Notes under the pieces: model-generated
What the model was told of the DNA's origin: nothing
Seen by the model: the letters and a program-made list of their open reading frames with translations, nothing else
Database searches by the model: none
In this document: one piece after another, positions 1 through 64,000 of the stretch
Layout: the number at the start of each line of letters is the position of its first letter
How positions within the stretch are numbered: the stretch's first letter is position 1
Position numbers and translations under genes: made by a program
Assembly (NCBI GenBank): GCA_041393815.1
Contig: JAWKJK010000006.1
Coordinates: forward strand, 19,002-83,001
From: Candidatus Nanopelagicales bacterium
GTDB taxonomy: Bacteria > Actinomycetota > Actinomycetes > S36-B12 > JAWKJK01
Direction of reading: 5' to 3'
DNA: 64,000 bases

Positions 1-1
1 C

Positions 2-334
2 CTCGGCCTGGCGTCGGTGGTGACCGTCGACGACGCCCACGAGCCGCAGGGGTTCCGCCGGGTGGTGGGGCCGGTCGGCCTGGTGGACCTCGACGGGGTA
101 CCCGAGCAGCTGGCACCCGAGCTGGCCGGGATGCGGATCTTCGTCGGCTACGCCGGCTGGTCCCCGGGTCAGCTGGACGGGGAGCTGGCGGAGGGCGCCT
201 GGTACGTCGTGGAGGGGCTGCCCTCGGACGCGTTCACCGGCGAGCCGGGCGGCCTGTGGCGGGAGGTCCTGCGCCGGCAGCAGGCGCCGCTGGCGTTCGT
301 GGCGACGATGCCCGAGGACCCCACCCTCAACTGA
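2..334 (+). CDS. YqgE/AlgH family (UPF0301) protein, C-terminal part; 5' end lies outside the window
   Basis: The frame is open from the window edge. It contains 'FVGYAGWSPGQLDGELAEGAWYV', typical of the UPF0301 family, has high GC3, and stops at 332-334. Confidence 0.8.
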   Translation, partial: LGLASVVTVDDAHEPQGFRRVVGPVGLVDLDGVPEQLAPELAGMRIFVGYAGWSPGQLDGELAEGAWYVVEGLPSDAFTGEPGGLWREVLRRQQAPLAFVATMPEDPTLN

Positions 335-354
335 GCGGCCCGTACACTCCCGGC

Positions 355-666
355 ATGACGGCCCCCCTGGACCCGGCCCCCCTGGACAGCCCGGAGCTGT
401 CCGGCGACACCCTCGTCGAGGAGCGCACCGACGCCGCGTACGAGGACGGCGACCACGAGCGCTTCGCGCACTACGTGCGCAAGGAGAAGGTCGTCGAGAG
501 CGCCGTCACCGGGACCCCGGTGATCGCGCTGTGCGGCAAGGTCTGGGTCCCCGGTCGCGACCCGTCCAAGTTCCCGGTCTGCCCGGAGTGCCAGCGGATC
601 TACAACGGCCTGCCACCCGGTCGCGGTGACCGCGGCGGGTCCGGCGGCCCCGGCGGCGACTCCTGA
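355..666 (+). CDS. DUF3039 domain-containing protein
   Basis: ATG at 355. The conserved actinobacterial block 'FAHYVRKEKVVESAVTGTPVIALCGKVWVPGRDPSKFPVCPECQRIY' is present. The track ORF's upstream extension (256-354) is Gly/Ala/Arg-rich and overlaps the previous gene. Confidence 0.8.
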   Translation: MTAPLDPAPLDSPELSGDTLVEERTDAAYEDGDHERFAHYVRKEKVVESAVTGTPVIALCGKVWVPGRDPSKFPVCPECQRIYNGLPPGRGDRGGSGGPGGDS

Positions 667-728
667 CCCCACCGGGCACCGACCGGGCCGCGCCCGGTCC
701 GGGACTGCTGGACGCCACCCATCGCGGG

Positions 729-2069
729 GTGACCGTCGGCGTCCTGTCGGTCGTCACGCTGGTCGCGTTCGAGGCGATCGCGGTCGCCACCGCGATGCCG
801 GTGGTGGCGCGGGACCTCGGCGGGATCGCGTCCTACACCTGGGCGTTCGGGGCGTTCGTCGTCGCGTCCCTGCTCGGCATGGTGGTGGCCGGCACCTGGT
901 GCGACCGCGACGGCCCGCGGCGCTCGCTGGAACTCGGCATCGTGCTGTTCGCCGGCGGCGCGGCCGCGTCCGGGCTGGCGCCCTCGATGACCGCCCTGGT
1001 GCTGGGTCGCGGCGTCCAGGGCCTCGGTGGCGGCGCCACGATCGTCGCGCTGTACGTGCTCATCGCCCGCGCCTACGACGACGCGCTGCGGCCGCGCGCG
1101 TTCAGTGCGCTGGCCGCGGCCTGGGTGCTGCCGGCGGTCGTGGGCCCGCTGGTCGCGGGGTGGCTGGCCGACCACGTCTCCTGGCGCGCGGTCTTCCTGC
1201 TCGTCCCCGTCCTGGTGGCCCCGCCGGCCGCGGTGCTGTGGCCGCGACTGCGTCGGTACGACGGCGGCGACCCGGCGGCCGTGCGGCCGGGCCGCACCCG
1301 GGCCGGCCTGCTCGCCGCACTGGGCCTGCTGCTGGTGCAGGACGGTGCCCTGCGGGCCGGGCCCCTCGGCGTCGCGGAGGCGGTGGCGGGGGTGGCGCTG
1401 CTGGTGCCCGCGCTGCGCCCGCTGCTGCCGGCCGGGTCGCTGCGGCTGGCCCGCGGCCTGCCCACCACGGTCGTGATGCGGGGCGTGCTCGCCGCCGGGT
1501 TCTTCGCGGCGGAGACCTTCGTGCCGCTGGGGCTGTCCGAGGTGCGCGGGGTGTCCACCACGGCCGCCGGCTTCACGCTGACGGCGGCGACCGTGGGCTG
1601 GGCGCTGGGGTCCTACCTGCAGGGCCGACTCCCGGGGGACCAGGACCGGGCCCGCACGGTCCGGCTGGGCAGCCTGCTCGTCGCCCTGGGTGTGGCGACC
1701 CTGCCCGTGGTCGTCCTGGTGCCCGTCCCGCCCTGGATCGCCGGGGTGTCCTGGTTCGTCGGGGCGATCGGGATGGGGCTCTCGCTGCCCTCCATCTCCG
1801 TGCAGACGCTGCGGCTGTCACCGGTTGCTGACCAGGGGGTCAACTCCGCGGCCCTGCAGCTGTCCGACTCGGTCCTGGTCGCGGTGGCCATTGCCGGTGC
1901 CGGTGCCGTGTACGCGGCCGCCGTCGACTCCGGCGGCGCCGAGCCCGGGACGTACGCCCTGGTGTGGCTGCTCTGCGCCGGGGTCCTCCTCGCGGCGGCG
2001 GGCCTGGCCGGCCGGATGCGGCCGGTCGCTGGCACCCCCGGCGATGCGGGCGGAGCCCCGGCGACCTGA
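729..2069 (+). CDS. MFS transporter
   Basis: 446-aa polytopic hydrophobic protein with GTG start. It shows a 12-14 TM pattern and an MFS-like 'GxxxDRxGPRR' loop (WCDRDGPRRS). Confidence 0.8.
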   Translation: MTVGVLSVVTLVAFEAIAVATAMPVVARDLGGIASYTWAFGAFVVASLLGMVVAGTWCDRDGPRRSLELGIVLFAGGAAASGLAPSMTALVLGRGVQGLGGGATIVALYVLIARAYDDALRPRAFSALAAAWVLPAVVGPLVAGWLADHVSWRAVFLLVPVLVAPPAAVLWPRLRRYDGGDPAAVRPGRTRAGLLAALGLLLVQDGALRAGPLGVAEAVAGVALLVPALRPLLPAGSLRLARGLPTTVVMRGVLAAGFFAAETFVPLGLSEVRGVSTTAAGFTLTAATVGWALGSYLQGRLPGDQDRARTVRLGSLLVALGVATLPVVVLVPVPPWIAGVSWFVGAIGMGLSLPSISVQTLRLSPVADQGVNSAALQLSDSVLVAVAIAGAGAVYAAAVDSGGAEPGTYALVWLLCAGVLLAAAGLAGRMRPVAGTPGDAGGAPAT

Positions 2070-2114
2070 GAGGATGTCGCCCCGTCGTGCCCGTCGGAAC
2101 CGGAGGAACCACCC

Positions 2115-3035
2115 ATGAACCGTCGCCCGCTCACCCTCGCCGCCGCCGTGCTGGCCGGCGGGCTGGTGCTCAGCGGCTGCGCCCAGGAGAGCAGCACGTC
2201 CTCGTCGAGCTCGGCCGCCCCGGAGTCGTCGTCCGCGGCGCCGGAGAGCAGCAGCCCGGCGGAGAGCCCCTCGTCCGACGCCTGCGCCAAGGAGAACCTG
2301 GTCACCGTCACCCCGGGGACCCTCACCATCGGCACCGACAAGCCGGCCTACCCGCCGTACTTCGTCGACGACGACCCGTCCAACGGCAAGGGTTTCGAGT
2401 CCGCGGTGGCGTACGCCGTCGCCGAGGGCCTGGGCTACACCACCGACGAGGTCACCTGGACGGTCGTGCCGTTCAACACCTCGTACGCACCGGGGGACAA
2501 GAACTTCGACTTCGACATCAACCAGATCTCGATCACGCCGGAGCGGCAGAAGGCCGTCGACTTCTCCGACGGCTACTACACGGTGAACCAGGCGGTCGTC
2601 GCGCTGAAGGACTCCCCGATCGCCGACGCGACGACGCTGGAGCAGCTGAAGACCGCCAAGCTCGGCGCGCAGGTGGGCACCACGAGCCTGACCTACATCG
2701 ACGAGTACGTGCAGCCGGAGGCGAAGCCGTTCGTCTACAACGACACCAACGATGCCAAGAGCGCGCTGGAGAACGGCCAGATCGACGGCATCGTCGTCGA
2801 CCTGCCGACGGCGTACTACATCACCGCCGCCGAGATCGACAACAGCAAGATCGTGGGCCAGTTCCCCGCGCAGGAGGGCCCCGACGCCGAGCAGTTCGGC
2901 CTGCTGTTCGCCAAGGGCAACCCGCTGGTCGAGTGCGTCAACCAGGTGCTCGCCGAGCTGAAGTCCACCGGCGACCTGGAGGAGATCCAGAACGTGTGGC
3001 TCGCGGGTGACGAGGCGCCCTACTTCCAGCAGTGA
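2115..3035 (+). CDS. Amino-acid ABC transporter substrate-binding lipoprotein
   Basis: Signal peptide with lipobox LSGC followed by a Ser-rich linker. The body resembles a family-3 solute-binding protein (GTDKPAYPPY..., DFDINQISITPER). It is followed by the permease and ATPase genes. Confidence 0.85.
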   Translation: MNRRPLTLAAAVLAGGLVLSGCAQESSTSSSSSAAPESSSAAPESSSPAESPSSDACAKENLVTVTPGTLTIGTDKPAYPPYFVDDDPSNGKGFESAVAYAVAEGLGYTTDEVTWTVVPFNTSYAPGDKNFDFDINQISITPERQKAVDFSDGYYTVNQAVVALKDSPIADATTLEQLKTAKLGAQVGTTSLTYIDEYVQPEAKPFVYNDTNDAKSALENGQIDGIVVDLPTAYYITAAEIDNSKIVGQFPAQEGPDAEQFGLLFAKGNPLVECVNQVLAELKSTGDLEEIQNVWLAGDEAPYFQQ

Positions 3036-3910
3036 CCCCGGTACGCCCCGCCGCGCCGGGCGACGTGACGGCCACGCCGTACGTCGACCCGGCGCGCTGG
3101 GCGTTCCAGCGCCGCACGGCGCGTCGCGACGCGCTGGTCGGGATGGCCAGTCTCGTCATCGTCGTCGTCGTCATCTCGTACCTGGTCTCGCGCACCCCCG
3201 GCTGGCCGGTCGTCCAGGACACGTTCTTCAACCGCGAGCAGTTCACCGAGTCGTTCCCCGGGCTGATCGAGGCGTTCTGGCTCAACGTCCGCATCTTCCT
3301 GGTGGCCGAGCCCCTGATCCTGCTGTTCGGCCTGCTCATCGCCCTCGGCCGCGGCCTGCGCGCGCCGGTGCTGCTGCCGGTCCGGGTGGCGGCCACCGTC
3401 TACACCGACATCTTCCGCGGCGTCCCCACGATCCTGGTGATCTTCCTGCTCGGCTTCGGCATGCCTGCGCTGCGGCTGCAGGGAGTGCCCACGGACCCGG
3501 TGTTCTGGGGCACCGTGGCGCTGGTGCTGTCGTACTCGGCGTACGTCGCCGAGGTGTTCCGCGCCGGTATCGAGTCGGTGCACCCCAGCCAGCGCGCCGC
3601 GGCCCGATCGCTGGGCCTGACCTCGGGCCAGACCAACCGGCACGTGGTGCTGCCGCAGGCCGTCCGGCGCGTGATCCCGCCGCTGCTCAACGACTTCATC
3701 AGCCTGCAGAAGGACACCGCCCTGGTGGCCGTGCTCGGGCCGATCGAGGTCCTGCGGCAGGCGCAGATCGACGCCTCCTACACGTTCAACTACACGCCGT
3801 ACGTCGCCGCCGCCCTCATCTTCATCGCGCTGACGATCCCGATGACCCGCTTCGCGGACTGGCTGCAGGCGCGCGCCGCGCGCCGCCGGATGGCCGGAGG
3901 CGCTGCATGA
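3032..3910 (+). CDS. Amino-acid ABC transporter permease (His/Glu/Gln/Arg/opine family)
   Basis: 4-nt overlap with the substrate-binding gene. Multi-TM protein with the EAA-like loop 'SAYVAEVFRAGIESVHPSQRAAARSLGL'. Confidence 0.85.
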   Translation: MTPVRPAAPGDVTATPYVDPARWAFQRRTARRDALVGMASLVIVVVVISYLVSRTPGWPVVQDTFFNREQFTESFPGLIEAFWLNVRIFLVAEPLILLFGLLIALGRGLRAPVLLPVRVAATVYTDIFRGVPTILVIFLLGFGMPALRLQGVPTDPVFWGTVALVLSYSAYVAEVFRAGIESVHPSQRAAARSLGLTSGQTNRHVVLPQAVRRVIPPLLNDFISLQKDTALVAVLGPIEVLRQAQIDASYTFNYTPYVAAALIFIALTIPMTRFADWLQARAARRRMAGGAA

Positions 3911-4659
3911 CCGCGGCCGGGGGGACGCCGCTGCTCTCGGTCGAGGGCGTGCACAAGGCCTTCGGCGACAACCCCGTGCTGCGCGGCATCGACGTGGACG
4001 TGGCGCGGCACGAGGTCGTCGTGCTCATCGGGGCGTCGGGTTCGGGCAAGTCCACCCTGCTGCGGTGCGTCAACGGCCTGGAGCAGGTGGACGCCGGTCG
4101 GATCGTCCTGGACGGCGACCTCGACGTCACCGCGTTCCGCACCGACCTCGACGCCGTCCGGCGGCGGGTGGGCATCGTGTTCCAGTCGTTCAACCTGTTC
4201 CCGCACATGAACGTGCTGCGCAACGTCACACTCGCGCCCCGCAAGGTGCTCGGCCGCAACCGGTCCGAGGCGGAGGCGGCCGCCCGGACGCTGCTGGCCC
4301 GGTTCGGGCTGGCGGACAAGGCCGAGGACTTCCCCGACCGGCTGTCCGGCGGCCAGCAGCAACGGGTCGCGATCGTCCGGGCGCTGGCGATGGAGCCGGA
4401 GCTGATGCTCTTCGACGAGGTGACGTCGGCGCTGGACCCGCTGCTGGTGGGCGAGGTGCTCGACTCCATCCGCGAGCTCAAGGAGGGCGGCCTCACCATC
4501 CTGATGGCGACCCACGAGATGGGGTTCGCCCGGGAGGTCGCCGACCGGGTGTGCTTCCTCGACGCCGGTCGGGTGCTCGAGCAGGGGCCGCCGGCGCAGG
4601 TCCTCGGCGACCCCCGCGAGGAGCGCACCCGGCAGTTCCTGGCCCGCGTCCTGGCGTGA
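3907..4659 (+). CDS. Amino-acid ABC transporter ATP-binding protein
   Basis: ATG 3907 overlaps the permease stop (ATGA). Walker A GASGSGKST, signature LSGGQQQRV and Walker B LMLFDEV are present. The 550-aa track ORF starting at 3007 is an out-of-context upstream extension. Confidence 0.9.
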   Translation: MTAAGGTPLLSVEGVHKAFGDNPVLRGIDVDVARHEVVVLIGASGSGKSTLLRCVNGLEQVDAGRIVLDGDLDVTAFRTDLDAVRRRVGIVFQSFNLFPHMNVLRNVTLAPRKVLGRNRSEAEAAARTLLARFGLADKAEDFPDRLSGGQQQRVAIVRALAMEPELMLFDEVTSALDPLLVGEVLDSIRELKEGGLTILMATHEMGFAREVADRVCFLDAGRVLEQGPPAQVLGDPREERTRQFLARVLA

Positions 4660-4777
4660 CGGCGTGACGCAGGGCACGGGCGGCCGCGCGCCTGCGGGGT
4701 GACGGCCGCGGGCGGGCCTACCCTGCTGAGGTGCGCACCCCTGGTGCGCCGGCCTCGCAGACGACGAAGGAGACCCG

Positions 4778-5398
4778 ATGACCACCATCGACCCCGGCAC
4801 CGGCATGCCCATGGGGCCCGGCGGCGACATGGACGCGGAGACCCGCTCCTTCATCAAGGCCGTCGGCGAGTCGTGGTGGGTGCTGCTCTTCCTCGGGCTG
4901 ATCACGCTGGCGCTCGGCGTCGTCGTCGTGGCCTGGCCCAAGCAGACGATCCTCGTGGTCGCGGTGCTGTTCGCCATCTACCTGCTGGTGAGTGGCATCT
5001 TCCAGCTGGTGCGCGGCTTCGCGTCCGGCCTGCCGACGTCGGCGCGGGTGCTGCTGTGGATCGGCGGCGTGCTGTCCCTGGTGCTGGGCATCTTCGCGAT
5101 CACCAGCGTCGGTGACGCGGTCTGGCTGCTGGCGCTGTTCATCGGCCTGTCGTTCATCTTCCGCGGCATGCTCTACCTGGTGCTCGGGTTCCAGGACAAG
5201 GGCGCAGACGGCCGCGGCTGGCAGATCTTCACCGGCATCGTGATGGTGATCGGCGGCGGCGTGATCGTGTTCTGGCCGGGCATCACGCTGCTGACGCTGG
5301 CGTTCGTGATGGGCTTCTGGCTGATCTTCACGGGCTTGATGGAGATCATCGGCGCCTTCGTCGTGCGGTCCCGCGCCAAGAAGGCGCTGGCCGCCTGA
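4778..5398 (+). CDS. HdeD/DUF308 family membrane protein
   Basis: SD AAGGAG lies upstream of the ATG. The protein consists of repeated TM pairs with the DUF308-like pattern (WWVLLFLGLITLALGVVVVAWP ...). Confidence 0.7.
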   Translation: MTTIDPGTGMPMGPGGDMDAETRSFIKAVGESWWVLLFLGLITLALGVVVVAWPKQTILVVAVLFAIYLLVSGIFQLVRGFASGLPTSARVLLWIGGVLSLVLGIFAITSVGDAVWLLALFIGLSFIFRGMLYLVLGFQDKGADGRGWQIFTGIVMVIGGGVIVFWPGITLLTLAFVMGFWLIFTGLMEIIGAFVVRSRAKKALAA

Positions 5399-5440
5399 GC
5401 GCACGTCCTCGGCCGTCGGCACCGGGGCGTCGGGGGTGAC

Positions 5441-6088
5441 GTGATGGCGGCGGAGACCTCACAGACCTTGGACCGGGGCCTGCGGGTCCTGTCCCTGCTG
5501 GCCGAGCAGCCCGAGGGCATGACGGTCACCGAGCTGGCCGCGGCCCTCGGGGTCAGCCGCACCGTCGTCTACCGGCTGGTCGTGACCCTGGAGCAGCACG
5601 GGCTGCTGCGTCGCGGGGCGGACGGTCGGTGCCGGCTCGGGCTCGCGGTGCTCGGGCTGTCCCGGCACGTCCAGCCGCTGCTGCGCGACGCCGCCCTGCC
5701 GGCGCTGCGGCGGCTGTCCGACGGTCTCGGCGCCACCTCCTACCTGCTCGTCCTCGACGGAACGGAGGGGCTCACGGTGGCCGTCGTCGAGCCCACCCGC
5801 GTGGACGTGCACGTGGCGTCGCGGGTCGGTGCGCGCGTCCCGCTGGACCGCGGCGCCGGCGGGCGGGCACTGCAGGTCGCCCGAGCGGGTCGGGTCGCAG
5901 CGGACCCCGGCTGGGTGGCCGTCGCGGGGGACCCCCTGCCCGGCGCTCTCGGCGTGGCGGCGGCACTGCCCGGGGTGCCCGGGGTGGATGCCTGCGTCGG
6001 CGTCGTCGTGGTGGGCGACCCGGACCCGGCCGAAGTGGGGCCGCGGGTGCTGCGCGCAGCGGCGGACATCGCCCGCGCGCTGCGATGA
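5441..6088 (+). CDS. IclR family transcriptional regulator
   Basis: The N-terminal wHTH 'LDRGLRVLSLLAEQPEGMTVTELAAALGVSRTVVYRLVVTLEQHGLLRR' is typical of IclR regulators. Confidence 0.8.
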   Translation: MMAAETSQTLDRGLRVLSLLAEQPEGMTVTELAAALGVSRTVVYRLVVTLEQHGLLRRGADGRCRLGLAVLGLSRHVQPLLRDAALPALRRLSDGLGATSYLLVLDGTEGLTVAVVEPTRVDVHVASRVGARVPLDRGAGGRALQVARAGRVAADPGWVAVAGDPLPGALGVAAALPGVPGVDACVGVVVVGDPDPAEVGPRVLRAAADIARALR

Positions 6089-6106
6089 CCAGGGCGCCTG
6101 CGCCGG

Positions 6107-7450
6107 CTACCAGCAGCCGGTGACCGTCGCGGCCAGGCCGTCCACCGCGCGCCGGGTCGTGAGCTTCGCCACCGACGACGGCTGCCGGTTGACCAGCACC
6201 GCGAACACCTTCGGCCGGCCGTCCGCACCCTGCGCCACCCCGGCCAGGGAGATCACCCCGGTGAGGGTGCCGGTCTTGGCCATCACCCTGCCCGCCGCGC
6301 ACCGCGACGGCGCGGTGTTGTAGCGGCCCAACCGGGTCGTCAGGGTGCCGTCGACCCCGGCCACCGGCAGCCCGCCGTCGGCGTAGATCGGGTCGAGCTC
6401 GGGGTGCTCGCCCGTCACCGACAGCCGCAGCACCTCGGTGAGCGCGTACGGGGTCAGCCGGGCGCGCCGGGAGGCACCGCTGCCGTCGACCAGGACCAGC
6501 CCGTCGGTGGCGATCCCGAGGGACTCCAGCACGGTGACCGCGGCCCGGGAGGCGCCGGCCCAGGTGGCCGGCTGCCCGGTGGCCAGCGCGACCTGCCGGA
6601 AGAGGATCTCGGCCACGTCGTTGTCGGACATCTTGAGCATCCAGCGGATGTCGACCTTGAGCTGCTGGCTGCGGACCGACGCCAGCGCGGTCGCACCCGG
6701 GTCCGCGGCCGCCCGGCCGCGGTAGGTGGCCTTGAGTCCGGCCCGGTTCAGCCGGGCGACGAAGTAGCGGGCGGCGTCGTCGGCGTTGTCCCACGTGTGC
6801 CGGCCGTCGCGGTTGAGGGACCGTACGGGCGACACGACGCCCGGCTGGTAGGTGCTGCCCCACCCCGGGGCGGCGGACGGCGCCGGGAACAGGGTGTCGT
6901 CCAGGGTCACCCGCACGGCTCCGGTGGCTGCCGTCGCGCGCCAGGCCCGGGCGGTACGGGTGGCCAGCCGGCGCAGGTCCGCCGACGACAGGCGGGGGTC
7001 ACCGCCCCCCACCAGGACGAGGTTCTGCGGACCGGAGCCGACGACGGTGCGGGTGACGAAACGGGCGTTCGGACCGAGCGTCATGAGTGCGGTGGTCGCC
7101 GTGACGATCTTCATGGTCGAGGCCGGCATCAGCGGCTGGGTGGAGCGCGAGCCGTAGATCGCCCGCCCGGTCCCGGCATCCGCCACGTGCAGGCCGACCA
7201 GGGACCCCAGCGCCCGGTTGCGCAGCCGGCTGGGCAGCAGCCGCGCGACCCGGGCCTCGGCGGCGGCCGAGGAGACCGCCGCGGGGGCGAGGGCTGCGAC
7301 CGGGTTCGTCGCGGGTGCCGTGCGCGCGGGGGCCGCCGACGCCGTCGGGGCCACGAGCAGGGACACGGTCACGGCGGCGATCGCCAGCGGGACCGCGGCC
7401 CTCGTGACGGGGCGACGCAGCGGGGTGGGGGTGGGCGGCACGTCCGCCAT
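6107..7450 (-). CDS. dacB: D-alanyl-D-alanine carboxypeptidase/endopeptidase (PBP4, peptidase S13)
   Basis: Signal peptide present. All three penicillin-binding motifs are found: SxxK (STMK), SxN (SDN) and KTG (AKTGTL). Confidence 0.9.
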   Translation of the reverse strand: MADVPPTPTPLRRPVTRAAVPLAIAAVTVSLLVAPTASAAPARTAPATNPVAALAPAAVSSAAAEARVARLLPSRLRNRALGSLVGLHVADAGTGRAIYGSRSTQPLMPASTMKIVTATTALMTLGPNARFVTRTVVGSGPQNLVLVGGGDPRLSSADLRRLATRTARAWRATAATGAVRVTLDDTLFPAPSAAPGWGSTYQPGVVSPVRSLNRDGRHTWDNADDAARYFVARLNRAGLKATYRGRAAADPGATALASVRSQQLKVDIRWMLKMSDNDVAEILFRQVALATGQPATWAGASRAAVTVLESLGIATDGLVLVDGSGASRRARLTPYALTEVLRLSVTGEHPELDPIYADGGLPVAGVDGTLTTRLGRYNTAPSRCAAGRVMAKTGTLTGVISLAGVAQGADGRPKVFAVLVNRQPSSVAKLTTRRAVDGLAATVTGCW

Positions 7451-7569
7451 GGTGCGTGACGACCCCCGCCGGAGTCACCTTCGGCTCGCCGGGCGTCCGC
7501 ACTCCGGACGCCAGAAGGCCGGCGTGACCCCGTCCGGATCGATGGCGTCCGGTGCCGCGTGGTGCTGGG

Positions 7570-8994
7570 ATGAGCCCCGTGACCGAGAACCCCAGCCCGC
7601 CCGTCCTCACCCCGTCCGACGCGCCGTTCCCGGCGTTCCCGACCGGCTTCGCCTGGGGGACGGCCACGGCGTCGTACCAGATCGAGGGGGGCTGGGACGC
7701 CGACGGCAAGGGGATGTCCACCTGGGACGCCTTCGTCCGCGAGCCGGGCAAGGTCCTGACCGGCGAGACCGGCGACGTGGCCTGCGACCACTACCACCGC
7801 TGGGAGTCCGACCTGGACCTGATGCACGACCTGGGGGTCAACGCCTACCGGCTCTCGGTCGGCTGGCCCCGGATCGTGCCCGCGGGCGCCGGTGCGGTGG
7901 AGCCGCGGGGCCTGGACTTCTACGACCGTCTCGTCGACGGCCTGGTCGCGCGCGGCATCGCGCCGTACCTCACGCTCTTCCACTGGGACCTGCCGCAGGC
8001 GCTGGAGGCGCAGGGCGGCTGGCTGGACCGGGACACCTCGCTGCGCTTCGCCGAGTACGCCGCCCTGATGGCGGCCAAGCTCGGCGACCGGGTGGCCGGG
8101 TGGATCACGCTCAACGAGCCGTTCGTGCTCACGTCGTTCGGCTACTCCTTCGGCGTCCATGCCCCCGGCCGGGTGCTCGGCCTGGCGGTCTGGCCGGTCG
8201 TCCACCACCTGCTGCTCGGGCACGGCCTCGCGGTGCAGGCGCTGCGGGCCGAGGGGATCACCGCTCCGATCGGCATCACCAACAACCTGGCCCCGATCTG
8301 GCCGCAGGACCCCGACAGCGAGGGCGACCGGGCCGCCGCGGCCCGGATGGACGCGTACTACAACCGGCAGTTCATGGACCCGGTCCTGCTGGGCACCCAG
8401 CCGGTCGACCCGGCCGAGGTCTACCCGGGCTCGGACCTATCGGTCGTGCACGAGGGGGATGCCGAGACGATCGCCACGCCGGTCGACTTCGTCGGCGTCA
8501 ACTACTACAACCCGCAGATGGTGCGGGCGGCCGGCCCGGACAACCCGATGGGGTTCGAGCTGGTGGAGATCGAGGGCTACCCGCGCTCTGGCTTCAACTG
8601 GCCGGTCGTCCCTGAGGCGCTGACCGAGCTGCTCGTCGGCCTGCGTGATCGGTACGGCGACGCGCTGCCCCCGCTGCTGGTCACCGAGAACGGGACCTCG
8701 ATCCCGGACGAGGTCGACTCGGAGGGCCGCGTCCGCGACGGGTTCCGGATCGCCTACCTCGACCGGCACATCCGCGCGGTGGCAGCCGCCATCGACGCCG
8801 GCGTCGACGTGCGCGGCTACTTCTGCTGGTCCTTCATCGACAACTTCGAGTGGGCCGAGGGGACCTCCCAGCGCTTCGGGCTGGTGCACAACGACTTCCT
8901 CACCCAGCGGCGCACGCCGAAGGACTCGTTCTCGTGGTACCGCCAGGTCGTCACCGGTGCCGCGGCCGGCTCGGTGCCGCGGGTGGCGTCGTGA
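7570..8994 (+). CDS. GH1 beta-glucosidase
   Basis: GH1 N-terminal signature 'FAWGTATASYQIEGG', acid/base 'TLNEP' and nucleophile 'VTENG'. The start could also be GTG 7552. Confidence 0.9.
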   Translation: MSPVTENPSPPVLTPSDAPFPAFPTGFAWGTATASYQIEGGWDADGKGMSTWDAFVREPGKVLTGETGDVACDHYHRWESDLDLMHDLGVNAYRLSVGWPRIVPAGAGAVEPRGLDFYDRLVDGLVARGIAPYLTLFHWDLPQALEAQGGWLDRDTSLRFAEYAALMAAKLGDRVAGWITLNEPFVLTSFGYSFGVHAPGRVLGLAVWPVVHHLLLGHGLAVQALRAEGITAPIGITNNLAPIWPQDPDSEGDRAAAARMDAYYNRQFMDPVLLGTQPVDPAEVYPGSDLSVVHEGDAETIATPVDFVGVNYYNPQMVRAAGPDNPMGFELVEIEGYPRSGFNWPVVPEALTELLVGLRDRYGDALPPLLVTENGTSIPDEVDSEGRVRDGFRIAYLDRHIRAVAAAIDAGVDVRGYFCWSFIDNFEWAEGTSQRFGLVHNDFLTQRRTPKDSFSWYRQVVTGAAAGSVPRVAS

Positions 8995-10286
8995 GCACGC
9001 CGATGCCGCCGGCCGAACCGGCGCCGCCGGTCCCCACGGTCGCGCTGCAGGAGCCGACCCGCCGCGTCAACGGGCTGTTCCTGGGGACCCTGGCGCTGGC
9101 CAACCTCGGGATCATGCTGGCGTTCTACACGCCCATCCAGAACCTGCTGCCCCGCATGTCGGAGGAGATCTCCGGGGCGGACGGCAAGGAGTTCGCCCTC
9201 GCGGTCGTCACCGGCGTCGGCGTGCTGGGCTCGGTCGTCGGCAACCCGCTGGCCGGTGCCCTGTCGGACCGGACGACCTCCCGCTTCGGCCGACGGCGGC
9301 CCTGGCTGCTCGGCGGCGCGATCGTCGGGGCGATCGCCGTGTCGCTGCTGACCCTGCAGTCCACCGTGCTCGGGCTGGCGATCACCTGGCTGTTCGCGCA
9401 GGTGTCGGTCAACTCCGCGTACGCGGCCCTCACCGCCACCATCCCGGACCAGGTCCCGGTGAACCAGCGCGGTGTCGCCTCCGGCTGGGTCGGGCTGGCG
9501 CAGACCCTCGGCATCGTGCTGGGCGTGGCCCTGGTGTCGTTCGTCGTCACCGGGCTGGCGGCCGGGCATTACCTGACCTCGGCGCTGCTGCTGCTGCTCG
9601 TGCTGCCGTTCCTCGCGGTGCTGAAGGACCCCGTGCTGCCCCGGGAGGACCGCGAGCCGTTCCACCTGGGCAGGTTCGTCAAGGGCTTCTGGGTCTCCCC
9701 GCGGCTGTACCCCGACTTCGCCTGGGCGTGGGGGGCGCGGTTCCTGGTCCAGCTCGGCAGCGCGATCGCGACGCTGTACCTGCTGTTCTTCCTCAAGGAC
9801 CGCATCGGCCTGGACGACACCGCGGCCCAGCAGAACCAGACGATCCTCATCGGCCTGTACGCCTTCGGGACCATGGCCACGGCCGTGGTCGGCGGGTACT
9901 TCTCCGACCGCAGCGGGCGGCGCAAGATCTTCGTCATCGAGGCCACCGTGGTCATGGCCGTCGCCGCGGTGATCCTGGCCTTCACCACCACGATCGGTCC
10001 GGCGTTCGTCGCCGCGCTCATCCTCGGGCTGGGCTACGGCTGGTACCTCGCCGTCGACCAGGCGCTGATCACCCAGGTGCTGCCGGCCGCCCGCGACCGC
10101 GCCCGCGACCTGGGGGTCATCAACATCGCCAACTCCGCGCCGCAGGTGCTGGCCCCGGTCATCGCGCTGGCCGCGCTGACGGTCTTCGGCCGGGACGACT
10201 TCGGCTACCCCGCGCTGTACATCGTGACCGCGATCGTGACCCTGCTCGGTGCGGTCGCGATCGTGCCGATCAAGTCCGTCCCCTGA
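8991..10286 (+). CDS. MFS (glycoside/cation symporter-like) transporter
   Basis: GTG 8991 overlaps the GH1 stop (GTGA). Polytopic protein with the 'GALSDRTTSRFGRRRPW' loop typical of GPH/MFS sugar transporters. Confidence 0.8.
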   Translation: MSTPMPPAEPAPPVPTVALQEPTRRVNGLFLGTLALANLGIMLAFYTPIQNLLPRMSEEISGADGKEFALAVVTGVGVLGSVVGNPLAGALSDRTTSRFGRRRPWLLGGAIVGAIAVSLLTLQSTVLGLAITWLFAQVSVNSAYAALTATIPDQVPVNQRGVASGWVGLAQTLGIVLGVALVSFVVTGLAAGHYLTSALLLLLVLPFLAVLKDPVLPREDREPFHLGRFVKGFWVSPRLYPDFAWAWGARFLVQLGSAIATLYLLFFLKDRIGLDDTAAQQNQTILIGLYAFGTMATAVVGGYFSDRSGRRKIFVIEATVVMAVAAVILAFTTTIGPAFVAALILGLGYGWYLAVDQALITQVLPAARDRARDLGVINIANSAPQVLAPVIALAALTVFGRDDFGYPALYIVTAIVTLLGAVAIVPIKSVP

Positions 10287-10451
10287 CCCGACCCGGGGTT
10301 GTCCCGGGGGGAGGGCTCCGGTAACCGGACGAATCGCCCGGAACGACCCCGCGGATGCGGGCGTCGGACCAGGTGCGGGTCACAATGGCTGTGTCCCCCT
10401 GGCCTTGCGTCGCCTTCCCCGGTGACCGTCCCGACCGCGAGGAGCCCACGC

Positions 10452-12329
10452 GTGCGCCGTGCCCGCAGCCGACGCCCCGTCCGTCCCCGCAGCCGCGTCG
10501 CCGCGTTGCTGTCCACCGTGCTGGCCGCCGCCCTCGCGGTGGGCCTCATGGTGGGTCCGCCGGCATCCGCGGACGAGCCCACCGTCCCTCCGAAGCGGAT
10601 CCTCACCGGCTGGCTGCCGTACTGGACCAATGAGGCCTCGGTGACCAGCTTCCTGGCCAACGCGGACCTGTTCACCGAGATCTCCCCGTTCTGGCACACC
10701 GCCAAGTACTCCGCCGCCAACGGGGTGTCCATCGGCAACTACCTCCCGGACGGCACCCGGCGCGCGCTGCTGGCGCGGCTGAAGACCGCCGGGGTCCCCA
10801 TCGTGCCCTCGATCACCGACGGGACCGCCGCGAAGCGGATGGCCAAGATCCTGGCCGACCCGCAGCAGCGGGCCACCCACGTCCGGCAGATCGTGGACCT
10901 GGTGCTGGCCGAGGGATACGACGGCATCGACCTGGACTACGAGAAGTTCGCGTTCTCCGACGGCCGCGCCACCTGGGCCACCACCCGGCCGCTGTGGGTC
11001 ACCTTCATGACCGAGCTCGGCCAGGCCCTGCACGCCGAGGGCAAGCTGCTGACGACCGCCGTCCCGCCGCCGTGCGACACCGCGGTGCGCTGCGGCGGCA
11101 CCAACGGCTACTGGGTCTACGACATCGAGGGCATCGCCCCGGCGGTCGACCGGATCCGGATCATGGCGTACGACTTCTCCTGGTCCACGCCGGGACCGAT
11201 CGGCCCCTACTGGTGGGCCCGCGGGATCGCCGAGTACGCCGCCTCCGTGATCGACCCGAAGAAGGTGCAGATCGGCGTGCCGACGTACGGCCGCAACTGG
11301 GTGCGTCGCGACACCGGCGACCAGGATGGCGACGGCAACAAGACCGAGTACCTGATGACGGGGAAGTGCCCCACGAACGGCACCGACGCCGGCACGAAGG
11401 AGAAGGCCGCGTACCGGACGATCACGACGACCACCGCTCCGGACGCGGCGGAGATCCCCGGGCTGCGCGCCGCTCGCGGCTACCCGGACATCCAGTGGGA
11501 CGACCGGCACAAGGAGGAGTGGTTCCGCTACACCCTCACGACCACCTGGACCGACGACGACGGCACCTCGAAGCGCTGCACCGCCTACCGCGAGGTCTGG
11601 TACAACGACGCCACCGCCGTTCTGCCGCGGGTCCGGACGGTCGGCGACCTCGGACTCGGCGGCGCCGCGTTCTGGACCGTCGGTGGGGAGGACCCGAAGC
11701 AGTGGGACGAGCTGCGCGCGTACGCGCAGGGCCTCGCACCGGCGACGACGTCGGTCGACGTGACCGCGCCCGCGACGGCCTCGTTCGGCGACCCGGTCAC
11801 GGTGACCGCGAGCGTGTCGGCCGCCAAGCAGCCGGTCGGGGGCGCCACGGCGACCCTGCGCTGGCGGGCCAAGGCCGGCGGCTCCTGGGCCAAGGTGGCC
11901 TCGGCGGCGACCGCCGACGACGGCACCGTCACGTTCGACGTGACCCCGAAGGGCTCCGGCTCCTGGCGGGTCACCGTCGCGGGCTCCGACGTCCGCAAGC
12001 CGGGCGACAGCGGCGCGGCCGCGTCGACCACCGTGCGCGCCAAGGTCACGGCCCGGCTGAAGACCGCCACAGTGAAGGCCGGCACCCGGTTCCGCGTCTA
12101 CGGCCGGGTGGCGCCGGGCCAGGCGAACCAGCCGGTGCGCGTCCAGGTGCTGCGGTCCGGGACCTGGCGCACCACCGCCGTGGTCAAGGCCAACGCCCGC
12201 GGCCTGCTCGCGGCGGCGCTGCCGTCCGCGCGCACCCCCGGGACGTACTCCTACCGCCTGGTGAGCACCGCGACCTCGAAGGTGGCCCCGGGCTACTCCC
12301 CGACGCTGGAGCTCACCGCGACCTCCTGA
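10452..12329 (+). CDS. Secreted GH18 (chitinase-like) glycosyl hydrolase with C-terminal Ig-like repeats
   Basis: GTG 10452 gives an Arg-rich n-region and signal peptide (RVAALLSTVLAAALAVGLMVGPPASA). The GH18 catalytic motif DGIDLDYE (DxxDxDxE) is present. The C-terminal ~200 aa are beta-rich repeats. Confidence 0.85.
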   Translation: MRRARSRRPVRPRSRVAALLSTVLAAALAVGLMVGPPASADEPTVPPKRILTGWLPYWTNEASVTSFLANADLFTEISPFWHTAKYSAANGVSIGNYLPDGTRRALLARLKTAGVPIVPSITDGTAAKRMAKILADPQQRATHVRQIVDLVLAEGYDGIDLDYEKFAFSDGRATWATTRPLWVTFMTELGQALHAEGKLLTTAVPPPCDTAVRCGGTNGYWVYDIEGIAPAVDRIRIMAYDFSWSTPGPIGPYWWARGIAEYAASVIDPKKVQIGVPTYGRNWVRRDTGDQDGDGNKTEYLMTGKCPTNGTDAGTKEKAAYRTITTTTAPDAAEIPGLRAARGYPDIQWDDRHKEEWFRYTLTTTWTDDDGTSKRCTAYREVWYNDATAVLPRVRTVGDLGLGGAAFWTVGGEDPKQWDELRAYAQGLAPATTSVDVTAPATASFGDPVTVTASVSAAKQPVGGATATLRWRAKAGGSWAKVASAATADDGTVTFDVTPKGSGSWRVTVAGSDVRKPGDSGAAASTTVRAKVTARLKTATVKAGTRFRVYGRVAPGQANQPVRVQVLRSGTWRTTAVVKANARGLLAAALPSARTPGTYSYRLVSTATSKVAPGYSPTLELTATS

Positions 12330-12419
12330 CCACCCCCCGCCACCCCGCTGGTGGAACCTCTGACCAGCTCCCAGCCCCTCGGGCGTGGTTGTACGTGCCA
12401 CTTGGTGGGGCGGTCGTGG

Positions 12420-14171
12420 TCAGCGGGGGGCTAGGGGCTCCAGGCACACGTCCGGCAGGTCGAACCAGCGCAGGTGCTCGAAGTCCGGGCTCACCGCCAC
12501 CCCGCCGCTCTCGGCGGGCAGTGCGTCCGGCCGGGAGGCCATCAGCCGGCGCGCCTCGGCCAGGTAGTCCGCCAGGGCGGACTCCGGCGCGGTGTCGTCC
12601 TGCTGGGGGTAGACCAGGCGGCCGTCCGCGTCGTAGCTGAGCTGCGACAGCCGCAGCGGGGGCTCGACCGGGCCGTTGCGGTGCCGCCACAGCCCCGACG
12701 CGGGGTCGAACCGGTAGTCCGGCAGCAGCCGCCAGCCCTCGTCGGCGATGAGCGACACCGCGTCGACGACGTACCGGAAGACGGTCTCGGAGATGAAGTA
12801 GTTGAAGTTGACCCGCACCCAGCCGGGCTTGATCCCCTCGCAGCCGTGGGTGATCTCGCGCTCGAACTCGTGGCTGCGCTCGAGGTCGATGCCCAGCAGC
12901 CGGTGACCGTAGGGCCCCGCGCACGAGCAGCCGCCGCGGGACTGGATGCCGAACAGGTCGTTGAGGATCGCGACGACCAGGTTGTGGTGCAGGTAGCGGC
13001 CACCGGGCCGCCGGATCACGAAGGACACGATCGACAGCCGCTCGGCGTCCACGTTGCCGAGGATCTGGATGTCCGGGTGCGCGCTCCACGCCGCCACCGC
13101 GCGGCGGACGAAGTCGTCCTCGTGAGCGCGGATCACGTCGACGCCGACGGCCTCCTTCAGCTGGAAGACGAGCCCCGCGCGGATGGACTCCACGATCGCC
13201 GGGGTCCCGGCCTCCTCCCGGTGCTCCGGACTGTCGAGGTAGACGTGCTCGGTCGGGTTCACGTAGGCGACCGTCCCGCCGCCGACGGCCTCCGGCACCG
13301 TGTTGGTGATGACCTCACGCCGCGCCAGCAGCAGGCCCGGCGTCCCCGGTCCGCCGATGAACTTGTGCGGGGACAGCATGATGGCGTCCTTGTACGCCAG
13401 CGGGTGCTCCGTGCAACGCGGGTTCATGTCGATGTCGACGTACGGCGCGGCCGCCGCGTAGTCCCACAGCGACAGCGCACCGTGCTCGTGCAGCACCTGG
13501 GCGATCGTGTGGGTGTCGGTCATGATCCCGGTGACGTTGCTCGCGGCGCTGAACGAGCCGATCTTCAGCGGCCGGTCGGCGTAGCGCTCCAGCTCCGACC
13601 GCAGCTGGTCCACGTCGATGTGGCCGTCGGCGTCCTCGTGGATGGTGACGACGTCGGCGATGGACTCCCGCCACGGCAGCTCGTTGCTGTGGTGCTCGTA
13701 CGGCCCGATGAAGACGACCGGTCGCTGGTCGGCGGGGATCTGCTCGGAGAAGTGGTAGGTCCGGTCCAGGTCGGCCGGCAGCCGCAGGTTGAGGATGCCG
13801 ACCAGCTTGTTGATCGCGGCGGTGGACCCCGAGCCGCAGAAGATCACGCAGGTGTCGTCGTCGCCGTTGACCGCGCGCCGGATGATCGTGCGGGCGTCCT
13901 CGCGCAGCCGGGTGGTCTGCAGGCCGGTGCCGCTGGACTCGGTGTGGGTGTTGGCGTAGCGCGGCAGGACCTCGTCGCGGATGAAGTCCTCGAGGAAGCT
14001 CAGGGCCCGGCCGCTGGCGGTGTAGTCCGCGTACGTCACCCGCCGCGGGCCGTACGGCCCCCACATCACCTGGTCGTCCCCGATGACCGAGGCCCGGATG
14101 CGTTCCAGCAGCGGGGGTTCGGGCAGCCCGGGTGAGGGCGGGGGGACCTGGTCCGTGCGCTGCTGCGACAT
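12420..14171 (-). CDS. Aminotransferase class V-fold PLP-dependent enzyme (583 aa, cysteine-desulfurase-like)
   Basis: Contains 'YANTHTESSGTG' and the PLP-lysine motif 'LSPHKFIGGPGTPG'. It carries a long C-terminal extension. Confidence 0.8.
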   Translation of the reverse strand: MSQQRTDQVPPPSPGLPEPPLLERIRASVIGDDQVMWGPYGPRRVTYADYTASGRALSFLEDFIRDEVLPRYANTHTESSGTGLQTTRLREDARTIIRRAVNGDDDTCVIFCGSGSTAAINKLVGILNLRLPADLDRTYHFSEQIPADQRPVVFIGPYEHHSNELPWRESIADVVTIHEDADGHIDVDQLRSELERYADRPLKIGSFSAASNVTGIMTDTHTIAQVLHEHGALSLWDYAAAAPYVDIDMNPRCTEHPLAYKDAIMLSPHKFIGGPGTPGLLLARREVITNTVPEAVGGGTVAYVNPTEHVYLDSPEHREEAGTPAIVESIRAGLVFQLKEAVGVDVIRAHEDDFVRRAVAAWSAHPDIQILGNVDAERLSIVSFVIRRPGGRYLHHNLVVAILNDLFGIQSRGGCSCAGPYGHRLLGIDLERSHEFEREITHGCEGIKPGWVRVNFNYFISETVFRYVVDAVSLIADEGWRLLPDYRFDPASGLWRHRNGPVEPPLRLSQLSYDADGRLVYPQQDDTAPESALADYLAEARRLMASRPDALPAESGGVAVSPDFEHLRWFDLPDVCLEPLAPR

Positions 14172-14239
14172 GCCCGCAGCGTACGGCCGACCGCGGTGGC
14201 CATGCCTGCCGCTCGGTGTCGCCGTGACACGATGGGCCG

Positions 14240-14530
14240 GTGAGCACGGCGCCGGTGGAGCTCGAGCGCCCCGAGACGGAGGGCGTGCTCGCCCCTGAGC
14301 ATCCGTGGGTCACCATCGTCTGGAACGACCCGGTGAACCTGATGTCCTACGTCACCTACGTGTTCATGACCTACTTCGGCTACGGCCGGGACAAGGCCGA
14401 GTCGCTGATGTGGGACGTGCACTCCAAGGGCCGGGCGGTCGTGTCGGCCGGGACCCGGGAGGAGATGGAGCGGGACGTGACCGCGATGCACTCGTACGGG
14501 CTGTGGGCGACCCTGCAGAAGGACGACTGA
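14240..14530 (+). CDS. clpS: ATP-dependent Clp protease adaptor ClpS
   Basis: '[22 protein letters not shown]...[16 protein letters not shown]' is the ClpS core. Confidence 0.95.
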
Positions 14531-14532
14531 CC

Positions 14533-15084
14533 GTGGCGGTCCACGGCTTCCGGCGCACGGCCACGGGCCGGATCGTGCTGCGGGTCGACGACGTCGAGAA
14601 GGGCCTGCTGGGGCTGCTGCTGACCCAGCTGGAGGACTTCGTCGCCCCCGAGGACCCCGACCCGGACGCCGACCCGCTGGAGGCGCTGGTCGGGATGGGC
14701 GGCGACGGGGACCGCCCGGAGGACCCGGCCCTCGCCCGGCTCTTCCCGGACGCCTACCCGGAGGACGACGGCGCGTCGGAGGAGTTCCGGCGGTTCACCG
14801 AGACCGCTCTGCGGGAGGGCAAGGTCGCGGCCGCCCGCACCGCCCGAGCGACGCTGGAGGCCTCGGGGGAGAAGGTCGTCCTCACCGCGGACCAGGCGCA
14901 GGCCTGGCTGGGCGCGCTGAACGACCTGCGGCTCACGCTCGGCACCCGGCTCGGCGTCACCGAGGACGCCCCCGACGTGCTCGCCGGGCTCCCCGACGAC
15001 GACCCTCGGGCCGCGACCTATCACGTGTACGACTGGCTGACCTTCCTGCAGGACAGCCTGGTCGGCGCGCTCATGCCCTCCTGA
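14533..15084 (+). CDS. DUF2017 domain-containing protein
   Basis: Acidic protein immediately after clpS, in the position usual for DUF2017 in actinobacteria. The GTG 14533 start is uncertain by a few codons. Confidence 0.65.
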   Translation: MAVHGFRRTATGRIVLRVDDVEKGLLGLLLTQLEDFVAPEDPDPDADPLEALVGMGGDGDRPEDPALARLFPDAYPEDDGASEEFRRFTETALREGKVAAARTARATLEASGEKVVLTADQAQAWLGALNDLRLTLGTRLGVTEDAPDVLAGLPDDDPRAATYHVYDWLTFLQDSLVGALMPS

Positions 15085-15098
15085 TCCCGCGTGGGAGC

Positions 15099-15527
15099 AT
15101 GACGCCCATGCTCGAGATCCGCCAGGACCTGGTCGACGCGATCGTGGCGCACGCGCGCCGCGACCACCCGGACGAGGCGTGCGGCGTCGTCGCCGGACCC
15201 GAGGGCAGCGACCGCCCGGAGCGGCACGTGCCGATGCTCAACGCGGCCCGTTCCACCACGTTCTACGAGTTCGACTCCGGGGACCTGCTGCGGCTGTACC
15301 GCGAGATGGACGAGCGCGGCGAGGAGCCGGTGGTGATCTACCACTCGCACACCGCCACCGAGGCCTACCCGTCGCGCACCGACGTCTCGCTGGCGATGGA
15401 GCCGAACGCGCACTACGTGCTCGTCTCCACCAGGGAGACCGGTCCGCAGGACGGCCCATACGAGTTCCGGTCCTTCCGGATCGTCGACGGGGAGGTCACC
15501 GAGGAGGAGGTCGCGGTCACGGGCTGA
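15099..15527 (+). CDS. mec: JAMM/MPN+ metalloprotease Mec (CysO-cysteine peptidase)
   Basis: SD GGGAG lies before the ATG. Exact JAMM motif HSHTATEAYPSRTD (HxHx7Sx2D). Synteny with cysO and cysM. Confidence 0.9.
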   Translation: MTPMLEIRQDLVDAIVAHARRDHPDEACGVVAGPEGSDRPERHVPMLNAARSTTFYEFDSGDLLRLYREMDERGEEPVVIYHSHTATEAYPSRTDVSLAMEPNAHYVLVSTRETGPQDGPYEFRSFRIVDGEVTEEEVAVTG

Positions 15528-16435
15528 CCGCACGGCCGCCGGGCCTTCCCGCGCCGGCCGTCCCCGCGCATACTCACCCCATCGACATCCCCTCGCCCGA
15601 GCAGCGCAGCGCGGCCGTCGCCGCGCTCTTCGACCGCGTCGCGGACACGTACGACGCGGTCGACGTGCCGTGGTTCCGCCCCGTCGCGGAGGCCCTTGTC
15701 GCGGCCGCCGAGCCGAGGCCGGGGGAGCGTGCCGTGGACATCGGGGTCGGCCGCGGCGCGGCGCTGTTCCCGCTCGCGGCAGCGGTCGGTCCGGCCGGGT
15801 CGGTGACCGGGTTCGACCTGTCCGCGGGCATGGTCGCCGCGACCGAGGCGGAGGCGCGCGACCGAGGCCTCGCGCACGTGCGCCTCGCCGTGCTGGACGC
15901 GAGCGACCCGAGCCTGCCACCGGACTCCTTCGACGTGGCGGTGGCCTCGCTGGTGCTGTTCTTCCTGCCCGACCCGGTCTCCGCGCTGCGGGCGTGGCGG
16001 GAGCTGCTGGTGCCGGGTGGGCGGCTGGCGGTGAGCACCTTCGGCCAGCAGGATCCCCGGTGGGAGCGCGCCGAGGAGGCGTTCCGGCCCTACCTCCCCC
16101 CGCACCTGCTGGACGCCCGTACCTCGGGGAGCAGCGGACCGTTCGCGACCGACGCCGGGGTCGAGAGCCTGCTGCTGGACGCGGGCTACGCGGACGTCCG
16201 CACCACCGGCTTCAGCCTGGACGTGCGGTTCCGGGACGCGGGCCACTGGTTCGACTGGACCTGGTCCCACGGCATGCGGGGACTGTGGGAGTGGGTTCCG
16301 GAGGGCGAGCGGGAGGGGCTGCGGGACCGGATGGTCGCCGACGTGGGGGCCGAGCCGGACGGGTCGCTCACGATGACCCAGGAGGTCCGCCTCACGCTGG
16401 GGACCCGTCCACGGCCCGGGGCTCCCGCGGGCTGA
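15524..16435 (+). CDS. Class I SAM-dependent methyltransferase (start codon unresolved)
   Basis: 'FDRVADTYD' followed by SAM motif I 'VDIGVGRGA' and 'LVPGGRLAVSTFG'. No in-frame ATG, GTG or TTG lies between the mec stop and the conserved N-terminus. Start candidates are CTG 15524 (CTGA overlap with the mec stop) or ATC 15581. Confidence 0.7.
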   Translation: MTARPPGLPAPAVPAHTHPIDIPSPEQRSAAVAALFDRVADTYDAVDVPWFRPVAEALVAAAEPRPGERAVDIGVGRGAALFPLAAAVGPAGSVTGFDLSAGMVAATEAEARDRGLAHVRLAVLDASDPSLPPDSFDVAVASLVLFFLPDPVSALRAWRELLVPGGRLAVSTFGQQDPRWERAEEAFRPYLPPHLLDARTSGSSGPFATDAGVESLLLDAGYADVRTTGFSLDVRFRDAGHWFDWTWSHGMRGLWEWVPEGEREGLRDRMVADVGAEPDGSLTMTQEVRLTLGTRPRPGAPAG

Positions 16436-16446
16436 GGCGGCGGCGG

Positions 16447-16473
16447 GGAATGACGGGGCCTACCCTGGACGTT
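16447..16473 (+). promoter_or_regulatory. Candidate SigH/SigR-type (ECF, thiol-stress) promoter upstream of cysO-cysM
   Basis: GGAAT (16447-16451), a 19-nt spacer, then GTT (16471-16473), about 90 nt upstream of the cysO ATG. This resembles the GGAAT-N18-GTT consensus. The mec-cysO-cysM genes are SigH-dependent in M. tuberculosis. Confidence 0.4.
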
Positions 16474-16491
16474 CCGCACCGCAGCACCTGA

Positions 16492-17781
<1,290 letters not shown>

Positions 17782-17787
17782 CCGGCG

Positions 17788-18597
17788 ATGGCGGACGCAC
17801 CCCTGGGCATCTTCGACTCCGGCGTGGGCGGGCTCACCGTGGCCCGCGCCGTGCTCGACCAGCTCCCGCACGAGCCGGTGCTGTACGTCGGTGACACCGC
17901 CCGCGGCCCGTACGGCCCGCTGCCGATCGCGCAGGTGCGCGCGTACGCCCTCGACGTCATGGACCACCTCGTCGACGAGGGCGTGAAGGCGTTGGTGATC
18001 GCCTGCAACTCCGCCAGCGCGGCGGTGCTGCGCGACGCCCGGGAGCGCTACGACGTGCCGGTGATCGAGGTGGTGCAGCCGGCCGTGCGACGGGCCGTGT
18101 CCGCGACCCGAAACGGCCGGGTCGGGGTCATCGGCACCCGGGCGACGATCACGTCGAAGGCGTACGACGACGCGTTCGCGGCCGCCACCCACCTGGACAT
18201 CTCGTCCCGGGCCTGCCCGCGCTTCGTCGAGTTCGTCGAGGCGGGGGTGACCGGCGGCGACGAGCTGCTCGCGGTGGCACACGACTACCTCGACCCGCTG
18301 GTGTCGGCCGACGTCGACACCCTGGTGCTGGGGTGCACGCACTACCCGCTGCTCACCGGCGTCATCTCCTACGTCATGGGCGAGGACGTGACGCTGGTGT
18401 CCAGCGCGGAGGAGACGGCGAAGGACGTCTACCGCACCCTGGTCGCGCACGACCTGCTGCGCGACCCGTCGTTGCCCGAGCCCGAGCACCGGTTCCTCGC
18501 CACCGGGGACCCCGAACCGTTCGAGCGTCTCGGCCGCCGGTTCCTCGGCCCGGAGATCGGCGCCGTCGGCAGCGCGTCGCGACTGCTGACGGTGTGA
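17788..18597 (+). CDS. murI: Glutamate racemase
   Basis: '[11 protein letters not shown]' plus the catalytic cysteines in 'IACNSASA' and 'GCTHYPLL'. Confidence 0.95.
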
Positions 18598-18655
18598 GCC
18601 CGCGCAGCGGGCGATACCCTCGCGCAATGGTGCGGGGACGGCGGCCGGGGGCGGC

Positions 18656-19399
18656 ATGGACCTGACGGTCGTCGGGTGCGCCGGATCCTTCCCCGGGCCT
18701 GACTCCCCGGCGTCGTGCTACCTGGTGGAGCACCAGGGCTTCCGGGTCCTGCTGGACCTCGGCAACGGCTCCCTCGGCGCGCTGCAGCGCTACGCGGACC
18801 TGGAGCTGATCGACGCGGTGCTGCTGACGCACCTGCACGTCGACCATTGCATCGACCTCGCGTCGTACTACGTCGCGCGGCGCTACCACCCGGAGGGTCC
18901 CCGGCACGTGATCCCCGTGCTCGGCCCCACGGGGACCGCGGGCCGGATGGCGCGTGCCTACGACCTGCCCGAGAACCCGGGGATGACCGAGGAGTTCGAG
19001 TTCATCGACCACCTGCCCGGCCCGGTGGACCTGGGTCCGATGCGCATCACGACGACGCGGGTCAACCACCCGGTGGAGGCGTACGCGATCCGCATCGACG
19101 CGGGCGGGCGGAGCATCGTCTACTCCGGCGACACCGGGCCCAGCGACGCGCTCGTGGAGCTCGCGGCGGGGGCCGACCTGGCCCTGTTCGAGGCCTCGTT
19201 CCTGGAGGGTGACAACCCGCCGGACCTGCACCTGACCGCTCGGGAGGCGGCCGAGCACGCCCGCAAGGCCGAGGTGGGGCACCTGGTGCTGACCCACCTG
19301 GTCGCCTGGAACCCGCGCGACGCCACCCGGGAGCAGGCCGGCCGGGCGTACGACGGCGCCTTCGACCTGGCCCGCGTCGGGACCACGTACCAGGTGTAG
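18656..19399 (+). CDS. MBL-fold metallo-hydrolase
   Basis: '[10 protein letters not shown]' (HxHxDH motif). It occupies the conserved position between murI and rph. Confidence 0.85.
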
Positions 19400-19424
19400 C
19401 GACGCTGCCTCTAGGGTCGGGCGC

Positions 19425-20171
19425 ATGACGCGATCCGACGGCCGCAGCGCCGACCAGCTCCGCCCGGTCACCTTCCAGCGCGGCTGGCTCGACCACGCCG
19501 AGGGATCGGTGCTGGTCGAGTTCGGGCGCACCCGGGTGCTGTGCGCCGCGTCGTTCACCTCCGGGGTCCCGCGCTGGCGCAAGGACTCCGGGCACGGCTG
19601 GGTCACCGCCGAGTACGCGATGCTGCCCCGCTCCACCACGACCCGGTCGGACCGGGAGTCGGTCAAGGGGCGCCTGGGCGGCCGCACCCAGGAGATCTCC
19701 CGGCTGGTCGGCCGCAGCCTGCGGGCCGTCGTCGACACGGGCGCGCTGGGGGAGAACACGATCCAGGTCGACTGCGACGTGCTGCAGGCCGACGGAGGCA
19801 CCCGCACCGCGGCCATCACCGGCGCGTACGTCGCGCTGGCCGACGCCCTGGCGTGGGCGCAGGGCGAGGGACTGGTGAAGGCCGGTCGCCAGCCGCTGGT
19901 CGGGTCCGTGGCCGCGGTGAGCGTCGGGATCGTCGAGGGCGAGCCGCGGCTGGACCTGCACTACGACGACGACGTGCGGGCCGACACCGACATGAACGTG
20001 GTCATGACCGGCGACGGGCGCTACGTCGAGGTGCAGGGCACGGCGGAGGGGGAGCCGTTCGACCGGCGCCTGCTGGACCGGCTGCTGTCCCTGGCCGAGG
20101 CCGGCTGCGCCGACCTCACGCGGATGCAGGCCGAGGCGCTGGCGCTGCCGCTGCCCGGGTCGCAGCCGTGA
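19425..20171 (+). CDS. rph: Ribonuclease PH
   Basis: '[13 protein letters not shown]', '[14 protein letters not shown]' and '[18 protein letters not shown]' are RNase PH signatures. Confidence 0.95.
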
Positions 20172-20791
20172 CGCAGCGCGTGGTGCTCGCGACCCGCAAC
20201 GCGCACAAGGTTGCCGAGCTGCGGCGGATCCTGGCCGAGGCGGGACTCGACGTGGAGCTGGTCGGGACGGACGCGTTTCCCGATCTGCCGGAGGTCCCGG
20301 AGACGGGGACGACGTTCGCGGCCAACGCCCTGCTCAAGGCCCGTGCGGCCGCGGCGGGGACCGGGCTGCCCGCGGTCGCCGACGACTCCGGGCTGTGCGT
20401 GGACGCGCTGAACGGGATGCCCGGGATCCTGTCCGCCCGCTGGGCCGGGCGGCACGGTGACGACGTCGCCAATCTCGAGCTGGTCCTGGACCAGCTGTCC
20501 GACGTGCCGGACGACCGGAGGGGCGCGCACTTCCTGTGCGCGGCGGCGGCTGTGCTGCCCCCGGAGTCCGACGGCGCGGCCGGGGAGGAGCGCGTCGTCG
20601 AGGGGACGATCGAGGGCTCGCTGATCCGGGTGCCGCGCGGGGACAACGGGTTCGGCTACGACCCGATCTTCGTGCCGTACGGCCACGACCGGACGACCGC
20701 CGAGATGGAGCCGGCGGAGAAGGACGCGATCAGCCACCGGGGTGCGGCGTTCCGGGCGCTCGTGCCCGTGCTGCGCGACCTGCTCGGCTGA
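20168..20791 (+). CDS. rdgB: Non-canonical purine NTP pyrophosphatase (dITP/XTP), RdgB/HAM1 family
   Basis: GTG 20168 overlaps the rph stop (GTGA). Contains '[16 protein letters not shown]', '[23 protein letters not shown]' and 'FGYDPIF'. Confidence 0.9.
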
Positions 20792-20808
20792 CCACGAGGA
20801 CCCGGACC

Positions 20809-21684
20809 ATGCGACCCGGCAGGCCCCGGCCACTGCTGGCGGTGTCCGTGGCGGTGACCGCGTTGGTGACCGCGGGCTGCGGACGGCTGGACGAGCTGGC
20901 CTACACGCCGGCCACGACCCCGCAGGAGTGGTGCCAGCAGCGGCCCTGCTTCGACGTGGGCGGGACCGTGGTGTCCGAGCCCTTGGGCACCGCCCTGGTG
21001 GTGCTGCTCGCACTGGCCTGGCTGGGGGCCGGCGCCTACTTCCTGGTCACCGCGTCGGGACAGCGGTCCCGGCTGTGGCTGGGTGTGGCGCTGGTCCTCG
21101 GCGGCGTCGGCGCCGCGATGGCCGGTGCCTCGTACCAGGCGTTCTCGTACCCGCTGAAGTGCGAGGGCTGGGACTACTGCCGCCTCACCGACGGCCTCGA
21201 GGTCGGCTACAGCGTGGCGCAGGCGACCAGCGTCAGCGCCATGGTGGTGGCGGTGGCGTACGCGTGCACGCGGCTCCGCGCGCGGCGGTGGCTCGTGCTG
21301 TATGCGGTCGCCAACGTGGTGGCGTACCTGGCGGTGACGGCGGTCGGGGTGATGCTGCCCAGCGCCGCACTGCTGTCCTTCGAGGTGCTCATGCTGTTCG
21401 CCGTGCCGGGGATCGTGATCGTGATCGTGGTCGGCGCCCGCTGCGCGCGGCAGGCCGACCGGCCGCTGGGACGTCGGCTCGTCGTCGCGGCGGTGCTCCT
21501 CGTCGCGGTGCAGGTCGCGTACTTCGGGTGGTACGCCTCGGGGCTGACGGCGGCCCTCTGGGACGACGGCGCGGGGTTCTACTTCTCGGCCAACGAGGTG
21601 CTGCACGTGGGCATGCTCGGCTGCCTGGTGTACGTCGTGGTTGCGCTGCGGTCACGGCTGCGGGACCTGCCCTCCGGCGGCTGA
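20809..21684 (+). CDS. Hypothetical polytopic membrane protein (possible lipoprotein signal)
   Basis: ATG 20809. The N-terminus 'LLAVSVAVTALVTAGCG' is followed by about 7 hydrophobic segments. No family recognised. Confidence 0.6.
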   Translation: MRPGRPRPLLAVSVAVTALVTAGCGRLDELAYTPATTPQEWCQQRPCFDVGGTVVSEPLGTALVVLLALAWLGAGAYFLVTASGQRSRLWLGVALVLGGVGAAMAGASYQAFSYPLKCEGWDYCRLTDGLEVGYSVAQATSVSAMVVAVAYACTRLRARRWLVLYAVANVVAYLAVTAVGVMLPSAALLSFEVLMLFAVPGIVIVIVVGARCARQADRPLGRRLVVAAVLLVAVQVAYFGWYASGLTAALWDDGAGFYFSANEVLHVGMLGCLVYVVVALRSRLRDLPSGG

Positions 21685-21761
21685 CGCCGACCGCGACCGG
21701 TGGCCCAGGGCGGAGTACAGGGCCACCGGTCGCGGGGACCGGGGTGGTGCGTGGCGGTTGG

Positions 21762-23318
21762 TCAGGCGGTGCCGAAGGCGGCGGCGCGGATCCGGGTCGG
21801 GTCCATGTCGGCGGCGATCCCCAGCGCCGTGCTGGTGGGCCGGTACGCCCGCAGCAGCCGGGAGTGCGCCTCGCTGAGGTAGCCCAGCGACATCCAGCGC
21901 ACGTCCCGCTCGTCCATCGACACCCGCCACTGCTGCCGCTCGCTCGCCGCCAGCGCGTCGGCCTGCGCCGGGGCGTCGGCGCCGAACGGCTCCCAGGTGC
22001 ACACGGTCTGGCCCGGTGACCACCCACACTTCTGGATCACGACGTAGGCGACGCGCTCGCCCCCGAGGTTGCGCCACTCCGTGACCTGCTCGTTGCCCCG
22101 GATGTCGGTGACCCGCACCCGCTCGGCGTGGACGACGTCGTTCTGGTACGGCTTTCCGTTGGGCCGCTGCGTGACCTGGGTCTCGATGGTCTCCGGGTGG
22201 ACGTACCGGGTGGGGATGCCCCGGTCGCGAAGGTACTGCTCCAGCGTCGCCCCGCCGTGCAGCGCCGGCCGGTACTCGCGCACCATCTCCTGCACGAACG
22301 GATCCAGCCAGCCCGTCGTGCTGTGCATCTGCCGCCAGCCGGCGCGCCAGAGGTCGCCGTTGAACTCCACAGCGGCCCACGGGCCCATCACCCACTGGGA
22401 CCCGCGGGTGTGGACGTAGGGGTGGTCGGCCGCGTCGGCGGCCAGGCCGTACTCGTACATCCGCAGCACGGTGTCGGCGGAGACGTCGGAGAGCGTCTCC
22501 AGGTCCGCGGCCACGGTTCCGGTGGTGTCCCACCGCTGCAGCAGGTCCAGGGTGGCCAGGCCCTGCGCGAGCACGGCGCGGTAGTCCTCGCGGGCGGTGT
22601 CGATGGTCCGCCAGTACGACGGGAGGTCGGCGCTGACCCGCGACGGCTCGGCCGCGCGCATCATCAGCGGGATCGTGCCGGTGGTCGGGTTGACCAGCTG
22701 GAACGACAGGTCGGCCACGGACGTGCGGATGACCGTCTGCAGGTCCGACACATGCGACGCCGACGGGGTGGCGCCCCGCTCGATCCAGGAGCGGACGGAG
22801 GCCATCGCCACGGACAGCCGGCTCGCGGCCTGACCCGCCTGCGAGTACGAGTCGTAGAAGTTGGCGCGGTCCTGGCCGTCGAGCAGTGCCTCGACCTGGG
22901 CCGCCAGCGCGCGGACGTCGGAGTTCAGCTGCTCGACGGACGCGCCGATGTCGGACAGCGCCGCGACCAGCTCCTGGTCGGAGTGGCCGAAGCCCAGCTC
23001 CTGGGCGAGCAGCTCGAAGGACATGTGCCCGGCCCCCGTCCCGAGGCCCTTGAAGAACATCAGGCCGAACTTCACGGCCAGCCCGTAGGCGCGGGAGTTG
23101 GCGGCCTCGGGGGCCTCGGCCAGCATGCCCGCAGCGCGCAGTCGCTCCAGGGCGGCGGCGCCCTCGTCATGGGCGCTGGAGCCGGTGCTGGCGCTCGCGG
23201 CCCCGGCCGTTGCGGCGGGGGCCGCCTGCGCGGCGGGAGCCAGCGTGGCCAGCCCCAGGGTCAGGCAGGCGGTGGTCGCGCAGACCGCCGCCAGGATGCG
23301 GGTCCTCGGTGTCGTCAC
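21762..23318 (-). CDS. Secreted hypothetical protein (518 aa), family not recognised
   Basis: GTG start preceded by a strong SD (GAGGAGGA, ~9 nt). Signal peptide ends ...LAPAAQA. The N-terminal half is helical and the C-terminal half beta-rich. GC3-rich coding. Confidence 0.7.
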   Translation of the reverse strand: MTTPRTRILAAVCATTACLTLGLATLAPAAQAAPAATAGAASASTGSSAHDEGAAALERLRAAGMLAEAPEAANSRAYGLAVKFGLMFFKGLGTGAGHMSFELLAQELGFGHSDQELVAALSDIGASVEQLNSDVRALAAQVEALLDGQDRANFYDSYSQAGQAASRLSVAMASVRSWIERGATPSASHVSDLQTVIRTSVADLSFQLVNPTTGTIPLMMRAAEPSRVSADLPSYWRTIDTAREDYRAVLAQGLATLDLLQRWDTTGTVAADLETLSDVSADTVLRMYEYGLAADAADHPYVHTRGSQWVMGPWAAVEFNGDLWRAGWRQMHSTTGWLDPFVQEMVREYRPALHGGATLEQYLRDRGIPTRYVHPETIETQVTQRPNGKPYQNDVVHAERVRVTDIRGNEQVTEWRNLGGERVAYVVIQKCGWSPGQTVCTWEPFGADAPAQADALAASERQQWRVSMDERDVRWMSLGYLSEAHSRLLRAYRPTSTALGIAADMDPTRIRAAAFGTA

Positions 23319-23384
23319 GGTGCGGGTCCTCCTCGGTTACGGCGGGCGCCGATCGCTCACCGAGGTGCTACCCGGGGGAGTCGG

Positions 23385-23452
23385 TGTTCCCCACCTGGGG
23401 AATCGGGTTTCCCTGGGGAAATGCGTGTTCCCCCAAGGGAAACCGGGGTTCC
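23385..23452. promoter_or_regulatory. Array of TTCCC(C)/GGGGAA palindromes (candidate TetR operators) in the divergent intergenic region
   Basis: IR1 is TTCCCCA-cc-TGGGGAA (23387-23402). IR2 is TTTCCC-tg-GGGAAA (23408-23421). IR3 is TTCCC-ccaa-GGGAA (23428-23441). AACC-gg-GGTT follows at 23441-23450. GTGTTCCCC recurs with a 40-bp period (23385, 23425). Confidence 0.6.
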
Positions 23453-23489
23453 TCCGGTCGACGGACTCGTCGGCGCCTAGAGTCGCGGC

Positions 23490-24077
23490 GTGGCGGAGTC
23501 GGTGTCCGCGGAGACCCGCGAACGGATCACGCTCGCGGCGGTGCGCGCCGTGCGCGCCGCCCCGGTGACCGCGCTGTCGGTGCAGCAGGTCGCCGAGGCC
23601 GCCGGGGTGACCACGTCCTCGGTCTACAAGGCGTTCTCCAGCAAGTACGAGCTGTTCGCCGTGGCCTGCCGGCGCGTGCTGGTCGAGCAGGTGGTCGAGG
23701 TCGCCCGGGGCGTCGACGAGGCGGCCCCGCCCCTGCAGCGGCTGCGGCAGGTCCTGGCGGGGCTGTTCGCCGTGGGCCGGGCCGAGCCGTTCCCGACCGC
23801 GTACCTGTACGGCATGTTCCCGCTGCTGCAGCACAAGGAGGTCGACGACTCCGTACGGCGCGAGGTCGACGAGGTGGAGGCCGAGCTGCGGGACCGGCTG
23901 CGGCACCGGATCGCCGACGCCGTCGAGGCCGGCGACCTGGCGGGCGACCCGAACGACCTCGCCGCGGTATGCGCGACCGCGGCGTTCGGCTACCTCGGGA
24001 TGGCGGTGCACGGGGCGACGCCGGTCGCCCCGGAGGCGTACGCGGACTTCGTCGTCCGCGGCCTGCCCCGGCCCTGA
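23490..24077 (+). CDS. TetR/AcrR family transcriptional regulator
   Basis: The N-terminal HTH 'ERITLAAVRAVRAAPVTALSVQQVAEAAGVTTSSVYKAFSSKYELF' is typical of TetR. TAGAGT (23478-23483) lies 6 nt before the GTG start, so the mRNA may be leaderless. Confidence 0.85.
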   Translation: MAESVSAETRERITLAAVRAVRAAPVTALSVQQVAEAAGVTTSSVYKAFSSKYELFAVACRRVLVEQVVEVARGVDEAAPPLQRLRQVLAGLFAVGRAEPFPTAYLYGMFPLLQHKEVDDSVRREVDEVEAELRDRLRHRIADAVEAGDLAGDPNDLAAVCATAAFGYLGMAVHGATPVAPEAYADFVVRGLPRP

Positions 24078-24082
24078 GACCG

Positions 24083-24102
24083 CGCCCCGGCCGTGCGGGG
24101 CG
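24083..24102. terminator. GC-rich hairpin between the tetR stop and the tRNA-Leu 3' end (candidate bidirectional terminator)
   Basis: CGCCCCG (24083-24089), a 6-nt loop, then CGGGGCG (24096-24102). There is no U-tract, as is common in actinobacteria. Confidence 0.35.
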
Positions 24103-24114
24103 GGCGGCGAGGAG

Positions 24115-24196
24115 TGCGGGTGGAGGGACTCGAACCCTCACGCCTTGCGGCACAGGAACCTAAATCCTGCACGTCTGCCAGTTCCGCCACACCCGC
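24115..24196 (-). tRNA. tRNA-Leu (anticodon UAG)
   Basis: The reverse complement folds as a class II tRNA. Acceptor GCGGGTG/CACCCGC; anticodon arm CAGGA-TTTAGGT-TCCTG (anticodon TAG, G37); long variable arm GCC-GCAA-GGC; T-arm GAGGG-TTCGAGT-CCCTC. CCA is not encoded. Confidence 0.9.
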
Positions 24197-24246
24197 GCGA
24201 CGCGCCAGCCTACGCGCGCCACCCCCTGTGGTGCCGGTTCCGCGAG

Positions 24247-25476
24247 CTACAGCGCACGCAACCGGCACCACAGCGGGCGGGTCAGGAGGGCGAGGCCGGC
24301 CAGGCCGCCGAGGACGCCGGAGATCAGCAGCGGGACGACCCCGTTGCCGGCCCCGGCGGTCCACGCCAGGCCGGCCCACAGCCCGGCCGCGAAGATCGAG
24401 GCGTTCGTCAGCGCCTGGTAGACCCCCTGGGCCCGGCCCCGGTGCTCCTCGTCCACCAGCGAGGAGATCCACGCCTTGCCCACGCCGTCGGTCAGCGCGG
24501 GGAAGAGCCCGTACACCGCGATGAGCACCCAGACCCCGGGACCGCCGTCCACCAGCCCGAGCCCGAGGTAGCCGACGGCGAACGCGAGCAGCCCCGCGCC
24601 GTAGATCAGCGAGCGCGGCCAGCGGTCGCTGAAGGCACCGGCGGGGTACGAGGCGGCGGCGTACACGACGTTGAAGAGCACGTAGGCCAGCACCACCTCG
24701 GTGGTGCTGAACCCCAGCTCGTAGACCCGCAGCAGCAGCAGGGCGTCGGGGAAGTTCACCACCGCGATGAGGACGAGGACCGTCGCCACCCGCCAGAAGG
24801 GGCGGGGCAGCGGGGAACGGCGCGGCCGCGGGCGGCGCGCCGCCGACAGGTCGAAATCCCCGGCGGTGCCGGTCGGGCTGGGCGCCGGTGCCCCGCGCCG
24901 ACGGGCCCGCGGGTCCCTGGCCAGCAGCACCAGCAGCACGGACAGCACGGCGGGCACCACCGCGACCCACATCGCCGCCCGGATGTTCCCGGACAGTGCC
25001 GCGAGCGCCGCCAGCCCCAGCAGCGGGCCGACCACCGCGCCGAGGGTGTCACCGGCCCGGTGGAACCCGAACGCGCGGCCGTACGATGGCGCCGGCACGG
25101 AGTCGGCGATCCACGCGTCGCGCGGCGCCGACCGGATCCCCTTGCCCAGCCGGTCGACGACGCGGCCGACCAGCACCACCGGCCACACCCAGGCGGCGGC
25201 CACGACGGCCTTGCCCACGACCGCCAGGCCGTAGCCGACGGTCGTCAGCGGCTTGCGTCCGATCCGGTCCGACCAGCGGCCGGACACGTACTTCGCGATC
25301 CCGGCGGTGGCCTCGGCGACACCCTCGACCACTCCGACGACGACGGCGGGGGCGGCCAGCACCCCGGTGAGGAACAGCGGGAGCAGCGGGTACAGCAGCT
25401 CGCTGGCCGCGTCCTGGGTGAACGAGACCGCGGTGAGGATGAGCAGGTTGCGGGTCAGCCACGCCGGCCGTCGCAC
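24247..25476 (-). CDS. MFS transporter
   Basis: 409-aa polytopic protein with GTG start. Contains MFS loops 'GRWSDRIGRKP' and 'GAFSDRWPR'. Confidence 0.8.
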   Translation of the reverse strand: MRRPAWLTRNLLILTAVSFTQDAASELLYPLLPLFLTGVLAAPAVVVGVVEGVAEATAGIAKYVSGRWSDRIGRKPLTTVGYGLAVVGKAVVAAAWVWPVVLVGRVVDRLGKGIRSAPRDAWIADSVPAPSYGRAFGFHRAGDTLGAVVGPLLGLAALAALSGNIRAAMWVAVVPAVLSVLLVLLARDPRARRRGAPAPSPTGTAGDFDLSAARRPRPRRSPLPRPFWRVATVLVLIAVVNFPDALLLLRVYELGFSTTEVVLAYVLFNVVYAAASYPAGAFSDRWPRSLIYGAGLLAFAVGYLGLGLVDGGPGVWVLIAVYGLFPALTDGVGKAWISSLVDEEHRGRAQGVYQALTNASIFAAGLWAGLAWTAGAGNGVVPLLISGVLGGLAGLALLTRPLWCRLRAL

Positions 25477-25513
25477 CGCTCCCCACCCCCGTCCGCGGGC
25501 CGGACTGCTCCCG

Positions 25514-25984
25514 CTACCCCAGCCCGAGGTCGCGGCGCAGCTTCGCGACGTGCCCCTTGGCCTTGACGTTGTAGAACGCGTGCTCGACCTTGCCGGTCGG
25601 CCCGATGACGAACGTGGACCGGATCACGCCGGTGACGGTCTTGCCGTACATGGACTTCTCGCCCCAGGCGCCGTACTTCTCCAGCACCGCGTGGTCGGGG
25701 TCGGACACCAGCGGGAAGGTCAGCCCGTCGCGCTCGCGGAACCTGGCCAGCTTCTCCGGCTTGTCCGGGGAGATGCCGATGACCGTGATGCCCTGGGCCG
25801 CGAGCGCGTCGAGGCTGTCGCGGAAGTCGCACGCCTGCGTGGTGCAGCCGGGGGTCATCGCGGCCGGGTAGGCATACAGGATCACGGTCTGGCCGCGAAA
25901 GTCCTTGAGGCTCAGCTTGTTGCCGGCGTCGTCCAGGAGGGTGAAGGCGGGGGCGGTCTGCCCGGGCTCGAGTCGCGTCGTCAC
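25514..25984 (-). CDS. bcp: Thioredoxin-dependent thiol peroxidase (peroxiredoxin Bcp)
   Basis: 'APAFTLLDDAGN...YPAAMTPGCTTQACDFRD' carries the peroxidatic Cys motif PxxxTxxC. The start could instead be GTG 26020 (12 codons upstream). Confidence 0.85.
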   Translation of the reverse strand: MTTRLEPGQTAPAFTLLDDAGNKLSLKDFRGQTVILYAYPAAMTPGCTTQACDFRDSLDALAAQGITVIGISPDKPEKLARFRERDGLTFPLVSDPDHAVLEKYGAWGEKSMYGKTVTGVIRSTFVIGPTGKVEHAFYNVKAKGHVAKLRRDLGLG

Positions 25985-26198
25985 GGATCCGGAGTGTACG
26001 AGCCCCGCGGCCGGCGGCACCGACCGGCAGCGGTCGGCAGTGCGGCGACCGGCCTACCCGACCGGGGTACCCCCTGCCCACGGACCTGCGTCCCGGGGAC
26101 CTAGGCCCCTGGGCCCGGGACACCGGGACGACGGACCCTGGGGTTGGGACCGGGGTCGGCTGGTTCCGGTCCCACCTCCGGGAGAGGAGGTGAGACAG

Positions 26199-26795
26199 AT
26201 GACAGCGATGACCCCTCCGGTCCTCCCTCCTATCGACGAGCACCCCGACCTCAAGACGCTCGAGGCGCCTGAGCACGTCGGGACCACTCCGCCGCCCACG
26301 CCCGAGCAGAAGCAGCTCCCCTGGGTGACGGCACTCGTCGGACTGGTCGTCGGTCTGCTCGTCGGCTTCATCGGCGGCCTGCTGGCCCCCGTGATCGGGC
26401 CGGCGGGTCCGATCGCCGTCGGGTGGGCACCCGCCGAGTACGGCCTCGCGCACGAGCACCTGGCTCAGGCGCCGTTCGGGTGGGGGTACGAGGCCAGCCT
26501 TCCGATGGAGCACCTGGCGCAGGCGCCGATCCCGTGGGTCGGCGTCCCCACCGCCGCGGTGAGCCTGGCGATGGAGCACCTGGCGCAGGCACCCATTCCG
26601 TGGGTCGGGTCGTACACCAGTGAGGTGAGCCTGGCGAACGAGCACCTGGCGCAGGCGCCGGTGCCCGCGGCCGCCACCACGGCCAGCGAGACCAGCCTGG
26701 CGATGGAGCACCTGGCGCAAGCCCCGGTGCCCTACGTCGGGGCGCTGACCAGCGAGATCAGCCTGGCCCAGGAGCACCTGGCCCAGGCGCCGTGA
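26199..26795 (+). CDS. Single-pass membrane protein with six C-terminal 'EHLAQAP' repeats (unrecognised family)
   Basis: SD GGAGAGGAGG lies ~8 nt before ATG 26199. High GC3. Pro-rich N-terminus, then TM 'LPWVTALVGLVVGLLVGFIGGLLAPVIG', then 6 repeats of ~20-22 aa. The protein ends exactly after the sixth EHLAQAP. Confidence 0.75.
   Translation: MTAMTPPVLPPIDEHPDLKTLEAPEHVGTTPPPTPEQKQLPWVTALVGLVVGLLVGFIGGLLAPVIGPAGPIAVGWAPAEYGLAHEHLAQAPFGWGYEASLPMEHLAQAPIPWVGVPTAAVSLAMEHLAQAPIPWVGSYTSEVSLANEHLAQAPVPAAATTASETSLAMEHLAQAPVPYVGALTSEISLAQEHLAQAP
26454..26792 (+). repeat. Six copies of GAGCACCTGGC(N)CAGGC(N)CC at ~60-66 bp spacing (coding repeats of the EHLAQAP protein)
   Basis: Direct reading: copies start near 26454, 26517, 26574, 26640, 26706 and 26772. 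All are in the same reading frame. Confidence 0.9.
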
Positions 26796-26867
26796 TCCGC
26801 GCGCGCAGAGACCGGCGCACGTGCACGGGAGGAGATGAGCGGATGGCAGAAAGCGCCGATCCCGGAG

Positions 26868-26895
26868 CCGTCCGGCCTGGCAGCGGGCCGGACGG
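26868..26895 (+). terminator. Perfect 10-bp stem hairpin between the repeat-protein gene and cbiM (terminator or attenuator candidate)
   Basis: CCGTCCGGCC (26868-26877), an 8-nt loop, then GGCCGGACGG (26886-26895). It is followed by the 12-nt palindrome CCGGGGCCCCGG (26902-26913). Confidence 0.4.
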
Positions 26896-26931
26896 TGCGT
26901 GCCGGGGCCCCGGAGCCGCGTAGGCCCGGGG

Positions 26932-26975
26932 CCTTGTTGCAAGGGACTTGCAGAAGCAAGGCGGCCGCATATCCT
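26932..26975 (+). promoter_or_regulatory. Candidate promoter (TTGCAG-N16-TATCCT) with two dyads, positioned for a leaderless cbiM transcript
   Basis: -35 TTGCAG (26948-26953) and -10 TATCCT (26970-26975). The GTG start at 26982 lies 6 nt after the -10. Dyads CCTTG-ttg-CAAGG (26932-26944) and CTTGC-agaa-GCAAG (26947-26960) overlap the -35. Confidence 0.35.
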
Positions 26976-26981
26976 GACCCG

Positions 26982-28778
26982 GTGCACATCCCCGACGGCT
27001 TCATCGACGCCCCCGTGTCCGCCGCGGCGGGCGTCATCGCCGTCGCGGGGATCGCGATCTCCCTGCAGGGTGCCCGACGCCAGCTGGACGAGCGCACCGC
27101 ACCCCTGGCCGGTCTCGTGGCCGTCTTCGTCTTCGCGGCCCAGATGCTCAACTTCCCGGTCGCGGCCGGCACCAGCGGCCACCTGCTCGGGGGAGCGCTC
27201 GCGGCGATACTGGTCGGCCCGTGGGCCGGCGCGCTGGCGGTCTCCGTCGTACTCGTGGTGCAGGCGCTGGTCTTCGCCGACGGCGGGCTGAGCGCGCTCG
27301 GGCTGAACATCATCAACATGGCGTTCGTGACCGTGCTGGTGGGCTGGCCGGTCTTCCGCCTGCTCGCCCGGGTGCTGCCGAGGCGTCGGTCGTCCTGGGT
27401 CGCGGCCGCCTTCGTCGGCGGGTTCCTGTCCGTTCCGGCGTCCGCGGTGGCCTTCACGCTGGAGTACGCGATCGGCGGGACGGGCACGTTCTCCAACGGA
27501 ACCGTCCTGCTCGCGATGGTCGGGACCCACCTGCTGATCGGGCTCGGTGAGGGCGTCATCACCGCGTTGACCGTCGGGGCCGTGCTGGCCGTCCGCGCCG
27601 ACCTCGTCTACGGCGTGCACGACCTGCGGCCCGCCCCCGCCGTGGGGTCCGCGGGCTCGCCCGCGGGCGCACCTCAGCCGGCGGGACGAGGCTCGGGGCC
27701 GTGGGGCTTCCTGGCCGTGGGCCTCGCGCTGTCGGTCGTGCTGGCAGGGGTCGTCTCGTTCTACGCCAGCGCGGCACCGGACGGGCTGGAGAAGGTCGCG
27801 GAGGACCAGGGCTTCCTGGCGTCCGCCGAGGACTCGGCGGTCGCGGGATCCCCGCTGGCCGACTACGGGGTGGCCGGGGTCTCGGACGAGCGGTTCTCCG
27901 TCGGTCTGGCCGGCCTGATCGGCGTCCTGATCATGGTCGCCGTGGCGTTCGTGCTGTTCTGGTGGATCGGGCGGCGCCGTGGCGCCTCCTCCGGCGCCGC
28001 GAACCACCGGCACGGGCACGACGTGGGAGAGCGGCTGTACGTCCACCGGCACACGCCGCTGCACCTCATGCCGGCCGAGGCGAAGGTGATCGCGCTGGTG
28101 GCGTTCATCTTCGTGGTGGTCGCGACACCGGCCCAGCAGTACTGGGCGTTCGGCGTCTACGCCGCGCTCCTCGTCGCCGTGGCCGCCGTCGCCCGCGTCC
28201 CGGCGACCGTGATCCTGCCGCGGATGGTCGTGGAGGTCCCCTTCCTGCTGTTCGCGGTCCTCATGCCCTTCTTCGGACCCGACCCGACGGTCGAGGTCCT
28301 GGGACTCTCGCTGTCGCAGCCGGGGCTCGTCGCGGCCTGGGGGATCATCGCCAAGGCGACCCTCGGTGTCGTCGGGGCGATCCTGCTCGCCGCCACTACG
28401 CCCACCCGGGACCTGCTGATGGGCCTGGAGCGGCTGCACGTGCCCCCGATGCTGGTCCAGATCGCGGCGTTCATGATGCGGTACACGCACGTCGTGACCG
28501 ACGAGATGAGCCGGATGCGGGTCGCCCGCGAGTCCCGGGGCTTCGAGGCAACGGGGGTCCGGTCGTGGCCGACGGTCGCGCAGTCGGCCGGCGCCCTGTT
28601 CATCCGCTCCTACGAACGAGGAGAACGCGTGCACCTTGCCATGCTCAGCCGGGGCTACACCGGCACGATGCCGGTCCTGGACCGGGTGCATGCCACGTCC
28701 CGCGACTGGACCACGGCCCTGACGCTGCCCGCGGTGGCGCTGGTCGTGTGCCTGGCCGCCTGGGCGGTGCAGCGATGA
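26982..28778 (+). CDS. cbiM: Co/Ni ECF transporter: CbiM - PDGLE (CbiN-like) - CbiQ in one uninterrupted frame
   Basis: GTG-CAC start gives the N-terminus (M)HIPDGF typical of CbiM/NikM. 'AAPDGLEKVAED' (PDGLE domain) plus a TM follow, and then a CbiQ-like T component ('LHLMPAEAKVIALVAF...', 'ARESRGF'). No in-frame stop occurs from 26982 to 28778. An alternative ATG at 26835 would add 49 aa. Confidence 0.8.
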   Translation: MHIPDGFIDAPVSAAAGVIAVAGIAISLQGARRQLDERTAPLAGLVAVFVFAAQMLNFPVAAGTSGHLLGGALAAILVGPWAGALAVSVVLVVQALVFADGGLSALGLNIINMAFVTVLVGWPVFRLLARVLPRRRSSWVAAAFVGGFLSVPASAVAFTLEYAIGGTGTFSNGTVLLAMVGTHLLIGLGEGVITALTVGAVLAVRADLVYGVHDLRPAPAVGSAGSPAGAPQPAGRGSGPWGFLAVGLALSVVLAGVVSFYASAAPDGLEKVAEDQGFLASAEDSAVAGSPLADYGVAGVSDERFSVGLAGLIGVLIMVAVAFVLFWWIGRRRGASSGAANHRHGHDVGERLYVHRHTPLHLMPAEAKVIALVAFIFVVVATPAQQYWAFGVYAALLVAVAAVARVPATVILPRMVVEVPFLLFAVLMPFFGPDPTVEVLGLSLSQPGLVAAWGIIAKATLGVVGAILLAATTPTRDLLMGLERLHVPPMLVQIAAFMMRYTHVVTDEMSRMRVARESRGFEATGVRSWPTVAQSAGALFIRSYERGERVHLAMLSRGYTGTMPVLDRVHATSRDWTTALTLPAVALVVCLAAWAVQR

Positions 28779-29539
28779 CCGCGACGCCCGCACCCAGCCT
28801 GCGCGTGGACCAGCTGGCGTTCGCGTACCCCGACGGCCACCAGGCGCTGTTCGGCGTCGACATGACGATCGCCCGGGGGGAGCGGGTCGCCCTGCTCGGA
28901 CCCAACGGCGCCGGCAAGACCACCCTGGTGCTGCACCTGAACGGGATCCTGGCCGGTGGCACCGGCACCGTCGAGGTCGCGGGCCTGCGCGTCGACGCGC
29001 GCGACAAGGACGTGCTGCGGGAGATCCGGCGCCGCGTCGGCATCGTGTTCCAGGACCCCGACGACCAGCTCTTCATGCCGTCCGTACGCGAGGACGTGGC
29101 CTTCGGCCCGGCCAACCTCGGCCTGCGTGGCGACGACCTCGATGCGCGGGTCGGGCACGCGTTGGACCTCGTGGGCATGGGCGAGTTCGCCGACCGGCCC
29201 CCGCACCACCTGTCCTTCGGCCAGCGTCGCCGGGTCGCGGTGGCGACCGTCCTGGCGATGGAGCCGGAGATCCTGGTCCTGGACGAGCCCTCGTCCAACC
29301 TCGACCCGGCCAGCCGGCGCGAGCTCGCCGACATCCTGCGGTCGCTGGACGTGACCATCTTCATGGTCACGCACGACCTGCCCTACGCCCTGGAGCTGTG
29401 CGAGCGGGCCCTGATCCTGGCGGACGGCACGATCGTGGCCGACGGGGCGACCCGGGACATCCTGTGCGACGAGGACCTGATGCGCCGCCACCGGCTGGAG
29501 TTGCCGTACGGCTTCGATCCGCGATCGGTACCCGCGTAG
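28775..29539 (+). CDS. cbiO: ECF transporter ATPase CbiO
   Basis: ATGA overlap with the upstream stop. Walker A GPNGAGKTT, signature LSFGQRRRV and Walker B ILVLDEP. Confidence 0.9.
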   Translation: MTATPAPSLRVDQLAFAYPDGHQALFGVDMTIARGERVALLGPNGAGKTTLVLHLNGILAGGTGTVEVAGLRVDARDKDVLREIRRRVGIVFQDPDDQLFMPSVREDVAFGPANLGLRGDDLDARVGHALDLVGMGEFADRPPHHLSFGQRRRVAVATVLAMEPEILVLDEPSSNLDPASRRELADILRSLDVTIFMVTHDLPYALELCERALILADGTIVADGATRDILCDEDLMRRHRLELPYGFDPRSVPA

Positions 29540-29577
29540 GCTGCGAGCCGTCCGATCATCGACGCCGGAGGTTCCCC

Positions 29578-30033
29578 GTGGCCGACGTGCCTGCCACCCC
29601 CACCCCGGGCCAGGCCCCCGAGTCCGGCAAGGCCAACCCCTCCGGCAAGGCCGACGCCTCCGGCAAGGCTGCGGCGGCCGCGAAGCCGCAGCGCTCCGCG
29701 GCGGAGATCCAGGCCGACATCGAGGCGACCCGGGCGCGGCTCGTCGCGACGCTGGACGAGCTGAAGGTCCAGACCGCGCCGCCGACGCTGGCGGCGAGGG
29801 CGAAGGCCAAGGTCACCGGCTTCTTCACCGACGAGTACGGCGGGATCCGCCCCGATCGGGTCGCCATGGTCGCCGGAGTCGTGGTCGGCGTGCTCGTACT
29901 CCGCAAGGCCCGGGTGGCCGCCATCCACCGCCGCCAGCGCAGGCAGCTGGCCGAGGTGCAGTGGATCCCGGTGCCGCGCGGCCTGGTGCCGCCGGAGATG
30001 GCCGGACTGGCCCGGGACACCGACCGGTTGTGA
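29578..30033 (+). CDS. DUF3618 domain-containing protein
   Basis: GTG 29578. Contains 'SAAEIQADIEATRARLVATLDELK' plus one TM, as in actinobacterial DUF3618 proteins. Confidence 0.65.
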   Translation: MADVPATPTPGQAPESGKANPSGKADASGKAAAAAKPQRSAAEIQADIEATRARLVATLDELKVQTAPPTLAARAKAKVTGFFTDEYGGIRPDRVAMVAGVVVGVLVLRKARVAAIHRRQRRQLAEVQWIPVPRGLVPPEMAGLARDTDRL

Positions 30034-30043
30034 CCCCCGCGCG

Positions 30044-30544
30044 GTGACGGGGCGCACGGACCCGATCGAGCCCGGACCCGGTCAGGAGTCGGTATGGGAC
30101 TACCCCCGGCCGCCCCGGGTGGAGCCGACCTCCGCGCACGTGCAGGTGGTCCTCGGCGGCGAGGTCGTGTGCGACACCCGCCGCGCGCTGCGAGTGCTGG
30201 AGACCAGTCACCCGCCCACCTACTACCTGCCCCGGGCGGACTTCGCGGCCGGCAGCCTGGAGCCGGCCCCCGGGTCGTCGTACTGCGAGTACAAGGGCGT
30301 GGCCGCCTACCTCACGGTCGTCGGGGGAGGTGAGCGCCGGGAGGCGGCGGCCTGGACCTACCCCGACCCGTCGCCGGGGTTCTCGGCCCTGCGCGACCAC
30401 GTGGCCGTCTACCCCGGCCGGATGGACCGGTGCACGGTGGACGGCGAGGTCGTCCGCCCGCAGGAGGGCGGGTTCTACGGCGGCTGGATCACCGACGCGG
30501 TGGTCGGTCCGTTCAAGGGCGGACCGGGCACCCGCGGCTGGTGA
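30044..30544 (+). CDS. DUF427 domain-containing protein
   Basis: 'VWDYPRPPRVEP...RVLETSHPPTYYLPRADF...SYCEYKGVAAY' matches the DUF427 pattern. Confidence 0.8.
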   Translation: MTGRTDPIEPGPGQESVWDYPRPPRVEPTSAHVQVVLGGEVVCDTRRALRVLETSHPPTYYLPRADFAAGSLEPAPGSSYCEYKGVAAYLTVVGGGERREAAAWTYPDPSPGFSALRDHVAVYPGRMDRCTVDGEVVRPQEGGFYGGWITDAVVGPFKGGPGTRGW

Positions 30545-30571
30545 GCCGTCGGTGACCTACGCTCTGGCGTC

Positions 30572-30931
30572 GTGACCAGCGCGGCCCAGGCCCCCGACAC
30601 GACCCCCCGACCGGACGGGTCGGTCCCGATCAAGCTGCTGCACGACCGCGTCCTGGTCCGCCAGGACGGCCCGGACGGGGAGCGCCGCTCCAGCGGCGGC
30701 ATCGTGATCCCGGCGACGGCCCAGGTCGGGAAGCGGCTCACCTGGGCGCGGGTCGTGGCGGTGGGACCCAACGTGCGGACCGTGCAGACCGGCGACCAGG
30801 TGCTGTTCGAGCCGGAGGACCGCGGCAACGTCGAGCTGCAGGGCATCGACTACGTGCTGCTGCGCGAGCGCGACGTGCACGCGGTGGCCGCGGCGCGGCA
30901 CAGCGACGCGGCCACCGGGCTGTACCTGTAG
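30572..30931 (+). CDS. GroES (Cpn10)-like co-chaperone family protein, not next to any groEL
   Basis: 'IKLLHDRVLVRQDGPDGERRSSGGIVIPATAQ...ARVVAVGPNVRTVQTGDQVLFE' follows the Cpn10 pattern. It has an extra ~17-aa N-terminus. Confidence 0.7.
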   Translation: MTSAAQAPDTTPRPDGSVPIKLLHDRVLVRQDGPDGERRSSGGIVIPATAQVGKRLTWARVVAVGPNVRTVQTGDQVLFEPEDRGNVELQGIDYVLLRERDVHAVAAARHSDAATGLYL

Positions 30932-30939
30932 CCGTCCCG

Positions 30940-33456
30940 TCAGCGGGGGACCGGCGCGACGTCCGGCTCGCCGATCTCGTCCGGCTCGATGTCGTCGATC
31001 TCCGAGGCGCCCGCCTCGATGTCCTCCTCGGACTCCACGCTGACGTGCGGGAGCACCCGGTCCAGCCATCCCGGCAGCCACCAGTTGCGCGCCCCCAGCA
31101 CCGTCATCAGTGACGGCACCAGCACCAGCCGGACGACGAACGCGTCCAGCAGCACCGCCGAGGACAGCGACACCGCGAACAGCTTCACGGTCTGGTCGTT
31201 GCCGAGGACGAACGCGGCGAAGACGCTGACCATGATGGCCGCCGCGATCGCGACGACCCGGCCGGACCCGGCCAGTCCGCGGCGGATCGCCTTGTGGTTG
31301 TCATGGGTGTGCAGCCACTCCTCGTGCATCCGGCTGACCAGGAAGACCTGGTAGTCGCAGGACAGCCCGAACAGGATGGCGAACACCATGATCGGCAGGA
31401 ACGGGAAGATCGGTCCGGTGTTCTGCAGCCCGATCAGGCCCGCGAACCACCCCCACTGGAACACCGCGACGGTGATGCCGAGGGACGCCGCCAGCGACAG
31501 CAGGCTGAACAGCACTCCGGTCAGCGGTACGAGCACCGATCGGAACAGGAACATCAGGGCGATGAAGCCCAGGCCCACCACGATGAGCAGGAACCAGGGC
31601 AGCGCGTCGCTGAGCACCTTGGTGAAGTCCACGGTGACCGCCTGGAACCCGCCGACGTAGGCGGTGGCCCCGGTGCCCGCCAGCGCCTGCGGGATCACGT
31701 CGTCGCGCAGGTGGAACAGCAGGTCCGTGGTGGCCTCGTCCTGCGGTGCCGTGGTCGGGAAGACCTGGACCACGGCGACCTCGGCGTCGGGGGCCACCGG
31801 TGCCGCGGCCGCCAGCGCCACACCGGGATCCGCGTTGAGCGCCTGCGCGAGCGCGCCGACGGCGGCCTGGTCGCCGGGGGCCGGCAGCTCGACCGCGACG
31901 TACATCGGCCCGTTGACGCCCGGCCCGAACCCCTCGGCGGTGAGGTCGTACGCGATCCGCGGCGGGCTGCCCTGCGGCGCGCCCGAGTCGTCGGCGAACC
32001 CCTGCCGCAGCGAGAGCGCGGGCCCGGCGAACAGCAGCATGACGATGAGGGCCGCGATGCCGGTGACCCAGGGCCGCTTCTGCAGCCACTCGCCGTAGCG
32101 GGCGAAGGCGCTGGGGTGGTGCGGTTCCGGCGCGTGGCCGCCGCGGACGAATCGCCGCCACAGCCAGCCGATGATCGTCACGGGCAGGAACAGCACCCAG
32201 CCGACGTAGCGGAAGAAGCGGCCGATCGCGTGCCACACCCCGGTCAGGCGCGGCTGCGGGATGGCCTCGCCGTCGGTGACCCAGGCCATCCGACCCACGA
32301 AGGCCCAGCTGCCCAGCAGCGACAGCACCGCCGGCAGGAGCAACAGGGCGCCGAGCATGACCATGAAGACCGTCGTGGCCGCGGCGACCGCGATGCCGTT
32401 GAAGAACTCGATCCGCATCACGAACAGGCCGAGCAGGGCGATGATCACCGTCAGCGCGGCGAACTGGACCGCGCGACCGGATGTACGCACCGACTCCAGC
32501 GCCGCCGACCTCGGGTCGCGGCCGTGCCGCATCGCCTCGCGATAGCGGTTGATGACGAACAGGGAGTAGTCGATCCCGACGCCGAGGCCGATCATCGACG
32601 CCAGGAACGGCGCGAAGGTGGCGACGGAGAAGAAGTTCGCCACGATCGGAAGGACCAGTGCCGTGGAGACCGACACGGACACCGCGGCGGACACGATGGG
32701 CAGGAACGCCCCGAGGATCGAGCCGAACGCGAACAGCAGGATGGTCAGCGCAACGCCCACGCCGATGCTCTCCGACGACGGCGGCTCGCCCTGGACGAAG
32801 CTGAAGATCCCGTTGGCGCCGACGGTGAGGCCGTCCTCGCCGTTCTGCGCCTTCACGAAGTCCAGTGCGGTGGCGATGTCCTCGGTCGGCAGGTCGCTGA
32901 AGTCCTCCCCGGCGAACAGCACCGTCGCGTACGCCACCCGCCCGTCGGGGCTGACGCCCGCCTGGCCGAAGTGCGCCATCGGGCCGAGCGCGTCCTCGGG
33001 CAGCTGGGGCTGGGTGGCCGCGCCGCCCTCCTGCCCGGCCTGGTCGCCGCCCTGGCCGCCGGCCCCGCCGTCGGCACCGGCGGCGGGCTGCTGCGGCGGG
33101 CACTGCGCGCCCAACGGCTCCCCGTACGGCGAGATGACGCACGAGACGCCGGGGGAGGCCGCGATGTCGGCGAGGACCGCCGACATGGTGGCGGCGGTGG
33201 CGGGGTCGGTGGCCGAGCCGGTGTCGGCACGCCACACCACCTGGCCCTCGAGCCCCGAGCCCGTCCCCGCGCCGCCGCCGGACAGGTCCTGCAGCAGCTC
33301 GGTCGCCGTCGTCGACTCCGAGTCCGGCAGGTTGAAGTTGTCGTTGTAGTCGCCCTTGAGCTGCGCGTACCCGACGCCGATCAGCACGACCAGGATCAGC
33401 CAGGAGGCCAGGCCCCACCACGGATGGCGTACGGCCCACTGCGAGATACGGCCCAT
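30940..33456 (-). CDS. MMPL family (RND superfamily) transporter
   Basis: ATG 33456 is preceded by AGGAGG (~10 nt). Two 6-TM bundles separated by large soluble loops, with MMPL-type 'GIDYSLFVINRYRE' and 'GLSCDYQVFLVSRMHEE'. Confidence 0.9.
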   Translation of the reverse strand: MGRISQWAVRHPWWGLASWLILVVLIGVGYAQLKGDYNDNFNLPDSESTTATELLQDLSGGGAGTGSGLEGQVVWRADTGSATDPATAATMSAVLADIAASPGVSCVISPYGEPLGAQCPPQQPAAGADGGAGGQGGDQAGQEGGAATQPQLPEDALGPMAHFGQAGVSPDGRVAYATVLFAGEDFSDLPTEDIATALDFVKAQNGEDGLTVGANGIFSFVQGEPPSSESIGVGVALTILLFAFGSILGAFLPIVSAAVSVSVSTALVLPIVANFFSVATFAPFLASMIGLGVGIDYSLFVINRYREAMRHGRDPRSAALESVRTSGRAVQFAALTVIIALLGLFVMRIEFFNGIAVAAATTVFMVMLGALLLLPAVLSLLGSWAFVGRMAWVTDGEAIPQPRLTGVWHAIGRFFRYVGWVLFLPVTIIGWLWRRFVRGGHAPEPHHPSAFARYGEWLQKRPWVTGIAALIVMLLFAGPALSLRQGFADDSGAPQGSPPRIAYDLTAEGFGPGVNGPMYVAVELPAPGDQAAVGALAQALNADPGVALAAAAPVAPDAEVAVVQVFPTTAPQDEATTDLLFHLRDDVIPQALAGTGATAYVGGFQAVTVDFTKVLSDALPWFLLIVVGLGFIALMFLFRSVLVPLTGVLFSLLSLAASLGITVAVFQWGWFAGLIGLQNTGPIFPFLPIMVFAILFGLSCDYQVFLVSRMHEEWLHTHDNHKAIRRGLAGSGRVVAIAAAIMVSVFAAFVLGNDQTVKLFAVSLSSAVLLDAFVVRLVLVPSLMTVLGARNWWLPGWLDRVLPHVSVESEEDIEAGASEIDDIEPDEIGEPDVAPVPR

Positions 33457-33593
33457 GTCCGGTGTCCCTCCTGGGGGCACGTCCGTGCCCCGCCCTCCTC
33501 GGCGCTCGAGGGCGATCGTGGTCCATGGCGGGTACCGCTGTCACGCGGGTTCGACGGGCCGTGGCCCGGCGGGCACCGTCGGTAGCGGTGGGG

Positions 33594-34940
33594 TCAGGCG
33601 TAGCGCTTCTGGACCAGGACCTGGGAGGTGATCGGCGGTCGGCGGCGCTGCAGCCCGAGCAGGATGCGCGTGCTCGTCAGCGGGGTCACCCGCGACAACC
33701 CGGCCACCCGGATCGACCCGGCCGTGCCGAAGGCGGCGTCCACCGCCCCCGTCGACTGCCGCAGCCGGGTCACCGTGTCCCCGTGGGCCAGGTACATGCG
33801 GTCGGCGGACCCGATGGACAGGGTCGCGAAGCTGCCGATGCCGGTCAGCTCCGCGCGCCCTGCGGTCCCGAAGCCGGGGTCGAACGTGCCGGAGGGGGTG
33901 AGGCGCGCGAGGAAGTCCGTGCCCGGGGCGCCGCCGGATCCCTGCTGCCAGCAGACGAGGTAGACGACGCCGGCCCGCGTGACGGTGATGTCCTCCACGG
34001 AGACGACCGCGTCGACCGCGGAGTAGTCGGCGTACCCGTCGACACCGAAGGCCCCATCGGGTCGGCCATCGGGCGAGAAGGCGATGACCCCGCCGGAGTC
34101 GTAGCTCATGGCCGCCGGCACGAAGACCCGTCCGTCCCGGGACGTCGCCATGGCGCCACAGCTGGCCTCGAACGACGTCGTCGTCGCATGCGTGTAGACG
34201 GCCACCCCGGGGACGCCGCTCGCGCCGTAGGTGGCCTCGATGCGCCCGTCGGCGCCGAACCCGACGAGGTACACCTCGCGGGCCCCGCCGATGCAGACGC
34301 GGGCACGTCCGTCCGGGAGCACGGCCATCTTCACCGAGCCACCGGCGCCGCTGTTGAGCGGACCGCTGCCCGGCAGGCTGGACAGCAGCGCGGAGTCGAT
34401 CACCGCGGAGTACGACCGGTCCCTGCGCCCGGTCTCGGTGACGCGGTAGATGCGGGCGCCGAGAAAGTCCCCGGTGTCGCCGGTGCCGACGAACAGGTAG
34501 GTCCGCGCCCGGTCGTCGCTGGCGACGGCGCCCAGGCCGGTACCGGGACCGGGAGAGCTGGACAGGACCTTCAGCAGGCGCGGCTTCCCGCCGTTGAAGG
34601 CGGTGTTGACCTTGCCGTTCGCGCGGTAGGCCCGCACGGTGATGACACCCTCGCTGGACTCGACCTCGGTCGGGTGCGACCCGGCCGTGACGACCCGGAA
34701 GCCGGTCCCGGGTCCGCGGAGCAGTCCGCCGAGGCGCTCGCCCCACTCCTGGTAGACCCCGGCGGTCAGGGGAACGACCAGCGTGCCCCGGCTCGCGAAG
34801 GTCCGGTCCAGCGTGCCCGGGGTGCCCGCGCCCGACGCGGGCGCGGAGAGGAGGGGGACCGTGAGCACCGCCGCCGCGAGGACTCCGATCGCCTTCCACC
34901 CTGCCGACTTCGTCCCTGCCGAACGCCGTGGCCTCGGCAT
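33594..34940 (-). CDS. Secreted beta-propeller-like protein with delta-60-type repeats
   Basis: Signal peptide present. The recurring 'G-x-(L/V/F)D-x-x-F-G-x-x-G' motif appears five times (GTLDRTFASRG, GKVNTAFNGG, GRPDGAFGVDG, GTFDPGFGTAG, GAVDAAFGTAG). Confidence 0.65.
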   Translation of the reverse strand: MPRPRRSAGTKSAGWKAIGVLAAAVLTVPLLSAPASGAGTPGTLDRTFASRGTLVVPLTAGVYQEWGERLGGLLRGPGTGFRVVTAGSHPTEVESSEGVITVRAYRANGKVNTAFNGGKPRLLKVLSSSPGPGTGLGAVASDDRARTYLFVGTGDTGDFLGARIYRVTETGRRDRSYSAVIDSALLSSLPGSGPLNSGAGGSVKMAVLPDGRARVCIGGAREVYLVGFGADGRIEATYGASGVPGVAVYTHATTTSFEASCGAMATSRDGRVFVPAAMSYDSGGVIAFSPDGRPDGAFGVDGYADYSAVDAVVSVEDITVTRAGVVYLVCWQQGSGGAPGTDFLARLTPSGTFDPGFGTAGRAELTGIGSFATLSIGSADRMYLAHGDTVTRLRQSTGAVDAAFGTAGSIRVAGLSRVTPLTSTRILLGLQRRRPPITSQVLVQKRYA

Positions 34941-35034
34941 CGCCGCTCACCCCCGGGAGTCGTTGCGCCGTCGCCTTCGACGCTAGGGCGATCCGGGCGC
35001 GCCGGGCAGGGTCCTGCGTCCCGCCCGCGGGGGA

Positions 35035-35103
35035 GACTCAGCGCAGCGGGGAAGACTCAGCGCAGCGGGGAAGACTCAGCGCAGCGGGGGTGACTCAGCG
35101 CAG
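35035..35103. repeat. 19-bp tandem repeat (3.6 copies) GACTCAGCGCAGCGGGGAA overlapping the stop codon of the upstream membrane-protein gene
   Basis: Copies lie at 35035-35053, 35054-35072 (identical), 35073-35091 (2 changes) and 35092-35103 (partial). The last copy contains the stop (TCA 35095-35097) and the final codons of the 35095-37191 gene. Confidence 0.9.
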
Positions 35104-37191
35104 GTCGCGCAGCCAGTGCGCCCCCGCGCGGCCGAGGCCACGGACACTCTCCCAGCGGGCCCCGGCGAGCACGAGCAGACCGCCGGCCACCGCGAACGAC
35201 ACCCACTGCGGGAGGAACCTCCCGAGGTCGACCAGCTGCACCGCCGTCACCGCGACCAGCATCAGTGCCGCCGGGATGACGACCCCGGCCCAGCGGCGCC
35301 AGGCGCCGAGCACCACCAGGGCGGCGCCGACGACGAACAGCGCCGCAACCCGCACCTGGTAGGCGGTCGACACGGACCCGCCGTCGAGCGTCCACCGGGT
35401 CAGGGCGTCCTGGACCACGGCGATCGTCGTGGGGGCCAGGGCCAGTGCCAGGGCCGGGCCGACCACCGCCAGCGACGGCGTGCGGGCCGGACGGCGCAGC
35501 CACCAGAACAGCCCGCCGGACACCCCGGCGAGCACCCCCAGGGCCGCCCCCGCGATCTCCGGAGCCCAGGGGGTCTCGAGGTCGGCCAGCTGTCCCAGCG
35601 GCACCAGGGCGCCGACGAGCAGCCCGCCGGCCAGCCACACGCTCCACGCGGGGAGTGGGCGTCGCAGTGCCTCGCCCCACCCGGCCAGGCCCAGCAGTGT
35701 CAGCGCGATGACCGTCGCCCACAGGGCGGCGTCCGAAGTCGTCCCCTCCTGGCCGGGGACGGTGGCCATCAACCAGGCGAGCAGCCCGGCACCGGTGGCC
35801 ACCAGAGCGGCAAGCCCGCTGGCCCGACTCGACTCACGGGTCAGCTCGGCCAGCACCACGAGGACGGCGGACAGGGCGACCCCTGCGACCGCTCCGTTCC
35901 CTACCGCCGCGTCGATGGCCCAGGGGGCGGCCGCGAGGCCGACCGCCGTCCCGAGCGCGGCCGCGGCGACCAGGCTGAGCCAGGGGCGCAGGCCCGGGGG
36001 CGTGTGGGTGCGGGCCCACCACGCGACGCCGGCGACCGCGGCCAGCGCGAGCGCGGACCACGGACGGCTGCTCGGTTGGGCCACACCCGAGCCGAAGGCG
36101 ACCAGGGCGGCGACGGTGACCTGCACCGCCGCGGCGAGGGCCGGCTCGGGCCGGTGCTCCGGCAGCAGCCGGACCAGCAGCGCCGAGAGGGCGGCGAGCG
36201 CCAGCAGGACGGCCGAACCGACGAGCGGCCGGACCGCGTCCCCGACCGAGGCCTCGCCCGCGACGAAGACGGCAGCGGCGCCGGAGCCGACCAGCAGCGA
36301 CAGCGCGGCCAGTGCCGGCCAGGTCACCACGGGGTAGCGAGCGTGCAGCAGCAGCAGCCCGACACCGCCCAGGAGCAGGACCGCCGCGACCCACCACGCC
36401 CACGGCTCGGCCAGCGGCACTGCGGCGTCGGCCGGGGCGGACGCGAGCAGCCCCAGCGCGAGGGCCGCCCCGGTGAGGGCGGCGACCTCTCCCACGCCGC
36501 GCATCCGGGTGCGCAGCCACCCGCCGACCGCGGCCAGCAGGACCGCCGCAGCGAGGCTGGCCGCCAGGGACAGGGTCGGTCCCAGGGGGTCCGCGCCCAG
36601 GACCCGCGTGGCCACGCAGCCGACGGCGACGAGGAGCGCCCCGACGACGCCCAGCGTCGTGGCCGTTCCCGGGAGCCGCCGGTGCAGCCGCAGCCCCGCG
36701 AGCAGGGCCACCGCGCCGATGGCGTACAGCAGGCTCAGCTGACCGATCGGGCCGAGCAGGTCCCAGGCGACGGCCGCGAAGGCGATCCCGGCCAGCACCA
36801 GCAGCACGGCACCGCCGACGAGCAGCAGCGTCCCTACGCCCAGGGGCGGCGTGGGCGTCGCGGCGACGGTGGCGGGGGGCGCGCTCGGGGCCCCGGGCCG
36901 CATGGGCGTGACTGTCGGCACCGGCGTGACGGTCGGCATCGCGATGGCCCGCACCGACCAGTCGTCGGGGAGATCGTCGGAGGCGAGGCGGTCGCGCAGC
37001 CAGTTCGCCCGCGCCCGGGCCCAGTCCGCCCACGCTGTCAGGCCGCCCAGCTCGTCCAGCGCCGCGACGGGCATGGTCAGGGAGCACGACGGACAGGTGA
37101 CCGTCCCGGCCGGGGACGGGGAGGGCAGCGAGGCCCCGCAGCGCGCACACGTCAGCCCGGCGGCTGCCGGGCCCACACGCATCTCCGTCAT
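35095..37191 (-). CDS. Polytopic membrane protein with N-terminal zinc-ribbon (698 aa), family not recognised
   Basis: N-terminal CxxC-x17-CxxC (CARCG...CPSC) followed by ~18-20 Ala/Leu/Gly-rich hydrophobic segments. Confidence 0.6.
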   Translation of the reverse strand: MTEMRVGPAAAGLTCARCGASLPSPSPAGTVTCPSCSLTMPVAALDELGGLTAWADWARARANWLRDRLASDDLPDDWSVRAIAMPTVTPVPTVTPMRPGAPSAPPATVAATPTPPLGVGTLLLVGGAVLLVLAGIAFAAVAWDLLGPIGQLSLLYAIGAVALLAGLRLHRRLPGTATTLGVVGALLVAVGCVATRVLGADPLGPTLSLAASLAAAVLLAAVGGWLRTRMRGVGEVAALTGAALALGLLASAPADAAVPLAEPWAWWVAAVLLLGGVGLLLLHARYPVVTWPALAALSLLVGSGAAAVFVAGEASVGDAVRPLVGSAVLLALAALSALLVRLLPEHRPEPALAAAVQVTVAALVAFGSGVAQPSSRPWSALALAAVAGVAWWARTHTPPGLRPWLSLVAAAALGTAVGLAAAPWAIDAAVGNGAVAGVALSAVLVVLAELTRESSRASGLAALVATGAGLLAWLMATVPGQEGTTSDAALWATVIALTLLGLAGWGEALRRPLPAWSVWLAGGLLVGALVPLGQLADLETPWAPEIAGAALGVLAGVSGGLFWWLRRPARTPSLAVVGPALALALAPTTIAVVQDALTRWTLDGGSVSTAYQVRVAALFVVGAALVVLGAWRRWAGVVIPAALMLVAVTAVQLVDLGRFLPQWVSFAVAGGLLVLAGARWESVRGLGRAGAHWLRDLR

Positions 37192-37306
37192 ACGTCCAGC
37201 GTGATCGCCCCGCGGGTCCGGGGGTCAGGGCCAAAGGCTTCCGAAACGACTCAGCGCCCCCACCTCGAAGGGCGGGAGCGCCGGTCAGGCCGTCGATCAG
37301 AACGGG

Positions 37307-37357
37307 TGCGCCGCCAGGGACTCGAACCCCGAACCCGCGGATGAGGAGTCCGCTGCT
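37307..37357 (-). pseudogene. Truncated tRNA-Lys copy (3' 51 nt only: anticodon stem to acceptor 3' strand)
   Basis: Identical to tRNA-Lys positions 40278-40328 except for 2 substitutions in the anticodon loop (CTCCTCA vs CTCTTAA). No complementary 5' acceptor strand (GCGCCGC) exists upstream. Confidence 0.85.
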
Positions 37358-37631
37358 GCCTCGTCTGCAGTTGTCCGTCGGTGTCCATGTTCTCAAGCGG
37401 GACAGTGACAGTGACTTCTTCGTGTCCATGGTCGTCCGTGGCCGACCGCCACGATGGATGCCGGAATGGATGCCGCTGCGCGACCCATGCAGAGCGCGTG
37501 TCGGCAGCCATCCCCGCGGGTCACCGACGTGATGGACAGGTAGCGGTGGCCGGGCTAGATTCCGCGAGCCTCCTTTCGGCGAGGTGCCCCCACGGCGCGT
37601 GGGGCCGCTGCGGGGGACGAGGGGACGGGGC

Positions 37632-40187
37632 ATGCCGTCGATGGTGGCTGGGCCGGGCTGGGGTGTCGGCGTCCGTCGGGTGGTGGCGGCCGTGTCCGCT
37701 GTCGGGCTGGCTGCTGGGCTGATGGTGGGGACCGCGGGTGCCGCGTCCGCGGCCACGTTCACGGTGACCAACCTGAATGACTCGGGAGCGGGCTCGCTGC
37801 GGCAGGCGATACTCGACGCGAACGGTTCTCCTGGTGCCGACATCATCACGTTCGCAGTGACGGGCACGATCACCTTGAGCAGCGGTGAGTTGTGGGTGCA
37901 GCCCGGGGGGCTCACGATCCAGGGTCCGGGAGCGGGCCAGTTGATCATCGATGGGAACAACGCCACCAGGGTGCTGCTCATCGATGCTGGGAGCACGTCG
38001 GCTCTTGCCGGGGTCACCATCAGACGCGGCAGCACATCGGCCGAGTTCACCCAAGTGGGCGGTGGCATCTTGAACCTGGGCACGTTGTCGGTGACCGACT
38101 CCGTGATCTCCGGCAACTCCGCCGGCGTTGGCGGAGGCATGGCCAACACCGGCACGGCGACGGTGACCGACTCCGTGATCTCGGGAAATCTCGCGTCCAG
38201 TGGCGGAGGCATCAACAACGCCGGCACGGCGACGGTGGTCAACTCCGTGATCTCCGGAAACACCGCCGGCGTTGGCGGAGGCATGGCCAACACCGGCACG
38301 GCGACGGTGACCGACTCCACGATCTCCGCGAACAGCGCAACCAACGCCGGTGGCATCGACAACACCGACACGCTGTCGGTGACCGACTCCACGATCTCCG
38401 GGAATACAGCTGCTCTCGCGGCCGGTGGCATCTGGAACAGAGACCCGGCCAGCACGGCGACGGTGACCGACTCCACGATCTCCGGGAACACCGCCGACAG
38501 TGGCGGAGGCATGACCAACACCGGAACGGCGACGGTGACCGACTCCACGATCTCCGGGAACTCGGCCACCACCGCAGGCGGCGGCGTCTTCAATACCGGA
38601 ACGGCGACGGTGACAGCCTCCACGATCTCCGGGAACTCGGCCACCACCGCAGGCGGCGGCGCCTACAACATCGGCACGGCGATTGTGCGTGGCTCGATCG
38701 TCGCGAACAGCGTGGGTGCGGATTGCTCCGGACCAGTGCTCTGGCTCGGGGTGAACCTGGTCGAGGACGGTTCGTGTTTGCCACCGCCGGGAACGTTGAC
38801 CGGTGATCCAGATCTGTTTGGCTTGGACGACTACGGGGGGCCGACGAAGACTCTGCTGCCGAAGCCGGGCAGTCCTGTCGTTGACGCCGGTGGTCCGACC
38901 TGTGCGACGGCGGCGGATCAGCGGGGTGAGCCGCGTCCGCAGGGGATGGGCTGTGACCTGGGATCGGTGGAAACCCAGCCGGGCCCGTTGGCGTTCACCA
39001 GCGGGGCCTTCGGAGCCACCACGGTCGGGACAGCGGCACCGCTGTCGGTGACGGTGACCAACCCGGACACCGCCGAGACCAAATCGGTGCCGTCGACCAT
39101 CACCGCTACCGGTTCGGGCGTGACCGTGACCGGGGGAACCTGCTCGGTGGGCACCCCGATCCCCGTGGCCGGGGCGTGCACGGTGCTCTTGGCCTGGTCC
39201 CCGACCTCCGCTGGGGCCCTGTCCGGGGCTGCCTTGACCATCGGCTACCCGGTCGGGAACAGCGACACCCTCCCGTTGACCGGCACCGCGACCGCTGTCA
39301 TCCCACCTGTTGCGCTGACCGTGCCGGGCCCACCCACAGGAGTGACCGCCGCGCCGGGTGACGGCAAGGCCACGGTGTCGTGGACCGCGCCTGGATCCAA
39401 CGGCGGGTCGGCGATCACCGGGTACGTGGTCCAGCAGTCCGTCGACGCCGGCACCACCTGGACCGCCGCGGCCGGCTCCCCCGCCGCAGCGACCGCGACC
39501 TCGCTGACCGTGACCGGGCTGACCAACGGCATCAACGTGTCCTTCCGCGTCGCGGCGACCAACGCCGTCGGCCAAGGCCCCTGGTCCGCCCCTTCGGTCC
39601 CTGTGACTCCGGCCTCGGGCGCGGGACCGACGCCTCCGCCCGGCACGGCCACGGTGACGGTCACCTCACCGGCGGCGAGTGGGTCGCAGATCTCCAGCAA
39701 CGGCTACTTCGGGGTCTCCGCCACCAGCACCGGCATCCCCGCCGGCACCACCGCCTACGTCACCCTCAACGGATCCGCCAAGGCCTCCACCACCGTGCAA
39801 GCCGGCGGCGCCATCCGCTTCGACGGCACCCCCATCGGCGGCAACCAGTGGATCCCCGCCGAGACCGGTACCTACGCCGTACGCATCGGCGGCGGCGGCG
39901 GCAGCCCCGTGCTGGCCACCTCCAGCACCTTCACCCTGGTGATCATCCCGTTCGGGCTCAACGGACGGAACGGCAACCGGTACACCGTGCTGCCGGGCAA
40001 CTTCTCCCCCGGCACCACCGTGTACCTGACCCGCAACTCCGCCACCGTGGCCTCGGGCAAGGTCCAGACCAAGGAACAACCCTTCACCATCACCGGCCCC
40101 ACCACACCAGGCACCTACCAGATCTGGGTCGCCTCCAACCAAGGCCGCGTCTACGGCGACCACGCCGGAGTCATCACCATCCGTTAG
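37632..40187 (+). CDS. Secreted right-handed beta-helix repeat protein (CSLREA-like N-terminus / choice-of-anchor-Q-like) with Ig-like, FN3 and C-terminal beta domains
   Basis: Signal peptide ...GTAGAASA. Contains 'TNLNDSGAGSLRQAILDAN'. About 10 rungs of 'GGG(M/I)xNxGTATVTDSxISGN' follow, then 'DDYGGPTKTLLPKPGSPVVDAG...DQRGEPRP...CDLGSVE' and FN3 'PTGVTAAPGDGKATVSWTAPGSNGGSAITGYVV'. Confidence 0.8.
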   Translation: MPSMVAGPGWGVGVRRVVAAVSAVGLAAGLMVGTAGAASAATFTVTNLNDSGAGSLRQAILDANGSPGADIITFAVTGTITLSSGELWVQPGGLTIQGPGAGQLIIDGNNATRVLLIDAGSTSALAGVTIRRGSTSAEFTQVGGGILNLGTLSVTDSVISGNSAGVGGGMANTGTATVTDSVISGNLASSGGGINNAGTATVVNSVISGNTAGVGGGMANTGTATVTDSTISANSATNAGGIDNTDTLSVTDSTISGNTAALAAGGIWNRDPASTATVTDSTISGNTADSGGGMTNTGTATVTDSTISGNSATTAGGGVFNTGTATVTASTISGNSATTAGGGAYNIGTAIVRGSIVANSVGADCSGPVLWLGVNLVEDGSCLPPPGTLTGDPDLFGLDDYGGPTKTLLPKPGSPVVDAGGPTCATAADQRGEPRPQGMGCDLGSVETQPGPLAFTSGAFGATTVGTAAPLSVTVTNPDTAETKSVPSTITATGSGVTVTGGTCSVGTPIPVAGACTVLLAWSPTSAGALSGAALTIGYPVGNSDTLPLTGTATAVIPPVALTVPGPPTGVTAAPGDGKATVSWTAPGSNGGSAITGYVVQQSVDAGTTWTAAAGSPAAATATSLTVTGLTNGINVSFRVAATNAVGQGPWSAPSVPVTPASGAGPTPPPGTATVTVTSPAASGSQISSNGYFGVSATSTGIPAGTTAYVTLNGSAKASTTVQAGGAIRFDGTPIGGNQWIPAETGTYAVRIGGGGGSPVLATSSTFTLVIIPFGLNGRNGNRYTVLPGNFSPGTTVYLTRNSATVASGKVQTKEQPFTITGPTTPGTYQIWVASNQGRVYGDHAGVITIR
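38079..38712 (+). repeat. Tandem ~60-66 bp coding repeats (beta-helix rungs)
   Basis: Recurrent 'ACGGCGACGGTGACCGACTCC(A/G)(C/T)GATCTCCGG(G/A/C)AAC' blocks are visible at ~38157, 38292, 38455, 38527 and 38599. Confidence 0.8.
39342..40181 (+). repeat. Left arm of a ~0.8-kb inverted repeat (3' end of the beta-helix gene)
   Basis: Encodes an FN3 plus C-terminal module nearly identical to the reverse complement of 43027-43836. Protein alignment shows scattered substitutions and one ~10-aa indel (ASGAGPTPPPGT). Confidence 0.85.
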
Positions 40188-40232
40188 ACCAGGTCAGCGC
40201 CAGGACGCGCGTCCCCCAGCCCACTCATGCGA

Positions 40233-40269
40233 ACGGCCCCTGGCTGCGTCGTCGCAGGTCAGGGGCCGT
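40233..40269. terminator. Strong compound hairpin between the beta-helix gene stop and the tRNA-Lys 3' end
   Basis: ACGGCCCCTG (40233-40242) pairs with CAGGGGCCGT (40260-40269). The inner stem is CTGCG-tcgt-CGCAG (40244-40257). Confidence 0.6.
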
Positions 40270-40277
40270 ATCACGGG

Positions 40278-40350
40278 TGCGCCGCCAGGGACTCGAACCC
40301 CGAACCCGCGGATTAAGAGTCCGCTGCTCTGCCAGTTGAGCTAGCGGCGC
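40278..40350 (-). tRNA. tRNA-Lys (anticodon CUU)
   Basis: The reverse complement reads GCGCCGC-TA-GCTC-AACTGGCA-GAGC-A-GCGGA-CTCTTAA-TCCGC-GGGTT-CGGGG-TTCGAGT-CCCTG-GCGGCGC-A, a 73-nt cloverleaf. CCA is not encoded. A TAGATT -10 candidate (complement of 40360-40365) lies 9 nt upstream. Confidence 0.9.
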
Positions 40351-40444
40351 GTGGCGCAGAATCTAGCACCCGGTCGGTGGGACCGGGAAATCGCGCAGAC
40401 GACTACACAGAGCGACCGAACCGCGTCGGCGTTGAGGTGCGGGC

Positions 40445-40591
40445 TCAGTGCACCCGCATCCTCCGCTGCCGCTCGGACTCGAGGATCTCCTCCGAGCGCG
40501 GGCCGGTCGGGTCAGCCAGATCCATGAGGAGCGTCAGCGGGATTCCGCTGCGCAGCAACCTCATGACGTCTACCCCCGAGTTCTGCGCCAT
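40445..40591 (-). CDS. Small hypothetical protein (48 aa) downstream of pxpC
   Basis: ATG 40591 is preceded by GGAGG (8 nt). Sequence: MAQNSGVDVMRLLRSGIPLTLLMDLADPTGPRSEEILESERQRRMRVH. The longer 90-aa track ORF extension lacks an SD. Confidence 0.4.
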   Translation of the reverse strand: MAQNSGVDVMRLLRSGIPLTLLMDLADPTGPRSEEILESERQRRMRVH

Positions 40592-40682
40592 TCTGGTCAC
40601 CTCCGCGGTCACACCCCTCTTGTCGGTCCCGCGCAGGCCCGGTTGGTGGGCCGAAAGGGTGATTCTCGCCACGGGGCTGTGG

Positions 40683-41555
40683 TCAGCGCTGCGTGACCAC
40701 GAGGCGGACCCGGTCACCCGACCGGAGCTGGGCGCAGCGGTCCTGGTCGGCCTCGCGCAGCACGGCTACCACCGGGTAGCCGCCGGTCGTCGGGTGGTCC
40801 GGCCCCATGATCACCGGGGTCCCGTCCGGGGGCACCTGCAGCGCGCCGCGGACCAGCGGTTCCGACGGCAGCTCCCCGGTGACGACCCGCTCCAGGGCGG
40901 GCCCCGTCAGCCGGATGCCGACGCGGTCCGATCGGGTGGACACCTCGTACGTGGCGGCGCCGAGCAGAGCCCGCGCCCCGTCGGTGAACCAGTCCCAGCG
41001 CGGCCCGGGGAGGGCCGCGAGCGGGACCGGCTCGCCGTACGCGGGGACCGGGACGTGGTCCACCGCCGGGACCGGGCCGACCGCGGCGCCGACCGGCAGG
41101 CGGCCGCCGGCCGTCAGCGGCTCCGGTCCGAGGCCGGCCAGGGTGTCCCGGCTGCGCGACCCCAGCACCGGCGGGACGGACAGCCCGCCGCGCACGGCGA
41201 CGTACGCCCGCAGCCCGGACGCGGCCGGGCCCAGGACGAGGACCTGACCGGGCGCGACGGTGAGCGGGGTGCCCCGGTCCACGGCCCGGTCGTCGACGGT
41301 GAGCGCTCCGCGGCACCCGGTCACCGCGACCGTCACCGGGGCGTCCACCGCCCGGACAGCGAGACCGCCGAGCAGGCACTCCAGCCCGGCGGCACCCTCA
41401 GGGTTGCCGACCAGCCGGTTGGCCAGCCGCAGCGCGGCCCGGTCGTACGCCCCGGACGCGGTCACGGCCAGCCTCCCCAGGCCCGGCCGGCCCAGGTCCT
41501 GCACCGTGGTCAGCGGTCCGGCCGAGACCACCTCCAGCGCCGCGCGCGCGGTCAC
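40683..41555 (-). CDS. pxpC: 5-oxoprolinase subunit PxpC (KipA / allophanate hydrolase subunit 2 family)
   Basis: 'LEVVSAGPLTTVQDLGRPG...GVTASGAYD', plus operon context with pxpA and pxpB and a 4-nt overlap. Confidence 0.85.
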   Translation of the reverse strand: MTARAALEVVSAGPLTTVQDLGRPGLGRLAVTASGAYDRAALRLANRLVGNPEGAAGLECLLGGLAVRAVDAPVTVAVTGCRGALTVDDRAVDRGTPLTVAPGQVLVLGPAASGLRAYVAVRGGLSVPPVLGSRSRDTLAGLGPEPLTAGGRLPVGAAVGPVPAVDHVPVPAYGEPVPLAALPGPRWDWFTDGARALLGAATYEVSTRSDRVGIRLTGPALERVVTGELPSEPLVRGALQVPPDGTPVIMGPDHPTTGGYPVVAVLREADQDRCAQLRSGDRVRLVVTQR

Positions 41556-42178
41556 CCGTCGTCCCGGGGCACGAACCGCACCCTCGTCCCCGGCTCCAGG
41601 ACCGCGGGGCGCCGTCGCCGCTCGTCGAACAGGGCCACCGTCGTGGTGCCCAGCAGCCGCCAGCCCCCCGGGGACTCGCGCGGGTAGACCGCGGCGTACG
41701 TCGACGCGATCGCCACGGCGCCGCGGGGCACCCGGGTGCGCGGGGTGGGCAGCCTCGGTACGTGCAGCGCCGGGTCGAGTCCGGTCAGGTACGCGAACCC
41801 GGGCGCGAAGCCGCAGAAGGCCACCTCGTACTCGACGGCGGTGTGCGCTTGCACCACCTCGGTCGGCGTGAGCCGGGAGAGCCGGGCCACCTCGGTGAGG
41901 TCCGGGCCGTCGTAGGCCACCTCGATCTCGACCAGGTGGCGCACGGCCTGCGCGCGGGGTAGCGGTCTCAACCCGGCCAGCGCACCCGCGACCGCGTCCA
42001 CCGAGGCCCGGCGTCGGTCGACGCGGACCAGGACGGTACGCGCGCCCGGGACCGACTCCACGACCCCGGCCAGCAGCCCCGACCCGACGGCGTCCTCGAG
42101 CGCGCGGACCAGGTCATGGACGTCCTCGTCGGTCTCCAGCAGCACCGCGGACTCGCCGTACGGGAGCACCCGGGTCAT
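41552..42178 (-). CDS. pxpB: 5-oxoprolinase subunit PxpB (KipI / allophanate hydrolase subunit 1 family)
   Basis: ATG 42178 overlaps the pxpA stop (ATGA). Contains 'VLPYGESAVLLE...', 'FCGFAPGFAYL' and 'RTRVPRGAVAIA'. The 464-aa track ORF is an out-of-context extension over pxpA. Confidence 0.85.
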   Translation of the reverse strand: MTRVLPYGESAVLLETDEDVHDLVRALEDAVGSGLLAGVVESVPGARTVLVRVDRRRASVDAVAGALAGLRPLPRAQAVRHLVEIEVAYDGPDLTEVARLSRLTPTEVVQAHTAVEYEVAFCGFAPGFAYLTGLDPALHVPRLPTPRTRVPRGAVAIASTYAAVYPRESPGGWRLLGTTTVALFDERRRRPAVLEPGTRVRFVPRDDG

Positions 42179-42954
42179 GGCCGCCGCGCAGGGGGAGGGG
42201 CGAACGCCTCCAGGGCGACACCGGCAGCGGTCAGGGCGGTATGGATCGCCCGGGCCAGGTCGACGGCCCCCGGGGTGTCCCCGTGCAGGCACACGCTGCG
42301 GGCGTCCACGCGCACGTCGGCGCCGTCGACCGTGCGGACGGCGCGCTCGGAGGTGAGCCGCAGCACCCGCAGGACCACTTCGTGCCGATCGGTGACGACG
42401 GAGGCGTGGTGGGTGCGCGGCAGCAGTCGGCCCTCGCGGGTGTAGGCGCGGTCGGCGAAGGCCTCGCCCACCGCGTGCATGCCGCGCTCCCGGGCGGCGG
42501 CCGCGAGCGCCGAGCCGGGCAGGGTCAGGAGGGGCAGCCGCTCGTCGTACGCGGCCACGGAGGCGACCACGGCGGCGGCGACCCGGTGCTCGGTGGCGGC
42601 GGCGTGGTAGAGCGCTCCGTGCGGCTTCACGTACGTGACCGCCGTGCCGGCGGCGCGGGCGTGCTCGTCGAGGGCGGCGAGCTGGTCGGTCAGCTGCGCG
42701 ATCAGCGTCGCCGCCGAGACGTCGACGTGGCGCCGACCGAATCCCTCGCGGTCGACGTACGAGACCTGGGCGCCGACCGCGACACCGGACTCGGCGGCGG
42801 CGACGCAGACCCGACGCATCGACACGGCGTCGCCGGCGTGGCCGCCGCACGCGACGTTGGCACTGGTGACCACGGTCAGCAGCGCGGCATCCACCTCGGC
42901 GCCGAGGGATCCCTCGAGCTCGCCGAGGTCGGCGTTGAGGTCCCACACGGCCAC
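42175..42954 (-). CDS. pxpA: 5-oxoprolinase subunit PxpA (LamB/YcsF family)
   Basis: 'DLNADLGE', 'NVACGGHAGD' and 'VKPHGALY' are LamB/YcsF signatures. Confidence 0.9.
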   Translation of the reverse strand: MAVWDLNADLGELEGSLGAEVDAALLTVVTSANVACGGHAGDAVSMRRVCVAAAESGVAVGAQVSYVDREGFGRRHVDVSAATLIAQLTDQLAALDEHARAAGTAVTYVKPHGALYHAAATEHRVAAAVVASVAAYDERLPLLTLPGSALAAAARERGMHAVGEAFADRAYTREGRLLPRTHHASVVTDRHEVVLRVLRLTSERAVRTVDGADVRVDARSVCLHGDTPGAVDLARAIHTALTAAGVALEAFAPPPARRP

Positions 42955-43020
42955 GGTCCGACCGTACCCCGCGTGGGGACGGCCGGACCGTGGCCGATCA
43001 GCTCGCCGGCTGCGCTGTTG

Positions 43021-44973
43021 TCAGGGGATGGTGATGACGCCGGCGTGGTCGCCGTAGACGCGGCCTTGGTTGGAGGCGACCCAGATCTGGTAGGTGCCTG
43101 GTGTGGTGGGGCCGGTGATGGTGAAGGGCTGTTCCTTGGTCTGGACCTTTCCGGAGGCGACGGTGGCGGAGTTGCGGGTCAGGTACACGGTGGTGCCGGG
43201 GGAGAAGTTGCCCGGCAGCACGGTGTACTTGTTGCCGCTGCGGCCGTTGAGGCCGAACGGGATGATCACCAGGGTGAAGGTGCTGGAGGTCGCCAGCACG
43301 GGGCTGCTGCCGCCGCCGATGCGCACGGCGTAGGTGCCGGTCTCGGCGGGGATCCACTGGTTGCCGCCGATGGCTGTGCCGTCGAAGCGGATGGCGCCGC
43401 TGGCTTGCACGGTGGTGGAGGCCTTGGCGGATCCGTTGAGGGTGACGTAGGCGGTGGTGCCGGCGGGGATGCCGGTGCTGACCGCGGAGACCCCGAAGTA
43501 GCCGTTGCTGGAGATCTGCGACCCGCTGGCCGCCGGTGAGGTGACGGTCACGGTGGCGCCGGCGCCGGGGGTGACCGGGACCGAGGGGGTGGAGTACGGG
43601 CCCTGCCCGACGGCGTTGGTCGCCGCGACGCGGAAGGACACGTTGATGCCGTTGGTCAGGCCGGTGACCTCCAGGGAGGTCGCGGTCGGACCGGCGGGGG
43701 AGCCGGCCGCGGGGGTCCAGGTGGTGCCGGCGTCGACGGACTGCTGGACCACGTACCCGGTGATCGCCGACCCGCCGTCGGATCCAGGCGCGGTCCACGA
43801 CACGGTGGCCTTGCCGTCACCCGGCGCGGCGGTCACCCCCGTCGGCGCACCGGGCACCGACGCGGGGATCGAGCAGGTGAAGCCGGCCGGGACCGTGTCG
43901 TAGTACTGGATCACACCGTCCGCCCACTGGTCCCAGCCGTAGGCGATCGGGTGGTACCAGGTCGACACCTCGTAGCCGGAGGTGAAGGGCTTGACGAACC
44001 AGGCGTTGCTGTTGTCGGCCCCGGAATTCGCGTTGAGTTCGTGGCCTGCGAAGACCTCCCGTGCCACGTCGCTGTAGTACGTACGGGGGGTGCACCAACC
44101 GCCGTTCATCGCTGCGATGACCTGACGCTGAACTTCGCTGCCAGCGTCCCCGAGTTGCCTCACTGCGGCGTTCGCGTTGTAGGTGCCAAGCATGAGCGGC
44201 ACGTTTGGGGCCAAGTACGGGTAGCCCTCGTAGATCAGGACGGCGTCCGGGCGCATCCTGGCCCGCACCGCCCGAAGCGTGTCCAGAACCGCGGTCTTCA
44301 ACGCGGGGAGCTTGCTCTGTGCGGCGTTCACCGCGTTCTCGCAGTTAGTTGCGCTTTGGAAGACGAAGCACCACTCCACGATTGTGCTGAAGCCGATGTC
44401 GTTGCCGCCGATCGTCAGCAGGACCACATCGGCGGTGGTGTCCACAGCGTCGATCTGCGGCTCCATGTAGGGGCTGCACAGGATGGTCCCGGTGGCTTCC
44501 CGGGTGGTGGAGTTGAAGTCGAACGACTGCGCGCTGTAGCTGTATCTCTCGTCGGGCAGGCTCGGCGTCGGGCAGACGTCGTTCTGCTCCGCGAGGGCGA
44601 CATAGTCCGCCTCGGTGAAGGTGCCGGAACCCGGGATGGTCTGGTTGAAGGGCACCTGCGGCTTGGTGATGTCCACTCCGGACAGCACATACGTGCCGGT
44701 GATGTTGGCGGTCACCGCCCCGCTGCAGGCCCGGTTCACGTAGGTCGCGCCCTGGGACGCGGCGAACTGGCCGCCCCAGTTCATCGGGCTGCGGAAGCAG
44801 TCGTTGTTCGCCGGGACGTAGTCCTGGGTGCCGTTGCCCGCGGAGTAGGAGTCGCCGAGTTGGACCACCTTCTGCACCGGCGGCCCGGCGGCGGCCGGTC
44901 CGGCGCTGGCAACGACGGCGGGCGCACTGACCGCGACCAGGAGGGTGGCGAGCAGGGCCATGCGTGTTCTCAC
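43021..44973 (-). CDS. Secreted SGNH/GDSL hydrolase with FN3 and the same C-terminal beta module as the beta-helix protein
   Basis: GTG 44973 (or ATG 44961) gives the signal peptide RTRMALLATLLVAVSAPAVVASA. Block I 'LGDSYSAGNG' and block III 'IGGNDIGF'. The C-terminal ~270 aa are nearly identical to those of the 37632-40187 product. A hand-counted GC sample (44341-44400) is ~53%. Confidence 0.8.
   Translation of the reverse strand: MRTRMALLATLLVAVSAPAVVASAGPAAAGPPVQKVVQLGDSYSAGNGTQDYVPANNDCFRSPMNWGGQFAASQGATYVNRACSGAVTANITGTYVLSGVDITKPQVPFNQTIPGSGTFTEADYVALAEQNDVCPTPSLPDERYSYSAQSFDFNSTTREATGTILCSPYMEPQIDAVDTTADVVLLTIGGNDIGFSTIVEWCFVFQSATNCENAVNAAQSKLPALKTAVLDTLRAVRARMRPDAVLIYEGYPYLAPNVPLMLGTYNANAAVRQLGDAGSEVQRQVIAAMNGGWCTPRTYYSDVAREVFAGHELNANSGADNSNAWFVKPFTSGYEVSTWYHPIAYGWDQWADGVIQYYDTVPAGFTCSIPASVPGAPTGVTAAPGDGKATVSWTAPGSDGGSAITGYVVQQSVDAGTTWTPAAGSPAGPTATSLEVTGLTNGINVSFRVAATNAVGQGPYSTPSVPVTPGAGATVTVTSPAASGSQISSNGYFGVSAVSTGIPAGTTAYVTLNGSAKASTTVQASGAIRFDGTAIGGNQWIPAETGTYAVRIGGGSSPVLATSSTFTLVIIPFGLNGRSGNKYTVLPGNFSPGTTVYLTRNSATVASGKVQTKEQPFTITGPTTPGTYQIWVASNQGRVYGDHAGVITIP
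43027..43836 (-). repeat. Right arm of the ~0.8-kb inverted repeat (3' end of the SGNH hydrolase gene)
   Basis: Its reverse complement matches 39342-40181. Identity stops at the last sense codon (ATC ACC ATC then CCC TGA vs CGT TAG). Confidence 0.85.
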
Positions 44974-45172
44974 GGGAGAGACTCCGAGGGGATGCAGGAT
45001 TTTGTCGACCCCCGCCACCCCGCCGTGGAGGAGCAACCGCCGGGCGCCGCCCCACCCGGTCGATGAGGCGCGCCGAACGTAACACGCCCCCGCCGCGTGG
45101 GCCGGGGAGCGCCTCGCGGGTGAACGATGGTGACCGGGCCGCCGCAGAGCAGACAGAAGGGGACGTGCACCG

Positions 45173-45910
45173 ATGGAGCTGACCCGGGTGCGTCGGGATG
45201 CGCGCGACTGGCCGCAGGACCAGCTCGAGGCCCTGTTCCGTGACGGCTTCCCCCCGTTCATCGTCGCGGATGTCGACGCCGAGCGGATGCTGCCGGAGAT
45301 CGGGGAGTCCTTCGCCGACCTTGACGTCTTCCTGCTCGACGGCGACGGGGTCGTCGTTGCCGGCGGGTGGGGAGTCGCGCTGGGGTGGGACGAGAGCGTC
45401 GAGGACCTGCCGACCGGCTACACCGACAGCCTGCGCCGGGCGCTGCGCGACCGCGCGGACGGGCGCGCACCCGACACCTTCGTGCTGTGCGCCGGCATCG
45501 TGCGCCCGGACCGGCACGGACGCGGACTCGCGGCCGACCTGGTCACCTCGTTGTGCGACCTGGCGGAGGAGCGGGGCCTGGCCCAGGTGATCGCGCCCGT
45601 GCGCCCCACCCTCAAGCCGCGCTACCCGCTTACGCCGATCGACGAGTACGTCACCTGGACCCGGGAGGACGGGTCACCGCTGGACCCCTGGCTCCGCACC
45701 CACCTGCGGATCGGGGGCCGGATCCTCGCCACCGCACCACGTTCGCAGGTCATGACCGGGACCGTCGCTCAGTGGGAGGGGTGGTGCTCGATGGCGTTTC
45801 CCGCCAGCGGCGACTACGTGATCCCCGACGGCCTGAGCGTGCTCACGGTCGACCGTGACCAGGACCTCGGCACGTACGTGGAGCCCAACGTCTGGGTGCG
45901 GCACCGCTGA
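45173..45910 (+). CDS. Putative GNAT-like N-acetyltransferase
   Basis: 245 aa. The 'GIVRPDRHGRGLAADLV' stretch resembles GNAT motif A (Q/RxxGxG/A). Otherwise weakly recognisable. Confidence 0.5.
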   Translation: MELTRVRRDARDWPQDQLEALFRDGFPPFIVADVDAERMLPEIGESFADLDVFLLDGDGVVVAGGWGVALGWDESVEDLPTGYTDSLRRALRDRADGRAPDTFVLCAGIVRPDRHGRGLAADLVTSLCDLAEERGLAQVIAPVRPTLKPRYPLTPIDEYVTWTREDGSPLDPWLRTHLRIGGRILATAPRSQVMTGTVAQWEGWCSMAFPASGDYVIPDGLSVLTVDRDQDLGTYVEPNVWVRHR

Positions 45911-45932
45911 CGCGGTCGGCCCTCTGGACGAC

Positions 45933-46499
45933 CTACGAGAACGACACCTGCGGGGGTTGCTCGTTGCCGAACGGGGCCTCGTAGAAGTCCCGCTTGGACA
46001 CGTTGGCCATGCCGGCGAAGAACATCCACGGAATGGTCGATACCAGCGTGTTCAGCGTGGCTGCGGCGTCGTTGTAGTACTGCCGGGCGAACGCGAGCTG
46101 GTTCTCGGTGTCGGTGAGCTGGTTCTGCAGGCCGACGAAGGACGCCGACGCCTTGAGGTCGGGATAGTTCTCCGCCACCGCCATCACGTTGACCAGGGCC
46201 TTGTCCAGCCGGGCCTCCGCCGCCGCCTTCTGCTCGACCGTCCCCGACTTCGCCGCCTGCGTCACGCCGGTGCGCGCCGCGGTGACCTCCTCGAACACCG
46301 ACTTCTCGTGCGAGGCGTAGCCCTTCACCGTCTCGACCAGGTTGGGGACCAGGTCGGCGCGGCGGGTCAGCTGCACGTCGATGCCGCCCAGCGCCTCGTC
46401 CGCGCGGACGTCCGCCTTGCGCAGCCGGTTGAAGCCGACCACGAAGAAGACCACCGCTGCCACGACCAGCAGCAGGATCACGAGCAGAACCACCGTCAT
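45933..46499 (-). CDS. lemA: LemA family protein
   Basis: N-terminal TM followed by 'FNRLRKADVRADEALGGIDVQLTRRADLVPNLVETVKGYASHE', the LemA signature. Confidence 0.9.
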   Translation of the reverse strand: MTVVLLVILLLVVAAVVFFVVGFNRLRKADVRADEALGGIDVQLTRRADLVPNLVETVKGYASHEKSVFEEVTAARTGVTQAAKSGTVEQKAAAEARLDKALVNVMAVAENYPDLKASASFVGLQNQLTDTENQLAFARQYYNDAAATLNTLVSTIPWMFFAGMANVSKRDFYEAPFGNEQPPQVSFS

Positions 46500-46538
46500 G
46501 CCGGTCCGCCTCCCGTTCCAGGTGCACTCATCGCCGGC

Positions 46539-48356
46539 TCACCACGAGCCGCCGCCACCGCCGCCGCCACCGCCACCGAAGCTCCCGCCGCCACCACCGC
46601 CGCTGCTCGACGACTGGGACGCCTGGTAGGTGCTGATGGACGCGGACAGCGTGCTGTCGAAACTGTCGAACCCCCCGCCGGAACTGTAGGGGCTGTATCC
46701 CATCGCGTAGGGGTACCAGTACGGGATGGGCGGCTCCTGGCCGGTCGCCATCCGGTACTTCTCCGCCCACCGGTCGGCGACGCCGTACGCGACCGCATAG
46801 GGCACGTACGCGATGAAGAGGTCCTGGCGCGCCGCGAAGTCGAACCGGTCCTCCGCGGAGTCGGTGGACAGCAGCCGGCGGAATCCGCCGGCGCGCGACC
46901 ACAGGTCGCGACCGGTGCGGGTGCGGCGGCGGCCGACGCCGGGTCGCAGCAGGCCGAGTCCCACGATGGCGAACACGGCGAACGGCAGGCCCCACATCGA
47001 CGGGCCGAGCCAGGTGAGGAAGCCCAGGACGGCCAGCGGCAGGCTGGCCAGCCAGGCCACCCGGCCCCACGTCTCGAACGGCGCCGAGGCCACGAAGCCG
47101 GAGCGGCGGCCCCAGTCCCGGGCCGACGCCGCGATCGCGGACTGCGCCTCCGACAGCGTCTCTCCCGAGGACTTGGTCCGGTCGGCCAGGAACCACCCGC
47201 CCGGGGTCGTCACACCCAGCTTCGCGCCCAGGGTCTGGCTGACGTCGTCGAAGACGGACCACTGGTCCGGCGTCGTGAGCCCGCGGATCAGCCAGGACTG
47301 GTCCGGTCGGTGCTCCAGCGTCACCAGCCGCCGGTCGGCCAGGTACAGCAGGGAGGCGGTCAGCGCGTGGTCGCCGGTGTCCTCGGTGTCGATGTAGACC
47401 GTCTCGACCGGTCCCAGGCCCGGCGGCGGCGCGTACTGGACGGGGAAGCCGGGCGGCTCCTCCCGGGTCGACCGGACCCAGACCAGTGCCAGGGCACCGG
47501 ACACCAGGCACAGCAGCAGCACGAACAGGGCGGCCGGCACCGAGCGACCGAGCACCCCGTCCCACAGGACCGACCACGGCAGCTCCACCCGTGGCGGCGT
47601 GGCGATCGGGAGGCTGACCCGGGTCGTCATCCCGCTGTTCGCGGGCAGGGAGTTGGCGCGCAGCGTCACCTCGCGGGTGCCGGCGCCGGTGATCTCGCAG
47701 GGCCGCTGCGCGACCCGGGTTCCGTCGCTGGTGCCGCCCGCCGTGCACTGCACCACGCCGGAGTCCGCGGGCAGCTGGATCCGGATGCGCGCCTGCTCGA
47801 TGCGCATCTGCCAGCCCTGTGCCACGACGTTCCAGAAGAACACGCTGCCGGGCGCGACGACGTTCGTCCCGTCGCTGGACACGAACTGCCCGGTGCCCGC
47901 GGTCGGCGGCGACAGCGCACCGTCGACGGTGTAGGTGATCCGGTAGACGTGCGATCCCGGGCTGACGTAGACGTCCGGGTCACCGATCTTCGCCACGAAG
48001 TAGCGGTCCCCGTAGTCCCAGTAGGTCTCGTACGGGACCGAGCGGCCGTCCATGGTGATGCTGACGAGGTTCGGGATGTAGCGGGCGTGCGGGTCGGCGG
48101 GGTCCACCACGTCCCAGAAGCGGAAGATGCCGTGCCGCAGCGCGGGGAACTGGGCGGTGATGTCCTCGGTGGCCGTGAGCCGGCCGTCGGCGGCCACGAC
48201 GTACTGCGCGTCGTACGTGGTGATCACGACCGGGTCGTAGACGGCGCCCTGGTCGACCCCGGCCGACAACTGGTGGAGGACTGGCCACAGCAGGCCGGCC
48301 GCCGCGGCCAGCAGCAGCACGATGCGCATGAGCACGCGCCCGAACAACCGCCCCAC
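46539..48356 (-). CDS. DUF2207 domain-containing membrane protein with Gly-rich C-terminal tail
   Basis: Signal/TM, a large N-terminal ectodomain, 3-4 TMs and the tail 'SSSSGGGGGGSFGGGGGGGGGGSW'. The pairing with lemA is canonical. Confidence 0.8.
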   Translation of the reverse strand: MGRLFGRVLMRIVLLLAAAAGLLWPVLHQLSAGVDQGAVYDPVVITTYDAQYVVAADGRLTATEDITAQFPALRHGIFRFWDVVDPADPHARYIPNLVSITMDGRSVPYETYWDYGDRYFVAKIGDPDVYVSPGSHVYRITYTVDGALSPPTAGTGQFVSSDGTNVVAPGSVFFWNVVAQGWQMRIEQARIRIQLPADSGVVQCTAGGTSDGTRVAQRPCEITGAGTREVTLRANSLPANSGMTTRVSLPIATPPRVELPWSVLWDGVLGRSVPAALFVLLLCLVSGALALVWVRSTREEPPGFPVQYAPPPGLGPVETVYIDTEDTGDHALTASLLYLADRRLVTLEHRPDQSWLIRGLTTPDQWSVFDDVSQTLGAKLGVTTPGGWFLADRTKSSGETLSEAQSAIAASARDWGRRSGFVASAPFETWGRVAWLASLPLAVLGFLTWLGPSMWGLPFAVFAIVGLGLLRPGVGRRRTRTGRDLWSRAGGFRRLLSTDSAEDRFDFAARQDLFIAYVPYAVAYGVADRWAEKYRMATGQEPPIPYWYPYAMGYSPYSSGGGFDSFDSTLSASISTYQASQSSSSGGGGGGSFGGGGGGGGGGSW

Positions 48357-48409
48357 CTCCCGGAGATCACCCTAGGGCGCCGCGGCGGGAACGTGGCCGA
48401 GCCGAAGGG

Positions 48410-50548
48410 ATGATGTTGCGCGCCCCGCGCGCGACGCGTGGGGCGAGTGGCGAGACTGGCTTCGTGACGGACACGACCAGCCCTGCCCTGTCCAGCGGCG
48501 CCCACCGGCGCCTGGCCCGCTTCGTGGCGCGTGAGCGTGGTCTGGACGTCTCCGCCCGCGCCGGCCTGCTCCTGGGTGCTGCGGGCGTGGGCCTGTCCTA
48601 CCAACGCAACCTGCTGTCCCGGAACAGCGTGGACCAGGCCGTCATCAGCGGGGTCGCGGCGGCCTCCTGGTACTCCTGGGGCGTCTCGGCGCACTCTCTG
48701 CTGCGGTCGGCCGCCGACCGGCTGCCCGCGGCCCGCGGGTCGACCGCCGGCCGCGTCGTCACCGGGCTGGTGGTCGACGGCATCACCCTGGCGGCCGGGG
48801 TCGCGCTCGTTCGGGCGCTCCCGCCGCGCGAGCACGAGTCCCCCCGGCGCGCGCTGCTGCGTCTGGCGGCGACCGGCAAGGCGGGGGCAGCGGCGGCCGG
48901 CATCGGCGCCGGCCTGCTGGAGCCTTGGCGCGGTCGCCCCGGTTCGTCGCTGGCGAACCTCGGTGCGGCGGCGGCCGTGGGCGCCGCGGCCTACGCGCTG
49001 ACCCGGCCGCGGCAGCAGGTCGCGGGTGCCGACTCCCAGGACGGCGCGTCGATGGAGGACACCCAGCGGGCCGTCTCCCCGGCGCAGGCGGCGGGCCTCG
49101 GACTGGCCGTTACCGGTGGCCTGCTGGGGCTGGCGCACGTGGAGACCCGGCTGACGACGACGATCGCGCGCGGTGCCGCGTTCGTCCTCGGTGGCGAGGT
49201 GGGCGACCACCGCGCGCTCGGGCGACTCGGGTCCGCCGCGGTCACGGGAGCGGTGGCGTGGGCCGCGGTGTCCGCGGTGGTCACGAAGCTCAACTCGGCC
49301 GGCAACCAGACGGAGGCGGCGCACGCCGAGGCCCCCGACCTGCCGGAGGTCACCGGCTCGCCTCAGTCGCACATCCCGTGGGCCGCGCAGTCACGGGAGG
49401 GTCGCCGCTGGCTGAGCATGGTCCTGCGCGCGGACCACATCGAGCGCGTCATGGGCGAGCCGGCCAAGCAGCCCATCCGCGTGTACGCCGCGATGTCCTC
49501 GGCGCCGACGGAGGAGGAGCGCGCACAGCTGCTGCTGCGGGAGATCGACCGGACGAAGGCATTGGAGCGCAAGGTCTTCGCACTCTTCTCGCCGACAGGC
49601 TCGGGATACGTCAACTACGTGGCGGACGAGACGTTGGAGTACCTCACCCGCGGCGACTGTGCCTCGGCCGCGATCGAGTACTCCGTCCTGCCCTCCTCCC
49701 TCTCGCTGACGTCCGTGCACCTCGGCACCCGGCAGACCCGGATGGTCGTCGACGGGATCGTGTCCCGGCTGATGGCGATGCCGGCAGAGCGGCGCCCGCA
49801 GTTCGTGCTCTTCGGCGAGAGCCTGGGCTCGCAGGTGAGCGAGGAGATGTTCGCGGGTACGGGGATGCTCGGCCCGGAGGGCGCCGGCCTGGACGCCGCG
49901 GTGTGGATCGGGACGCCCGCAGCCACGGTGTGGCGCCAGCAGCTGTGGGGGGACCGCACAGTGGCGGACGTGCCGGACGTCGGCCCCGGCACGGCGTACC
50001 TGCCGAGGGCGATCCGGGACTGGCACGGGCTCGCGCCCGACGAGAGAGCCGGCGTGCGATTCCTGCTGCTGCAGAACGGCGACGACCCGGTGCCGAAGTT
50101 CCACGCCCCGCTGCTGTGGCGCCCGCCGGACTGGCTCGGGCCGGACGACCGTCGGCCGCCGGGCGCCCCGCGTGGGACCCGCTGGCTGCCGGTGGTCACC
50201 TTCTTCGCCACGTTCGTCGACCTGCTCAACGCGCTCACCCCGACGCCCGGGGTCTTCGTGGAGGGCGGGCACGACTACCGGGTCGAGATCCCCGAGGCGC
50301 TGCGTACGGTCTGGCGGCTGGACTGCAGCGACGAGCAGATGGCGCGGGTGCAGCAGGCGCTGCGCGAGCGCGAGCTCGGCTGGGAGACCTACCGGCAGTG
50401 GGCGGAGGCGGAGGCCAAGTCCGGCGACGACCGGGCGAAGGCGGAGGCCAAGGTCGAGGCCGAGGTCGGCACCTGGACCGGCGGCGACGGGCCGGTCGAC
50501 GCCGCCGCGGTCGAGGAGGTCATCCGGGACGACACCCAGCCGGGGTGA
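48410..50548 (+). CDS. Membrane-anchored alpha/beta-hydrolase family protein (Abhydrolase_9-like)
   Basis: The N-terminal half has ~8 TMs. The C-terminal half carries the nucleophile elbow 'LFGESLGS' (GxSxG). The tail is Glu/Ala/Lys-rich. The start is uncertain (ATG 48410/48413 or GTG 48464). Confidence 0.7.
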   Translation: MMLRAPRATRGASGETGFVTDTTSPALSSGAHRRLARFVARERGLDVSARAGLLLGAAGVGLSYQRNLLSRNSVDQAVISGVAAASWYSWGVSAHSLLRSAADRLPAARGSTAGRVVTGLVVDGITLAAGVALVRALPPREHESPRRALLRLAATGKAGAAAAGIGAGLLEPWRGRPGSSLANLGAAAAVGAAAYALTRPRQQVAGADSQDGASMEDTQRAVSPAQAAGLGLAVTGGLLGLAHVETRLTTTIARGAAFVLGGEVGDHRALGRLGSAAVTGAVAWAAVSAVVTKLNSAGNQTEAAHAEAPDLPEVTGSPQSHIPWAAQSREGRRWLSMVLRADHIERVMGEPAKQPIRVYAAMSSAPTEEERAQLLLREIDRTKALERKVFALFSPTGSGYVNYVADETLEYLTRGDCASAAIEYSVLPSSLSLTSVHLGTRQTRMVVDGIVSRLMAMPAERRPQFVLFGESLGSQVSEEMFAGTGMLGPEGAGLDAAVWIGTPAATVWRQQLWGDRTVADVPDVGPGTAYLPRAIRDWHGLAPDERAGVRFLLLQNGDDPVPKFHAPLLWRPPDWLGPDDRRPPGAPRGTRWLPVVTFFATFVDLLNALTPTPGVFVEGGHDYRVEIPEALRTVWRLDCSDEQMARVQQALRERELGWETYRQWAEAEAKSGDDRAKAEAKVEAEVGTWTGGDGPVDAAAVEEVIRDDTQPG

Positions 50549-50601
50549 ACGAATCGCGCTCGATGTGATCCGCGGACGCCCTTGTTTGCGACAGTCAGGG
50601 C

Positions 50602-51174
50602 ATGGGCGGGACCCCGACGCACGATCCGACGGATGCCGAGCTGCTCCGCCGGGTGGCCGCCGCGGACGAGTCGGCCCTGGAGGTCCTGGTCCAGCGGCAC
50701 GCCGCATGGCTGACCCTCCGCCTGCGTCACCGGATGGGCGACCCGGACGTCGTGCAGGAGGTGCTGCAGGACACGTTCGTCGCGGTCTGGCGGTCGGCCG
50801 GGAGCTGGCGCGGCGACGGTGAGGTGGCCGCCTGGATCTGGGGGATCGCGATCCGTCGCCTGGTGTCGCTCCTGCGCGGCCGGCGCGAGTCGGCCGTGCC
50901 GGCCTCGGACGCCGCCCTCGACGGGGCGTTGTCCCCGGTCGAGAGCGCCGAGGACCAGGTCCTCGTCGCCGTCGAGCACGGCGACCTCGGTACGGCCCTG
51001 AACCGCCTGTCACCCGAGCTGCGACAGGTCGTCCAGGCCACCCTGATCGACGGCCTCAGCACGCGGGAGGCCGGCCAGCTGCTCGGGATCCCCCAGGGCA
51101 CGGTCAAAGGGCGGCTGCGCGCAGCCAAGTCGACTCTGCGTGCGGGACTCACCCCGGTCCGGAGGTACACATGA
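50602..51174 (+). CDS. ECF-type RNA polymerase sigma-70 family factor
   Basis: Region 2 'DVVQEVLQDTFVAVWRSA' and region 4 HTH 'LSTREAGQLLGIPQGTVKGRLRAA'. Confidence 0.9.
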   Translation: MGGTPTHDPTDAELLRRVAAADESALEVLVQRHAAWLTLRLRHRMGDPDVVQEVLQDTFVAVWRSAGSWRGDGEVAAWIWGIAIRRLVSLLRGRRESAVPASDAALDGALSPVESAEDQVLVAVEHGDLGTALNRLSPELRQVVQATLIDGLSTREAGQLLGIPQGTVKGRLRAAKSTLRAGLTPVRRYT

Positions 51175-51995
51175 GCGCGACCACGTGGCACGTCGGCCCC
51201 GGCCTGGTCGAGCGGTACGCGGAGGGGACGCTTGACGCGGCTGCGTCGGCTTCGGTCGAGACCCACCTGACCGCCTGCGGCACCTGCCGGGCGGATGTCG
51301 CCCGGCTGGCCCCGGCTCCGGACCTGGCCCTGCTGTGGGCCGGGGTCCGGGAGGAGATCGCGAGGCCGCATCCGCCGTGGCTGGTCCGGCAGCTGCGGCG
51401 CGTCGGGCTGCCCGACGCCGACGCCGTGGTCCTCAGCGCGTCCCGGTCATTGCGACTGCCGTGGGCGCTGTCGGTGCTGGCGGCCTTCGTCTCCACCGTC
51501 GTGCTGGCGGCTCTGAGCGACCGCCGCGCCGACCTGCTCTACCTGGCACTGGCGCCCCTCCTGCCGGCGATCGGGGTCGCTGCCGCCTACGACAGCACCG
51601 ACCCGATCCGGGAGATCGCGGAGACCACTCCCGCGTCGAAACTGAGGCTGCTGCTCCTTCGTACGCTCGTGGTGGTCACCTGCAGCGTTCCGCCCGTCCT
51701 GGTCCTGGGACTGGTGGTGCCTGAGCTCAGCGCGGTGGCGTTCGCGTGGCTGTTGCCCTCCCTCTCCCTGACGCTGGTCGCGCTGGTGCTTCTGAGGTGG
51801 TGGCCGGCGTGGGTGACGAGCACCGGAGTGTTCTCCGCCTGGGCGCTGACCGTCCTCGTCGTCGGCGGTCGTGAGAGTGCGAGTCGGCTGGCGGCCCTCC
51901 CCCTGCAGGCCGCCTGCGCCGTCGTCGCGATCGGTGCCGTGGCGATCCTGGTCGCACGGTTCGCCCCCTCGGAGCCCGGCGGAGGCACGTCGTGA
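51171..51995 (+). CDS. Anti-sigma factor (zf-HC2) with multi-TM C-terminal domain
   Basis: ATGA overlap with the sigma gene. Contains 'HLTACGTCRADV' (Hx3Cx2C) and ~6 TMs. Confidence 0.8.
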   Translation: MSATTWHVGPGLVERYAEGTLDAAASASVETHLTACGTCRADVARLAPAPDLALLWAGVREEIARPHPPWLVRQLRRVGLPDADAVVLSASRSLRLPWALSVLAAFVSTVVLAALSDRRADLLYLALAPLLPAIGVAAAYDSTDPIREIAETTPASKLRLLLLRTLVVVTCSVPPVLVLGLVVPELSAVAFAWLLPSLSLTLVALVLLRWWPAWVTSTGVFSAWALTVLVVGGRESASRLAALPLQAACAVVAIGAVAILVARFAPSEPGGGTS

Positions 51996-52870
51996 GCGCG
52001 CCGACGGCCGTCGTGACCGACGTGACGAAGTCCTACGGTTCGAGGCAGGCGCTGCAGCCGACGTCGCTGCGGCTGGAGCCCGGAGTCGTGGGACTGCTGG
52101 GCCCGAACGGCGCCGGCAAGAGCACCCTCGTCCGCCTGCTGGCCTCGGCGATGCCCCCCACGTCGGGGCGGATCGTCGTGGACGGGCACGAGGTGACCGG
52201 GTCCATCGCCGAACGCACCGCCGCTCGCCGGGTCATCGGCTACCTGCCGCAAGAGGTGAGGTTCCCGCGCGGCATGACCGCCTTCGCCTTCGTCGACTAC
52301 ATCGCCGTGCTCAAGGAGTGGGCGGAAGGCACTGCTCGCCACCGTGAGGTGGACCGGGTGCTCGACCTCGTGGGGCTCGGCGACCGCCGCACCTGGCCGA
52401 TCCGGAAGCTGTCGGGAGGTCAGCGGCGGCGGCTCGCCCTCGCGCAGGCACTGGTCGGCGACCCGAGGCTGATCGTGCTCGACGAGCCCACCACCGGTCT
52501 CGACCCGCAACAGCGAGCGTCGCTGCGCGACGTCCTCTCCGGGCTGGCGCAGCGGGGGACGGTCTTCCTCGCCACGCACCAGACAGAGGACGTCGCCGCC
52601 CTCTGTGACCGGGTGATCCTGCTCGTCGACGGATGCGTGCTGTTCGACGGTCGGGTGGCCGAGTTCGTCGCGACCGCGGAGGGGCACGTGTGGGTCGGTG
52701 CGTCGGCAGCGCCGGACAGCCATGCGTCCTGGCGCACCGGCACCGGATCCGTGCGGTCCGTCGGCGGTCGGCCGGGCGCGGACGCCGCCCCCGTCCCCGC
52801 CACCGTCGAGGACGCCTACCTGCTCATGACGGGACCGTCACGCACCCCGAGGGAAGGAGCAGCCCGATGA
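51992..52870 (+). CDS. ABC transporter ATP-binding protein
   Basis: GTGA overlap. Walker A GPNGAGKST, signature LSGGQRRRL and Walker B LIVLDEP. Confidence 0.9.
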   Translation: MSAPTAVVTDVTKSYGSRQALQPTSLRLEPGVVGLLGPNGAGKSTLVRLLASAMPPTSGRIVVDGHEVTGSIAERTAARRVIGYLPQEVRFPRGMTAFAFVDYIAVLKEWAEGTARHREVDRVLDLVGLGDRRTWPIRKLSGGQRRRLALAQALVGDPRLIVLDEPTTGLDPQQRASLRDVLSGLAQRGTVFLATHQTEDVAALCDRVILLVDGCVLFDGRVAEFVATAEGHVWVGASAAPDSHASWRTGTGSVRSVGGRPGADAAPVPATVEDAYLLMTGPSRTPREGAAR

Positions 52871-53811
52871 GCGCCGACGCCACCCGTCTGCCCGTCGTAC
52901 CCGCCTCGTCCGCGGCGCCCGCCTCCGCCGTCGGCCGGCTCGCCGTCACCGAGGCGGGTCGCTACGCCCGGCACCCCCTGCTCCTCATCGGCGTCGTCCT
53001 CACCGCCGTCCTGTCGGCACAGTGGCGGGACGCCACCGGCGAGCTGGACTCCGGGCTCACCTACGTCCTCGCCCCCGCCCTGTTCATCGGCGTCTTCGGC
53101 ATCGTGGTGATGTACCGACTCACCCGAAGCTCCGACCGCCTGGCCGAGGCGTCCGGTTCTCCGGCACTCGGGATGCGGGCGCGCACCGCGGCGTTGGCAT
53201 GGGCCGTGCTCGTGCCGTTCAGCGCCGGACTGCTCTGGTTCGTCTGGGCCGCCTGGAGGTACAGCACCACCGTGACCCCGCCGAACGGGCTTCCGTTCGG
53301 AGGCGTCGGCGGCTCGTGGTCGTACGCCTGGCTGTTCTCGCTGGGAGCGGTCAGCTGCGCCGGGGGGCCGATCATCGGCCTCGACCTGGCCCGGTGGTTC
53401 CCCCGCCGGGGCATCGCCGTCGTCACCGGGGTCCTGCTCGTCATCGCGTCGATGGCGCTGAACGTCCTGATGCAGCCAGGAGTCCTCGAGGGCCTGCGCT
53501 ACGTCCGGGTCTTCTGGCCGTTCACGTGGTTCGGCGGCCAGTTCGGGATCGAGGGCGACGAGAACCGTACGGTGATCCTGACCGGATCGCCGGAGTGGTA
53601 CGTCGCCTACCTCGTCTCGCTGTGCGCCCTCGGCATCCTGGTCGCCCTCTACCGAGACCGTGAGCGGCCGCGCGAGCGTCTCCGGGTCGGCATCGTCGTC
53701 ACCACGATCGCCGCGGTCGTTCTCGGCGTGATCACCATGACGTCGGGTGTGCAGGAGACGATGGTCAACCCGATCCCGAGCACGGGGGCAGCCGCGTCAC
53801 CGGGCGAGTGA
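52867..53811 (+). CDS. Polytopic membrane protein (probable ABC-2-type permease partner)
   Basis: ATGA overlap with the ATPase gene. About 6 TMs. No motif recognised. Confidence 0.55.
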   Translation: MSADATRLPVVPASSAAPASAVGRLAVTEAGRYARHPLLLIGVVLTAVLSAQWRDATGELDSGLTYVLAPALFIGVFGIVVMYRLTRSSDRLAEASGSPALGMRARTAALAWAVLVPFSAGLLWFVWAAWRYSTTVTPPNGLPFGGVGGSWSYAWLFSLGAVSCAGGPIIGLDLARWFPRRGIAVVTGVLLVIASMALNVLMQPGVLEGLRYVRVFWPFTWFGGQFGIEGDENRTVILTGSPEWYVAYLVSLCALGILVALYRDRERPRERLRVGIVVTTIAAVVLGVITMTSGVQETMVNPIPSTGAAASPGE

Positions 53812-54419
53812 TGCTCGCGCATGCACGCGTCGCTGTCCCGTGGGCGCTGGTGCTGGTCTGCTCGGTCATGATCGTCGTCATGCTGGCCCTCCTCGGCCGC
53901 TGGCCCGGGCAGACGTGGGCGCTGGGGGGCGTCGCGGTGGGTGCCCTGGCCGGTGCGGTCGCCTGGTGCCTGGACGAGCCGCTGGCGGAGATCGTCGGCG
54001 CGGCGGCACGGCACCTGCGCTGGCGACTGGCGTCCCAGGGGCTCGGTGTCGCCGTCCTCGCGATGGTGTGGGTTGCCGCCGTGATGGTGCTCGGCGGCGA
54101 TCTGTTCGGGCGACGATCCGATCTTGTGCTTCAGGGCCTGGCGGCGATGGTCGCCGTCGGCGGCATGACTGCCTGGCTGCGCTCGCGGGGGAGTGGGCAT
54201 CCCGGCCGCGTCCTGGCGCCGTACGTCGTGCTCATCTCGGCTGGGCTGGCGATCACGCGACCCCTTGCCCGGCAGCTGCCGCTCTTCCCGTTGCCGTACG
54301 AGGGGCCGTGGGCGGCCAGCCGGGTCCTGTGGGTGCTCCTGGCCGGCATCGGCGTGGGCGCTCTGCTACTGGCGGTCACCGACGCCCGCTGGAGGCGTCG
54401 TCCGGTCTCTCCACGCTGA
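53808..54419 (+). CDS. Hypothetical membrane protein
   Basis: GTGA overlap with the preceding gene. About 6 hydrophobic segments. No family recognised. Confidence 0.5.
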   Translation: MMLAHARVAVPWALVLVCSVMIVVMLALLGRWPGQTWALGGVAVGALAGAVAWCLDEPLAEIVGAAARHLRWRLASQGLGVAVLAMVWVAAVMVLGGDLFGRRSDLVLQGLAAMVAVGGMTAWLRSRGSGHPGRVLAPYVVLISAGLAITRPLARQLPLFPLPYEGPWAASRVLWVLLAGIGVGALLLAVTDARWRRRPVSPR

Positions 54420-54449
54420 GGCGTGGTCCCGCGTGGGGCGAACGCGCGG

Positions 54450-55517
54450 TCAGGACGTCGCGGTGACGGACAGACCGGAGACGGTGGCTCCGCCGGTGCC
54501 CCAGGTCCGGGCGCCGTACTGGGTGCCCTGCGGCCCGTCCGCGGGCAGGTCGACGCGCATGACCTCCTGGCCGTTGACCGTGCCGACGAACTGGTTCCCG
54601 ATGACGGTGACCTGCAGGTTGTTGGCCGCGTAGGGGTCGAGTCCCGCAGGCACCTCGATGCGGCCGAGCGGGCGGTAGTACTCCGACCCGTTGGTCCACT
54701 GGCGCAGCAGGATCGACGGGCGGCCGTTGGTCAGGTAGCCGGGGTCGATCTGGAAGACGTAGCCGGTCAGCCCGTTGCTGCCCTGGGAGCCGCGGAAGAC
54801 GAGCCCCGCCCCGGGCGCGCCCGCCGACGGGGTCACGGTGCCACTGAGCACGAGGTCGCTCAGCGCCAGCCCGCCGGGAGTGGACAGCAGCACACCTGCC
54901 TCGGGCAGCCGCACCGTCCCGTCGCTCCAGACCACCGGCCTTCCGGTCCGGTTGTTGTACGGGTTCAGCAGCGCCGCGGCGAAGTCGGCCGCGCTCAGCG
55001 TCACCCGGACGGGCCCTGCCGGCCCTGCCTCGCCGGCGGCGCCGACGTCGGTGCCGGGGACGGGCGTGCAGGCACCGTCGGTGGTGGCGGCGATGCCGCT
55101 GAGCCCGTGGATGCTGGAGGCGACGACGCGCAGGCACGAGCCGTCGTCCGCGAGGACCGATCCGACCCAGGTGACCTCGTCACCCGCCTCGAGCACCGAC
55201 GCGACGTGGTGATCGTCCGTCGAGACGGCGCTGGGCCCCTCGGCCACTCGGACGGGCTCCCCGTTGACCGACCAGCGCTCGGCCTCCTGCGCCACCGCCG
55301 CCGAGACGTCGTCCGCCGGACGATCGGCCACGATCGAGGTGAAGGCCTCCATCCCCAGCGCACGCATCAGCGACTCCGAGGCCGCCGTACTGGCGGCGAA
55401 CCGTTGGTGCAGGAACACCGGGATCGCGATCGCCGCCAGGATCCCGACGATGATGATCACCACCAGGAGTTCCACGAGGCTGAAGCCTGAGTCGTCCTGG
55501 CGGTTCCTGCGGGACAT
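54450..55517 (-). CDS. Prepilin-type N-terminal cleavage/methylation domain protein with C-terminal concanavalin-like (LamG/DUF1080-like) domain
   Basis: ATG 55517 gives 'MSRRNRQDDSG|FSLVELLVVIIIVGILAAIAIPVF', a class III signal with Glu+5. The C-terminus 'GYVFQIDPGY...NNLQVTVIGNQFVGTVNGQEVMRVD...YGARTWG' looks like a jelly-roll lectin fold. Confidence 0.75.
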   Translation of the reverse strand: MSRRNRQDDSGFSLVELLVVIIIVGILAAIAIPVFLHQRFAASTAASESLMRALGMEAFTSIVADRPADDVSAAVAQEAERWSVNGEPVRVAEGPSAVSTDDHHVASVLEAGDEVTWVGSVLADDGSCLRVVASSIHGLSGIAATTDGACTPVPGTDVGAAGEAGPAGPVRVTLSAADFAAALLNPYNNRTGRPVVWSDGTVRLPEAGVLLSTPGGLALSDLVLSGTVTPSAGAPGAGLVFRGSQGSNGLTGYVFQIDPGYLTNGRPSILLRQWTNGSEYYRPLGRIEVPAGLDPYAANNLQVTVIGNQFVGTVNGQEVMRVDLPADGPQGTQYGARTWGTGGATVSGLSVTATS

Positions 55518-55664
55518 CGTGATCACCGTCTCCCGACGCCGTGTCCTGCGCCCGCAGGGCACGCCTTCCCATCGGCGGACCGGGCTGCGGAGCGCAGGGC
55601 CCAAGGTCCCGCCTCCCGCGGCACCGAGCTACGGGCCCGGTCCGGTGGCGGCTGCGCAGCAGCG

Positions 55665-56744
55665 TCAGGACCGGGGGAGGGGCTCGTCGCTGCAGGCCGC
55701 TCGGCCGGCCTCGGCCATGGCGCGGCCACGGCCCACCTCGGTGGGCAGTTGGTGCAGCAGGAGCTCGTACGCGCTCGGGACGAAGGCCAGCGGGAGGCCT
55801 CGGGCGCCGAGCACGCGCTCGCACCAGCCGGTGAACTCGAGGACCACGGTGTCGTCGTCCACCAGGACAGCGGCGGTCACCGTGCGCAGGGTGGCCCGAA
55901 GATCCTCGCGGGTCGCTCTCAGCGCCGCGTCCCTCGCCATGACCTGCGGCCAGGCGGCCACCGCCTCGGCCACGGCCCGCTCCACCATCGACTCCCCGAA
56001 GCGCTCCAGGAAGCGGACCTCGGCGGTGCGGTCCTCGTCCCTCGGGGTGTCCCGAGACGGTGCGGGTGGTTCCCGGAGCGAGCGCATGACCAGGTCGGCC
56101 CCGTGCGAGAAGGTCGGTGCCCACTGGTCGGCTCCGACCGGGGTGGCCCAGCGTCCGTGCGGCCCGAAACCGCGCCCTCCGACGACCACGGTGGTCCCGA
56201 TGCGCCGCAGGGTGGTGATGGCGTGCCAGGCACCGACGAGGGACTGGGACAGGGAGCAGGAGACCGCGACGACCGGAGGGGGGTCGGGACCCAGGTAGGC
56301 CGTCAGCTCGTGCGCCGGAAGCGACGGCCCGACGAACTCGACGTCGATCCCGCGCAGCCGCAGGACGTCGGCCATCATCCGGCCGGGCAGGGAGTGCCAC
56401 TCGCCCTCGCTGCACAGGACCGTGGCCCGTCCGCGCGCCCCCTCCGGGACGGCTCCCGGTAGCGTCCGCGCAGCCGCGACGGTCGCCTCCAACGCGGACT
56501 CGGTGATGGCCGTGGCCCGATGCTCCAGGGCGATGCTCCAGCGGCCCTGCTCCCAGCCCCGGCCGACCTGGGACTGGGCCCGGGCCAGCAGGTGGGTGAC
56601 CACGTCCTCAGCGGTTGCGCCGAGGTCGAGGAGCTCGAGCGCGACGTCGACGGCCGCGCGTCGGTCGCCGCCGCGGATCGCGTCGAGGTACCGACCGAGG
56701 TGGTAGTCGTCCTCGTCGGCGGGGGCCGCCCAGGCGTCGGCCAT
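55665..56744 (-). CDS. Stand-alone cobalamin (B12)-binding domain protein (CarH/AerR-like sensor module without a DNA-binding domain)
   Basis: SD AGGAAG before the ATG. W-x9-EH motif 'GWEQGRWSIALEH' (B12-binding_2). Rossmann B12-binding domain 'VLCSEGEWHSLPGRMMADVLRLRGIDVEFVG...VVAVSCS...VVVGGRGF'. The ~130-aa C-terminal domain is of unknown type. Confidence 0.75.
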   Translation of the reverse strand: MADAWAAPADEDDYHLGRYLDAIRGGDRRAAVDVALELLDLGATAEDVVTHLLARAQSQVGRGWEQGRWSIALEHRATAITESALEATVAAARTLPGAVPEGARGRATVLCSEGEWHSLPGRMMADVLRLRGIDVEFVGPSLPAHELTAYLGPDPPPVVAVSCSLSQSLVGAWHAITTLRRIGTTVVVGGRGFGPHGRWATPVGADQWAPTFSHGADLVMRSLREPPAPSRDTPRDEDRTAEVRFLERFGESMVERAVAEAVAAWPQVMARDAALRATREDLRATLRTVTAAVLVDDDTVVLEFTGWCERVLGARGLPLAFVPSAYELLLHQLPTEVGRGRAMAEAGRAACSDEPLPRS

Positions 56745-56762
56745 GGGGCTTCCTGGCTCCCC

Positions 56763-59700
56763 TCAGCCGTCCTGGGGGAGGTCCGGCCCCCAGCGCTCGT
56801 CGTTCAGCCACGCGAGGACGTCGGGCTGGGCCAGCGGCGGCGAGAAGAGGAACCCCTGGAGGCGGTCCACGCCCAGGTCGGTCAGCGCCCGCGCCTGCGC
56901 GGACGTCTCCACTCCCTCGGCCACGGTCACCGCGCCCAGGGCCCGGGACATCGTCACCATCGCCTGGACCAGCGCGCAGTGCGACGACTCGGGCGGCTCG
57001 CACACGAACGAGCGGTCCAGCTTGAGCTCGTCGAACGGGAAGGTGCGCAGCTGGCCGAGGCTGGAGTAGCCGCTGCCGAAGTCGTCGAGCGCGACCGCGG
57101 CCCCGGCCTCGCGGAGCCGCTCCAGCGAGCGCAGTACGACACCGTCCCTGCTGAACGCCGCCGCCTCCGTCACCTCGACGGTCCACCCGCGCAGGTCGGG
57201 TCCGAGGCAGCGCACCACCTCGTCCAGGAACTGCGGGTGGGTGAGCTGACCCGGTGCGAGGTTCACGGACACGGTCAGGTCGGGCCACCGACGTCGCAGC
57301 GCGGGCAGGTCCGCGACGGCCTGCCGGAGGAGCTGCAGCGTCATCTCGTCCAGCCGGTGGAAGTCCTCGGCCAGTGCGAGGAAGTCGCTGGGCGGGAGGA
57401 CGCCGCGCTCGGGGTGGTGCCACCGCGCCAGCGCCTCGAGCTCGACCGGCCGGCCCGTTCGCGCGTCCACCACGGGCTGGTAGTGGGGGACGATCTCCCC
57501 GAGCTCCAGGGCCCGGGACAGATCCGCCCGCTGCTCGGCGCGCAGCCTCGCGGTGTGCTGCAGCCGGTCGGAGTAGAACACCACCTGGTCGCCGCCGCGA
57601 CCCTTCGCCGAGTACATCGCGAGGTCGGCGCGGTTGACGAGCTCGTCGGCGCCCTCCCCGTCGCTGGGGTAGTGCGCGACGCCGATGCTGGCGGTCACGG
57701 CCAGGGCCGGGGCGAACCCGAGGTCGATCCCCTCCGACACGCTCTCGAGCGCGCGCAGGGCGACCGCGGTGCCCTCGTCGGCCGCCTGCACCTCGACGCC
57801 TCCGGACGCGTCAGCGCCGGCCGTCGGGTCGGCCGAGGCGCGGGTCAGCCGGATCGGGTCGGACATCACGGAGAGCAGCTCCTGGGCCAGCCGGCCACCC
57901 TCGTGCGGGGGCTCGTGCAGGTCGTGCGGGGCGATGACGAGGTACTCGTCCCCGCCGAGGCGTGCGACCGAGTCGCTCTCCCGGGTCGCCGCCCGCAGCC
58001 GCTCCGCCACCGCGGTGAGGACCGCGTCCCCGGCCTCGTGCCCGAGTCGGTCGTTGACCAGCTTGAAGTCGTCGAGGTCGATGAACAGCACCGAGATGTG
58101 CTCGCCGCTGCGGTGCGCTCGGTGGATGGCCTGCCGGAGGCGGTCGAAGACGATCGTCCGGTTCAGCAGCCCGGTCAGCGGGTCGGTCTGCGCGATCCGC
58201 AGGGCCGCCTGCTCCCGGTGCCGTTCCTGCGTCACGTCGAGGATCGTCGCCATGAGCACCGGTTCGGCGCCGGGCTGCAGGGGCGGGGCCGAGCGTACGG
58301 TCAGCCGACCCCAGATCACCTCACCGCTCTTGGTGATGCAGCGCTTCACCAGGCTGTAGCGGTCCCGGTCTCCCCGGAGGAGCTCGCCGAACAGCTTGGT
58401 CTCCTCCGGCAGGTCGTCGGCCAGCGTCAGCTGGGCGAAGTGCATGCCGGTGAGCTCCTCGCGCGGGTAGCCGAACAGCTCGCACAGCGCATCGTTGGGT
58501 CGCAGGATGTGCCCGTCCCTGCTGGTGATGGACATCGCGGCGCTGGACCCCGCGAACACCGCCTCGAGCTGCGCCAGGTGGCCGGCCGCCATGGCGGTGG
58601 CCTGCTCCGCCGCTGTGACGTCGCGGAGCGACACCAGCAGGGTCGCGGAGCCCGGGTCGCTGCCCTCCTCGGGCAGCCCCACGAACGCGATCGTCTGGTC
58701 GACCGTGAGCAGTGACCCGTCGCGGGCCACGTAGTGCGTGCGCGCCGTCACCGGGTCGGCGCCGCCCGCGACCTCGCTGAGCCGGCGCACCGTCTCGGGG
58801 ACCTCGGCGGGCTCGATCCAGGACGTGAGCGGGGTGCCGACCACCCCCTCGTCGTCCACGCGGAGCAGGTCGTGGACCAGCGGGTTGACCCGGGTGATCA
58901 CCCCGGCGGCGGTCAGCGTGAGCATGGGGGTGCCACCGCTGCTGAACGTGGTCTCGGCGCGGCGGCGCTCGCGTTCGGCGACGTCGCGGGCCCGGGCCAG
59001 GTCGGTGATGTCGAGGATCGTGCCCACGCGGTACCGGGGGAGGCCGTGGGCGTCGAGGACCAGGTGGCTGAGCTCGCGGACGGTGCGCGTCTCCCCGTCC
59101 GGTCGCACCACGCGGTAGTCCAGGGGCGAGTCGGTTCCGCCCCCGCCCGCCGTGGCCCGGGTGACGGCAGCCAGGTCGTCCGGGTGGACCAGGCTGCGCA
59201 GCAGGCCGGGGTCCGCCTGCACCTCCTCCGCGGTGACGCCGAAGACGTCGCTGACCGTGTCCGAGACGTAGCCCAGGGAGTCCCCGTCGATGCTGGCGCG
59301 GTAGACGGTGTGCGGCACCGTCTCGGCGATCATCCGGTACTCCTCGTCGCGCACCGACAGCTCCGCCCGGGCGTTGGCCAGCTCGGTGATGTCCGACAGC
59401 GCGATGACGGCGCCGGTGACGGAGCCCCCTTCCTCGTACGGCATCACCTGCAGCAGGTAGGTCGCCGACGTGGACGAGACCTCCCGCACCTCGCCCTCGC
59501 GGGTGGCCATGACCGTGTCGAGGATCGACGGCAGCGCGTCCAGGTCCAGGTTCGTCGGCAGCCTCGACAGCCGGGTCCCGATGTCCGACGCCACCAGTCC
59601 GAACGCCTTGACGGCCAGGGGAGAGAACCGCAGCACCCGCTGGTCGCGGTCCACCAGCAGGATCGCGGTGTGCACGGACGACTGGATGTTCGTCAGGACG

Positions 59701-61856
59701 ATGTTGGACTCGGAGAGCTCAGCGGTGCGCACCTCGAGTGTCTCGTTGACGGTGGTGAGCTCCTCGTTGGTGGCCTGCAGCTCCTCGTTGGTCGTCTCGA
59801 GCTCCTCGTTCGTGGCCTGGAGCTCCTCGCCCGACGCCTGCAGCTCCTCGTTCATCGACTGCAGTTCCTCGTTGGAGGACTCCAGCTCCTCGACCACCGC
59901 CTGCAGGTGCTCGCGGCTGCCCGCCAGCTCCAGCTCCAGTTCCTTGACCCGCAGCAGCAGGTCGGTGACGTCGTCCGCGCCGGTCGACTCGGCGACGACC
60001 GGTGGGACTCGGTCGTGGACGTCCCGGGTCGACGGGGCCGCGACGAAGGACAGTGCCACGTACGGGTCGTCCTCGTCGGCCTCGGCCAGCGCCTGGGCGC
60101 GCAGCTGCCAGGTCTCCGCGCGCCCCTCCGCGTCCCGCAGGACGACGGTGTGGCCGACGGGGGTGGCATCGGACCGGCGCACGCGTGCCAGCAGGCTGCC
60201 GACCTCGGTCCGGAGCTCCGGGACGACCATCCCGGCGAGCGTCATGTCGCCGTCCGCGTCCGGCATGGCGAGGAACCGGCGCACGTCGCCCACGGTGTGC
60301 ACCGGGATCCCGTCCGGGTCCACCAGCACCGTCGCAGGGCCGTACTGGCCCAGCAGGGTGTCGCGCAGCCGGTCGCGAACGCGGTCGCGGGACGAGCGAC
60401 CGCCCGCCGGACGGCGGACCGGGTGCGTGAGGATCGGGGTGCGGGGCAGGCCGGTGTAGGTGGCGATCGTGCTCCCCGGCTTGGTCTGGAAGACCCGGCT
60501 CGCGGCGTCCACCGTGGCGAACAGCGGGGTGTCGGCGGGGATGGACTCCGACCGGCCCAGGAAGAGCAGCCCCTGGGGCGCCAGGGCCGCGTGCAGGTTC
60601 GCCAGCACCTGGTCCTGGACGTCGGGGATCAGGTAGATGAGCAGGTTGCGGCAGCTGACCAGGTCCATCCGCACCAGCGGAGGGTCGCGGGTCACGTCCT
60701 GGCGGGCGATGACGAGCATCTCCCGCAGGCGCTTGTCCACCTGGGCCAGGTCGCCGGTGACGGTGAAGTAGCGGCGGCGCCACTCCTCGGGCACCTCGGC
60801 CAGGGCCGAGACCGGGTAGGTGCCCCGGCGCGCGGTCTCCATGGCCGCGTCCGAGATGTCGGTGGCGAAGACCTTGACCGGCGTGTCGACCTCCTGCTCG
60901 CGCGCGGTCTCCGCCAGGAGCATCGCGACGGAGTACGCCTCCTCGCCGGTGGCGCAGCCAGCGACCCAGGCCCGCAGCGGCTGTCCGGACGACTTCGCGG
61001 CGACCACGGGACGCAGCGCGTCGGCGAGGGCGTCGAAGGACTTGCGGTCGCGGAGGAACCCGGTGACCGTGATGAGCATGGAGTCGCGCAGCGTCTCCAG
61101 CTCCGCGGGGGTCTCGCGCACGTACGTCACGTACTCCGCGGTCGTGCCCAGCCCGAGCTTGGCGATCCGCTTGGCGAGCTGGCGCCCCAGCGTGCCGTCC
61201 TTGTAGCTGGCGATGTCCCAGGCGGTGACCCGCCGGGTCTCTGCGGCCAGCTCCGCCAGGTCGAGGTCCCCGGAGAACCGGCCCACCGTCTCCGGCAGCC
61301 GCTGGCCGGACAGCACGGCGCCGATCGCCGCTCCGATGCCCACCGGGTCCGCGGCGACGTCGACGACGCCCGCGTCGATGCAGGCGCCCGGCATGTCGCG
61401 GTAGCGCGCCGAGGACGGGTCCTGGGCGAAGGTCCGACCTCCCGCGGCCCGGACCGCGCGCATCCCGGCCACCCCGTCGGAGCCGGTCCCCGACAGCACC
61501 ACCCCGATCGCGGCCGGGCCGGCCTCCGCCGCGATGGACGTCAGCAGGGCGTCGATGCTCGGCTGGGGGGAGATCCTCGGCTCGGCCTGGGCCGAGGTGA
61601 GGACCGCGCCGCGCAGGCGTACGTCCCGGTTGGGTGGCGCCAGGAAGACCTCACCGGCGACGAGCGGCGTGGAGTCACCGATCTCCCGGACCGGCAGGGA
61701 GGTCTCCCGGCCGAGGACCTGCAGGAGCAGGCTGGGGTGCTGCGGCGACATGTGCTGGGCCACGACGTACGCGACATCGCCGGCGGGAAGGGCGGGCAGC
61801 AGCTCCCGGAGGGCCTCGACCCCCCCAGCCGAGGATCCGATGCCCACGACCCACAT
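56763..61856 (-). CDS. CheB methylesterase - CheR methyltransferase - coiled coil - multi-PAS - GGDEF - EAL signalling protein (1697 aa)
   Basis: CheB 'VVGIGSSAGGVEAL'. CheR 'WVAGCATGEEAYSVAMLL'. Heptad array NEELQAT x7. Several PAS blocks. GGDEF domain with 'RLGGDEYLVIA'. EAL domain with 'VELEALARW', 'DDFGSGYSSL' and 'ELKLDRSFV'. Confidence 0.9.
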   Translation of the reverse strand: MWVVGIGSSAGGVEALRELLPALPAGDVAYVVAQHMSPQHPSLLLQVLGRETSLPVREIGDSTPLVAGEVFLAPPNRDVRLRGAVLTSAQAEPRISPQPSIDALLTSIAAEAGPAAIGVVLSGTGSDGVAGMRAVRAAGGRTFAQDPSSARYRDMPGACIDAGVVDVAADPVGIGAAIGAVLSGQRLPETVGRFSGDLDLAELAAETRRVTAWDIASYKDGTLGRQLAKRIAKLGLGTTAEYVTYVRETPAELETLRDSMLITVTGFLRDRKSFDALADALRPVVAAKSSGQPLRAWVAGCATGEEAYSVAMLLAETAREQEVDTPVKVFATDISDAAMETARRGTYPVSALAEVPEEWRRRYFTVTGDLAQVDKRLREMLVIARQDVTRDPPLVRMDLVSCRNLLIYLIPDVQDQVLANLHAALAPQGLLFLGRSESIPADTPLFATVDAASRVFQTKPGSTIATYTGLPRTPILTHPVRRPAGGRSSRDRVRDRLRDTLLGQYGPATVLVDPDGIPVHTVGDVRRFLAMPDADGDMTLAGMVVPELRTEVGSLLARVRRSDATPVGHTVVLRDAEGRAETWQLRAQALAEADEDDPYVALSFVAAPSTRDVHDRVPPVVAESTGADDVTDLLLRVKELELELAGSREHLQAVVEELESSNEELQSMNEELQASGEELQATNEELETTNEELQATNEELTTVNETLEVRTAELSESNIVLTNIQSSVHTAILLVDRDQRVLRFSPLAVKAFGLVASDIGTRLSRLPTNLDLDALPSILDTVMATREGEVREVSSTSATYLLQVMPYEEGGSVTGAVIALSDITELANARAELSVRDEEYRMIAETVPHTVYRASIDGDSLGYVSDTVSDVFGVTAEEVQADPGLLRSLVHPDDLAAVTRATAGGGGTDSPLDYRVVRPDGETRTVRELSHLVLDAHGLPRYRVGTILDITDLARARDVAERERRRAETTFSSGGTPMLTLTAAGVITRVNPLVHDLLRVDDEGVVGTPLTSWIEPAEVPETVRRLSEVAGGADPVTARTHYVARDGSLLTVDQTIAFVGLPEEGSDPGSATLLVSLRDVTAAEQATAMAAGHLAQLEAVFAGSSAAMSITSRDGHILRPNDALCELFGYPREELTGMHFAQLTLADDLPEETKLFGELLRGDRDRYSLVKRCITKSGEVIWGRLTVRSAPPLQPGAEPVLMATILDVTQERHREQAALRIAQTDPLTGLLNRTIVFDRLRQAIHRAHRSGEHISVLFIDLDDFKLVNDRLGHEAGDAVLTAVAERLRAATRESDSVARLGGDEYLVIAPHDLHEPPHEGGRLAQELLSVMSDPIRLTRASADPTAGADASGGVEVQAADEGTAVALRALESVSEGIDLGFAPALAVTASIGVAHYPSDGEGADELVNRADLAMYSAKGRGGDQVVFYSDRLQHTARLRAEQRADLSRALELGEIVPHYQPVVDARTGRPVELEALARWHHPERGVLPPSDFLALAEDFHRLDEMTLQLLRQAVADLPALRRRWPDLTVSVNLAPGQLTHPQFLDEVVRCLGPDLRGWTVEVTEAAAFSRDGVVLRSLERLREAGAAVALDDFGSGYSSLGQLRTFPFDELKLDRSFVCEPPESSHCALVQAMVTMSRALGAVTVAEGVETSAQARALTDLGVDRLQGFLFSPPLAQPDVLAWLNDERWGPDLPQDG

Positions 61857-62054
61857 GGACCCGTCACCCCACTCGCGTGCTGCAACCCCACGAACACCGT
61901 TCTTCCCGGACCCTAGGACACCCCCGCGCGACGTCGCTCGCTGACAGCGAGGGTGAGCGGAGGATCGCCGGGATACCCAGGGGGGTACAGCGCGGGCTGT
62001 GGTGCGTGAGCCACGTCATGGCGTACCGGGATGGCGGCGTCCGGCGTCCGGGGT

Positions 62055-62077
62055 GATACTTGCATGGTGCAAGCATC
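62055..62077. promoter_or_regulatory. 23-bp near-perfect palindrome overlapping the marR start codon (candidate MarR operator)
   Basis: GATACTTGCA-tgg-TGCAAGCATC: 10-bp arms with one mismatch. GATACT could double as a -10 element 6 nt upstream of GTG 62067. Confidence 0.55.
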
Positions 62078-62555
62078 TGAACCGCTGGACCCGCGCCGGG
62101 TGGCCCGGGGGGCCGTGGCGGATCCGGCTAACGCCGACGCGGTCGGAGCGCTGGCCGACCTGCTCGGCGTGCTGCAGCGCAGCCGCCTGCTGCGACAGGA
62201 GGGCGCGCAGGCCACCGCCATGCTGGTGCACCTGTCCAAGCGGGGGCCGATGCGCTCGTGCGACCTGGCCCAGGCGATGCAGCTGGACCAGTCCACCGTC
62301 AGCAGGCACCTTCGCCAGCTGACTCAGGCACGGCTGGTCGAGCGCTCGGCCGACCCGACCGACGGGCGAGCCCACGTCGTGAGCGCCACCGCCTCGGGCC
62401 GCGCGCGGGCCGAGCGGGCCATCGTCGACCGGGTCCGTGACTTCGAGCGGGTCCTCGCCTCGTGGTCCGACGTGGACCGCGACACCTTCGCCCGGCTTCT
62501 CGGCCGCTTCAGCGCCGAGCTCGAGAACGACCTTCTTCAGGGAGTCGATGCATGA
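62064..62555 (+). CDS. MarR family transcriptional regulator
   Basis: wHTH 'MRSCDLAQAMQLDQSTVSRHLRQLTQARLVERSADPTDGRAHVV'. The start could be ATG 62064, GTG 62067 or ATG 62031. Confidence 0.85.
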   Translation: MVQASEPLDPRRVARGAVADPANADAVGALADLLGVLQRSRLLRQEGAQATAMLVHLSKRGPMRSCDLAQAMQLDQSTVSRHLRQLTQARLVERSADPTDGRAHVVSATASGRARAERAIVDRVRDFERVLASWSDVDRDTFARLLGRFSAELENDLLQGVDA

Positions 62556-64000
62556 GCAGCAGTCCACCCGAGACCGACCCGTCCGCGGCGGCCGATCCCG
62601 AGCGCGTCCTCGTCGCCGAGGGTGCCCCCGAGCATGACCTGCTGGGCGGGCAGCGGCTACGGCTGGTGCTGGGAGCGCTGATGCTGACGCTGTTCCTCGC
62701 CGCCCTCGACCAGACGATCGTCAGCACTGCGCTGCCCCGCATCACCAGCGACCTCGGCGGCCTGAACCAGCTGGCCTGGGTGGTCACCGCGTACCTGCTC
62801 GCCTCGACCGCCTCGACCCCGATCTGGGGGAAGATCTCCGACATCTACGGGCGCAAGCTGATGCTGCAGTCCGCCATCGTGATCTTCCTGGTCGGGTCGG
62901 CGCTCGCGGGCGCCTCGACGTCGATGGGCTGGCTGATCGTCACCCGGGGTATCCAGGGCCTCGGCGGTGGCGGGCTCATGGTGCTGGTCATGGCGGTCAT
63001 CGCCGACGTCATCCCCCCGCGCGAGCGCGGGCGATACACCGGTCTGTTCGGCGCGGTGTTCGCCGTGGCGAGCGTGGTGGGCCCGCTGCTCGGCGGCTGG
63101 CTGGTCGAGACGCTGTCCTGGCGGTGGATCTTCTACATCAACATCCCGCTCGGGATCGCCGCGTTCTTCGTGCTCGCCTCGGTCCTGCACATCCCGCAGC
63201 ACCGCGTCGATCACCGGGTCGACTACATCGGTGCCGCCCTCATGGTCGGCGGCGTCGTCCTCGGCCTGCTGGTCACCGAGTGGGGCGGGCGCGAGTACGC
63301 ATGGACGTCCCCGACCATCCTGCTGATGGCCGCCGGATCGGTCCTGCTCCTCGTCGCCTTCGTCCGCCGGCAGCTGCGCGTCCCTGAGCCGCTGGTCCCG
63401 ATGTCGCTGTTCCGCAACAAGGTGTTCGGCGTCAGCAGCCTCATCGGCTTCATCGTGGGACTGGCCATGTTCGGCGCCATCATCTTCCTGCCGCTGTACC
63501 TGCAGGTGGTCCAGGGCGCCAGCCCGACCCAGGCCGGGCTGCAGATGATCCCGATGATGCTCGGCCTGCTCTCGATGTCGATCATCTCCGGGCGGCTGAT
63601 CTCCCGGTTCGGCCGCTACAAGGTGTTCCCCATCATCGGCACGGTGCTGGCGACGGTCGCCCTGCTGCTGTTCAGCACCCTGCAGGTGGACACGCCGTAC
63701 TGGAAGGTCGCCCTGGCCATGTTCGTCCTGGGCGCCGGCCTCGGGAACGTCATGCAGGTGCTCGTCATCGCCGTGCAGAACTCGGTGGATCAGCGCGAGA
63801 TCGGCGTCGCCACCAGTGGCACGACGTTCTTCCGGACGATCGGAGGCACGTTCGGCACCGCGGTGTTCGGCGCGGTCATGACGTCGCAGCTGGCGTCGCA
63901 CCTCGCCGCGTCGCTGCCCGCCGGTGCCGCGGGCGGTCTCGACCCGTCGCAGCTGACCAGCGCCATGTCGACGATCGCCGGGCTGCCCGCCCAGGTGCAG
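62552..64000 (+). CDS. MFS transporter, DHA2 (EmrB/QacA) family; 3' end lies outside the window
   Basis: ATG 62552 overlaps the marR stop (ATGA). Contains 'LMLTLFLAALDQTIVSTALPRITSDLGG' and 'GKISDIYGRKLML'. The frame is open to the window end, so it is not listed in the ORF track. Confidence 0.85.
   Translation, partial: MSSSPPETDPSAAADPERVLVAEGAPEHDLLGGQRLRLVLGALMLTLFLAALDQTIVSTALPRITSDLGGLNQLAWVVTAYLLASTASTPIWGKISDIYGRKLMLQSAIVIFLVGSALAGASTSMGWLIVTRGIQGLGGGGLMVLVMAVIADVIPPRERGRYTGLFGAVFAVASVVGPLLGGWLVETLSWRWIFYINIPLGIAAFFVLASVLHIPQHRVDHRVDYIGAALMVGGVVLGLLVTEWGGREYAWTSPTILLMAAGSVLLLVAFVRRQLRVPEPLVPMSLFRNKVFGVSSLIGFIVGLAMFGAIIFLPLYLQVVQGASPTQAGLQMIPMMLGLLSMSIISGRLISRFGRYKVFPIIGTVLATVALLLFSTLQVDTPYWKVALAMFVLGAGLGNVMQVLVIAVQNSVDQREIGVATSGTTFFRTIGGTFGTAVFGAVMTSQLASHLAASLPAGAAGGLDPSQLTSAMSTIAGLPAQVQ

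Follow-up and report, generated by a model that had tools for sequence, protein, structure and literature searches.

A single-gene islet between two copies of a tRNA-Lys(CUU) 3′ end in Candidatus Nanopelagicales, consistent with a decayed integrative element

Introduction

The question raised by this locus is whether a 2.9-kb islet lying between an intact tRNA-Lys(CUU) gene and a second, displaced copy of its 3′ end was left by an integrative element or was put together by local recombination. An intact tDNA accompanied downstream by a cognate 3′ fragment in the same orientation is the signature of tDNA islands (Islander, PMC4383910), and the geometry of the islet corresponds to it. The locus comes from a metagenome-assembled genome (MAG) of Candidatus Nanopelagicales, of which we analyzed a stretch of 64 kb, hereafter the window. 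A preliminary description of this DNA had read the islet as a decayed or minimal island that delivered a beta-helix gene or, alternatively, as a local duplication.

The Repeat and the tRNA-Lys Gene

The features that define the ends of the islet are these:

37302–37357 (−): displaced tRNA-Lys(CUU) 3′ fragment, a distal att-like repeat, positions 23–73 plus 5 trailer nt (repeat finder, blastn-short, end of Logan unitig L082)
40273–40328 (−): proximal repeat copy, within and just past the intact tRNA gene (repeat finder)
40278–40350 (−): intact tRNA-Lys(CUU) (Rfam RF00005, 65.3 bits)
37240–37301 (−): flank adjoining the fragment, with a strong hairpin (fold −35.2 kcal/mol, z = −3.2)
40233–40269 (no strand): GC-rich hairpin separating the stop codon of the cargo gene from the tRNA 3′ end (fold −33.5 kcal/mol, z = −5.5)

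The two copies form a direct repeat of 56 nt, 54 of which are identical (96%), made up of the last 51 nt of tRNA-Lys(CUU) and 5 trailer nt. ARAGORN places the intact gene at 40276–40350 with anticodon ctt, and from the Rfam and ARAGORN coordinates the right copy therefore comprises tRNA positions 23–73 (51 nt) and the 5 trailer nt. Neither program calls a tRNA at the left copy, and the sequence beside it has no resemblance to a tRNA 5′ half (local alignment score 13, p = 0.13 versus random window segments), so a decayed full-length tandem tRNA at that position is unsupported. The only two mismatches between the copies both fall in the anticodon loop (CTCCTCA versus CTCTTAA), where crossover would occur; the chance that two random mismatches would both lie in this 7-nt loop is 0.014. 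On all three points, namely the tRNA content of the repeat, the missing 5′ half and the position of the mismatches, the preliminary description was accurate. It had also claimed a weaker similarity extending ~20 nt further left, which proved marginal (p about 0.05), and a GGCC(C)CTGACC-like motif is also found 3′ of tRNA-Lys in three unrelated contigs (L100, L099 and L093). Therefore, this similarity is poor evidence for a longer duplication.

No third copy of the repeat was found in the 64-kb window by blastn-short, nor any third tRNA-Lys fragment anywhere in it, and repeat sub-patterns of 24–28 nt occur twice in the window and not at all in 100 shuffles. The fragment lies 3′ of the tRNA gene, at lower coordinates, and shares its orientation, both copies being on the minus strand. 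The copies are 2915 nt apart. For integration at the anticodon-loop sublocation, the repeat is expected to run from the 5′ strand of the anticodon stem to just past the tRNA (bioRxiv 10.1101/2020.11.02.365908), and the repeat here, which runs from that strand to 5 nt past the tRNA, fits this expectation.

Beyond each tRNA copy lies a strong hairpin, and the two hairpins differ. We infer that the flank at 37240–37301, about 110 nt upstream of the start codon of a membrane-protein gene, is the original terminator region downstream of tRNA-Lys. The hairpin at 40233–40269 probably serves the converging cargo gene and tRNA as a terminator in both directions. The pair is compatible with a terminator of the host beside the fragment and another, supplied by the element, beside the intact tRNA.

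The assembly is corroborated by Logan unitigs, which end where both repeats of the locus, this one and the inverted repeat described below, predict. Two contigs, L082 (10 samples) and L081 (nine samples), are 100% identical to the window. L082 spans 35060–37331, ending exactly 30 nt into the left repeat copy, where branching of a k = 31 graph is unavoidable if the sequence from 37302 onward recurs in a second copy. L081 stops at 43069; this is likewise exactly 30 nt inside a stretch of exact matches, which begins after a mismatch at 43039 between the arms of the inverted repeat.

The Islet and Its Gene

The interval between the copies, 37358–40272, contains a single credible gene:

37358–37631 (+): non-coding left end of the islet, 274 nt, 68.6% GC (sequence)
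37632–40187 (+): cargo gene, 851 aa, predicted secreted right-handed parallel beta-helix protein (domain searches, AlphaFold, Foldseek)

The predicted protein has an N-terminal signal peptide and a beta-helix of 24-aa coils, followed by choice-of-anchor Q, Ig-like (ASH) and Fn3 domains and a C-terminal module; the only domain matches of the ORF are fn3, ASH and choice_anch_Q. The NF041518 domain scored 60.2 bits against a cutoff of 25. In the AlphaFold model residues 1–330 have pLDDT above 90, with three strands per 24-residue coil, and Foldseek matched the model to beta-helix structures with a probability of 1.0. As judged from the domain score and the modeled parallel beta-helix fold, the protein belongs to the choice-of-anchor Q beta-helix proteins, and it is predicted to be either an adhesin or a polysaccharide-active enzyme. 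An NCBI protein, annotated as a choice-of-anchor Q domain-containing protein of Candidatus Nanopelagicales bacterium, is 100% identical to it. Apart from the protein itself, no homolog above 50% identity was found, the best being at most 50% identical and only over the helix, and a PDB sequence search returned Fn3 matches only. Exact-protein look-ups of the cargo protein, and of the membrane-protein ORF taken from its longest start, returned no record. A search of viral contigs with the cargo protein likewise gave Fn3-level matches only.

Searches of the islet with Pfam, NCBIfam, PHROGs and tblastn identified no integrase domain, in agreement with the earlier statement that one secreted beta-helix gene and no integrase lie between the copies. 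Tblastn of three viral integrases against the whole window gave only noise, with no remnant of an integrase pseudogene. In addition, neither the islet nor the rest of the window contains integrase, excisionase, relaxase, replication or phage genes, or detectable pseudogenes of these, and no transfer-gene remnants were found in either. No PHROGs family matched the cargo protein or the ORFs of the non-coding end, and the islet shows no phage structural, lysis or regulatory genes, or pseudogenes of these, that would mark a prophage remnant. The non-coding left end has a sigma-70-like site 5′ of the cargo gene (TGGACA-17-TAGATT, 37533–37561); it has no protein-family match and no similarity to viral att arms.

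The islet is compositionally deviant, as the hand counts of GC in the preliminary description (~55%, ~62% and ~72% in three segments, 0.55, 0.617 and 0.717 on recounting) had indicated. Its GC content is 69.2% versus a window mean of 73.0% and flanks of 76–78%, and only 0.8% of equal-sized windows have GC as low. The tetranucleotide-distance maximum of the window is at 37.5–40.5 kb (z = 4), and the N-terminal two thirds of the cargo gene has a GC3 of 0.835 versus 0.943 ± 0.020 for 25 reference genes.

The beta-helix contains internal 72-nt repeats, which may supply part of the tetranucleotide signal.

A Module Shared with a Neighboring Gene

The 3′ third of the cargo gene has a close counterpart in a resident GDSL-lipase gene (43021–45261, minus strand) located 3 kb away:

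39321–40182 (+): arm A of an 860-nt inverted repeat, Fn3 and C-terminal module of the cargo gene (91% identical to arm B over 288 aa at the protein level)
43026–43857 (−): arm B of the inverted repeat, Fn3 and C-terminal module of the GDSL-lipase gene, outside the islet (alignment to arm A)

The arms have a nucleotide identity of roughly 90–93% (89–96% by segment), differing by 62 substitutions, 41 of them at codon position 3, and by 30 gap nt. Their homology begins at a domain boundary and ends at the stop codons, without co-duplication of the non-coding flank. No local counterpart of the remaining 1.96 kb, the promoter region and beta-helix, exists in the window. A search of metagenome contigs with the GDSL protein gave Fn3-level matches only (43–54% identity). 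GC3 is lowered in the N-terminal part of the resident GDSL gene too (0.878), and in this genome a low GC3 may in part be characteristic of genes for secreted proteins.

Because the cargo gene ends in 860 nt that nearly duplicate the GDSL 3′ end in inverted orientation, the gene is a mosaic and not simply delivered cargo. The inverted repeat, which a purely foreign origin does not predict, shows that local recombination has shaped the locus.

Relatives and Viral Contigs

On the other side of the tRNA gene lies a block of host genes:

40445–43020 (−): conserved host block beside the tRNA, comprising a 48-aa small ORF (40445–40591), pxpC (40683–41555), pxpB and pxpA (gene and relative comparison)

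Gene-wise tblastn was used to compare relatives with the window. The order pxpABC, small ORF, tRNA-Lys is kept in the nearest relatives (L103, L104, L106 and L006), which have one tRNA-Lys in the orientation seen here and no 3′ fragment. Amino-acid identity to the nearest relatives is only 62% for PxpC and 68% for the membrane protein, and their gene order past the tRNA differs. Searches of genomes, metagenomes and protein indexes yielded no closer relative, and no empty site was seen. The downstream genes are different in each of the three loci that reach past the tRNA (L104, L106 and L006), so the site is variable. A contig search with PxpC in genomes gave a best identity of 54% among the matches listed. 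The membrane-protein gene of the left flank, the presumed host side, is located between rpsO and ribF in its own closest relatives, with no tRNA nearby, and therefore this lineage has also undergone rearrangement of the left flank.

The exact 30-nt 3′ end of this tRNA-Lys is present in 13 IMG/VR viral contigs, nine of which carry it as a fragment and not as a whole tRNA. In L091 (IMGVR_UViG_3300005535_000040) the fragment starts at tRNA position 25, compared with 23 in the islet fragment, and shows no difference over 49 nt, anticodon loop included; a PF00589 tyrosine integrase gene is 68 nt away. In L097 (IMGVR_UViG_3300036801_000212) and L095 an integrase gene lies 50–170 nt from the tRNA-Lys fragment. 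This tRNA end thus serves as an attachment sequence in integrase-bearing viral contigs. Since viral fragments stand beside integrases and the L091 boundary is within 2 nt, the repeat of the islet looks like an attL/attR pair of the anticodon-loop sublocation. The sequences flanking the viral fragments have no similarity to the islet ends, and no homologs of viral contig genes were found in the islet.

Origin of the Islet

We consider it reasonably probable, although well short of certain, that the islet is the remnant of an integrative element that a tyrosine integrase inserted, by site-specific recombination, at the anticodon-loop sublocation in the 3′ part of tRNA-Lys(CUU). The element would have brought its own tRNA copy, from the anticodon arm to the 3′ end, and its integration would therefore have rebuilt the intact tRNA at 40278–40350. 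The host's original tRNA 3′ end, together with its own terminator hairpin, would have been pushed 2.97 kb away, to 37302–37357. The integrase and all other genes of the element would have been lost later, leaving an att-flanked single-gene islet comparable to a cis-mobilizable element (CIME). The 3′ third of the cargo gene may since have been homogenized by gene conversion with the neighboring GDSL-lipase gene, or may have been recruited from it; integration at this site and subsequent decay are what we infer from the present arrangement, as are the timing of the module exchange and its direction. The decayed-island reading of the preliminary description is thus favored by geometry, composition and the viral fragments beside integrases, and is weakened by the lack of any remnant of an integration, transfer or phage gene and of an empty site among the relatives found, and by the rearranged left flank. 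Its further claim, that the island delivered the beta-helix gene, is too simple for a gene whose 3′ 860 nt nearly match the GDSL gene.

The competing explanation with most in its favor, which we nevertheless regard as unlikely, is a local rearrangement that needed no integrase. Duplication of the tRNA 3′ end would have been accompanied by illegitimate or homology-driven recombination that assembled or inserted the beta-helix gene, and the repeat would be a by-product and not an att pair. Such a rearrangement could have come about through a tandem-inversion duplication that deletions then remodeled, or through recombination between the copies of the Fn3/C-terminal module. The 860-nt inverted duplicate, which ties the cargo gene to the GDSL gene across the tRNA-pxp block, speaks for such an origin, as do the absence of mobile-element genes, the left flank rearranged relative to relatives and the weak similarity past the repeat. 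Moreover, if the segment from the tRNA 3′ end to the GDSL 3′ end had undergone tandem-inversion duplication and then deletions, the outcome would be an inverted module between direct repeats of the tRNA end. However, a segmental event predicts a co-duplicated non-coding flank, and the arm homology runs only from the domain boundary to the stop codons; the promoter and beta-helix part, compositionally the most deviant, has no source in the window. For these reasons we rejected tandem-inversion duplication as the main explanation. A direct (tandem) segmental duplication, the form of the local duplication that the preliminary description had left as an alternative, was also rejected because nothing else is duplicated in direct orientation and the other long repeat is inverted. 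Local rearrangement in general is also opposed by the coincidence of the repeat boundary with the attP boundaries of the integrase-bearing viral contigs.

Quite improbably, the islet is one unit of a larger, composite variable region that grew at tRNA-Lys by accretion of successive insertions, with an outer boundary near 30.9 kb and with the genes for an MMPL transporter, a 448-aa protein and an SCO7613-like membrane protein also imported. Tandem accretion at att sites is well documented (PMC5704250). In three distant relatives (L003–L005), homologs of the ~30-kb genes (cbi genes, bcp and tRNA-Leu) are within about 1 kb of tRNA-Lys beside pxpABC, and 30.9–40.3 kb of the window is therefore extra relative to them; the different, conserved locus of the membrane-protein gene in its own closest relatives points the same way. 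Against this, tRNA-Lys in L003–L005 is inverted relative to pxp, so that they do not form a clean insertion-versus-empty pair with the window, the single displaced fragment has no further companion, and the three genes have native-like GC3 (0.94–0.96). Less probable still is a metagenome assembly artefact, a chimeric contig joined through tRNA or module repeats of different populations. In its favor, the sequence derives from a MAG, assemblies are classically mis-joined at features such as tRNA genes and an 860-nt repeat, and no independent contig crosses the inner junctions (37357/37358 and 40272/40273), but a join through a shared tRNA would not create a left copy that ends in non-tRNA sequence. 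In addition, the unitig breaks at 37331 and 43069 show that the samples concerned also contain a second sequence having the predicted boundary, and arms with 62 substitutions are not a collapsed repeat.

Beyond the integration scar, it is conceivable, if highly improbable, that the islet is a still-mobilizable, integrase-less single-gene cassette. Integrases of L091-like phages or elements passing through would act on both att copies and move a surface-protein "head" between hosts; on arrival the head would be fitted by recombination with a resident Fn3/C-terminal anchoring module, in this case that of the GDSL lipase. If true, this would be a two-step route, site-specific delivery and then homologous module grafting, for diversifying secreted proteins in a poorly sampled actinobacterial lineage. 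Most likely, the islet is ordinary biology, the worn-down remnant of an integrase-inserted mobile element, which is a common kind of genome scar.

Current understanding is unchanged by this locus, whose value lies mainly in helping to annotate the MAG and in illustrating how a decayed island looks. It illustrates, with precise boundaries, the use of tRNA-Lys(CUU) as an integration hot spot in a high-GC lineage that has been little sampled, and is of a kind that island finders requiring an integrase would miss. In the shared inverted module, a gene that was probably imported and a resident gene for a secreted protein offer a concrete instance of domain exchange.

Comparison with Known Systems

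The cargo protein resembles choice-of-anchor Q/CSLREA-type beta-helix surface proteins in its NF041518 domain, 24-residue periodicity and confidently modeled beta-helix, and its structural neighbors are Rhombotarget A (9cdu/9cdv), the AlgE4 epimerase A-module, PL6/PL9 lyases and phage tailspikes. Unlike known choice-of-anchor Q proteins, it has a lineage-specific Fn3 and C-terminal module in common with the GDSL lipase. The repeat has the same tRNA-Lys(CUU) 3′ sequence as the attP sites of actinobacterial viral contigs, where it stands beside a tyrosine integrase gene, and the 5′ boundary of the L091 fragment is within 2 nt of that of the islet fragment.

With Islander tDNA islands (PMC4383910) the islet shares an intact tDNA and displaced cognate 3′ fragment, precise interval ends and anomalous composition. 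At 2.9 kb and one gene it is far smaller than typical tDNA islands, and the Islander filter requires an integrase gene in the interval, whereas this interval has none, and no empty site is known for it. The islet resembles a CIME in having two att-like tRNA 3′-end repeats and in lacking genes for integration or transfer, and a review of integrative and mobilizable elements (IMEs) describes a composite island at a tRNA-Lys gene. The definition of CIMEs comes from Firmicutes, in which excision or accretion was shown by experiment; the islet has no remnant genes of an ICE/IME, and its window holds no cognate integrase. Like a CIME, the islet could in principle be excised or co-mobilized by an incoming element with an integrase of the same specificity.

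The tRNA-Lys Fragment and the Islet

The islet, whose single gene we refer to as the cargo gene, is bounded by two copies of a 56-nt direct repeat that are 96% identical according to the repeat finder and whose sub-patterns occurred twice in the window versus never in 100 shuffles. A sensitive blastn-short search found no third copy in the window. The sole tRNA-Lys of the window (anticodon CUU, minus strand) was placed at 40278-40350 by Rfam (65.3 bits) and at 40276-40350 by ARAGORN, and by these coordinates the right copy comprises the terminal 51 nt of the tRNA followed by five trailer nucleotides; its tRNA part opens with the 3' strand of the D stem, takes in the anticodon and T arms and closes with the discriminator base. 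This make-up of the repeat had been proposed in a preliminary description prepared by a model from the sequence alone, as had the absence of a tRNA 5' half from the left copy, and both were borne out: neither ARAGORN nor Rfam called a tRNA there, and the likeness of the sequence 5' of the left copy to the tRNA 5' half was not beyond chance (p = 0.13). Its two reported differences between the copies were also recovered, both within the 7-nt anticodon loop (CTCCTCA in the left copy versus CTCTTAA in the intact tRNA), a placement with a chance of 0.014 for two random mismatches. The weaker similarity it had described ~20 nt beyond the repeat is marginal (p about 0.05), and was given little weight because unrelated contigs, too, show a GGCC(C)CTGACC-like motif after tRNA-Lys.

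Features of the islet and its surroundings
35095-37191, minus: 698-aa polytopic membrane protein left of the fragment, with an N-terminal Cys-rich segment and a SCO7613-type C-terminal domain
37301 side: flank adjoining the left repeat copy, TCTGATCGACGGCCTGACC
37302-37357: left copy of the direct repeat
Left end of the islet, 274 nt: non-coding, with a sigma-70-like site at 37533-37561
37632-40187, plus: cargo gene, 851 aa, the single gene of the 2915-nt interval between the copies
39321-40182 (plus) and 43026-43857 (minus): 860-nt inverted repeat, 89-96% nucleotide identity
40233-40269: strong hairpin between the cargo gene and the tRNA 3' end
40273-40328: right copy of the direct repeat
40445-40591, minus: small ORF between pxpC and tRNA-Lys
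43021-45261, minus: GDSL-lipase/Fn3 gene

The cargo protein is 100% identical to an NCBI "choice-of-anchor Q domain-containing protein" from a 211,770-bp Candidatus Nanopelagicales MAG contig. Its prediction as a secreted beta-helix protein was confirmed by an N-terminal signal-like segment seen by inspection, 24-residue repeats that the repeat finder registered as a 72-nt periodicity of the DNA, an above-cutoff match to NCBIfam NF041518, and an AlphaFold model of residues 41-554 (26 homologs; pLDDT >90 over its first 330 residues) with three short strands per coil. The Foldseek neighbours of this model are right-handed parallel beta-helices, namely Rhombotarget A, the AlgE4 epimerase, pectate/alginate lyases and tailspikes. 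Pfam added an Fn3 domain and an ASH-like Ig domain, the latter at 23.8 bits, under the gathering cutoff of 27. The protein may serve as an adhesin or as a polysaccharide-active enzyme. Eight to nine tandem units of 72-75 nt lie at 38047-38690, encoding 24-25 residues each (GGGxxNxGTATVTDSxISGNxA) that form coils of the beta-helix; some of the units are 89% identical to one another, which is probably the reason for the fragmentation of the cargo gene in short-read unitig assemblies.

Integrase, phage and transfer functions were not detected in the islet with Pfam, NCBIfam or PHROGs, tblastn of three viral tyrosine integrases across the whole window returned only noise, and Pfam found no recombinase among about 25 flanking ORFs (roughly 20-57 kb). 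The preliminary view of one secreted beta-helix gene and no integrase is therefore upheld. A scan of viral contigs with the cargo protein and one of JGI metagenomes with the GDSL protein gave nothing above Fn3-level matches.

The islet also stood out in composition. Its GC content is 69.2%, versus a window mean of 73.0% and 76-78% in the flanks; just 0.8% of equal-sized windows are as GC-low, and the minimum of the window lies inside it. Tetranucleotide distance from the window average is greatest at 37.5-40.5 kb (z = 4.0), a signal inflated by the internal repeats of the cargo gene. The preliminary hand-counted GC values were exact. GC3 of the cargo gene is 0.835 over its N-terminal two thirds, versus 0.943 +/- 0.020 in 25 reference genes, and climbs along the gene in the 3' direction, from about 0.83 to 0.93. 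The GDSL-lipase gene next to it likewise has a reduced GC3, 0.878, in its N-terminal part.

An Inverted Repeat Shared with a GDSL-Lipase Gene

Over its C-terminal 288 residues, which comprise the Fn3 domain and a C-terminal module, the cargo protein shares 91% identity with the C-terminal end of the GDSL-lipase/Fn3 protein. The corresponding inverted repeat, a feature absent from the preliminary description, has arms whose identity rises from 89% at the Fn3 end to 95-96% at the 3' end; they differ by 62 substitutions (41 at third codon positions) and 30 gap nucleotides. Their homology starts at the domain boundary and ends at the stop codons, with no shared non-coding flank. Between the arms lie tRNA-Lys, a 48-aa ORF, pxpC, pxpB and pxpA, a block that recombination between them would flip. 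GC3 of the shared module is 0.95 in the GDSL copy versus 0.906 in the cargo copy. This agrees with a gene of foreign composition that received its 3' part from the resident GDSL copy, by conversion or by grafting; the similarity itself is clear in the alignment, and the direction of any exchange between the two genes is hypothetical. Lowered GC (63-65% at 43950-44700) also marks the part of the GDSL-lipase gene that encodes the catalytic N-terminus (43858-45261, minus), and none of the relatives examined has this part beside pxpA. Perhaps it was acquired in a separate, second event, on the far side of the conserved block from the islet.

The tRNA-Lys End in Viral Contigs

The exact 30-nt 3' end of the window tRNA-Lys was found in 13 IMG/VR viral contigs, nine of which carry a fragment rather than the whole tRNA. 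The fragments start at the anticodon arm (L091, L097 and L100, with L092 of this group beginning at the contig start) or at the T arm (L088-L090, L095 and L096); a further T-arm-type match, L098, was called tRNA-Lys(ttt) by ARAGORN. These two start points correspond to the pair of symmetric sublocations known for tyrosine integrases (10.1101/2020.11.02.365908). In L091 the fragment agrees fully with the window tRNA from position 25 onward, the islet fragment beginning at position 23, and a PF00589 integrase gene lies 68 nt from the L091 fragment; in L097 and L095 the integrase gene is 50-170 nt from the fragment. The 3' end of tRNA-Lys(CUU) is therefore an integrase target. The integrase gene of L091 converges on the fragment 3' end, whereas in the window it is the cargo gene that converges, beside the rebuilt tRNA. 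This is consistent with loss of the integrase gene.

Comparison with Relatives

No close relative was found in any searchable collection, the nearest non-self PxpC being 62% identical and the nearest membrane protein 68%. Four distant relatives' loci (L103, L104, L106 and L006) share the order and orientation of pxpA-B-C, a small ORF (45-54 aa) and tRNA-Lys(CUU) with the window. Each has a single tRNA-Lys with a hairpin directly after it and no tRNA-Lys 3' fragment. The small ORF, kept across these distant relatives with the motif ...LR.G(I/V).LTL.MDL..., had no family assignment.

Small ORF in relatives
L006: 10953-11090
L103: 11009-11152
L104: 5143-5286
L106: 10969-11133

The genes past tRNA-Lys differ in all three loci that extend beyond it (L104, L106 and L006). 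Just past it in L104 (5634-6160), two small ORFs overlap, and one of them weakly matches RHH_1; they look like a toxin-antitoxin pair and would be another sign of variability at this site. In three other loci (L003-L005) tRNA-Lys is inverted relative to pxp, and genes homologous to those around 25-30 kb of the window (cbi genes, bcp, then tRNA-Leu) lie within about 1 kb of it. From the cpn10-like/cbi/bcp/tRNA-Leu(tag) block to tRNA-Lys the window therefore has about 10 kb more (30.9-40.3 kb), holding, left of the islet at 30940-37191, an MMPL transporter, a 448-aa protein weakly matching a delta-60 repeat, and the membrane protein, and then the islet itself. The closest relatives of the membrane protein (L084, L085 and L086; 56-68% identity) are flanked by rpsO-pnp on one side and ribF-truB on the other and have no tRNA close by, and none of these flanking genes is present in the window. 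In the window lineage the gene has accordingly been relocated, or is a paralog, and the left flank has moved as well. The downstream side of tRNA-Lys is, as far as these gene orders indicate, a variable, rearrangement-prone site, and the comparison does not single out the islet as one insertion. The tRNA-Lys (40278-40350) itself has an apparent mosaic pattern among lineages, its D and anticodon arms being common to L103, L104 and L006, and its T arm and acceptor 3' strand to L106, L003-L005 and the viral att fragments.

Origin of the Islet

Since the window comes from a MAG, it was checked against Logan unitigs as independent evidence. L082 (10 samples reported) matches 35060-37331 exactly and ends precisely 30 nt (k-1) into the left repeat copy, which is where a de Bruijn unitig of k=31 is forced to end given a second sequence identical from 37302 onward, including the five non-tRNA nucleotides. 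L081 (nine samples reported) matches 40319-43069 exactly, and it stops precisely 30 nt beyond a lone mismatch between the arms at 43039. Because of these end positions, both the direct and the inverted repeat, with boundaries like those of the MAG, are present in those samples, the corroboration covering the repeat boundaries and not the inner junctions 37357/37358 and 40272/40273. Misassembly is weakened accordingly as an explanation, and we regard it as very improbable.

An integrase-independent local rearrangement is prompted by the inverted repeat, but the homology of its arms is limited to a coding module and the window offers no source for the beta-helix part, making this origin unlikely. 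That the islet belongs to a larger composite island appears quite improbable. We favour, with somewhat better than even confidence, a decayed integrative element, in which an integrase gene would once have stood beside the rebuilt tRNA and later been lost, leaving the cargo gene at that position. The preliminary interpretation of a decayed or minimal island is thus partly supported, as the likeliest one; its notion of a simply delivered beta-helix gene is qualified by the mosaic that this gene forms with the resident GDSL gene. Apart from the integrase gene, the geometry agrees with that used by Islander (PMC4383910), in which an intact tRNA gene is accompanied by a displaced cognate 3' fragment downstream in the same orientation.

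Follow-up and report, generated by a model that had tools for sequence, protein, structure and literature searches.

Our analyses show that the 0.85-kb inverted repeat found in this 64-kb window (the whole stretch of DNA analysed, whose positions are used throughout) reflects, at the DNA level, a single protein module shared by two convergent, neighbouring genes, whose products end in an almost identical tail of 280 residues. Taken as a whole, the evidence makes it likely that the locus combines domain shuffling in one actinobacterial lineage, partial gene conversion and a common C-terminal address tag. The features concerned are the following:

37632-40187, plus strand: gene A, an ORF for a secreted beta-helix protein of 851 aa (100% match to the NCBI MAG protein P0001).
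39321-40182, plus strand: left arm, with the FN3 domain, linker and beta-module of gene A; near-identity from 39342.
39330-39599, plus strand: FN3 domain of gene A (Pfam PF00041, residues 583-672 of the 867-aa ORF, E 2.3e-11).
39621-39647, plus strand: linker insertion of the left arm only, 27 nt or 9 aa, Pro-rich.
39648-40184, plus strand: module of gene A, 179 aa, an internal repeat of two ~89-aa halves.
43021-44973, minus strand: gene B, an ORF for a secreted GDSL/SGNH hydrolase of 650 aa (P0121, MEZ5117692.1).
43024-43557, minus strand: module of gene B, 178 aa, counterpart of the gene A module.
43026-43857, minus strand: right arm, with the FN3 domain, linker and beta-module of gene B; near-identity up to 43836.
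43579-43848, minus strand: FN3 domain of gene B (Pfam PF00041, residues 472-561 of the 746-aa ORF, E 3.7e-11).

The arms are made up of three collinear inverted blocks detected by a repeat search, namely 39321-39622 against 43556-43857 (89% complementary), 39648-39902 against 43303-43557 (95%) and 39890-40182 against 43026-43318 (96%), and the window contains no other repeat of more than 60 nt at such identity. The arms share some 93-94% of their nucleotides (60 differences in 834 ungapped columns, or 92.8% identity), with identical tracts of 89, 79, 69 and 65 nt. In a BLASTP comparison of the two proteins, 288 aa of tail align at 90.6% identity, with no relationship between the N-terminal parts. 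Nucleotide and protein alignment thus confirm the inverted repeat with near-identical C-terminal tails on two unrelated secreted enzymes that a preliminary description of this DNA had reported, with some corrections to its edges. Arm similarity begins within the linker preceding the FN3 domain, and near-identity starts at 39342, in GTGACCGCCGCG (encoding TGVTAAPG; MAFFT alignment). The start is therefore abrupt for near-identity only, as weaker homology extends some 20 nt further 5' (39318-39341), diverged mostly at synonymous sites. At the other end, identity had been thought to reach the last sense codon but stops one codon earlier: the last codon common to both arms is ATC, the final sense codons (CGT/R versus CCC/P) and stop codons (TAG versus TGA) differ, and the DNA downstream is unalignable. 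The single indel of ~10 aa that had been described does exist, but it is a 9-aa one (the 27-nt insertion of the left arm) plus a second indel of 3 nt, that is, 1 aa.

The two carriers share an FN3 domain (44.2 bits in gene A and 43.5 bits in gene B, cut-off 25) and the tail that follows it. Gene A codes for a signal peptide, a CSLREA-like N-terminus, about nine beta-helix coils of 24 aa (visible as a 72-nt periodicity at 38047-38667) and a choice-of-anchor Q domain (NF041518, 60.2 bits, cut-off 25, residues 408-465 of the 867-aa ORF), an assignment with which the NCBI name of P0001 agrees, followed by an Ig-like domain, FN3, the linker and the twin beta-sandwich module. Its beta-helix homologues bear many different C-terminal additions, including dockerin, PKD, Big and DUF11. 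Gene B codes for a signal peptide, a GDSL domain (GDSYSAGNG; Lipase_GDSL_2, PF13472, 43.7 bits, cut-off 32.9), FN3, a short linker and the same module. The motif VVQLGDSYSAGNG, with the nucleophile Ser block, the one catalytic block inspected, lies directly after the signal peptide. Signal peptides of module carriers were called by eye.

The locus is for the most part ordinary biology, the module being its modestly novel part. The structure prediction that had been proposed for it gives a confident AlphaFold2 model (pLDDT 94.1, pTM 0.81), all-beta, with 17 beta-strands arranged in two beta-sandwiches and without any helix that reaches four residues. A Foldseek search with this model retrieved 36 PDB matches at E <= 1e-3, nearly all of them tandem Ig/FN3-type beta-sandwich proteins. 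The nearest solved structures are adhesin tandem Ig/FN3 pairs (the Bap BSP domain and MpIBP) and the Fn3-like modules of CbhA, at TM-scores of just 0.25-0.38, so that the module is assignable to no specific family. The model thus places it in the Ig-like/FN3-like beta-sandwich fold. At the sequence level, the module had no Pfam or NCBIfam match at E <= 1 beyond noise (GxPGS_dom, 11.8 bits; bMG6, 14.8 bits), matched none of the CBM families in Pfam, and its profile found nothing among PDB sequences except a transthyretin-like protein (E 0.0038). A PHROGs search with the module, the passenger of gene A and the ORFs of the left flank yielded no match. Its C-terminus is a predicted beta-strand (...GVITIR) without a hydrophobic tail, and it remained unmatched by the known sorting and anchor models of NCBIfam and Pfam (T9SS CTD, PEP-CTERM, LPXTG, GlyGly-CTERM, etc.). 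An isopeptide (CnaB-like) interpretation was rejected because distant members do not conserve the Lys (in AKA) that would be the candidate. The module is a rare, uncatalogued domain family of modest novelty.

An exhaustive HMMER search of 1.84 billion representative proteins retrieved 30 matches, about 25 of them with the whole module, and in all 24 full-length matches the envelope ends 0-3 residues, and the alignment 0-6 residues, from the C-terminus. The rarity of the module is judged from this search: a word-index search missed even P0001 itself, and one with a 24-sequence profile, which returned three short distant proteins and no known carrier, was not used as evidence of rarity. Among species-representative genomes, a profile scan found the module in one other genome, a second Nanopelagicales MAG; a genome scan with a single module sequence as query gave no match, and a JGI metagenome scan revealed no module relatives. 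The module is confined to a small number of actinobacterial genomes and metagenome contigs affiliated with Nanopelagicales, and is always C-terminal. In the MAG studied here, at least seven secreted proteins bear it (P0001 and P0121-P0126, all NCBI entries labelled "MAG: Candidatus Nanopelagicales bacterium", with R2737_ locus tags shown for P0122, P0123 and P0126): a beta-helix protein, a GDSL hydrolase, a trypsin-like protease and four bacterial-Ig stacks, encoded on contigs of 211,770, 311,328 and 1,200,850 bp. Passenger domains among the carriers include Trypsin, RCC1, Big_1, TIG with I-set, and GLUG, and another organism has a beta-helix protein with the module (P0132). The search for the module on other secreted proteins of the genome that had been suggested thus yielded at least five carriers besides A and B, and the module shuffling envisaged in the preliminary description is real and recurrent. 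Modules group by genome, across unrelated passengers. Their aa identity is 88-96% among A, B and P0122, 65-96% among P0123, P0124, P0125 and P0126, and 55-66% between both groups, which places the A/B identity above the family baseline, as had been supposed. Within the first group, P0122, located on another contig, has a module 88-89% identical to the A and B copies and lacks FN3. Within the second, the modules of the neighbouring pair P0123/P0124 are 96% identical and the last Ig repeat preceding them is about 60% identical.

The alignment and dS estimate that had been called for give a dS of 0.171 and a dN of 0.035 between the arms (Nei-Gojobori; 35 synonymous and 20 non-synonymous differences), with a dS of 0.23 in the FN3 part and 0.14 in the beta part. 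These values indicate that the A and B tails are old paralogues under purifying selection and no fresh duplication. The "recent" shuffling proposed earlier holds in a relative sense only, since this dS of 0.17 compares with population variants from other samples that are 99.7-100% identical to the locus. The differences are unevenly spread. They concentrate, third-codon ones included, at the arm edge and beside the indel, and are dense just 5' of the 27-nt insertion (39572-39617). Their index of dispersion is 2.8 for all sites and 2.4 for third positions, values reached in 10,000 permutations by 0 and by about 1 replicate, respectively (p about 1e-4 for the latter). Patchy gene conversion between the arms fits these clustered differences and has probably occurred; with the second pair, P0123/P0124, and its 96% identical modules, the conversion suggested in the preliminary description is plausible. 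Clustering could instead mirror local heterogeneity in mutation or selection. A simpler scenario, which we regard as somewhat unlikely, is a one-off duplication or transfer in which a single illegitimate recombination copied FN3 and module, the copies then diverging, with linkers evolving faster. The tree ((A,B),P0122) and the dS of 0.17 are compatible with it, and the clusters fall at linkers and edges, where non-synonymous changes are also enriched. However, synonymous third-position differences are clustered as well, which relaxed protein constraint does not explain, and a second neighbouring pair displays the same near-identity restricted to the module.

The surroundings of gene A raise the possibility that the left arm may have come with a mobile element, as opposed to local copying. 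An additional feature upstream of gene A is relevant here:

37302-37357, minus strand: tRNA-Lys 3' remnant (the 3' 53 nt), a direct repeat of 40273-40328.

This remnant is identical to the intact tRNA-Lys at 54 of 56 positions, both mismatches lying in the anticodon loop, and is called as a tRNA by neither ARAGORN nor Rfam. The 56-nt repeat, which runs from the anticodon stem to the 3' end, and the intact gene bracket gene A in the manner of attL and attR, as would be expected if a module-bearing gene A had been inserted at tRNA-Lys, from a close relative, beside gene B. Codon usage points in the same direction, as GC3 is 0.835 in the N-terminal part of gene A and 0.907 in the A arm, lower than in the B arm (0.95) and the neighbouring genes (0.93-0.96), and at 12 synonymous differences gene A ends in A/T where B ends in G/C, the reverse being seen at 3. 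A beta-helix protein with the module also exists in another organism (P0132). By contrast, the module family is so lineage-restricted that any donor would have to be a very close relative, Pfam and PHROG searches detected no integrase or mobility gene either inside the islet of 2.9 kb or in the surrounding 10 kb or so, and an insertion leaves unexplained the near-identity of P0122 on another contig. We therefore find this origin of the left arm unlikely and see the tRNA-bracketed islet as, at best, the decayed remnant of an integrative element.

The segment enclosed by the arms contains these genes:

40276-40350, minus strand: tRNA-Lys (CTT), called by ARAGORN and by Rfam (tRNA, 65.3 bits).
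40683-41555, minus strand: pxpC (CT_A_B, E 9.5e-82).
41552-42178, minus strand: pxpB (CT_C_D, E 8e-61).
42175-42954, minus strand: pxpA (LamB_YcsF, E 2.6e-83).

These gene calls agree with the earlier statement that the arms bracket tRNA-Lys and the pxp genes. The tRNA is convergent with gene A, 88 nt past its stop codon, and is the only Rfam match at a permissive threshold between 36.5 and 46 kb. The predicted 5-oxoprolinase subunit genes pxpABC are codirectional with gene B and start 67 nt downstream of it. The RecA-mediated inversion of this 2.8-kb segment envisaged in the preliminary description is mechanically possible, as the identical tracts of the arms would permit such homologous recombination, and it would leave both ORFs intact. 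We nonetheless consider it very improbable that it is a programmed invertible segment, similar to an inverton or shufflon, that flips tRNA-Lys and pxpABC or swaps the C-terminal cassettes. The geometry would permit it, as both ORFs stay in frame and pxpABC would come to lie downstream of either gene, but a scan of 19 neighbouring ORFs (25.9-52.9 kb) revealed no recombinase, the arms are 0.85 kb of coding sequence diverged by 7% instead of short recombinase sites, and the swapped cassettes would be functionally near-identical. Independent contigs also agree with the window wherever they overlap it: one Logan contig (L009), identical in 9 samples, has the same pxp gene calls, and another (L010) corresponds to 41062-43516 at 100% identity. 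That the arms are inverted and enclose tRNA-Lys and pxpABC seems incidental, with no sign of use as a switch. The possibility that misassembly of the MAG (repeat collapse or duplication, or a chimeric join) produced the repeat appears even more remote. The contig does come from a metagenome bin, and the short-read Logan contigs, retrieved via LemA, pxpB and pxpC, all stop inside the arms or the tRNA. Yet 60 substitutions and two in-frame indels separate the arms, which belong to two intact ORFs under purifying selection. Logan assemblies of over 10 independent runs also match the window at 99.7-100% identity across the flanks, the enclosed segment and about half of the right arm, whose proximal 491 nt, the part covered, are purely B-type. 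It is the orientation of the interior that depends on a single MAG assembly.

In the evolutionary scenario that we favor, in-frame recombination at linker boundaries would have moved the module between genes, FN3 plus module being the unit that links A and B, and the module alone linking both to P0122. Conversion would then have partly homogenised the A and B copies, stopping short of the arm edge and not crossing the 27-nt indel. Each gene encodes a predicted Sec-secreted protein with its own N-terminal passenger and a tail composed of an FN3 spacer, a Pro/Gly-rich linker and two sandwiches. This tail would act as a common address tag that keeps different enzymes and adhesins either at the cell surface or attached to a single polymeric ligand, a logic also seen in actinobacterial depolymerases with FN3-plus-CBM tails and in the exchangeable anchors of choice-of-anchor families. 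Surface retention or ligand targeting specific to this lineage is its most likely role, given its position, its predicted fold and the diversity of its carriers. A more daring alternative, decidedly unlikely in our opinion, is that the twin beta-sandwich is the recognition domain of an undescribed, lineage-specific surface-display or sorting route, a monoderm counterpart of the T9SS CTD and this lineage's own version of the anchors found on choice-of-anchor proteins; the copies would then be kept uniform by gene conversion because all of them must fit one receptor or processing enzyme. Should the tail indeed serve in surface retention or targeting, it defines the exposed "surfaceome" of these uncultured actinobacteria and would help to find the receptor or ligand that goes with it. 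The inverted repeat is in itself a routine outcome of domain shuffling. The module is what deserves attention, being confidently folded in prediction and present on a protease, a lipase/esterase, a beta-helix protein and Ig stacks that resemble adhesins. The locus also provides a natural example of module-restricted gene conversion, with two such pairs in one genome, and could be used to study how 7% divergence affects inversion between inverted paralogues.

A literature search for comparable cases retrieved nothing specific, but several known systems resemble parts of this one. FN3 domains are widespread among bacterial glycohydrolases. FN3-linked C-terminal CBM tails of actinobacterial and other depolymerases are treated in PMC7410926, which cites Hansen 1992 (FEBS Lett 305:91). 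As in these depolymerases (with CBM2 or CBM5/12), the order here is signal peptide, catalytic domain, FN3 spacer and C-terminal beta-sandwich, and unrelated enzymes of one genome share a tail that would be exchanged at linker boundaries. By contrast, the terminal module described here is a fused pair of sandwiches outside the CBM and other Pfam/NCBIfam families, and its carriers also include protease, RCC1, GLUG and Ig-stack proteins, for which a role as polysaccharide enzymes is not obvious. A second parallel concerns the "choice-of-anchor" domains, an NCBIfam name that refers to interchangeable C-terminal anchors such as T9SS CTD, PEP-CTERM, LPXTG and dockerin. As a functional analogy, the module is likewise strictly C-terminal on many unrelated secreted passengers in one lineage, and the gene A passenger itself belongs to such a family (NF041518). 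By contrast, it lacks a TM-plus-basic tail and matches no known sorting model. To our knowledge, no T9SS is expected in an actinobacterial host. The T9SS CTD is a folded C-terminal sorting domain (PMC11982257). The module is similarly a folded beta-sandwich in its predicted structure, as opposed to a TM-helix signal, but it is twice the size.

With regard to the tRNA remnant, integrative elements that use tRNA genes as integration sites duplicate the tRNA 3' part and thereby form attL and attR; sublocation classes of such sites were reportedly defined by Williams in 2002. The direct repeat observed here resembles such sites, spanning the anticodon stem-loop to the 3' end with an intact tRNA opposite a 3' fragment, but the interval, unlike that of typical tRNA-integrated elements, is only 2.9 kb long, with a single gene and no integrase. 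Finally, concerted evolution and inversion between paralogous repeats are known for rrn operons, tuf genes and IS copies. As in rrn and tuf paralogues, segments a few kb apart are far more alike here than the family baseline, with patchy differences, and, as between inverted paralogues of these kinds (rrn, tuf, IS), the intervening DNA would be invertible by homologous recombination. In contrast with tuf and rrn, divergence reaches a much higher 7%, and the conversion that we infer would affect just one module in genes that are unrelated elsewhere.

The inverted repeat reported in the preliminary description is confirmed by our analyses and is an ordinary by-product of domain shuffling. It joins the 3' ends of two convergent genes for secreted proteins, laid out as follows.

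37632-40187, plus strand: gene A, identical to P0001, an NCBI protein of the Candidatus Nanopelagicales bacterium MAG (211,770-bp contig)
38047-38667: beta-helix coils of gene A, a 72-nt (24-aa) unit repeated eight or nine times in tandem, pattern GGG(I/M)xNxGTATVTDSxISGNxA
40276-40350, minus strand: tRNA-Lys(CTT), between genes A and B
between genes A and B, minus strand: pxpA, pxpB and pxpC (Pfam LamB_YcsF, CT_C_D and CT_A_B)
43021-44973, minus strand: gene B, P0121 (MEZ5117692.1)

Both products start with a signal peptide and finish with an FN3 domain followed by the tail. In gene A, these enclose, in this order, a beta-helix of 24-aa coils (hence its 72-nt periodicity), a choice-of-anchor Q domain (NF041518, 60 bits) and an Ig-like stretch; in gene B, they enclose a GDSL/SGNH domain. 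Gene B, pxpABC and the tRNA-Lys gene run in the same direction because all lie on the minus strand; the end of gene A is 88 nt from the tRNA 3' end, and the approximately 330 nt between pxpABC and the tRNA contain no convincing gene. Elsewhere in the window, an ORF at 25905-26795 (plus strand) carries four to five 66-nt tandem repeats (26490-26819; 22-aa unit …SLAMEHLAQAPIPWVG…), which make up the C-terminal end of a small protein, probably membrane-anchored and without Pfam match, and is directly followed by a fused CbiM-PDGLE-CbiQ cobalt-transporter gene (26835-28778).

The repeat is the only long one found by a search of the 64 kb. It pairs 39321-40182 (left arm, gene A) with 43026-43857 (right arm, gene B) in three collinear blocks of 89%, 95% and 96% complementarity. 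In the nucleotide alignment, near-identity starts abruptly at 39342, at …GTGACCGCCGCG…, encoding the peptide TGVTAAPGDGKATVSW, and stops at the ATC codon preceding the last sense codon; no relation is seen in the last sense codons (CGT against CCC), the stops (TAG against TGA) or the downstream DNA. The arms are 92.8% identical (60 differences in 834 ungapped columns) and differ also by a 27-nt insertion at 39621-39647, present in the left arm only, and by one 3-nt indel. BLASTP of the full proteins matches the tail alone (90.6% over 288 aa), with no similarity outside it. The block pairing, this alignment and BLASTP thus agree with the initial account of the repeat save for small details; its interpretation is partly supported.

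The FN3 of the shared tail is an ordinary Pfam FN3, and the 179 aa that follow it, hereafter the module, have no match in Pfam, NCBIfam or PDB sequences. It has an internal repeat, about 89 aa long, and is confidently modelled by AlphaFold2, from a 24-sequence alignment, as two beta-sandwiches (pLDDT 94.1, pTM 0.81). Foldseek against the PDB retrieved only generic tandem Ig/FN3 pairs with low TM-scores (0.25-0.38), the best being adhesin domains and CbhA Fn3-like modules. A word-index homology search, queried with the 179-aa module, missed even the 100% identical self protein, so that its negatives are unreliable for such a low-complexity, Gly/Thr/Ala-rich composition. Searched exhaustively with HMMER, 1.84 billion representative proteins yielded just 30 matches, about 25 of them with the whole module, each ending 0-6 residues from the C-terminus. 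Among 185,579 species-representative genomes, one beyond this MAG carries it, also labelled Nanopelagicales. The module occurs on other secreted proteins of the genome: this MAG has at least seven carriers (P0001 and P0121-P0126), five of them in addition to A and B. Across the whole family the passengers are varied and include a trypsin-like protease, an RCC1 propeller, GLUG repeats, many Big_1-type stacks and a further choice-of-anchor-type beta-helix that bears TIG and I-set domains. The loop between the sandwiches holds a Gly run in A, B and P0122 (RIGGGGGSP) and two Cys in the module-bearing proteins P0123-P0127 (RICGGxCGP; alignment columns around RICGGSCGPV); this Cys pair could be a disulphide-stapled loop of one subgroup only.

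Within the MAG, the modules sort into two tight groups irrespective of passenger type. The first comprises A (beta-helix), B (GDSL) and P0122 (MEZ5115423.1, an Ig stack on another contig), with 88-96% amino acid identity, and the second P0123, P0124 and P0126 (Ig stacks) and P0125 (protease), with 65-96%; identity between groups is 55-66%. P0122 has the beta-module in common with A and B without their FN3, implying that units of different extent moved, each in frame at the linker. Unrelated passengers within one group, together with P0122, bear out the proposed module shuffling. That it was recent holds in a relative sense only. The shared codons of the two arms show 35 synonymous and 20 non-synonymous differences (Nei-Gojobori dS 0.171, dN 0.035, ratio about 0.2; dS 0.23 in FN3 and 0.14 in the beta part), which implies that both copies are held by selection and that their split is not very recent, whereas the contigs of this population in over 10 other short-read runs (DRR4384xx, SRR32022213, SRR28338171/2, SRR36351797, ERR159765xx) are 99.7-100% identical to the window.

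The differences between the arms are unevenly distributed. They concentrate at the 5' edge (39318-39341) and just 5' of the 27-nt indel (39572-39617), separated by identical tracts of 89, 79, 69 and 65 nt. Their index of dispersion amounts to 2.8 over all sites and to 2.4 over third codon positions alone, values reached by 0 and about 1 of 10,000 permutations, respectively. Such clustering of silent differences is expected if gene-conversion tracts fail at homology edges and at a heterology. P0123 and P0124, probably near neighbours since their accessions in this MAG are three apart (MEZ5117573.1 and MEZ5117570.1; 311-kb contig), carry the same signature as the A/B pair, with modules 96% identical and the Ig repeat just upstream only about 60%. 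Identity of 96% within two physically close pairs, against 89% for a distant copy, is the pattern expected from proximity-dependent gene conversion; successive recent replacements of the module would resemble it. For the proposed conversion between A and B, the clustered differences are suggestive, not proof.

The arms had also been proposed as substrates for inversion. A crossover anywhere within them would flip 40183-43025 and swap the distal portions of the arms, leaving both ORFs intact and moving pxpABC from behind gene B to behind gene A. Homologous recombination would find identical tracts of sufficient length, and the 7% divergence of the arms would depress it. A scan of the main ORFs from 25.9 to 52.9 kb revealed no recombinase domain. 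Independent short-read contigs break off within the arms: the four Logan contigs covering 40319-46857 end about 31-50 nt into the arms or 32 nt into the tRNA gene. Two of them (L006 and L007) terminate at 43807; L009 spans 40319-43069, with the same sequence in 9 samples, and L010 spans 41062-43516 with B-type sequence throughout. What these contigs confirm is the repeat, not the orientation of the interior. A programmed switch is unlikely.

The origin of the left arm may lie elsewhere. Positions 37302-37357 are a direct repeat of the 3' 53 nt of tRNA-Lys (40273-40328), running from the anticodon stem through to the 3' end, with 54/56 identity and both mismatches in the anticodon loop (CTCTTAA to CTCCTCA). 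With the intact tRNA, this remnant places gene A in a 2.9-kb interval bracketed like the attL/attR of a tRNA-integrating element, as might be left by a decayed one; the interval contains no integrase. The N-terminal part of gene A (37632-39317) has a GC3 of 0.835, against 0.93-0.96 in neighbouring genes; that of the arms is 0.907 (A) and 0.95 (B), and silent differences between them give an A/T-ending codon 12 times in A and 3 times in B. Taken together, the bracketing repeat, the lower GC3 and the A/T-ending codons suggest that the left arm may have arrived by insertion and not by local copying, which leaves the nature of the repeat unchanged. Directly left of the remnant are minus-strand genes for a polytopic membrane protein of 698 aa, which has a zinc-ribbon-like CxxC…CxxC motif at its N-terminus (35095-37191), and a 448-aa protein (33594-34940), both without Pfam/PHROG match. 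In the other Nanopelagicales MAG, the end of one module-bearing gene is 148 nt short of a tRNA-Gly (contig L001, 9734-9805), and a second such gene is 2.3 kb away from tRNA-Glu and tRNA-Gln (contig L002, 12861-13076); the nearness of module-bearing genes to tRNA genes at these three places may be coincidence.

The novelty here is modest: an uncatalogued, lineage-restricted family of C-terminal twin beta-sandwiches, with hints of module-restricted concerted evolution. Compared with known anchor and CBM families, the module is a member of none. The choice-of-anchor family, to which the gene A passenger belongs, is named for its interchangeable anchors, and homologues of this passenger bear dockerin, PKD, Big and DUF11 add-ons. 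Our best reading, by analogy, is that the tail would be a common tag retaining its carriers at the cell surface or on a single shared polymer. Four features it has in common with bacterial anchoring or targeting tails lead us to infer this: it is a folded, strictly C-terminal beta-sandwich, attached via an FN3 spacer, present on many unrelated Sec-secreted passengers and confined to one lineage. Among the tails to compare it with are the CBMs behind FN3 of actinobacterial depolymerases and the T9SS C-terminal domain.

Follow-up and report, generated by a model that had tools for sequence, protein, structure and literature searches.

The stretch of DNA that we analysed (the window, 64,000 nt) carries three minus-strand open reading frames with coding-like composition (GC3 0.91-0.96): a giant signalling enzyme of 1697 aa at 61856-56763, a stand-alone photocobilin of 359 aa at 56744-55665, and a prepilin-type protein at 55604/55517-54450, which is 384 aa long from a TTG start and 355 aa long from an ATG. 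Photocobilins are light receptors that use vitamin B12 and a bilin. The giant and photocobilin genes are separated by an 18-nt spacer (56745..56762, minus strand), within which an AGGAAG Shine-Dalgarno sequence lies downstream of the giant's TGA and 5 nt 5' of the photocobilin ATG. The pilin ATG at 55517 is preceded by GGGAGA, also a Shine-Dalgarno sequence, and stands 147 nt from the photocobilin TGA. A preliminary description of this DNA had reported the same reading frames, strand, spacer, AGGAAG element and 147-nt gap, all of which we confirmed on the sequence.

The giant enzyme

The giant (56763..61856, minus strand) is 100% identical to a protein annotated as 'EAL domain-containing protein [Candidatus Nanopelagicales bacterium]' (P0102). 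Pfam and NCBIfam resolve it into a CheB methylesterase, a CheR methyltransferase, a coiled coil, about four PAS domains, a GGDEF and an EAL domain, and the Pfam matches bear out the make-up first proposed for it. The CheB_methylest domain (aa 4-177, 61326..61847; E=1.2e-49) contains GSSAGG, AQHM and GSDG, which we take, after E. coli CheB, to be the motifs of the catalytic Ser, His and Asp. CheR_N and the SAM-dependent CheR domain follow (aa 199-451, 60504..61262; CheR E=2.5e-49; motif AGCATGEEAYS). A coiled-coil linker (about aa 630-720, 59697..59969), with heptad-like (E/N)EEL(Q/E) repeats and weak Pfam matches to RIMB1_N and Rootletin, leads into the PAS array (58221..59696), which comprises PAS_10 at 721-824, PAS_3 at 863-947 and further PAS matches up to residue 1212; the NCBIfam model TIGR00229 matches three stretches of the protein.

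The GGDEF domain (aa 1222-1430, 57567..58193; E=5.9e-40, in two stretches) is followed by the EAL domain (aa 1444-1674, 56835..57527; E=3.6e-66), in which the alignment shows the EAL, DDFGSGYSS, ELKLDR, EGVET and QGF motifs to be intact. Judged by these motifs, together with RESD (the I-site) and GGDEY, the motifs of both catalytic domains appear intact. Alignment of orthologues places GGDEY where they have GGDEF and reveals an insertion of about 40 aa that varies between lineages; cyclase activity of the giant is therefore not assured. The domain order is identical to that of the CheB/CheR fusion-PAS-GGDEF-EAL proteins named 'two-component system CheB/CheR fusion protein'. At E<=1e-50 the giant is matched by 3950 proteins, and nearly all of the best 120 share its architecture, proteins of Vibrio, Paramagnetospirillum, Thiocystis and Rhodoferax among them.

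Identity of the 359-residue protein

The 359-residue protein had been described as carrying a W-x9-EH helical motif and a Rossmann B12-binding domain without a helix-turn-helix (HTH) domain, and both sequence and Pfam profile search agree. The four-helix-bundle cap (B12-binding_2, aa 18-87, 56484..56693, minus strand; E=1.2e-12) holds G61xxW64 and E74-H75 and corresponds to the adenosyl pocket and dimer interface; the Rossmann B12-binding domain (aa 106-204, 56133..56429, minus strand; E=1.2e-10) holds G114xxH117, with the lower axial His, and G139xxxP143. Pfam finds no HTH domain in the protein and, because the MerR HTH of CarH and LitR is missing, it is neither. What the preliminary description overlooked is a photoglobin, the bilin-binding five-helix globin, at aa ~237-349 (55698..56036, minus strand). 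No Pfam model matches this region; it was delimited by alignment to the structure 8J2W, and the AlphaFold2 (AF2) model of the protein shows five C-terminal helices (237-264, 272-295, 299-314, 321-332 and 338-349).

In a phmmer search of the PDB, SasPcob (8J2W) matched residues 20-349 at E=9.1e-53 with 38-39% identity, and AbPcob matched at E=2e-36. The AF2 model (pLDDT 95.7) superimposes on the photocobilin crystal structures 8J2W, 8J2X and 8J2Y with Foldseek TM scores of 0.80-0.90 (0.80-0.87 for SasPcob, 0.83-0.90 for AbPcob). CarH and AerR matched only the N-terminal two-thirds (1e-5 to 1e-7). We conclude that this protein is a complete photocobilin of the stand-alone type, composed of four-helix bundle, Rossmann B12 domain and C-terminal photoglobin: it is, as first suggested, a CarH-type sensor that lacks a DNA-binding domain, and more than a bare CarH- or AerR-type module. 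With CarH/LitR and AerR/PpaA it shares the B12 module itself (W-x9-EH four-helix bundle plus Rossmann domain with lower axial His), and AerR, too, is devoid of a DNA-binding domain and works through a partner protein. However, the AerR match (7TE2, E=1e-5) is confined to residues 29-142 while that to SasPcob is full length, and the analogy to AerR/PpaA drawn earlier is therefore weaker; AerR moreover has no photoglobin domain, and neither of the partners CrtJ and PpsR is found at the window locus.

The residues that hold the chromophores in SasPcob are all present. The segment GWEQGRWSIALEH supplies W64-x9-E74-H75, and W64, E74/H75, H117, D281 and W307 are equivalent to SasPcob Trp61, Glu71-His72, His108, Asp270 and Trp296, the last three by alignment to 8J2W. 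W64 and E74 are invariant and H75 is at least 90% conserved; the bilin-binding Asp is kept in every GGDEF-linked photocobilin with a residue at this site (25 of 25). The signature of light-responsive B12 domains, GxxW/EH/GxxH/GxxxP (PMC11796333), is complete, its four parts falling at G61-W64, E74-H75, G114-H117 and G139-P143. SasPcob His137, whose salt bridge to biliverdin spans the dimer, is aligned with E146 of the window protein, which is adjoined by H145.

The preliminary description recognised no described system of this kind. The photocobilin family has in fact been published, computationally in 2021 (PMC8717448) and biochemically in 2024 (PMC10979010), and the former both predicts a coupled B12 and photoglobin sensor and notes associations with GGDEF/EAL and SpoIIE genes (Schneider et al. 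2021). SasPcob, from Saccharothrix syringae (8J2W dark, 8J2X light; Zhang et al. 2024, PMC10979010), has the same three-domain architecture in ~340 aa, is likewise stand-alone and is proposed to work through protein-protein interaction. Its predicted partners are STAS, SpoIIE and PP2C proteins, whereas the conserved neighbour of the window photocobilin is a GGDEF-EAL enzyme. In this respect the window resembles AbDPcob (8J2Y), a natural fusion from an Acidimicrobiaceae bacterium, in which a diguanylate cyclase (DGC) domain is followed by a photocobilin; this N-to-C order is that of the window genes. AbDPcob is a single polypeptide, while sensor and enzyme are separate genes in the window, and the window partner carries CheB, CheR, PAS and EAL domains besides. 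AbPcob, moreover, binds biliverdin poorly and carries a His at the site where the window protein retains the biliverdin-binding Asp (D281).

Linkage of photocobilin and GGDEF genes

Among the matches listed, each of the five closest orthologues of the giant (P0103, P0105, P0107, P0111 and P0118; 49-54% identity) is followed by a B12-binding gene of 352-353 aa, a photocobilin whose start lies 4 nt before the giant's stop codon; the window genes are instead 18 nt apart. A truncated giant orthologue (L010) is also paired with a photocobilin. P0118 has lost CheB and L010 has no detectable CheR, yet both keep PAS-GGDEF-EAL and the photocobilin. The pairing is absent from the more distant relatives P0117 and P0121, where no photocobilin lies directly downstream, and among the matches listed photocobilin-adjoining giants are confined to the actinobacterial clade nearest the window, in which respect they differ from other proteins of the same architecture. 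These data support a two-gene unit of giant and photocobilin that is conserved in related actinobacteria.

We took a census of 80 related photocobilin loci and the window: the same-strand gene immediately upstream encodes a SpoIIE/PP2C phosphatase 44 times and a GGDEF protein 22 times, about 21 of the latter beyond the window. The majority arrangement is SpoIIE-photocobilin-STAS (44/80). Fourteen of the 80 have neither SpoIIE nor GGDEF upstream; adjacency is common, not obligatory. The census reproduces the neighbourhoods reported by Schneider et al. (PMC8717448), who list SpoIIE, STAS, GGDEF and EAL/HD-GYP genes near photoglobins, especially in actinobacteria. A SOUL heme-binding protein is encoded beside one family member (L011) and an ABM monooxygenase beside two others (L062, L077). 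In a neighbour-joining tree, photocobilins group by partner class, and GGDEF is the sole domain that giant and small-DGC partners have in common. Neither the relation of phylogeny to partner class nor the 4-nt overlap of the two genes was found in the parts of PMC8717448 consulted. CheB/CheR fusion partners are not mentioned in its main text, nor is a CheB-CheR-PAS-GGDEF-EAL cognate partner in that of the photocobilin papers cited here.

A possible route from light to c-di-GMP

The functional tie between the B12 protein and the upstream c-di-GMP enzyme, raised in the preliminary description, is the most plausible reading in view of the five of five close orthologues (among the matches listed), the further GGDEF loci and a published DGC precedent. 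We consider it probable that the pair forms a conserved light-to-c-di-GMP module, in which the photocobilin steers its CheB-CheR-PAS-GGDEF-EAL partner, most likely by contacting the GGDEF domain. The CarH-type domain would bind adenosylcobalamin (AdoCbl): H117 would be its lower axial ligand, and W64, E74 and H75 would make up the adenosyl pocket and dimer interface. The photoglobin would use D281 and W307 to hold a bilin, either biliverdin or a relative of it, without a covalent bond. Among the ORFs scanned in the 64-kb window, however, neither a heme oxygenase nor an ABM-type heme-degrading gene that might supply the bilin came to light. On the model of SasPcob and AbDPcob, the Co-C bond would be cleaved by green light, acting on the cobalamin directly, or by red light, acting through the bilin; cleavage may then remodel the E74/H75 helix and break the head-to-tail dark dimer. 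The light-state photocobilin, presumably made from the same transcript as the giant, would alter its activity through protein-protein contact and so shift the balance of c-di-GMP synthesis and hydrolysis. For the window pair we infer that the photocobilin binds its cofactors, responds to light and interacts physically with the giant, and likewise which domain it touches and in which direction activity changes; interaction and co-transcription are suggested by gene order.

The precedent for this mechanism is AbDPcob, whose DGC turnover rises more than 10-fold in light (PMC10979010). Isolated photocobilins also modulate an isolated DGC in trans, dissociating the DGC dimer, in a non-cognate pair and with a sign that flips according to whether biliverdin is bound (PMC10979010). 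In the published system cofactor occupancy by itself alters activity, which differs between AbDPcob in the apo form, with AdoCbl in the dark, and in light (PMC10979010). The photocobilin might report the supply of cobalamin or of bilin (from heme breakdown), or redox state, rather than light, and pass this signal to the c-di-GMP enzyme in the manner of AerR, for which B12 is a co-regulator signal. The CbiM-PDGLE-CbiQ cobalt transporter encoded in the window and the SOUL or ABM genes beside some family members fit such a role. We think this reading unlikely: all four light-responsive signatures and the adenosyl pocket (W64, E74, H75) are kept, and replacing AdoCbl by MeCbl, OHCbl or CNCbl gave no increase in DGC activity in the published assay (PMC10979010).

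Adjacency might alternatively reflect co-expression only, the target lying elsewhere (for example SpoIIE/STAS partner-switching, as predicted for SasPcob), or the photocobilin might contact CheB/CheR or EAL instead of GGDEF. The prevalence of SpoIIE-photocobilin-STAS loci, the 14 orphan photocobilins and the many further candidate surfaces of the giant lend this some weight. Against it stand the overlapping pair in all five close orthologues (among the matches listed), the clean split of the phylogeny by partner class, GGDEF as the only domain common to giant and small-DGC partners, and survival of the pair where CheB is missing or CheR undetectable, and we regard it as improbable. That the protein is an MtbC- or MttC-like corrinoid methyl-carrier serving a methyltransferase, perhaps the CheR domain, is highly improbable, and the full-length photocobilin match all but rules it out: many homologues are named 'methanogenic corrinoid protein MtbC1' by JGI, but the NCBIfam matches (MtbC and the pyl_corrinoid family) are weak, at ~22 bits against cutoffs of 350 and 215, Foldseek matches to MttC and MtaC (E ~1e-8 to 1e-6) are limited to the B12 domains (query-normalised TM ~0.3), the protein has the W-x9-EH photoreceptor signature and a photoglobin, and no MtbB-, MtaB- or MttB-type methyltransferase lies near its gene.

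The third gene (54450..55517, minus strand, for the 355-aa form) encodes what had been called a pilin-like lectin-fold protein. The prepilin part holds: a class III signal (DDSG|FSLVELLVV) is matched by N_methyl (Pfam E=7.6e-8) and by TIGR02532. The lectin fold is tentative, being a C-terminal ConA-like beta-sandwich in a low-confidence AF2 model (pLDDT 60) that resembles galectin and CBM66 domains (target-normalised TM ~0.6, E ~1e-5 to 1e-6); the 3keto-disac_hyd/ConA-like profile match is weak (E=0.006, short of the family cutoff). The idea that this protein is a co-expressed output found no support. Neighbourhood conservation, proposed earlier as a check, holds for the giant-photocobilin pair in relatives but not for the pilin-like gene: the gene downstream of the photocobilin is different in every related locus, and the sole full-length pilin homologue found lies in an unrelated neighbourhood. 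The pilin-like gene is a lineage-specific neighbour, outside the giant-photocobilin module.

Layout of the locus and identity of the 359-aa protein

In the window, which has a G+C content of about 73%, frames with GC3 above 0.9 mark out three successive minus-strand genes. The first encodes a 1697-aa CheB-CheR-PAS-GGDEF-EAL protein (the giant, 61856-56763), the second a 359-aa B12-binding protein (56744-55665) and the third a pilin-like protein, which runs from 55604 to 54450 when read from the first TTG (384 aa); the ATG at 55517 (355 aa), preceded by a GGGAGA Shine-Dalgarno sequence, is the more plausible start. The junctions given in the preliminary description were borne out by the sequence: the TGA of the giant is followed by 18 nt containing AGGAAG and then by ATG, and the TGA of the 359-aa gene by 147 nt and then by ATG. 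Searches against Pfam and NCBIfam likewise agreed with the domains assigned to all three proteins.

A plus-strand cluster encoding an ECF sigma factor, a zf-HC2 anti-sigma factor and an ABC ATPase converges on these genes, while a divergent MarR-MFS pair occupies the other flank; bracketed on both sides, the block is a unit of three genes at most. The convergent cluster (50602-54419, plus strand) also holds two proteins that lack Pfam matches (52633-53811 and 53808-54419). A promoter and terminator scan of 54200-62700, uninformative at 73% GC, found none, and folding of the 147-nt spacer was no better than that of shuffled sequence (z=-1.08).

The 359-aa protein begins with a B12-binding_2 four-helix bundle (PF02607; E=1.2e-12), followed by a Rossmann B12-binding domain (PF02310; E=1.2e-10), both above the Pfam gathering score. 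The approximately 130 residues C-terminal to the Rossmann domain match no Pfam family, yet they are conserved in all homologues, with W307 invariant. When all PDB chains were searched with phmmer, the dark-state structure of the photocobilin SasPcob (8J2W) matched across residues 20-349 (E=9.1e-53) and a second photocobilin, AbPcob (8J2Y), at 1.8e-36; CarH, LitR and AerR matched the B12 part only (1e-5 to 1e-7). An AF2 model from a 49-sequence alignment (mean pLDDT 95.7) places five C-terminal helices within residues 237-349, and Foldseek ranked 8J2W, 8J2X (SasPcob in the light) and 8J2Y at the top over the full length (TM 0.80-0.90). By phmmer, AF2 and Foldseek, the protein carries the five-helix C-terminal globin domain known as photoglobin, which in photocobilins packs onto both B12 sub-domains.

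The preliminary description had taken this protein for a bare CarH/AerR-type module, a reading that gives way to one that includes the photoglobin domain. It had also noted the lack of an HTH, and there is indeed none among the Pfam or NCBIfam families found. A CarH/LitR repressor was rejected on the absence of a MerR-type HTH and a score of 43 bits against a cutoff of 400 for the NCBIfam CarH equivalog, confined to the B12 part. An AerR/PpaA antirepressor was rejected because AerR (7TE2) covers residues 29-142 only (E=1e-5) and the globin domain is additional; the ORFs scanned in the window include no CrtJ- or PpsR-like gene.

Nor is the composition without a described counterpart, as had first been thought: the B12 plus photoglobin architecture is already published (PMC8717448, PMC10979010). 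Schneider et al. (2021) defined photoglobin as a non-heme globin related to phycocyanin that nearly always occurs fused to, or next to, B12-binding_2 plus B12-binding (PMC8717448). Zhang et al. (2024), who coined the name photocobilin and reported the structures of SasPcob and AbPcob, described the binding of both AdoCbl and biliverdin, the optical coupling between these chromophores and the light control of a diguanylate cyclase (DGC) by a photocobilin (PMC10979010).

The signature GxxW, EH, GxxH, GxxxP, which marks light-responsive B12 domains (SignatureFinder, PMC11796333) and is the same criterion as W-x9/10-EH plus E/DxH (PMC10979010), is complete in the 359-aa protein (G61-R-G-W64, E74-H75, G114-E-W-H117 and G139-P-S-L-P143) and conserved across 86 family members. 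Residue equivalences were taken from a HMMER alignment to 8J2W, the published numbering being the chain index plus 6. W64 corresponds to SasPcob Trp61 in the adenosyl pocket, E74 and H75 to Glu71 and His72 in the adenosyl pocket and dimer interface, and H117 to His108, the lower axial ligand. D281 corresponds to Asp270, the key biliverdin ligand (a His in the weak binder AbPcob), and W307 to Trp296, a biliverdin contact. Of the GGDEF-linked relatives, 25 have a residue at the position of D281, and in every one of them it is Asp. The sole difference noted is at SasPcob His137, which is E146 here, with H145 adjoining. We conclude that the 359-aa protein almost certainly belongs to the photocobilin family, as a stand-alone and probably bilin-competent member.

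Genomic partners of photocobilins

Scanning a single genome from each species yielded 224 stretches encoding photocobilin relatives, of which 80 loci, all from Actinomycetota or unclassified MAGs, were analysed. Genes were called using the tblastn frame as anchor, and the upstream gene on the same strand was classed by Pfam on alignments; strand-restricted tblastn searches, with domains as queries, served as an independent check. Counting the window, the gene directly upstream encodes a (PAS/GAF-)SpoIIE/PP2C phosphatase at 44 of 81 loci, a GGDEF protein at 22 and neither at 14, the remaining one being cut off by a contig end. A minus-strand ORF cluster (c3) was discarded as shadows of SpoIIE genes. 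The upstream stop codon and the photocobilin start frequently overlap by 4 nt. At SpoIIE loci a STAS gene often follows the photocobilin gene, and STAS-HATPase_c_2 may lie upstream; these SpoIIE-photocobilin-STAS loci are partner-switching modules, as predicted in both PMC8717448 and PMC10979010. The 14 loci lacking either partner have miscellaneous neighbours.

The GGDEF partners are mostly small proteins (250-320 aa) whose GGEEF domain is preceded by an uncharacterised N-terminal domain. This N-terminal domain, of some 90-150 aa and without a Pfam match, is common to the small DGCs of several loci (L001, L007, L049 and others; for example L001:1795-2238), and a segment similar to it lies just upstream of the photocobilin gene at L080, after a GGDEF-EAL gene. 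Another Nanopelagicales MAG encodes a 654-aa photocobilin with two C-terminal PAS domains fused to it (L015:4505-6469), an architecture apparently absent from those listed for photocobilins or photoglobins in the papers cited.

The preliminary description had linked the B12 protein to the giant, and comparison of gene neighbourhoods strengthens this part of the proposal. In all five of the closest orthologues inspected (P0103, P0105, P0107, P0111 and P0118; 49-54% identity to the giant), a 352-353-aa B12-binding gene starts 4 nt before the stop codon of the orthologue; no photocobilin gene lies immediately downstream of two more distant homologues (41% and 36% identity). The pairing holds where other domains do not: P0118 is without CheB and the giant at locus L010 is without a detectable CheR match, while PAS-GGDEF-EAL and the photocobilin are retained in both. 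When 80-odd photocobilins were placed in a neighbour-joining tree, they separated by partner class, with one clade of all SpoIIE-linked sequences, two GGDEF-linked clades and a separate orphan clade; the window photocobilin groups with giant-linked sequences, which branch as a grade basal to the clade linked to small DGCs. GGDEF is the only domain common to the giant and the small partners, and the N-terminal domain of the small DGCs shows no similarity to any part of the giant. In the natural fusion AbDPcob the DGC precedes the photocobilin, the same order as in the window gene pair. From the synteny of the orthologues, the tree, the shared GGDEF domain and the order in AbDPcob, a functional link between the photocobilin and a GGDEF-containing partner is the best reading; the link is probably also physical, and the GGDEF domain is the likeliest contact point.

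The giant itself reads, by Pfam, as CheB_methylest, CheR, a coiled coil, PAS_10/PAS_3/PAS, GGDEF and EAL, a set also present in full-length homologues; the CheB-CheR-PAS-GGDEF-EAL architecture is common and extends to Proteobacteria. Its GGDEF domain (57567-58193) has a RESD I-site and a GGDEY active-site motif, GGDEF in all close orthologues aligned, and, at residues ~1341-1385, an acidic insertion of about 40 aa, rich in Ala and Gly, whose length ranges from 0 to ~40 aa among orthologues. In the same alignment the EAL, DDFGSGYSS, EGVET and QGF motifs are intact. The giant has a near-canonical GGDEF site and intact-looking EAL motifs, and may be catalytically competent.

A proposed mechanism and its alternatives

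Our preferred mechanism, which we hold with some confidence, is that the photocobilin in its light state acts on the GGDEF region of the giant and so alters c-di-GMP. By homology to SasPcob and AbDPcob, the holoprotein in the dark would be a head-to-tail dimer carrying AdoCbl (His-on) and a non-covalent bilin. Green light would act on the cobalamin directly and red light via the bilin, and either colour would lead to cleavage of the Co-C bond; the E74/H75 helix would then move and the dimer fall apart. The light-state protein would engage the GGDEF region, altering the balance of c-di-GMP synthesis and hydrolysis. The effect could have either sign, because that of the published trans effect varied with whether biliverdin was bound (PMC10979010).

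Set against the complete light-responsive signature, it seems unlikely that the photocobilin responds not to light but to redox state or to how much cofactor is available. Adjacency could also reflect co-expression only, with the photocobilin acting on some other protein or on a different domain of the giant; with the pair kept in the orthologues and the photocobilin tree following partner class, we regard this too as improbable. That the protein is a corrinoid methyl-carrier is essentially excluded by the NCBIfam scores (22.4 bits against a cutoff of 350 for MtbC, 22 against 215 for pyl_corrinoid) and by the lack of a cognate MtbC/MttC/MtaC-type methyltransferase gene near the photocobilin gene. 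JGI labels many photocobilin homologues 'methanogenic corrinoid protein MtbC1', which suggests that the family is systematically misannotated; the result corrects such labels, as well as plain 'B12-binding domain-containing protein'.

The photocobilin family has already been published, together with its chromophores and photochemistry, its control of DGCs and the association of its genes with GGDEF/EAL and SpoIIE/STAS genes. The main texts of the photocobilin and photoglobin papers cited here make no mention of a CheB/CheR-fusion giant as cognate partner, of strict giant-photocobilin conservation in one actinobacterial clade, or of a photocobilin phylogeny that tracks partner class. Zhang et al. 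(2024) wrote that the role of stand-alone photocobilins "is less clear" and demonstrated trans-regulation only with a non-cognate cyclase (PMC10979010). The window locus and its five syntenic orthologues provide natural sensor-enzyme pairs for asking what stand-alone photocobilins do; such pairs bear on which domain the sensor touches, whether its effect is positive or negative, and what the bilin contributes. Since partner class tracks photocobilin phylogeny, co-variation could help to locate the interaction surface. Taken together, the data permit a tentative reading, to which we give slightly less than even weight: that the pair is the first natural cognate combination of a trans-acting photocobilin and an enzyme; that a bilin-competent photocobilin has co-evolved with the giant in uncultured Nanopelagicales-like actinobacteria, where green or red light, together with PAS and possibly methylation inputs, sets c-di-GMP; and that the lineages (SpoIIE clade, GGDEF clades and orphan clade) are partner-specific, each with its own interface. 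If true, photocobilins would be a plug-in light-sensor subunit for signalling enzymes that are otherwise light-blind. Beyond the natural cognate pairs and the annotation fix, the finding is incremental.

The pilin-like gene and other neighbours

The third gene is not part of the conserved giant-photocobilin unit. Of its earlier description as a prepilin-type protein with a lectin fold, the first half stands firmly: the N-terminus, DDSG|FSLVELLVVIIIVGILAAIAIPVF (G|F-x-x-x-E followed by a hydrophobic helix), matches PF07963 (E=7.6e-8) and TIGR02532 (30 bits against a cutoff of 16.3), and DDSG|FSLVELLVV makes a convincing class III signal. The second half is plausible: a low-confidence model (pLDDT 60) shows the C-terminal half as an all-beta sandwich for which Foldseek returned galectin carbohydrate-recognition domains and CBM66, consistent with a sub-threshold Pfam match to the ConA-like 3-keto-disaccharide hydrolase family. 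The suggestion that this protein is a co-expressed output of the system fares poorly. At each related locus a different gene follows that of the photocobilin (APH, AhpC, STAS or unknown proteins); the sole full-length homologue in 5.8 billion clusters (P0056, 37% identity) lies among unrelated cell-wall and transposase genes; and pilus or secretion assembly genes were found neither among the ORFs scanned in the 64-kb window (PilB/C/D/M-Q, Gsp) nor around P0056.

Several neighbouring genes concern cobalt or tetrapyrroles. In the window, a single 660-aa ORF (26796-28778, plus strand) fuses CbiM, PDGLE (CbiN-like) and CbiQ into a cobalt-uptake ECF transporter, suggesting that the organism handles cobalt and cobalamin; an Rfam search of the whole window at gathering threshold found two tRNAs only and no cobalamin riboswitch, including upstream of this transporter. 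Elsewhere, an ABM-family monooxygenase (113-117 aa) is encoded between the GGDEF and photocobilin genes at two loci (L062:9660-10001 and L077:4176-4529) and also occurs at L052:2-214; no such gene is present at the window locus. ABM proteins include the heme-degrading enzymes IsdG and MhuD, and the enzyme at these three loci might therefore supply the bilin chromophore. A SOUL heme-binding protein gene (L011:9300-9809), directly upstream of an orphan photocobilin on the same strand, may be another tie to tetrapyrrole supply. Genes for URO-D, a protoporphyrinogen-oxidase-like amino-oxidase and Chlor_dismutase/ChdC (L082:404-4831) stand immediately upstream of an orthologous giant-photocobilin pair, which could be coincidence or a heme/bilin link.

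The window also encodes two large fibronectin type III proteins (37533-40187, plus strand; 43021-45261, minus strand), one of them with a GDSL lipase domain. Both genes are of odd composition, with a GC1 of 0.58-0.59 and high GC2, and a tRNA gene (40278-40350) lies between them.
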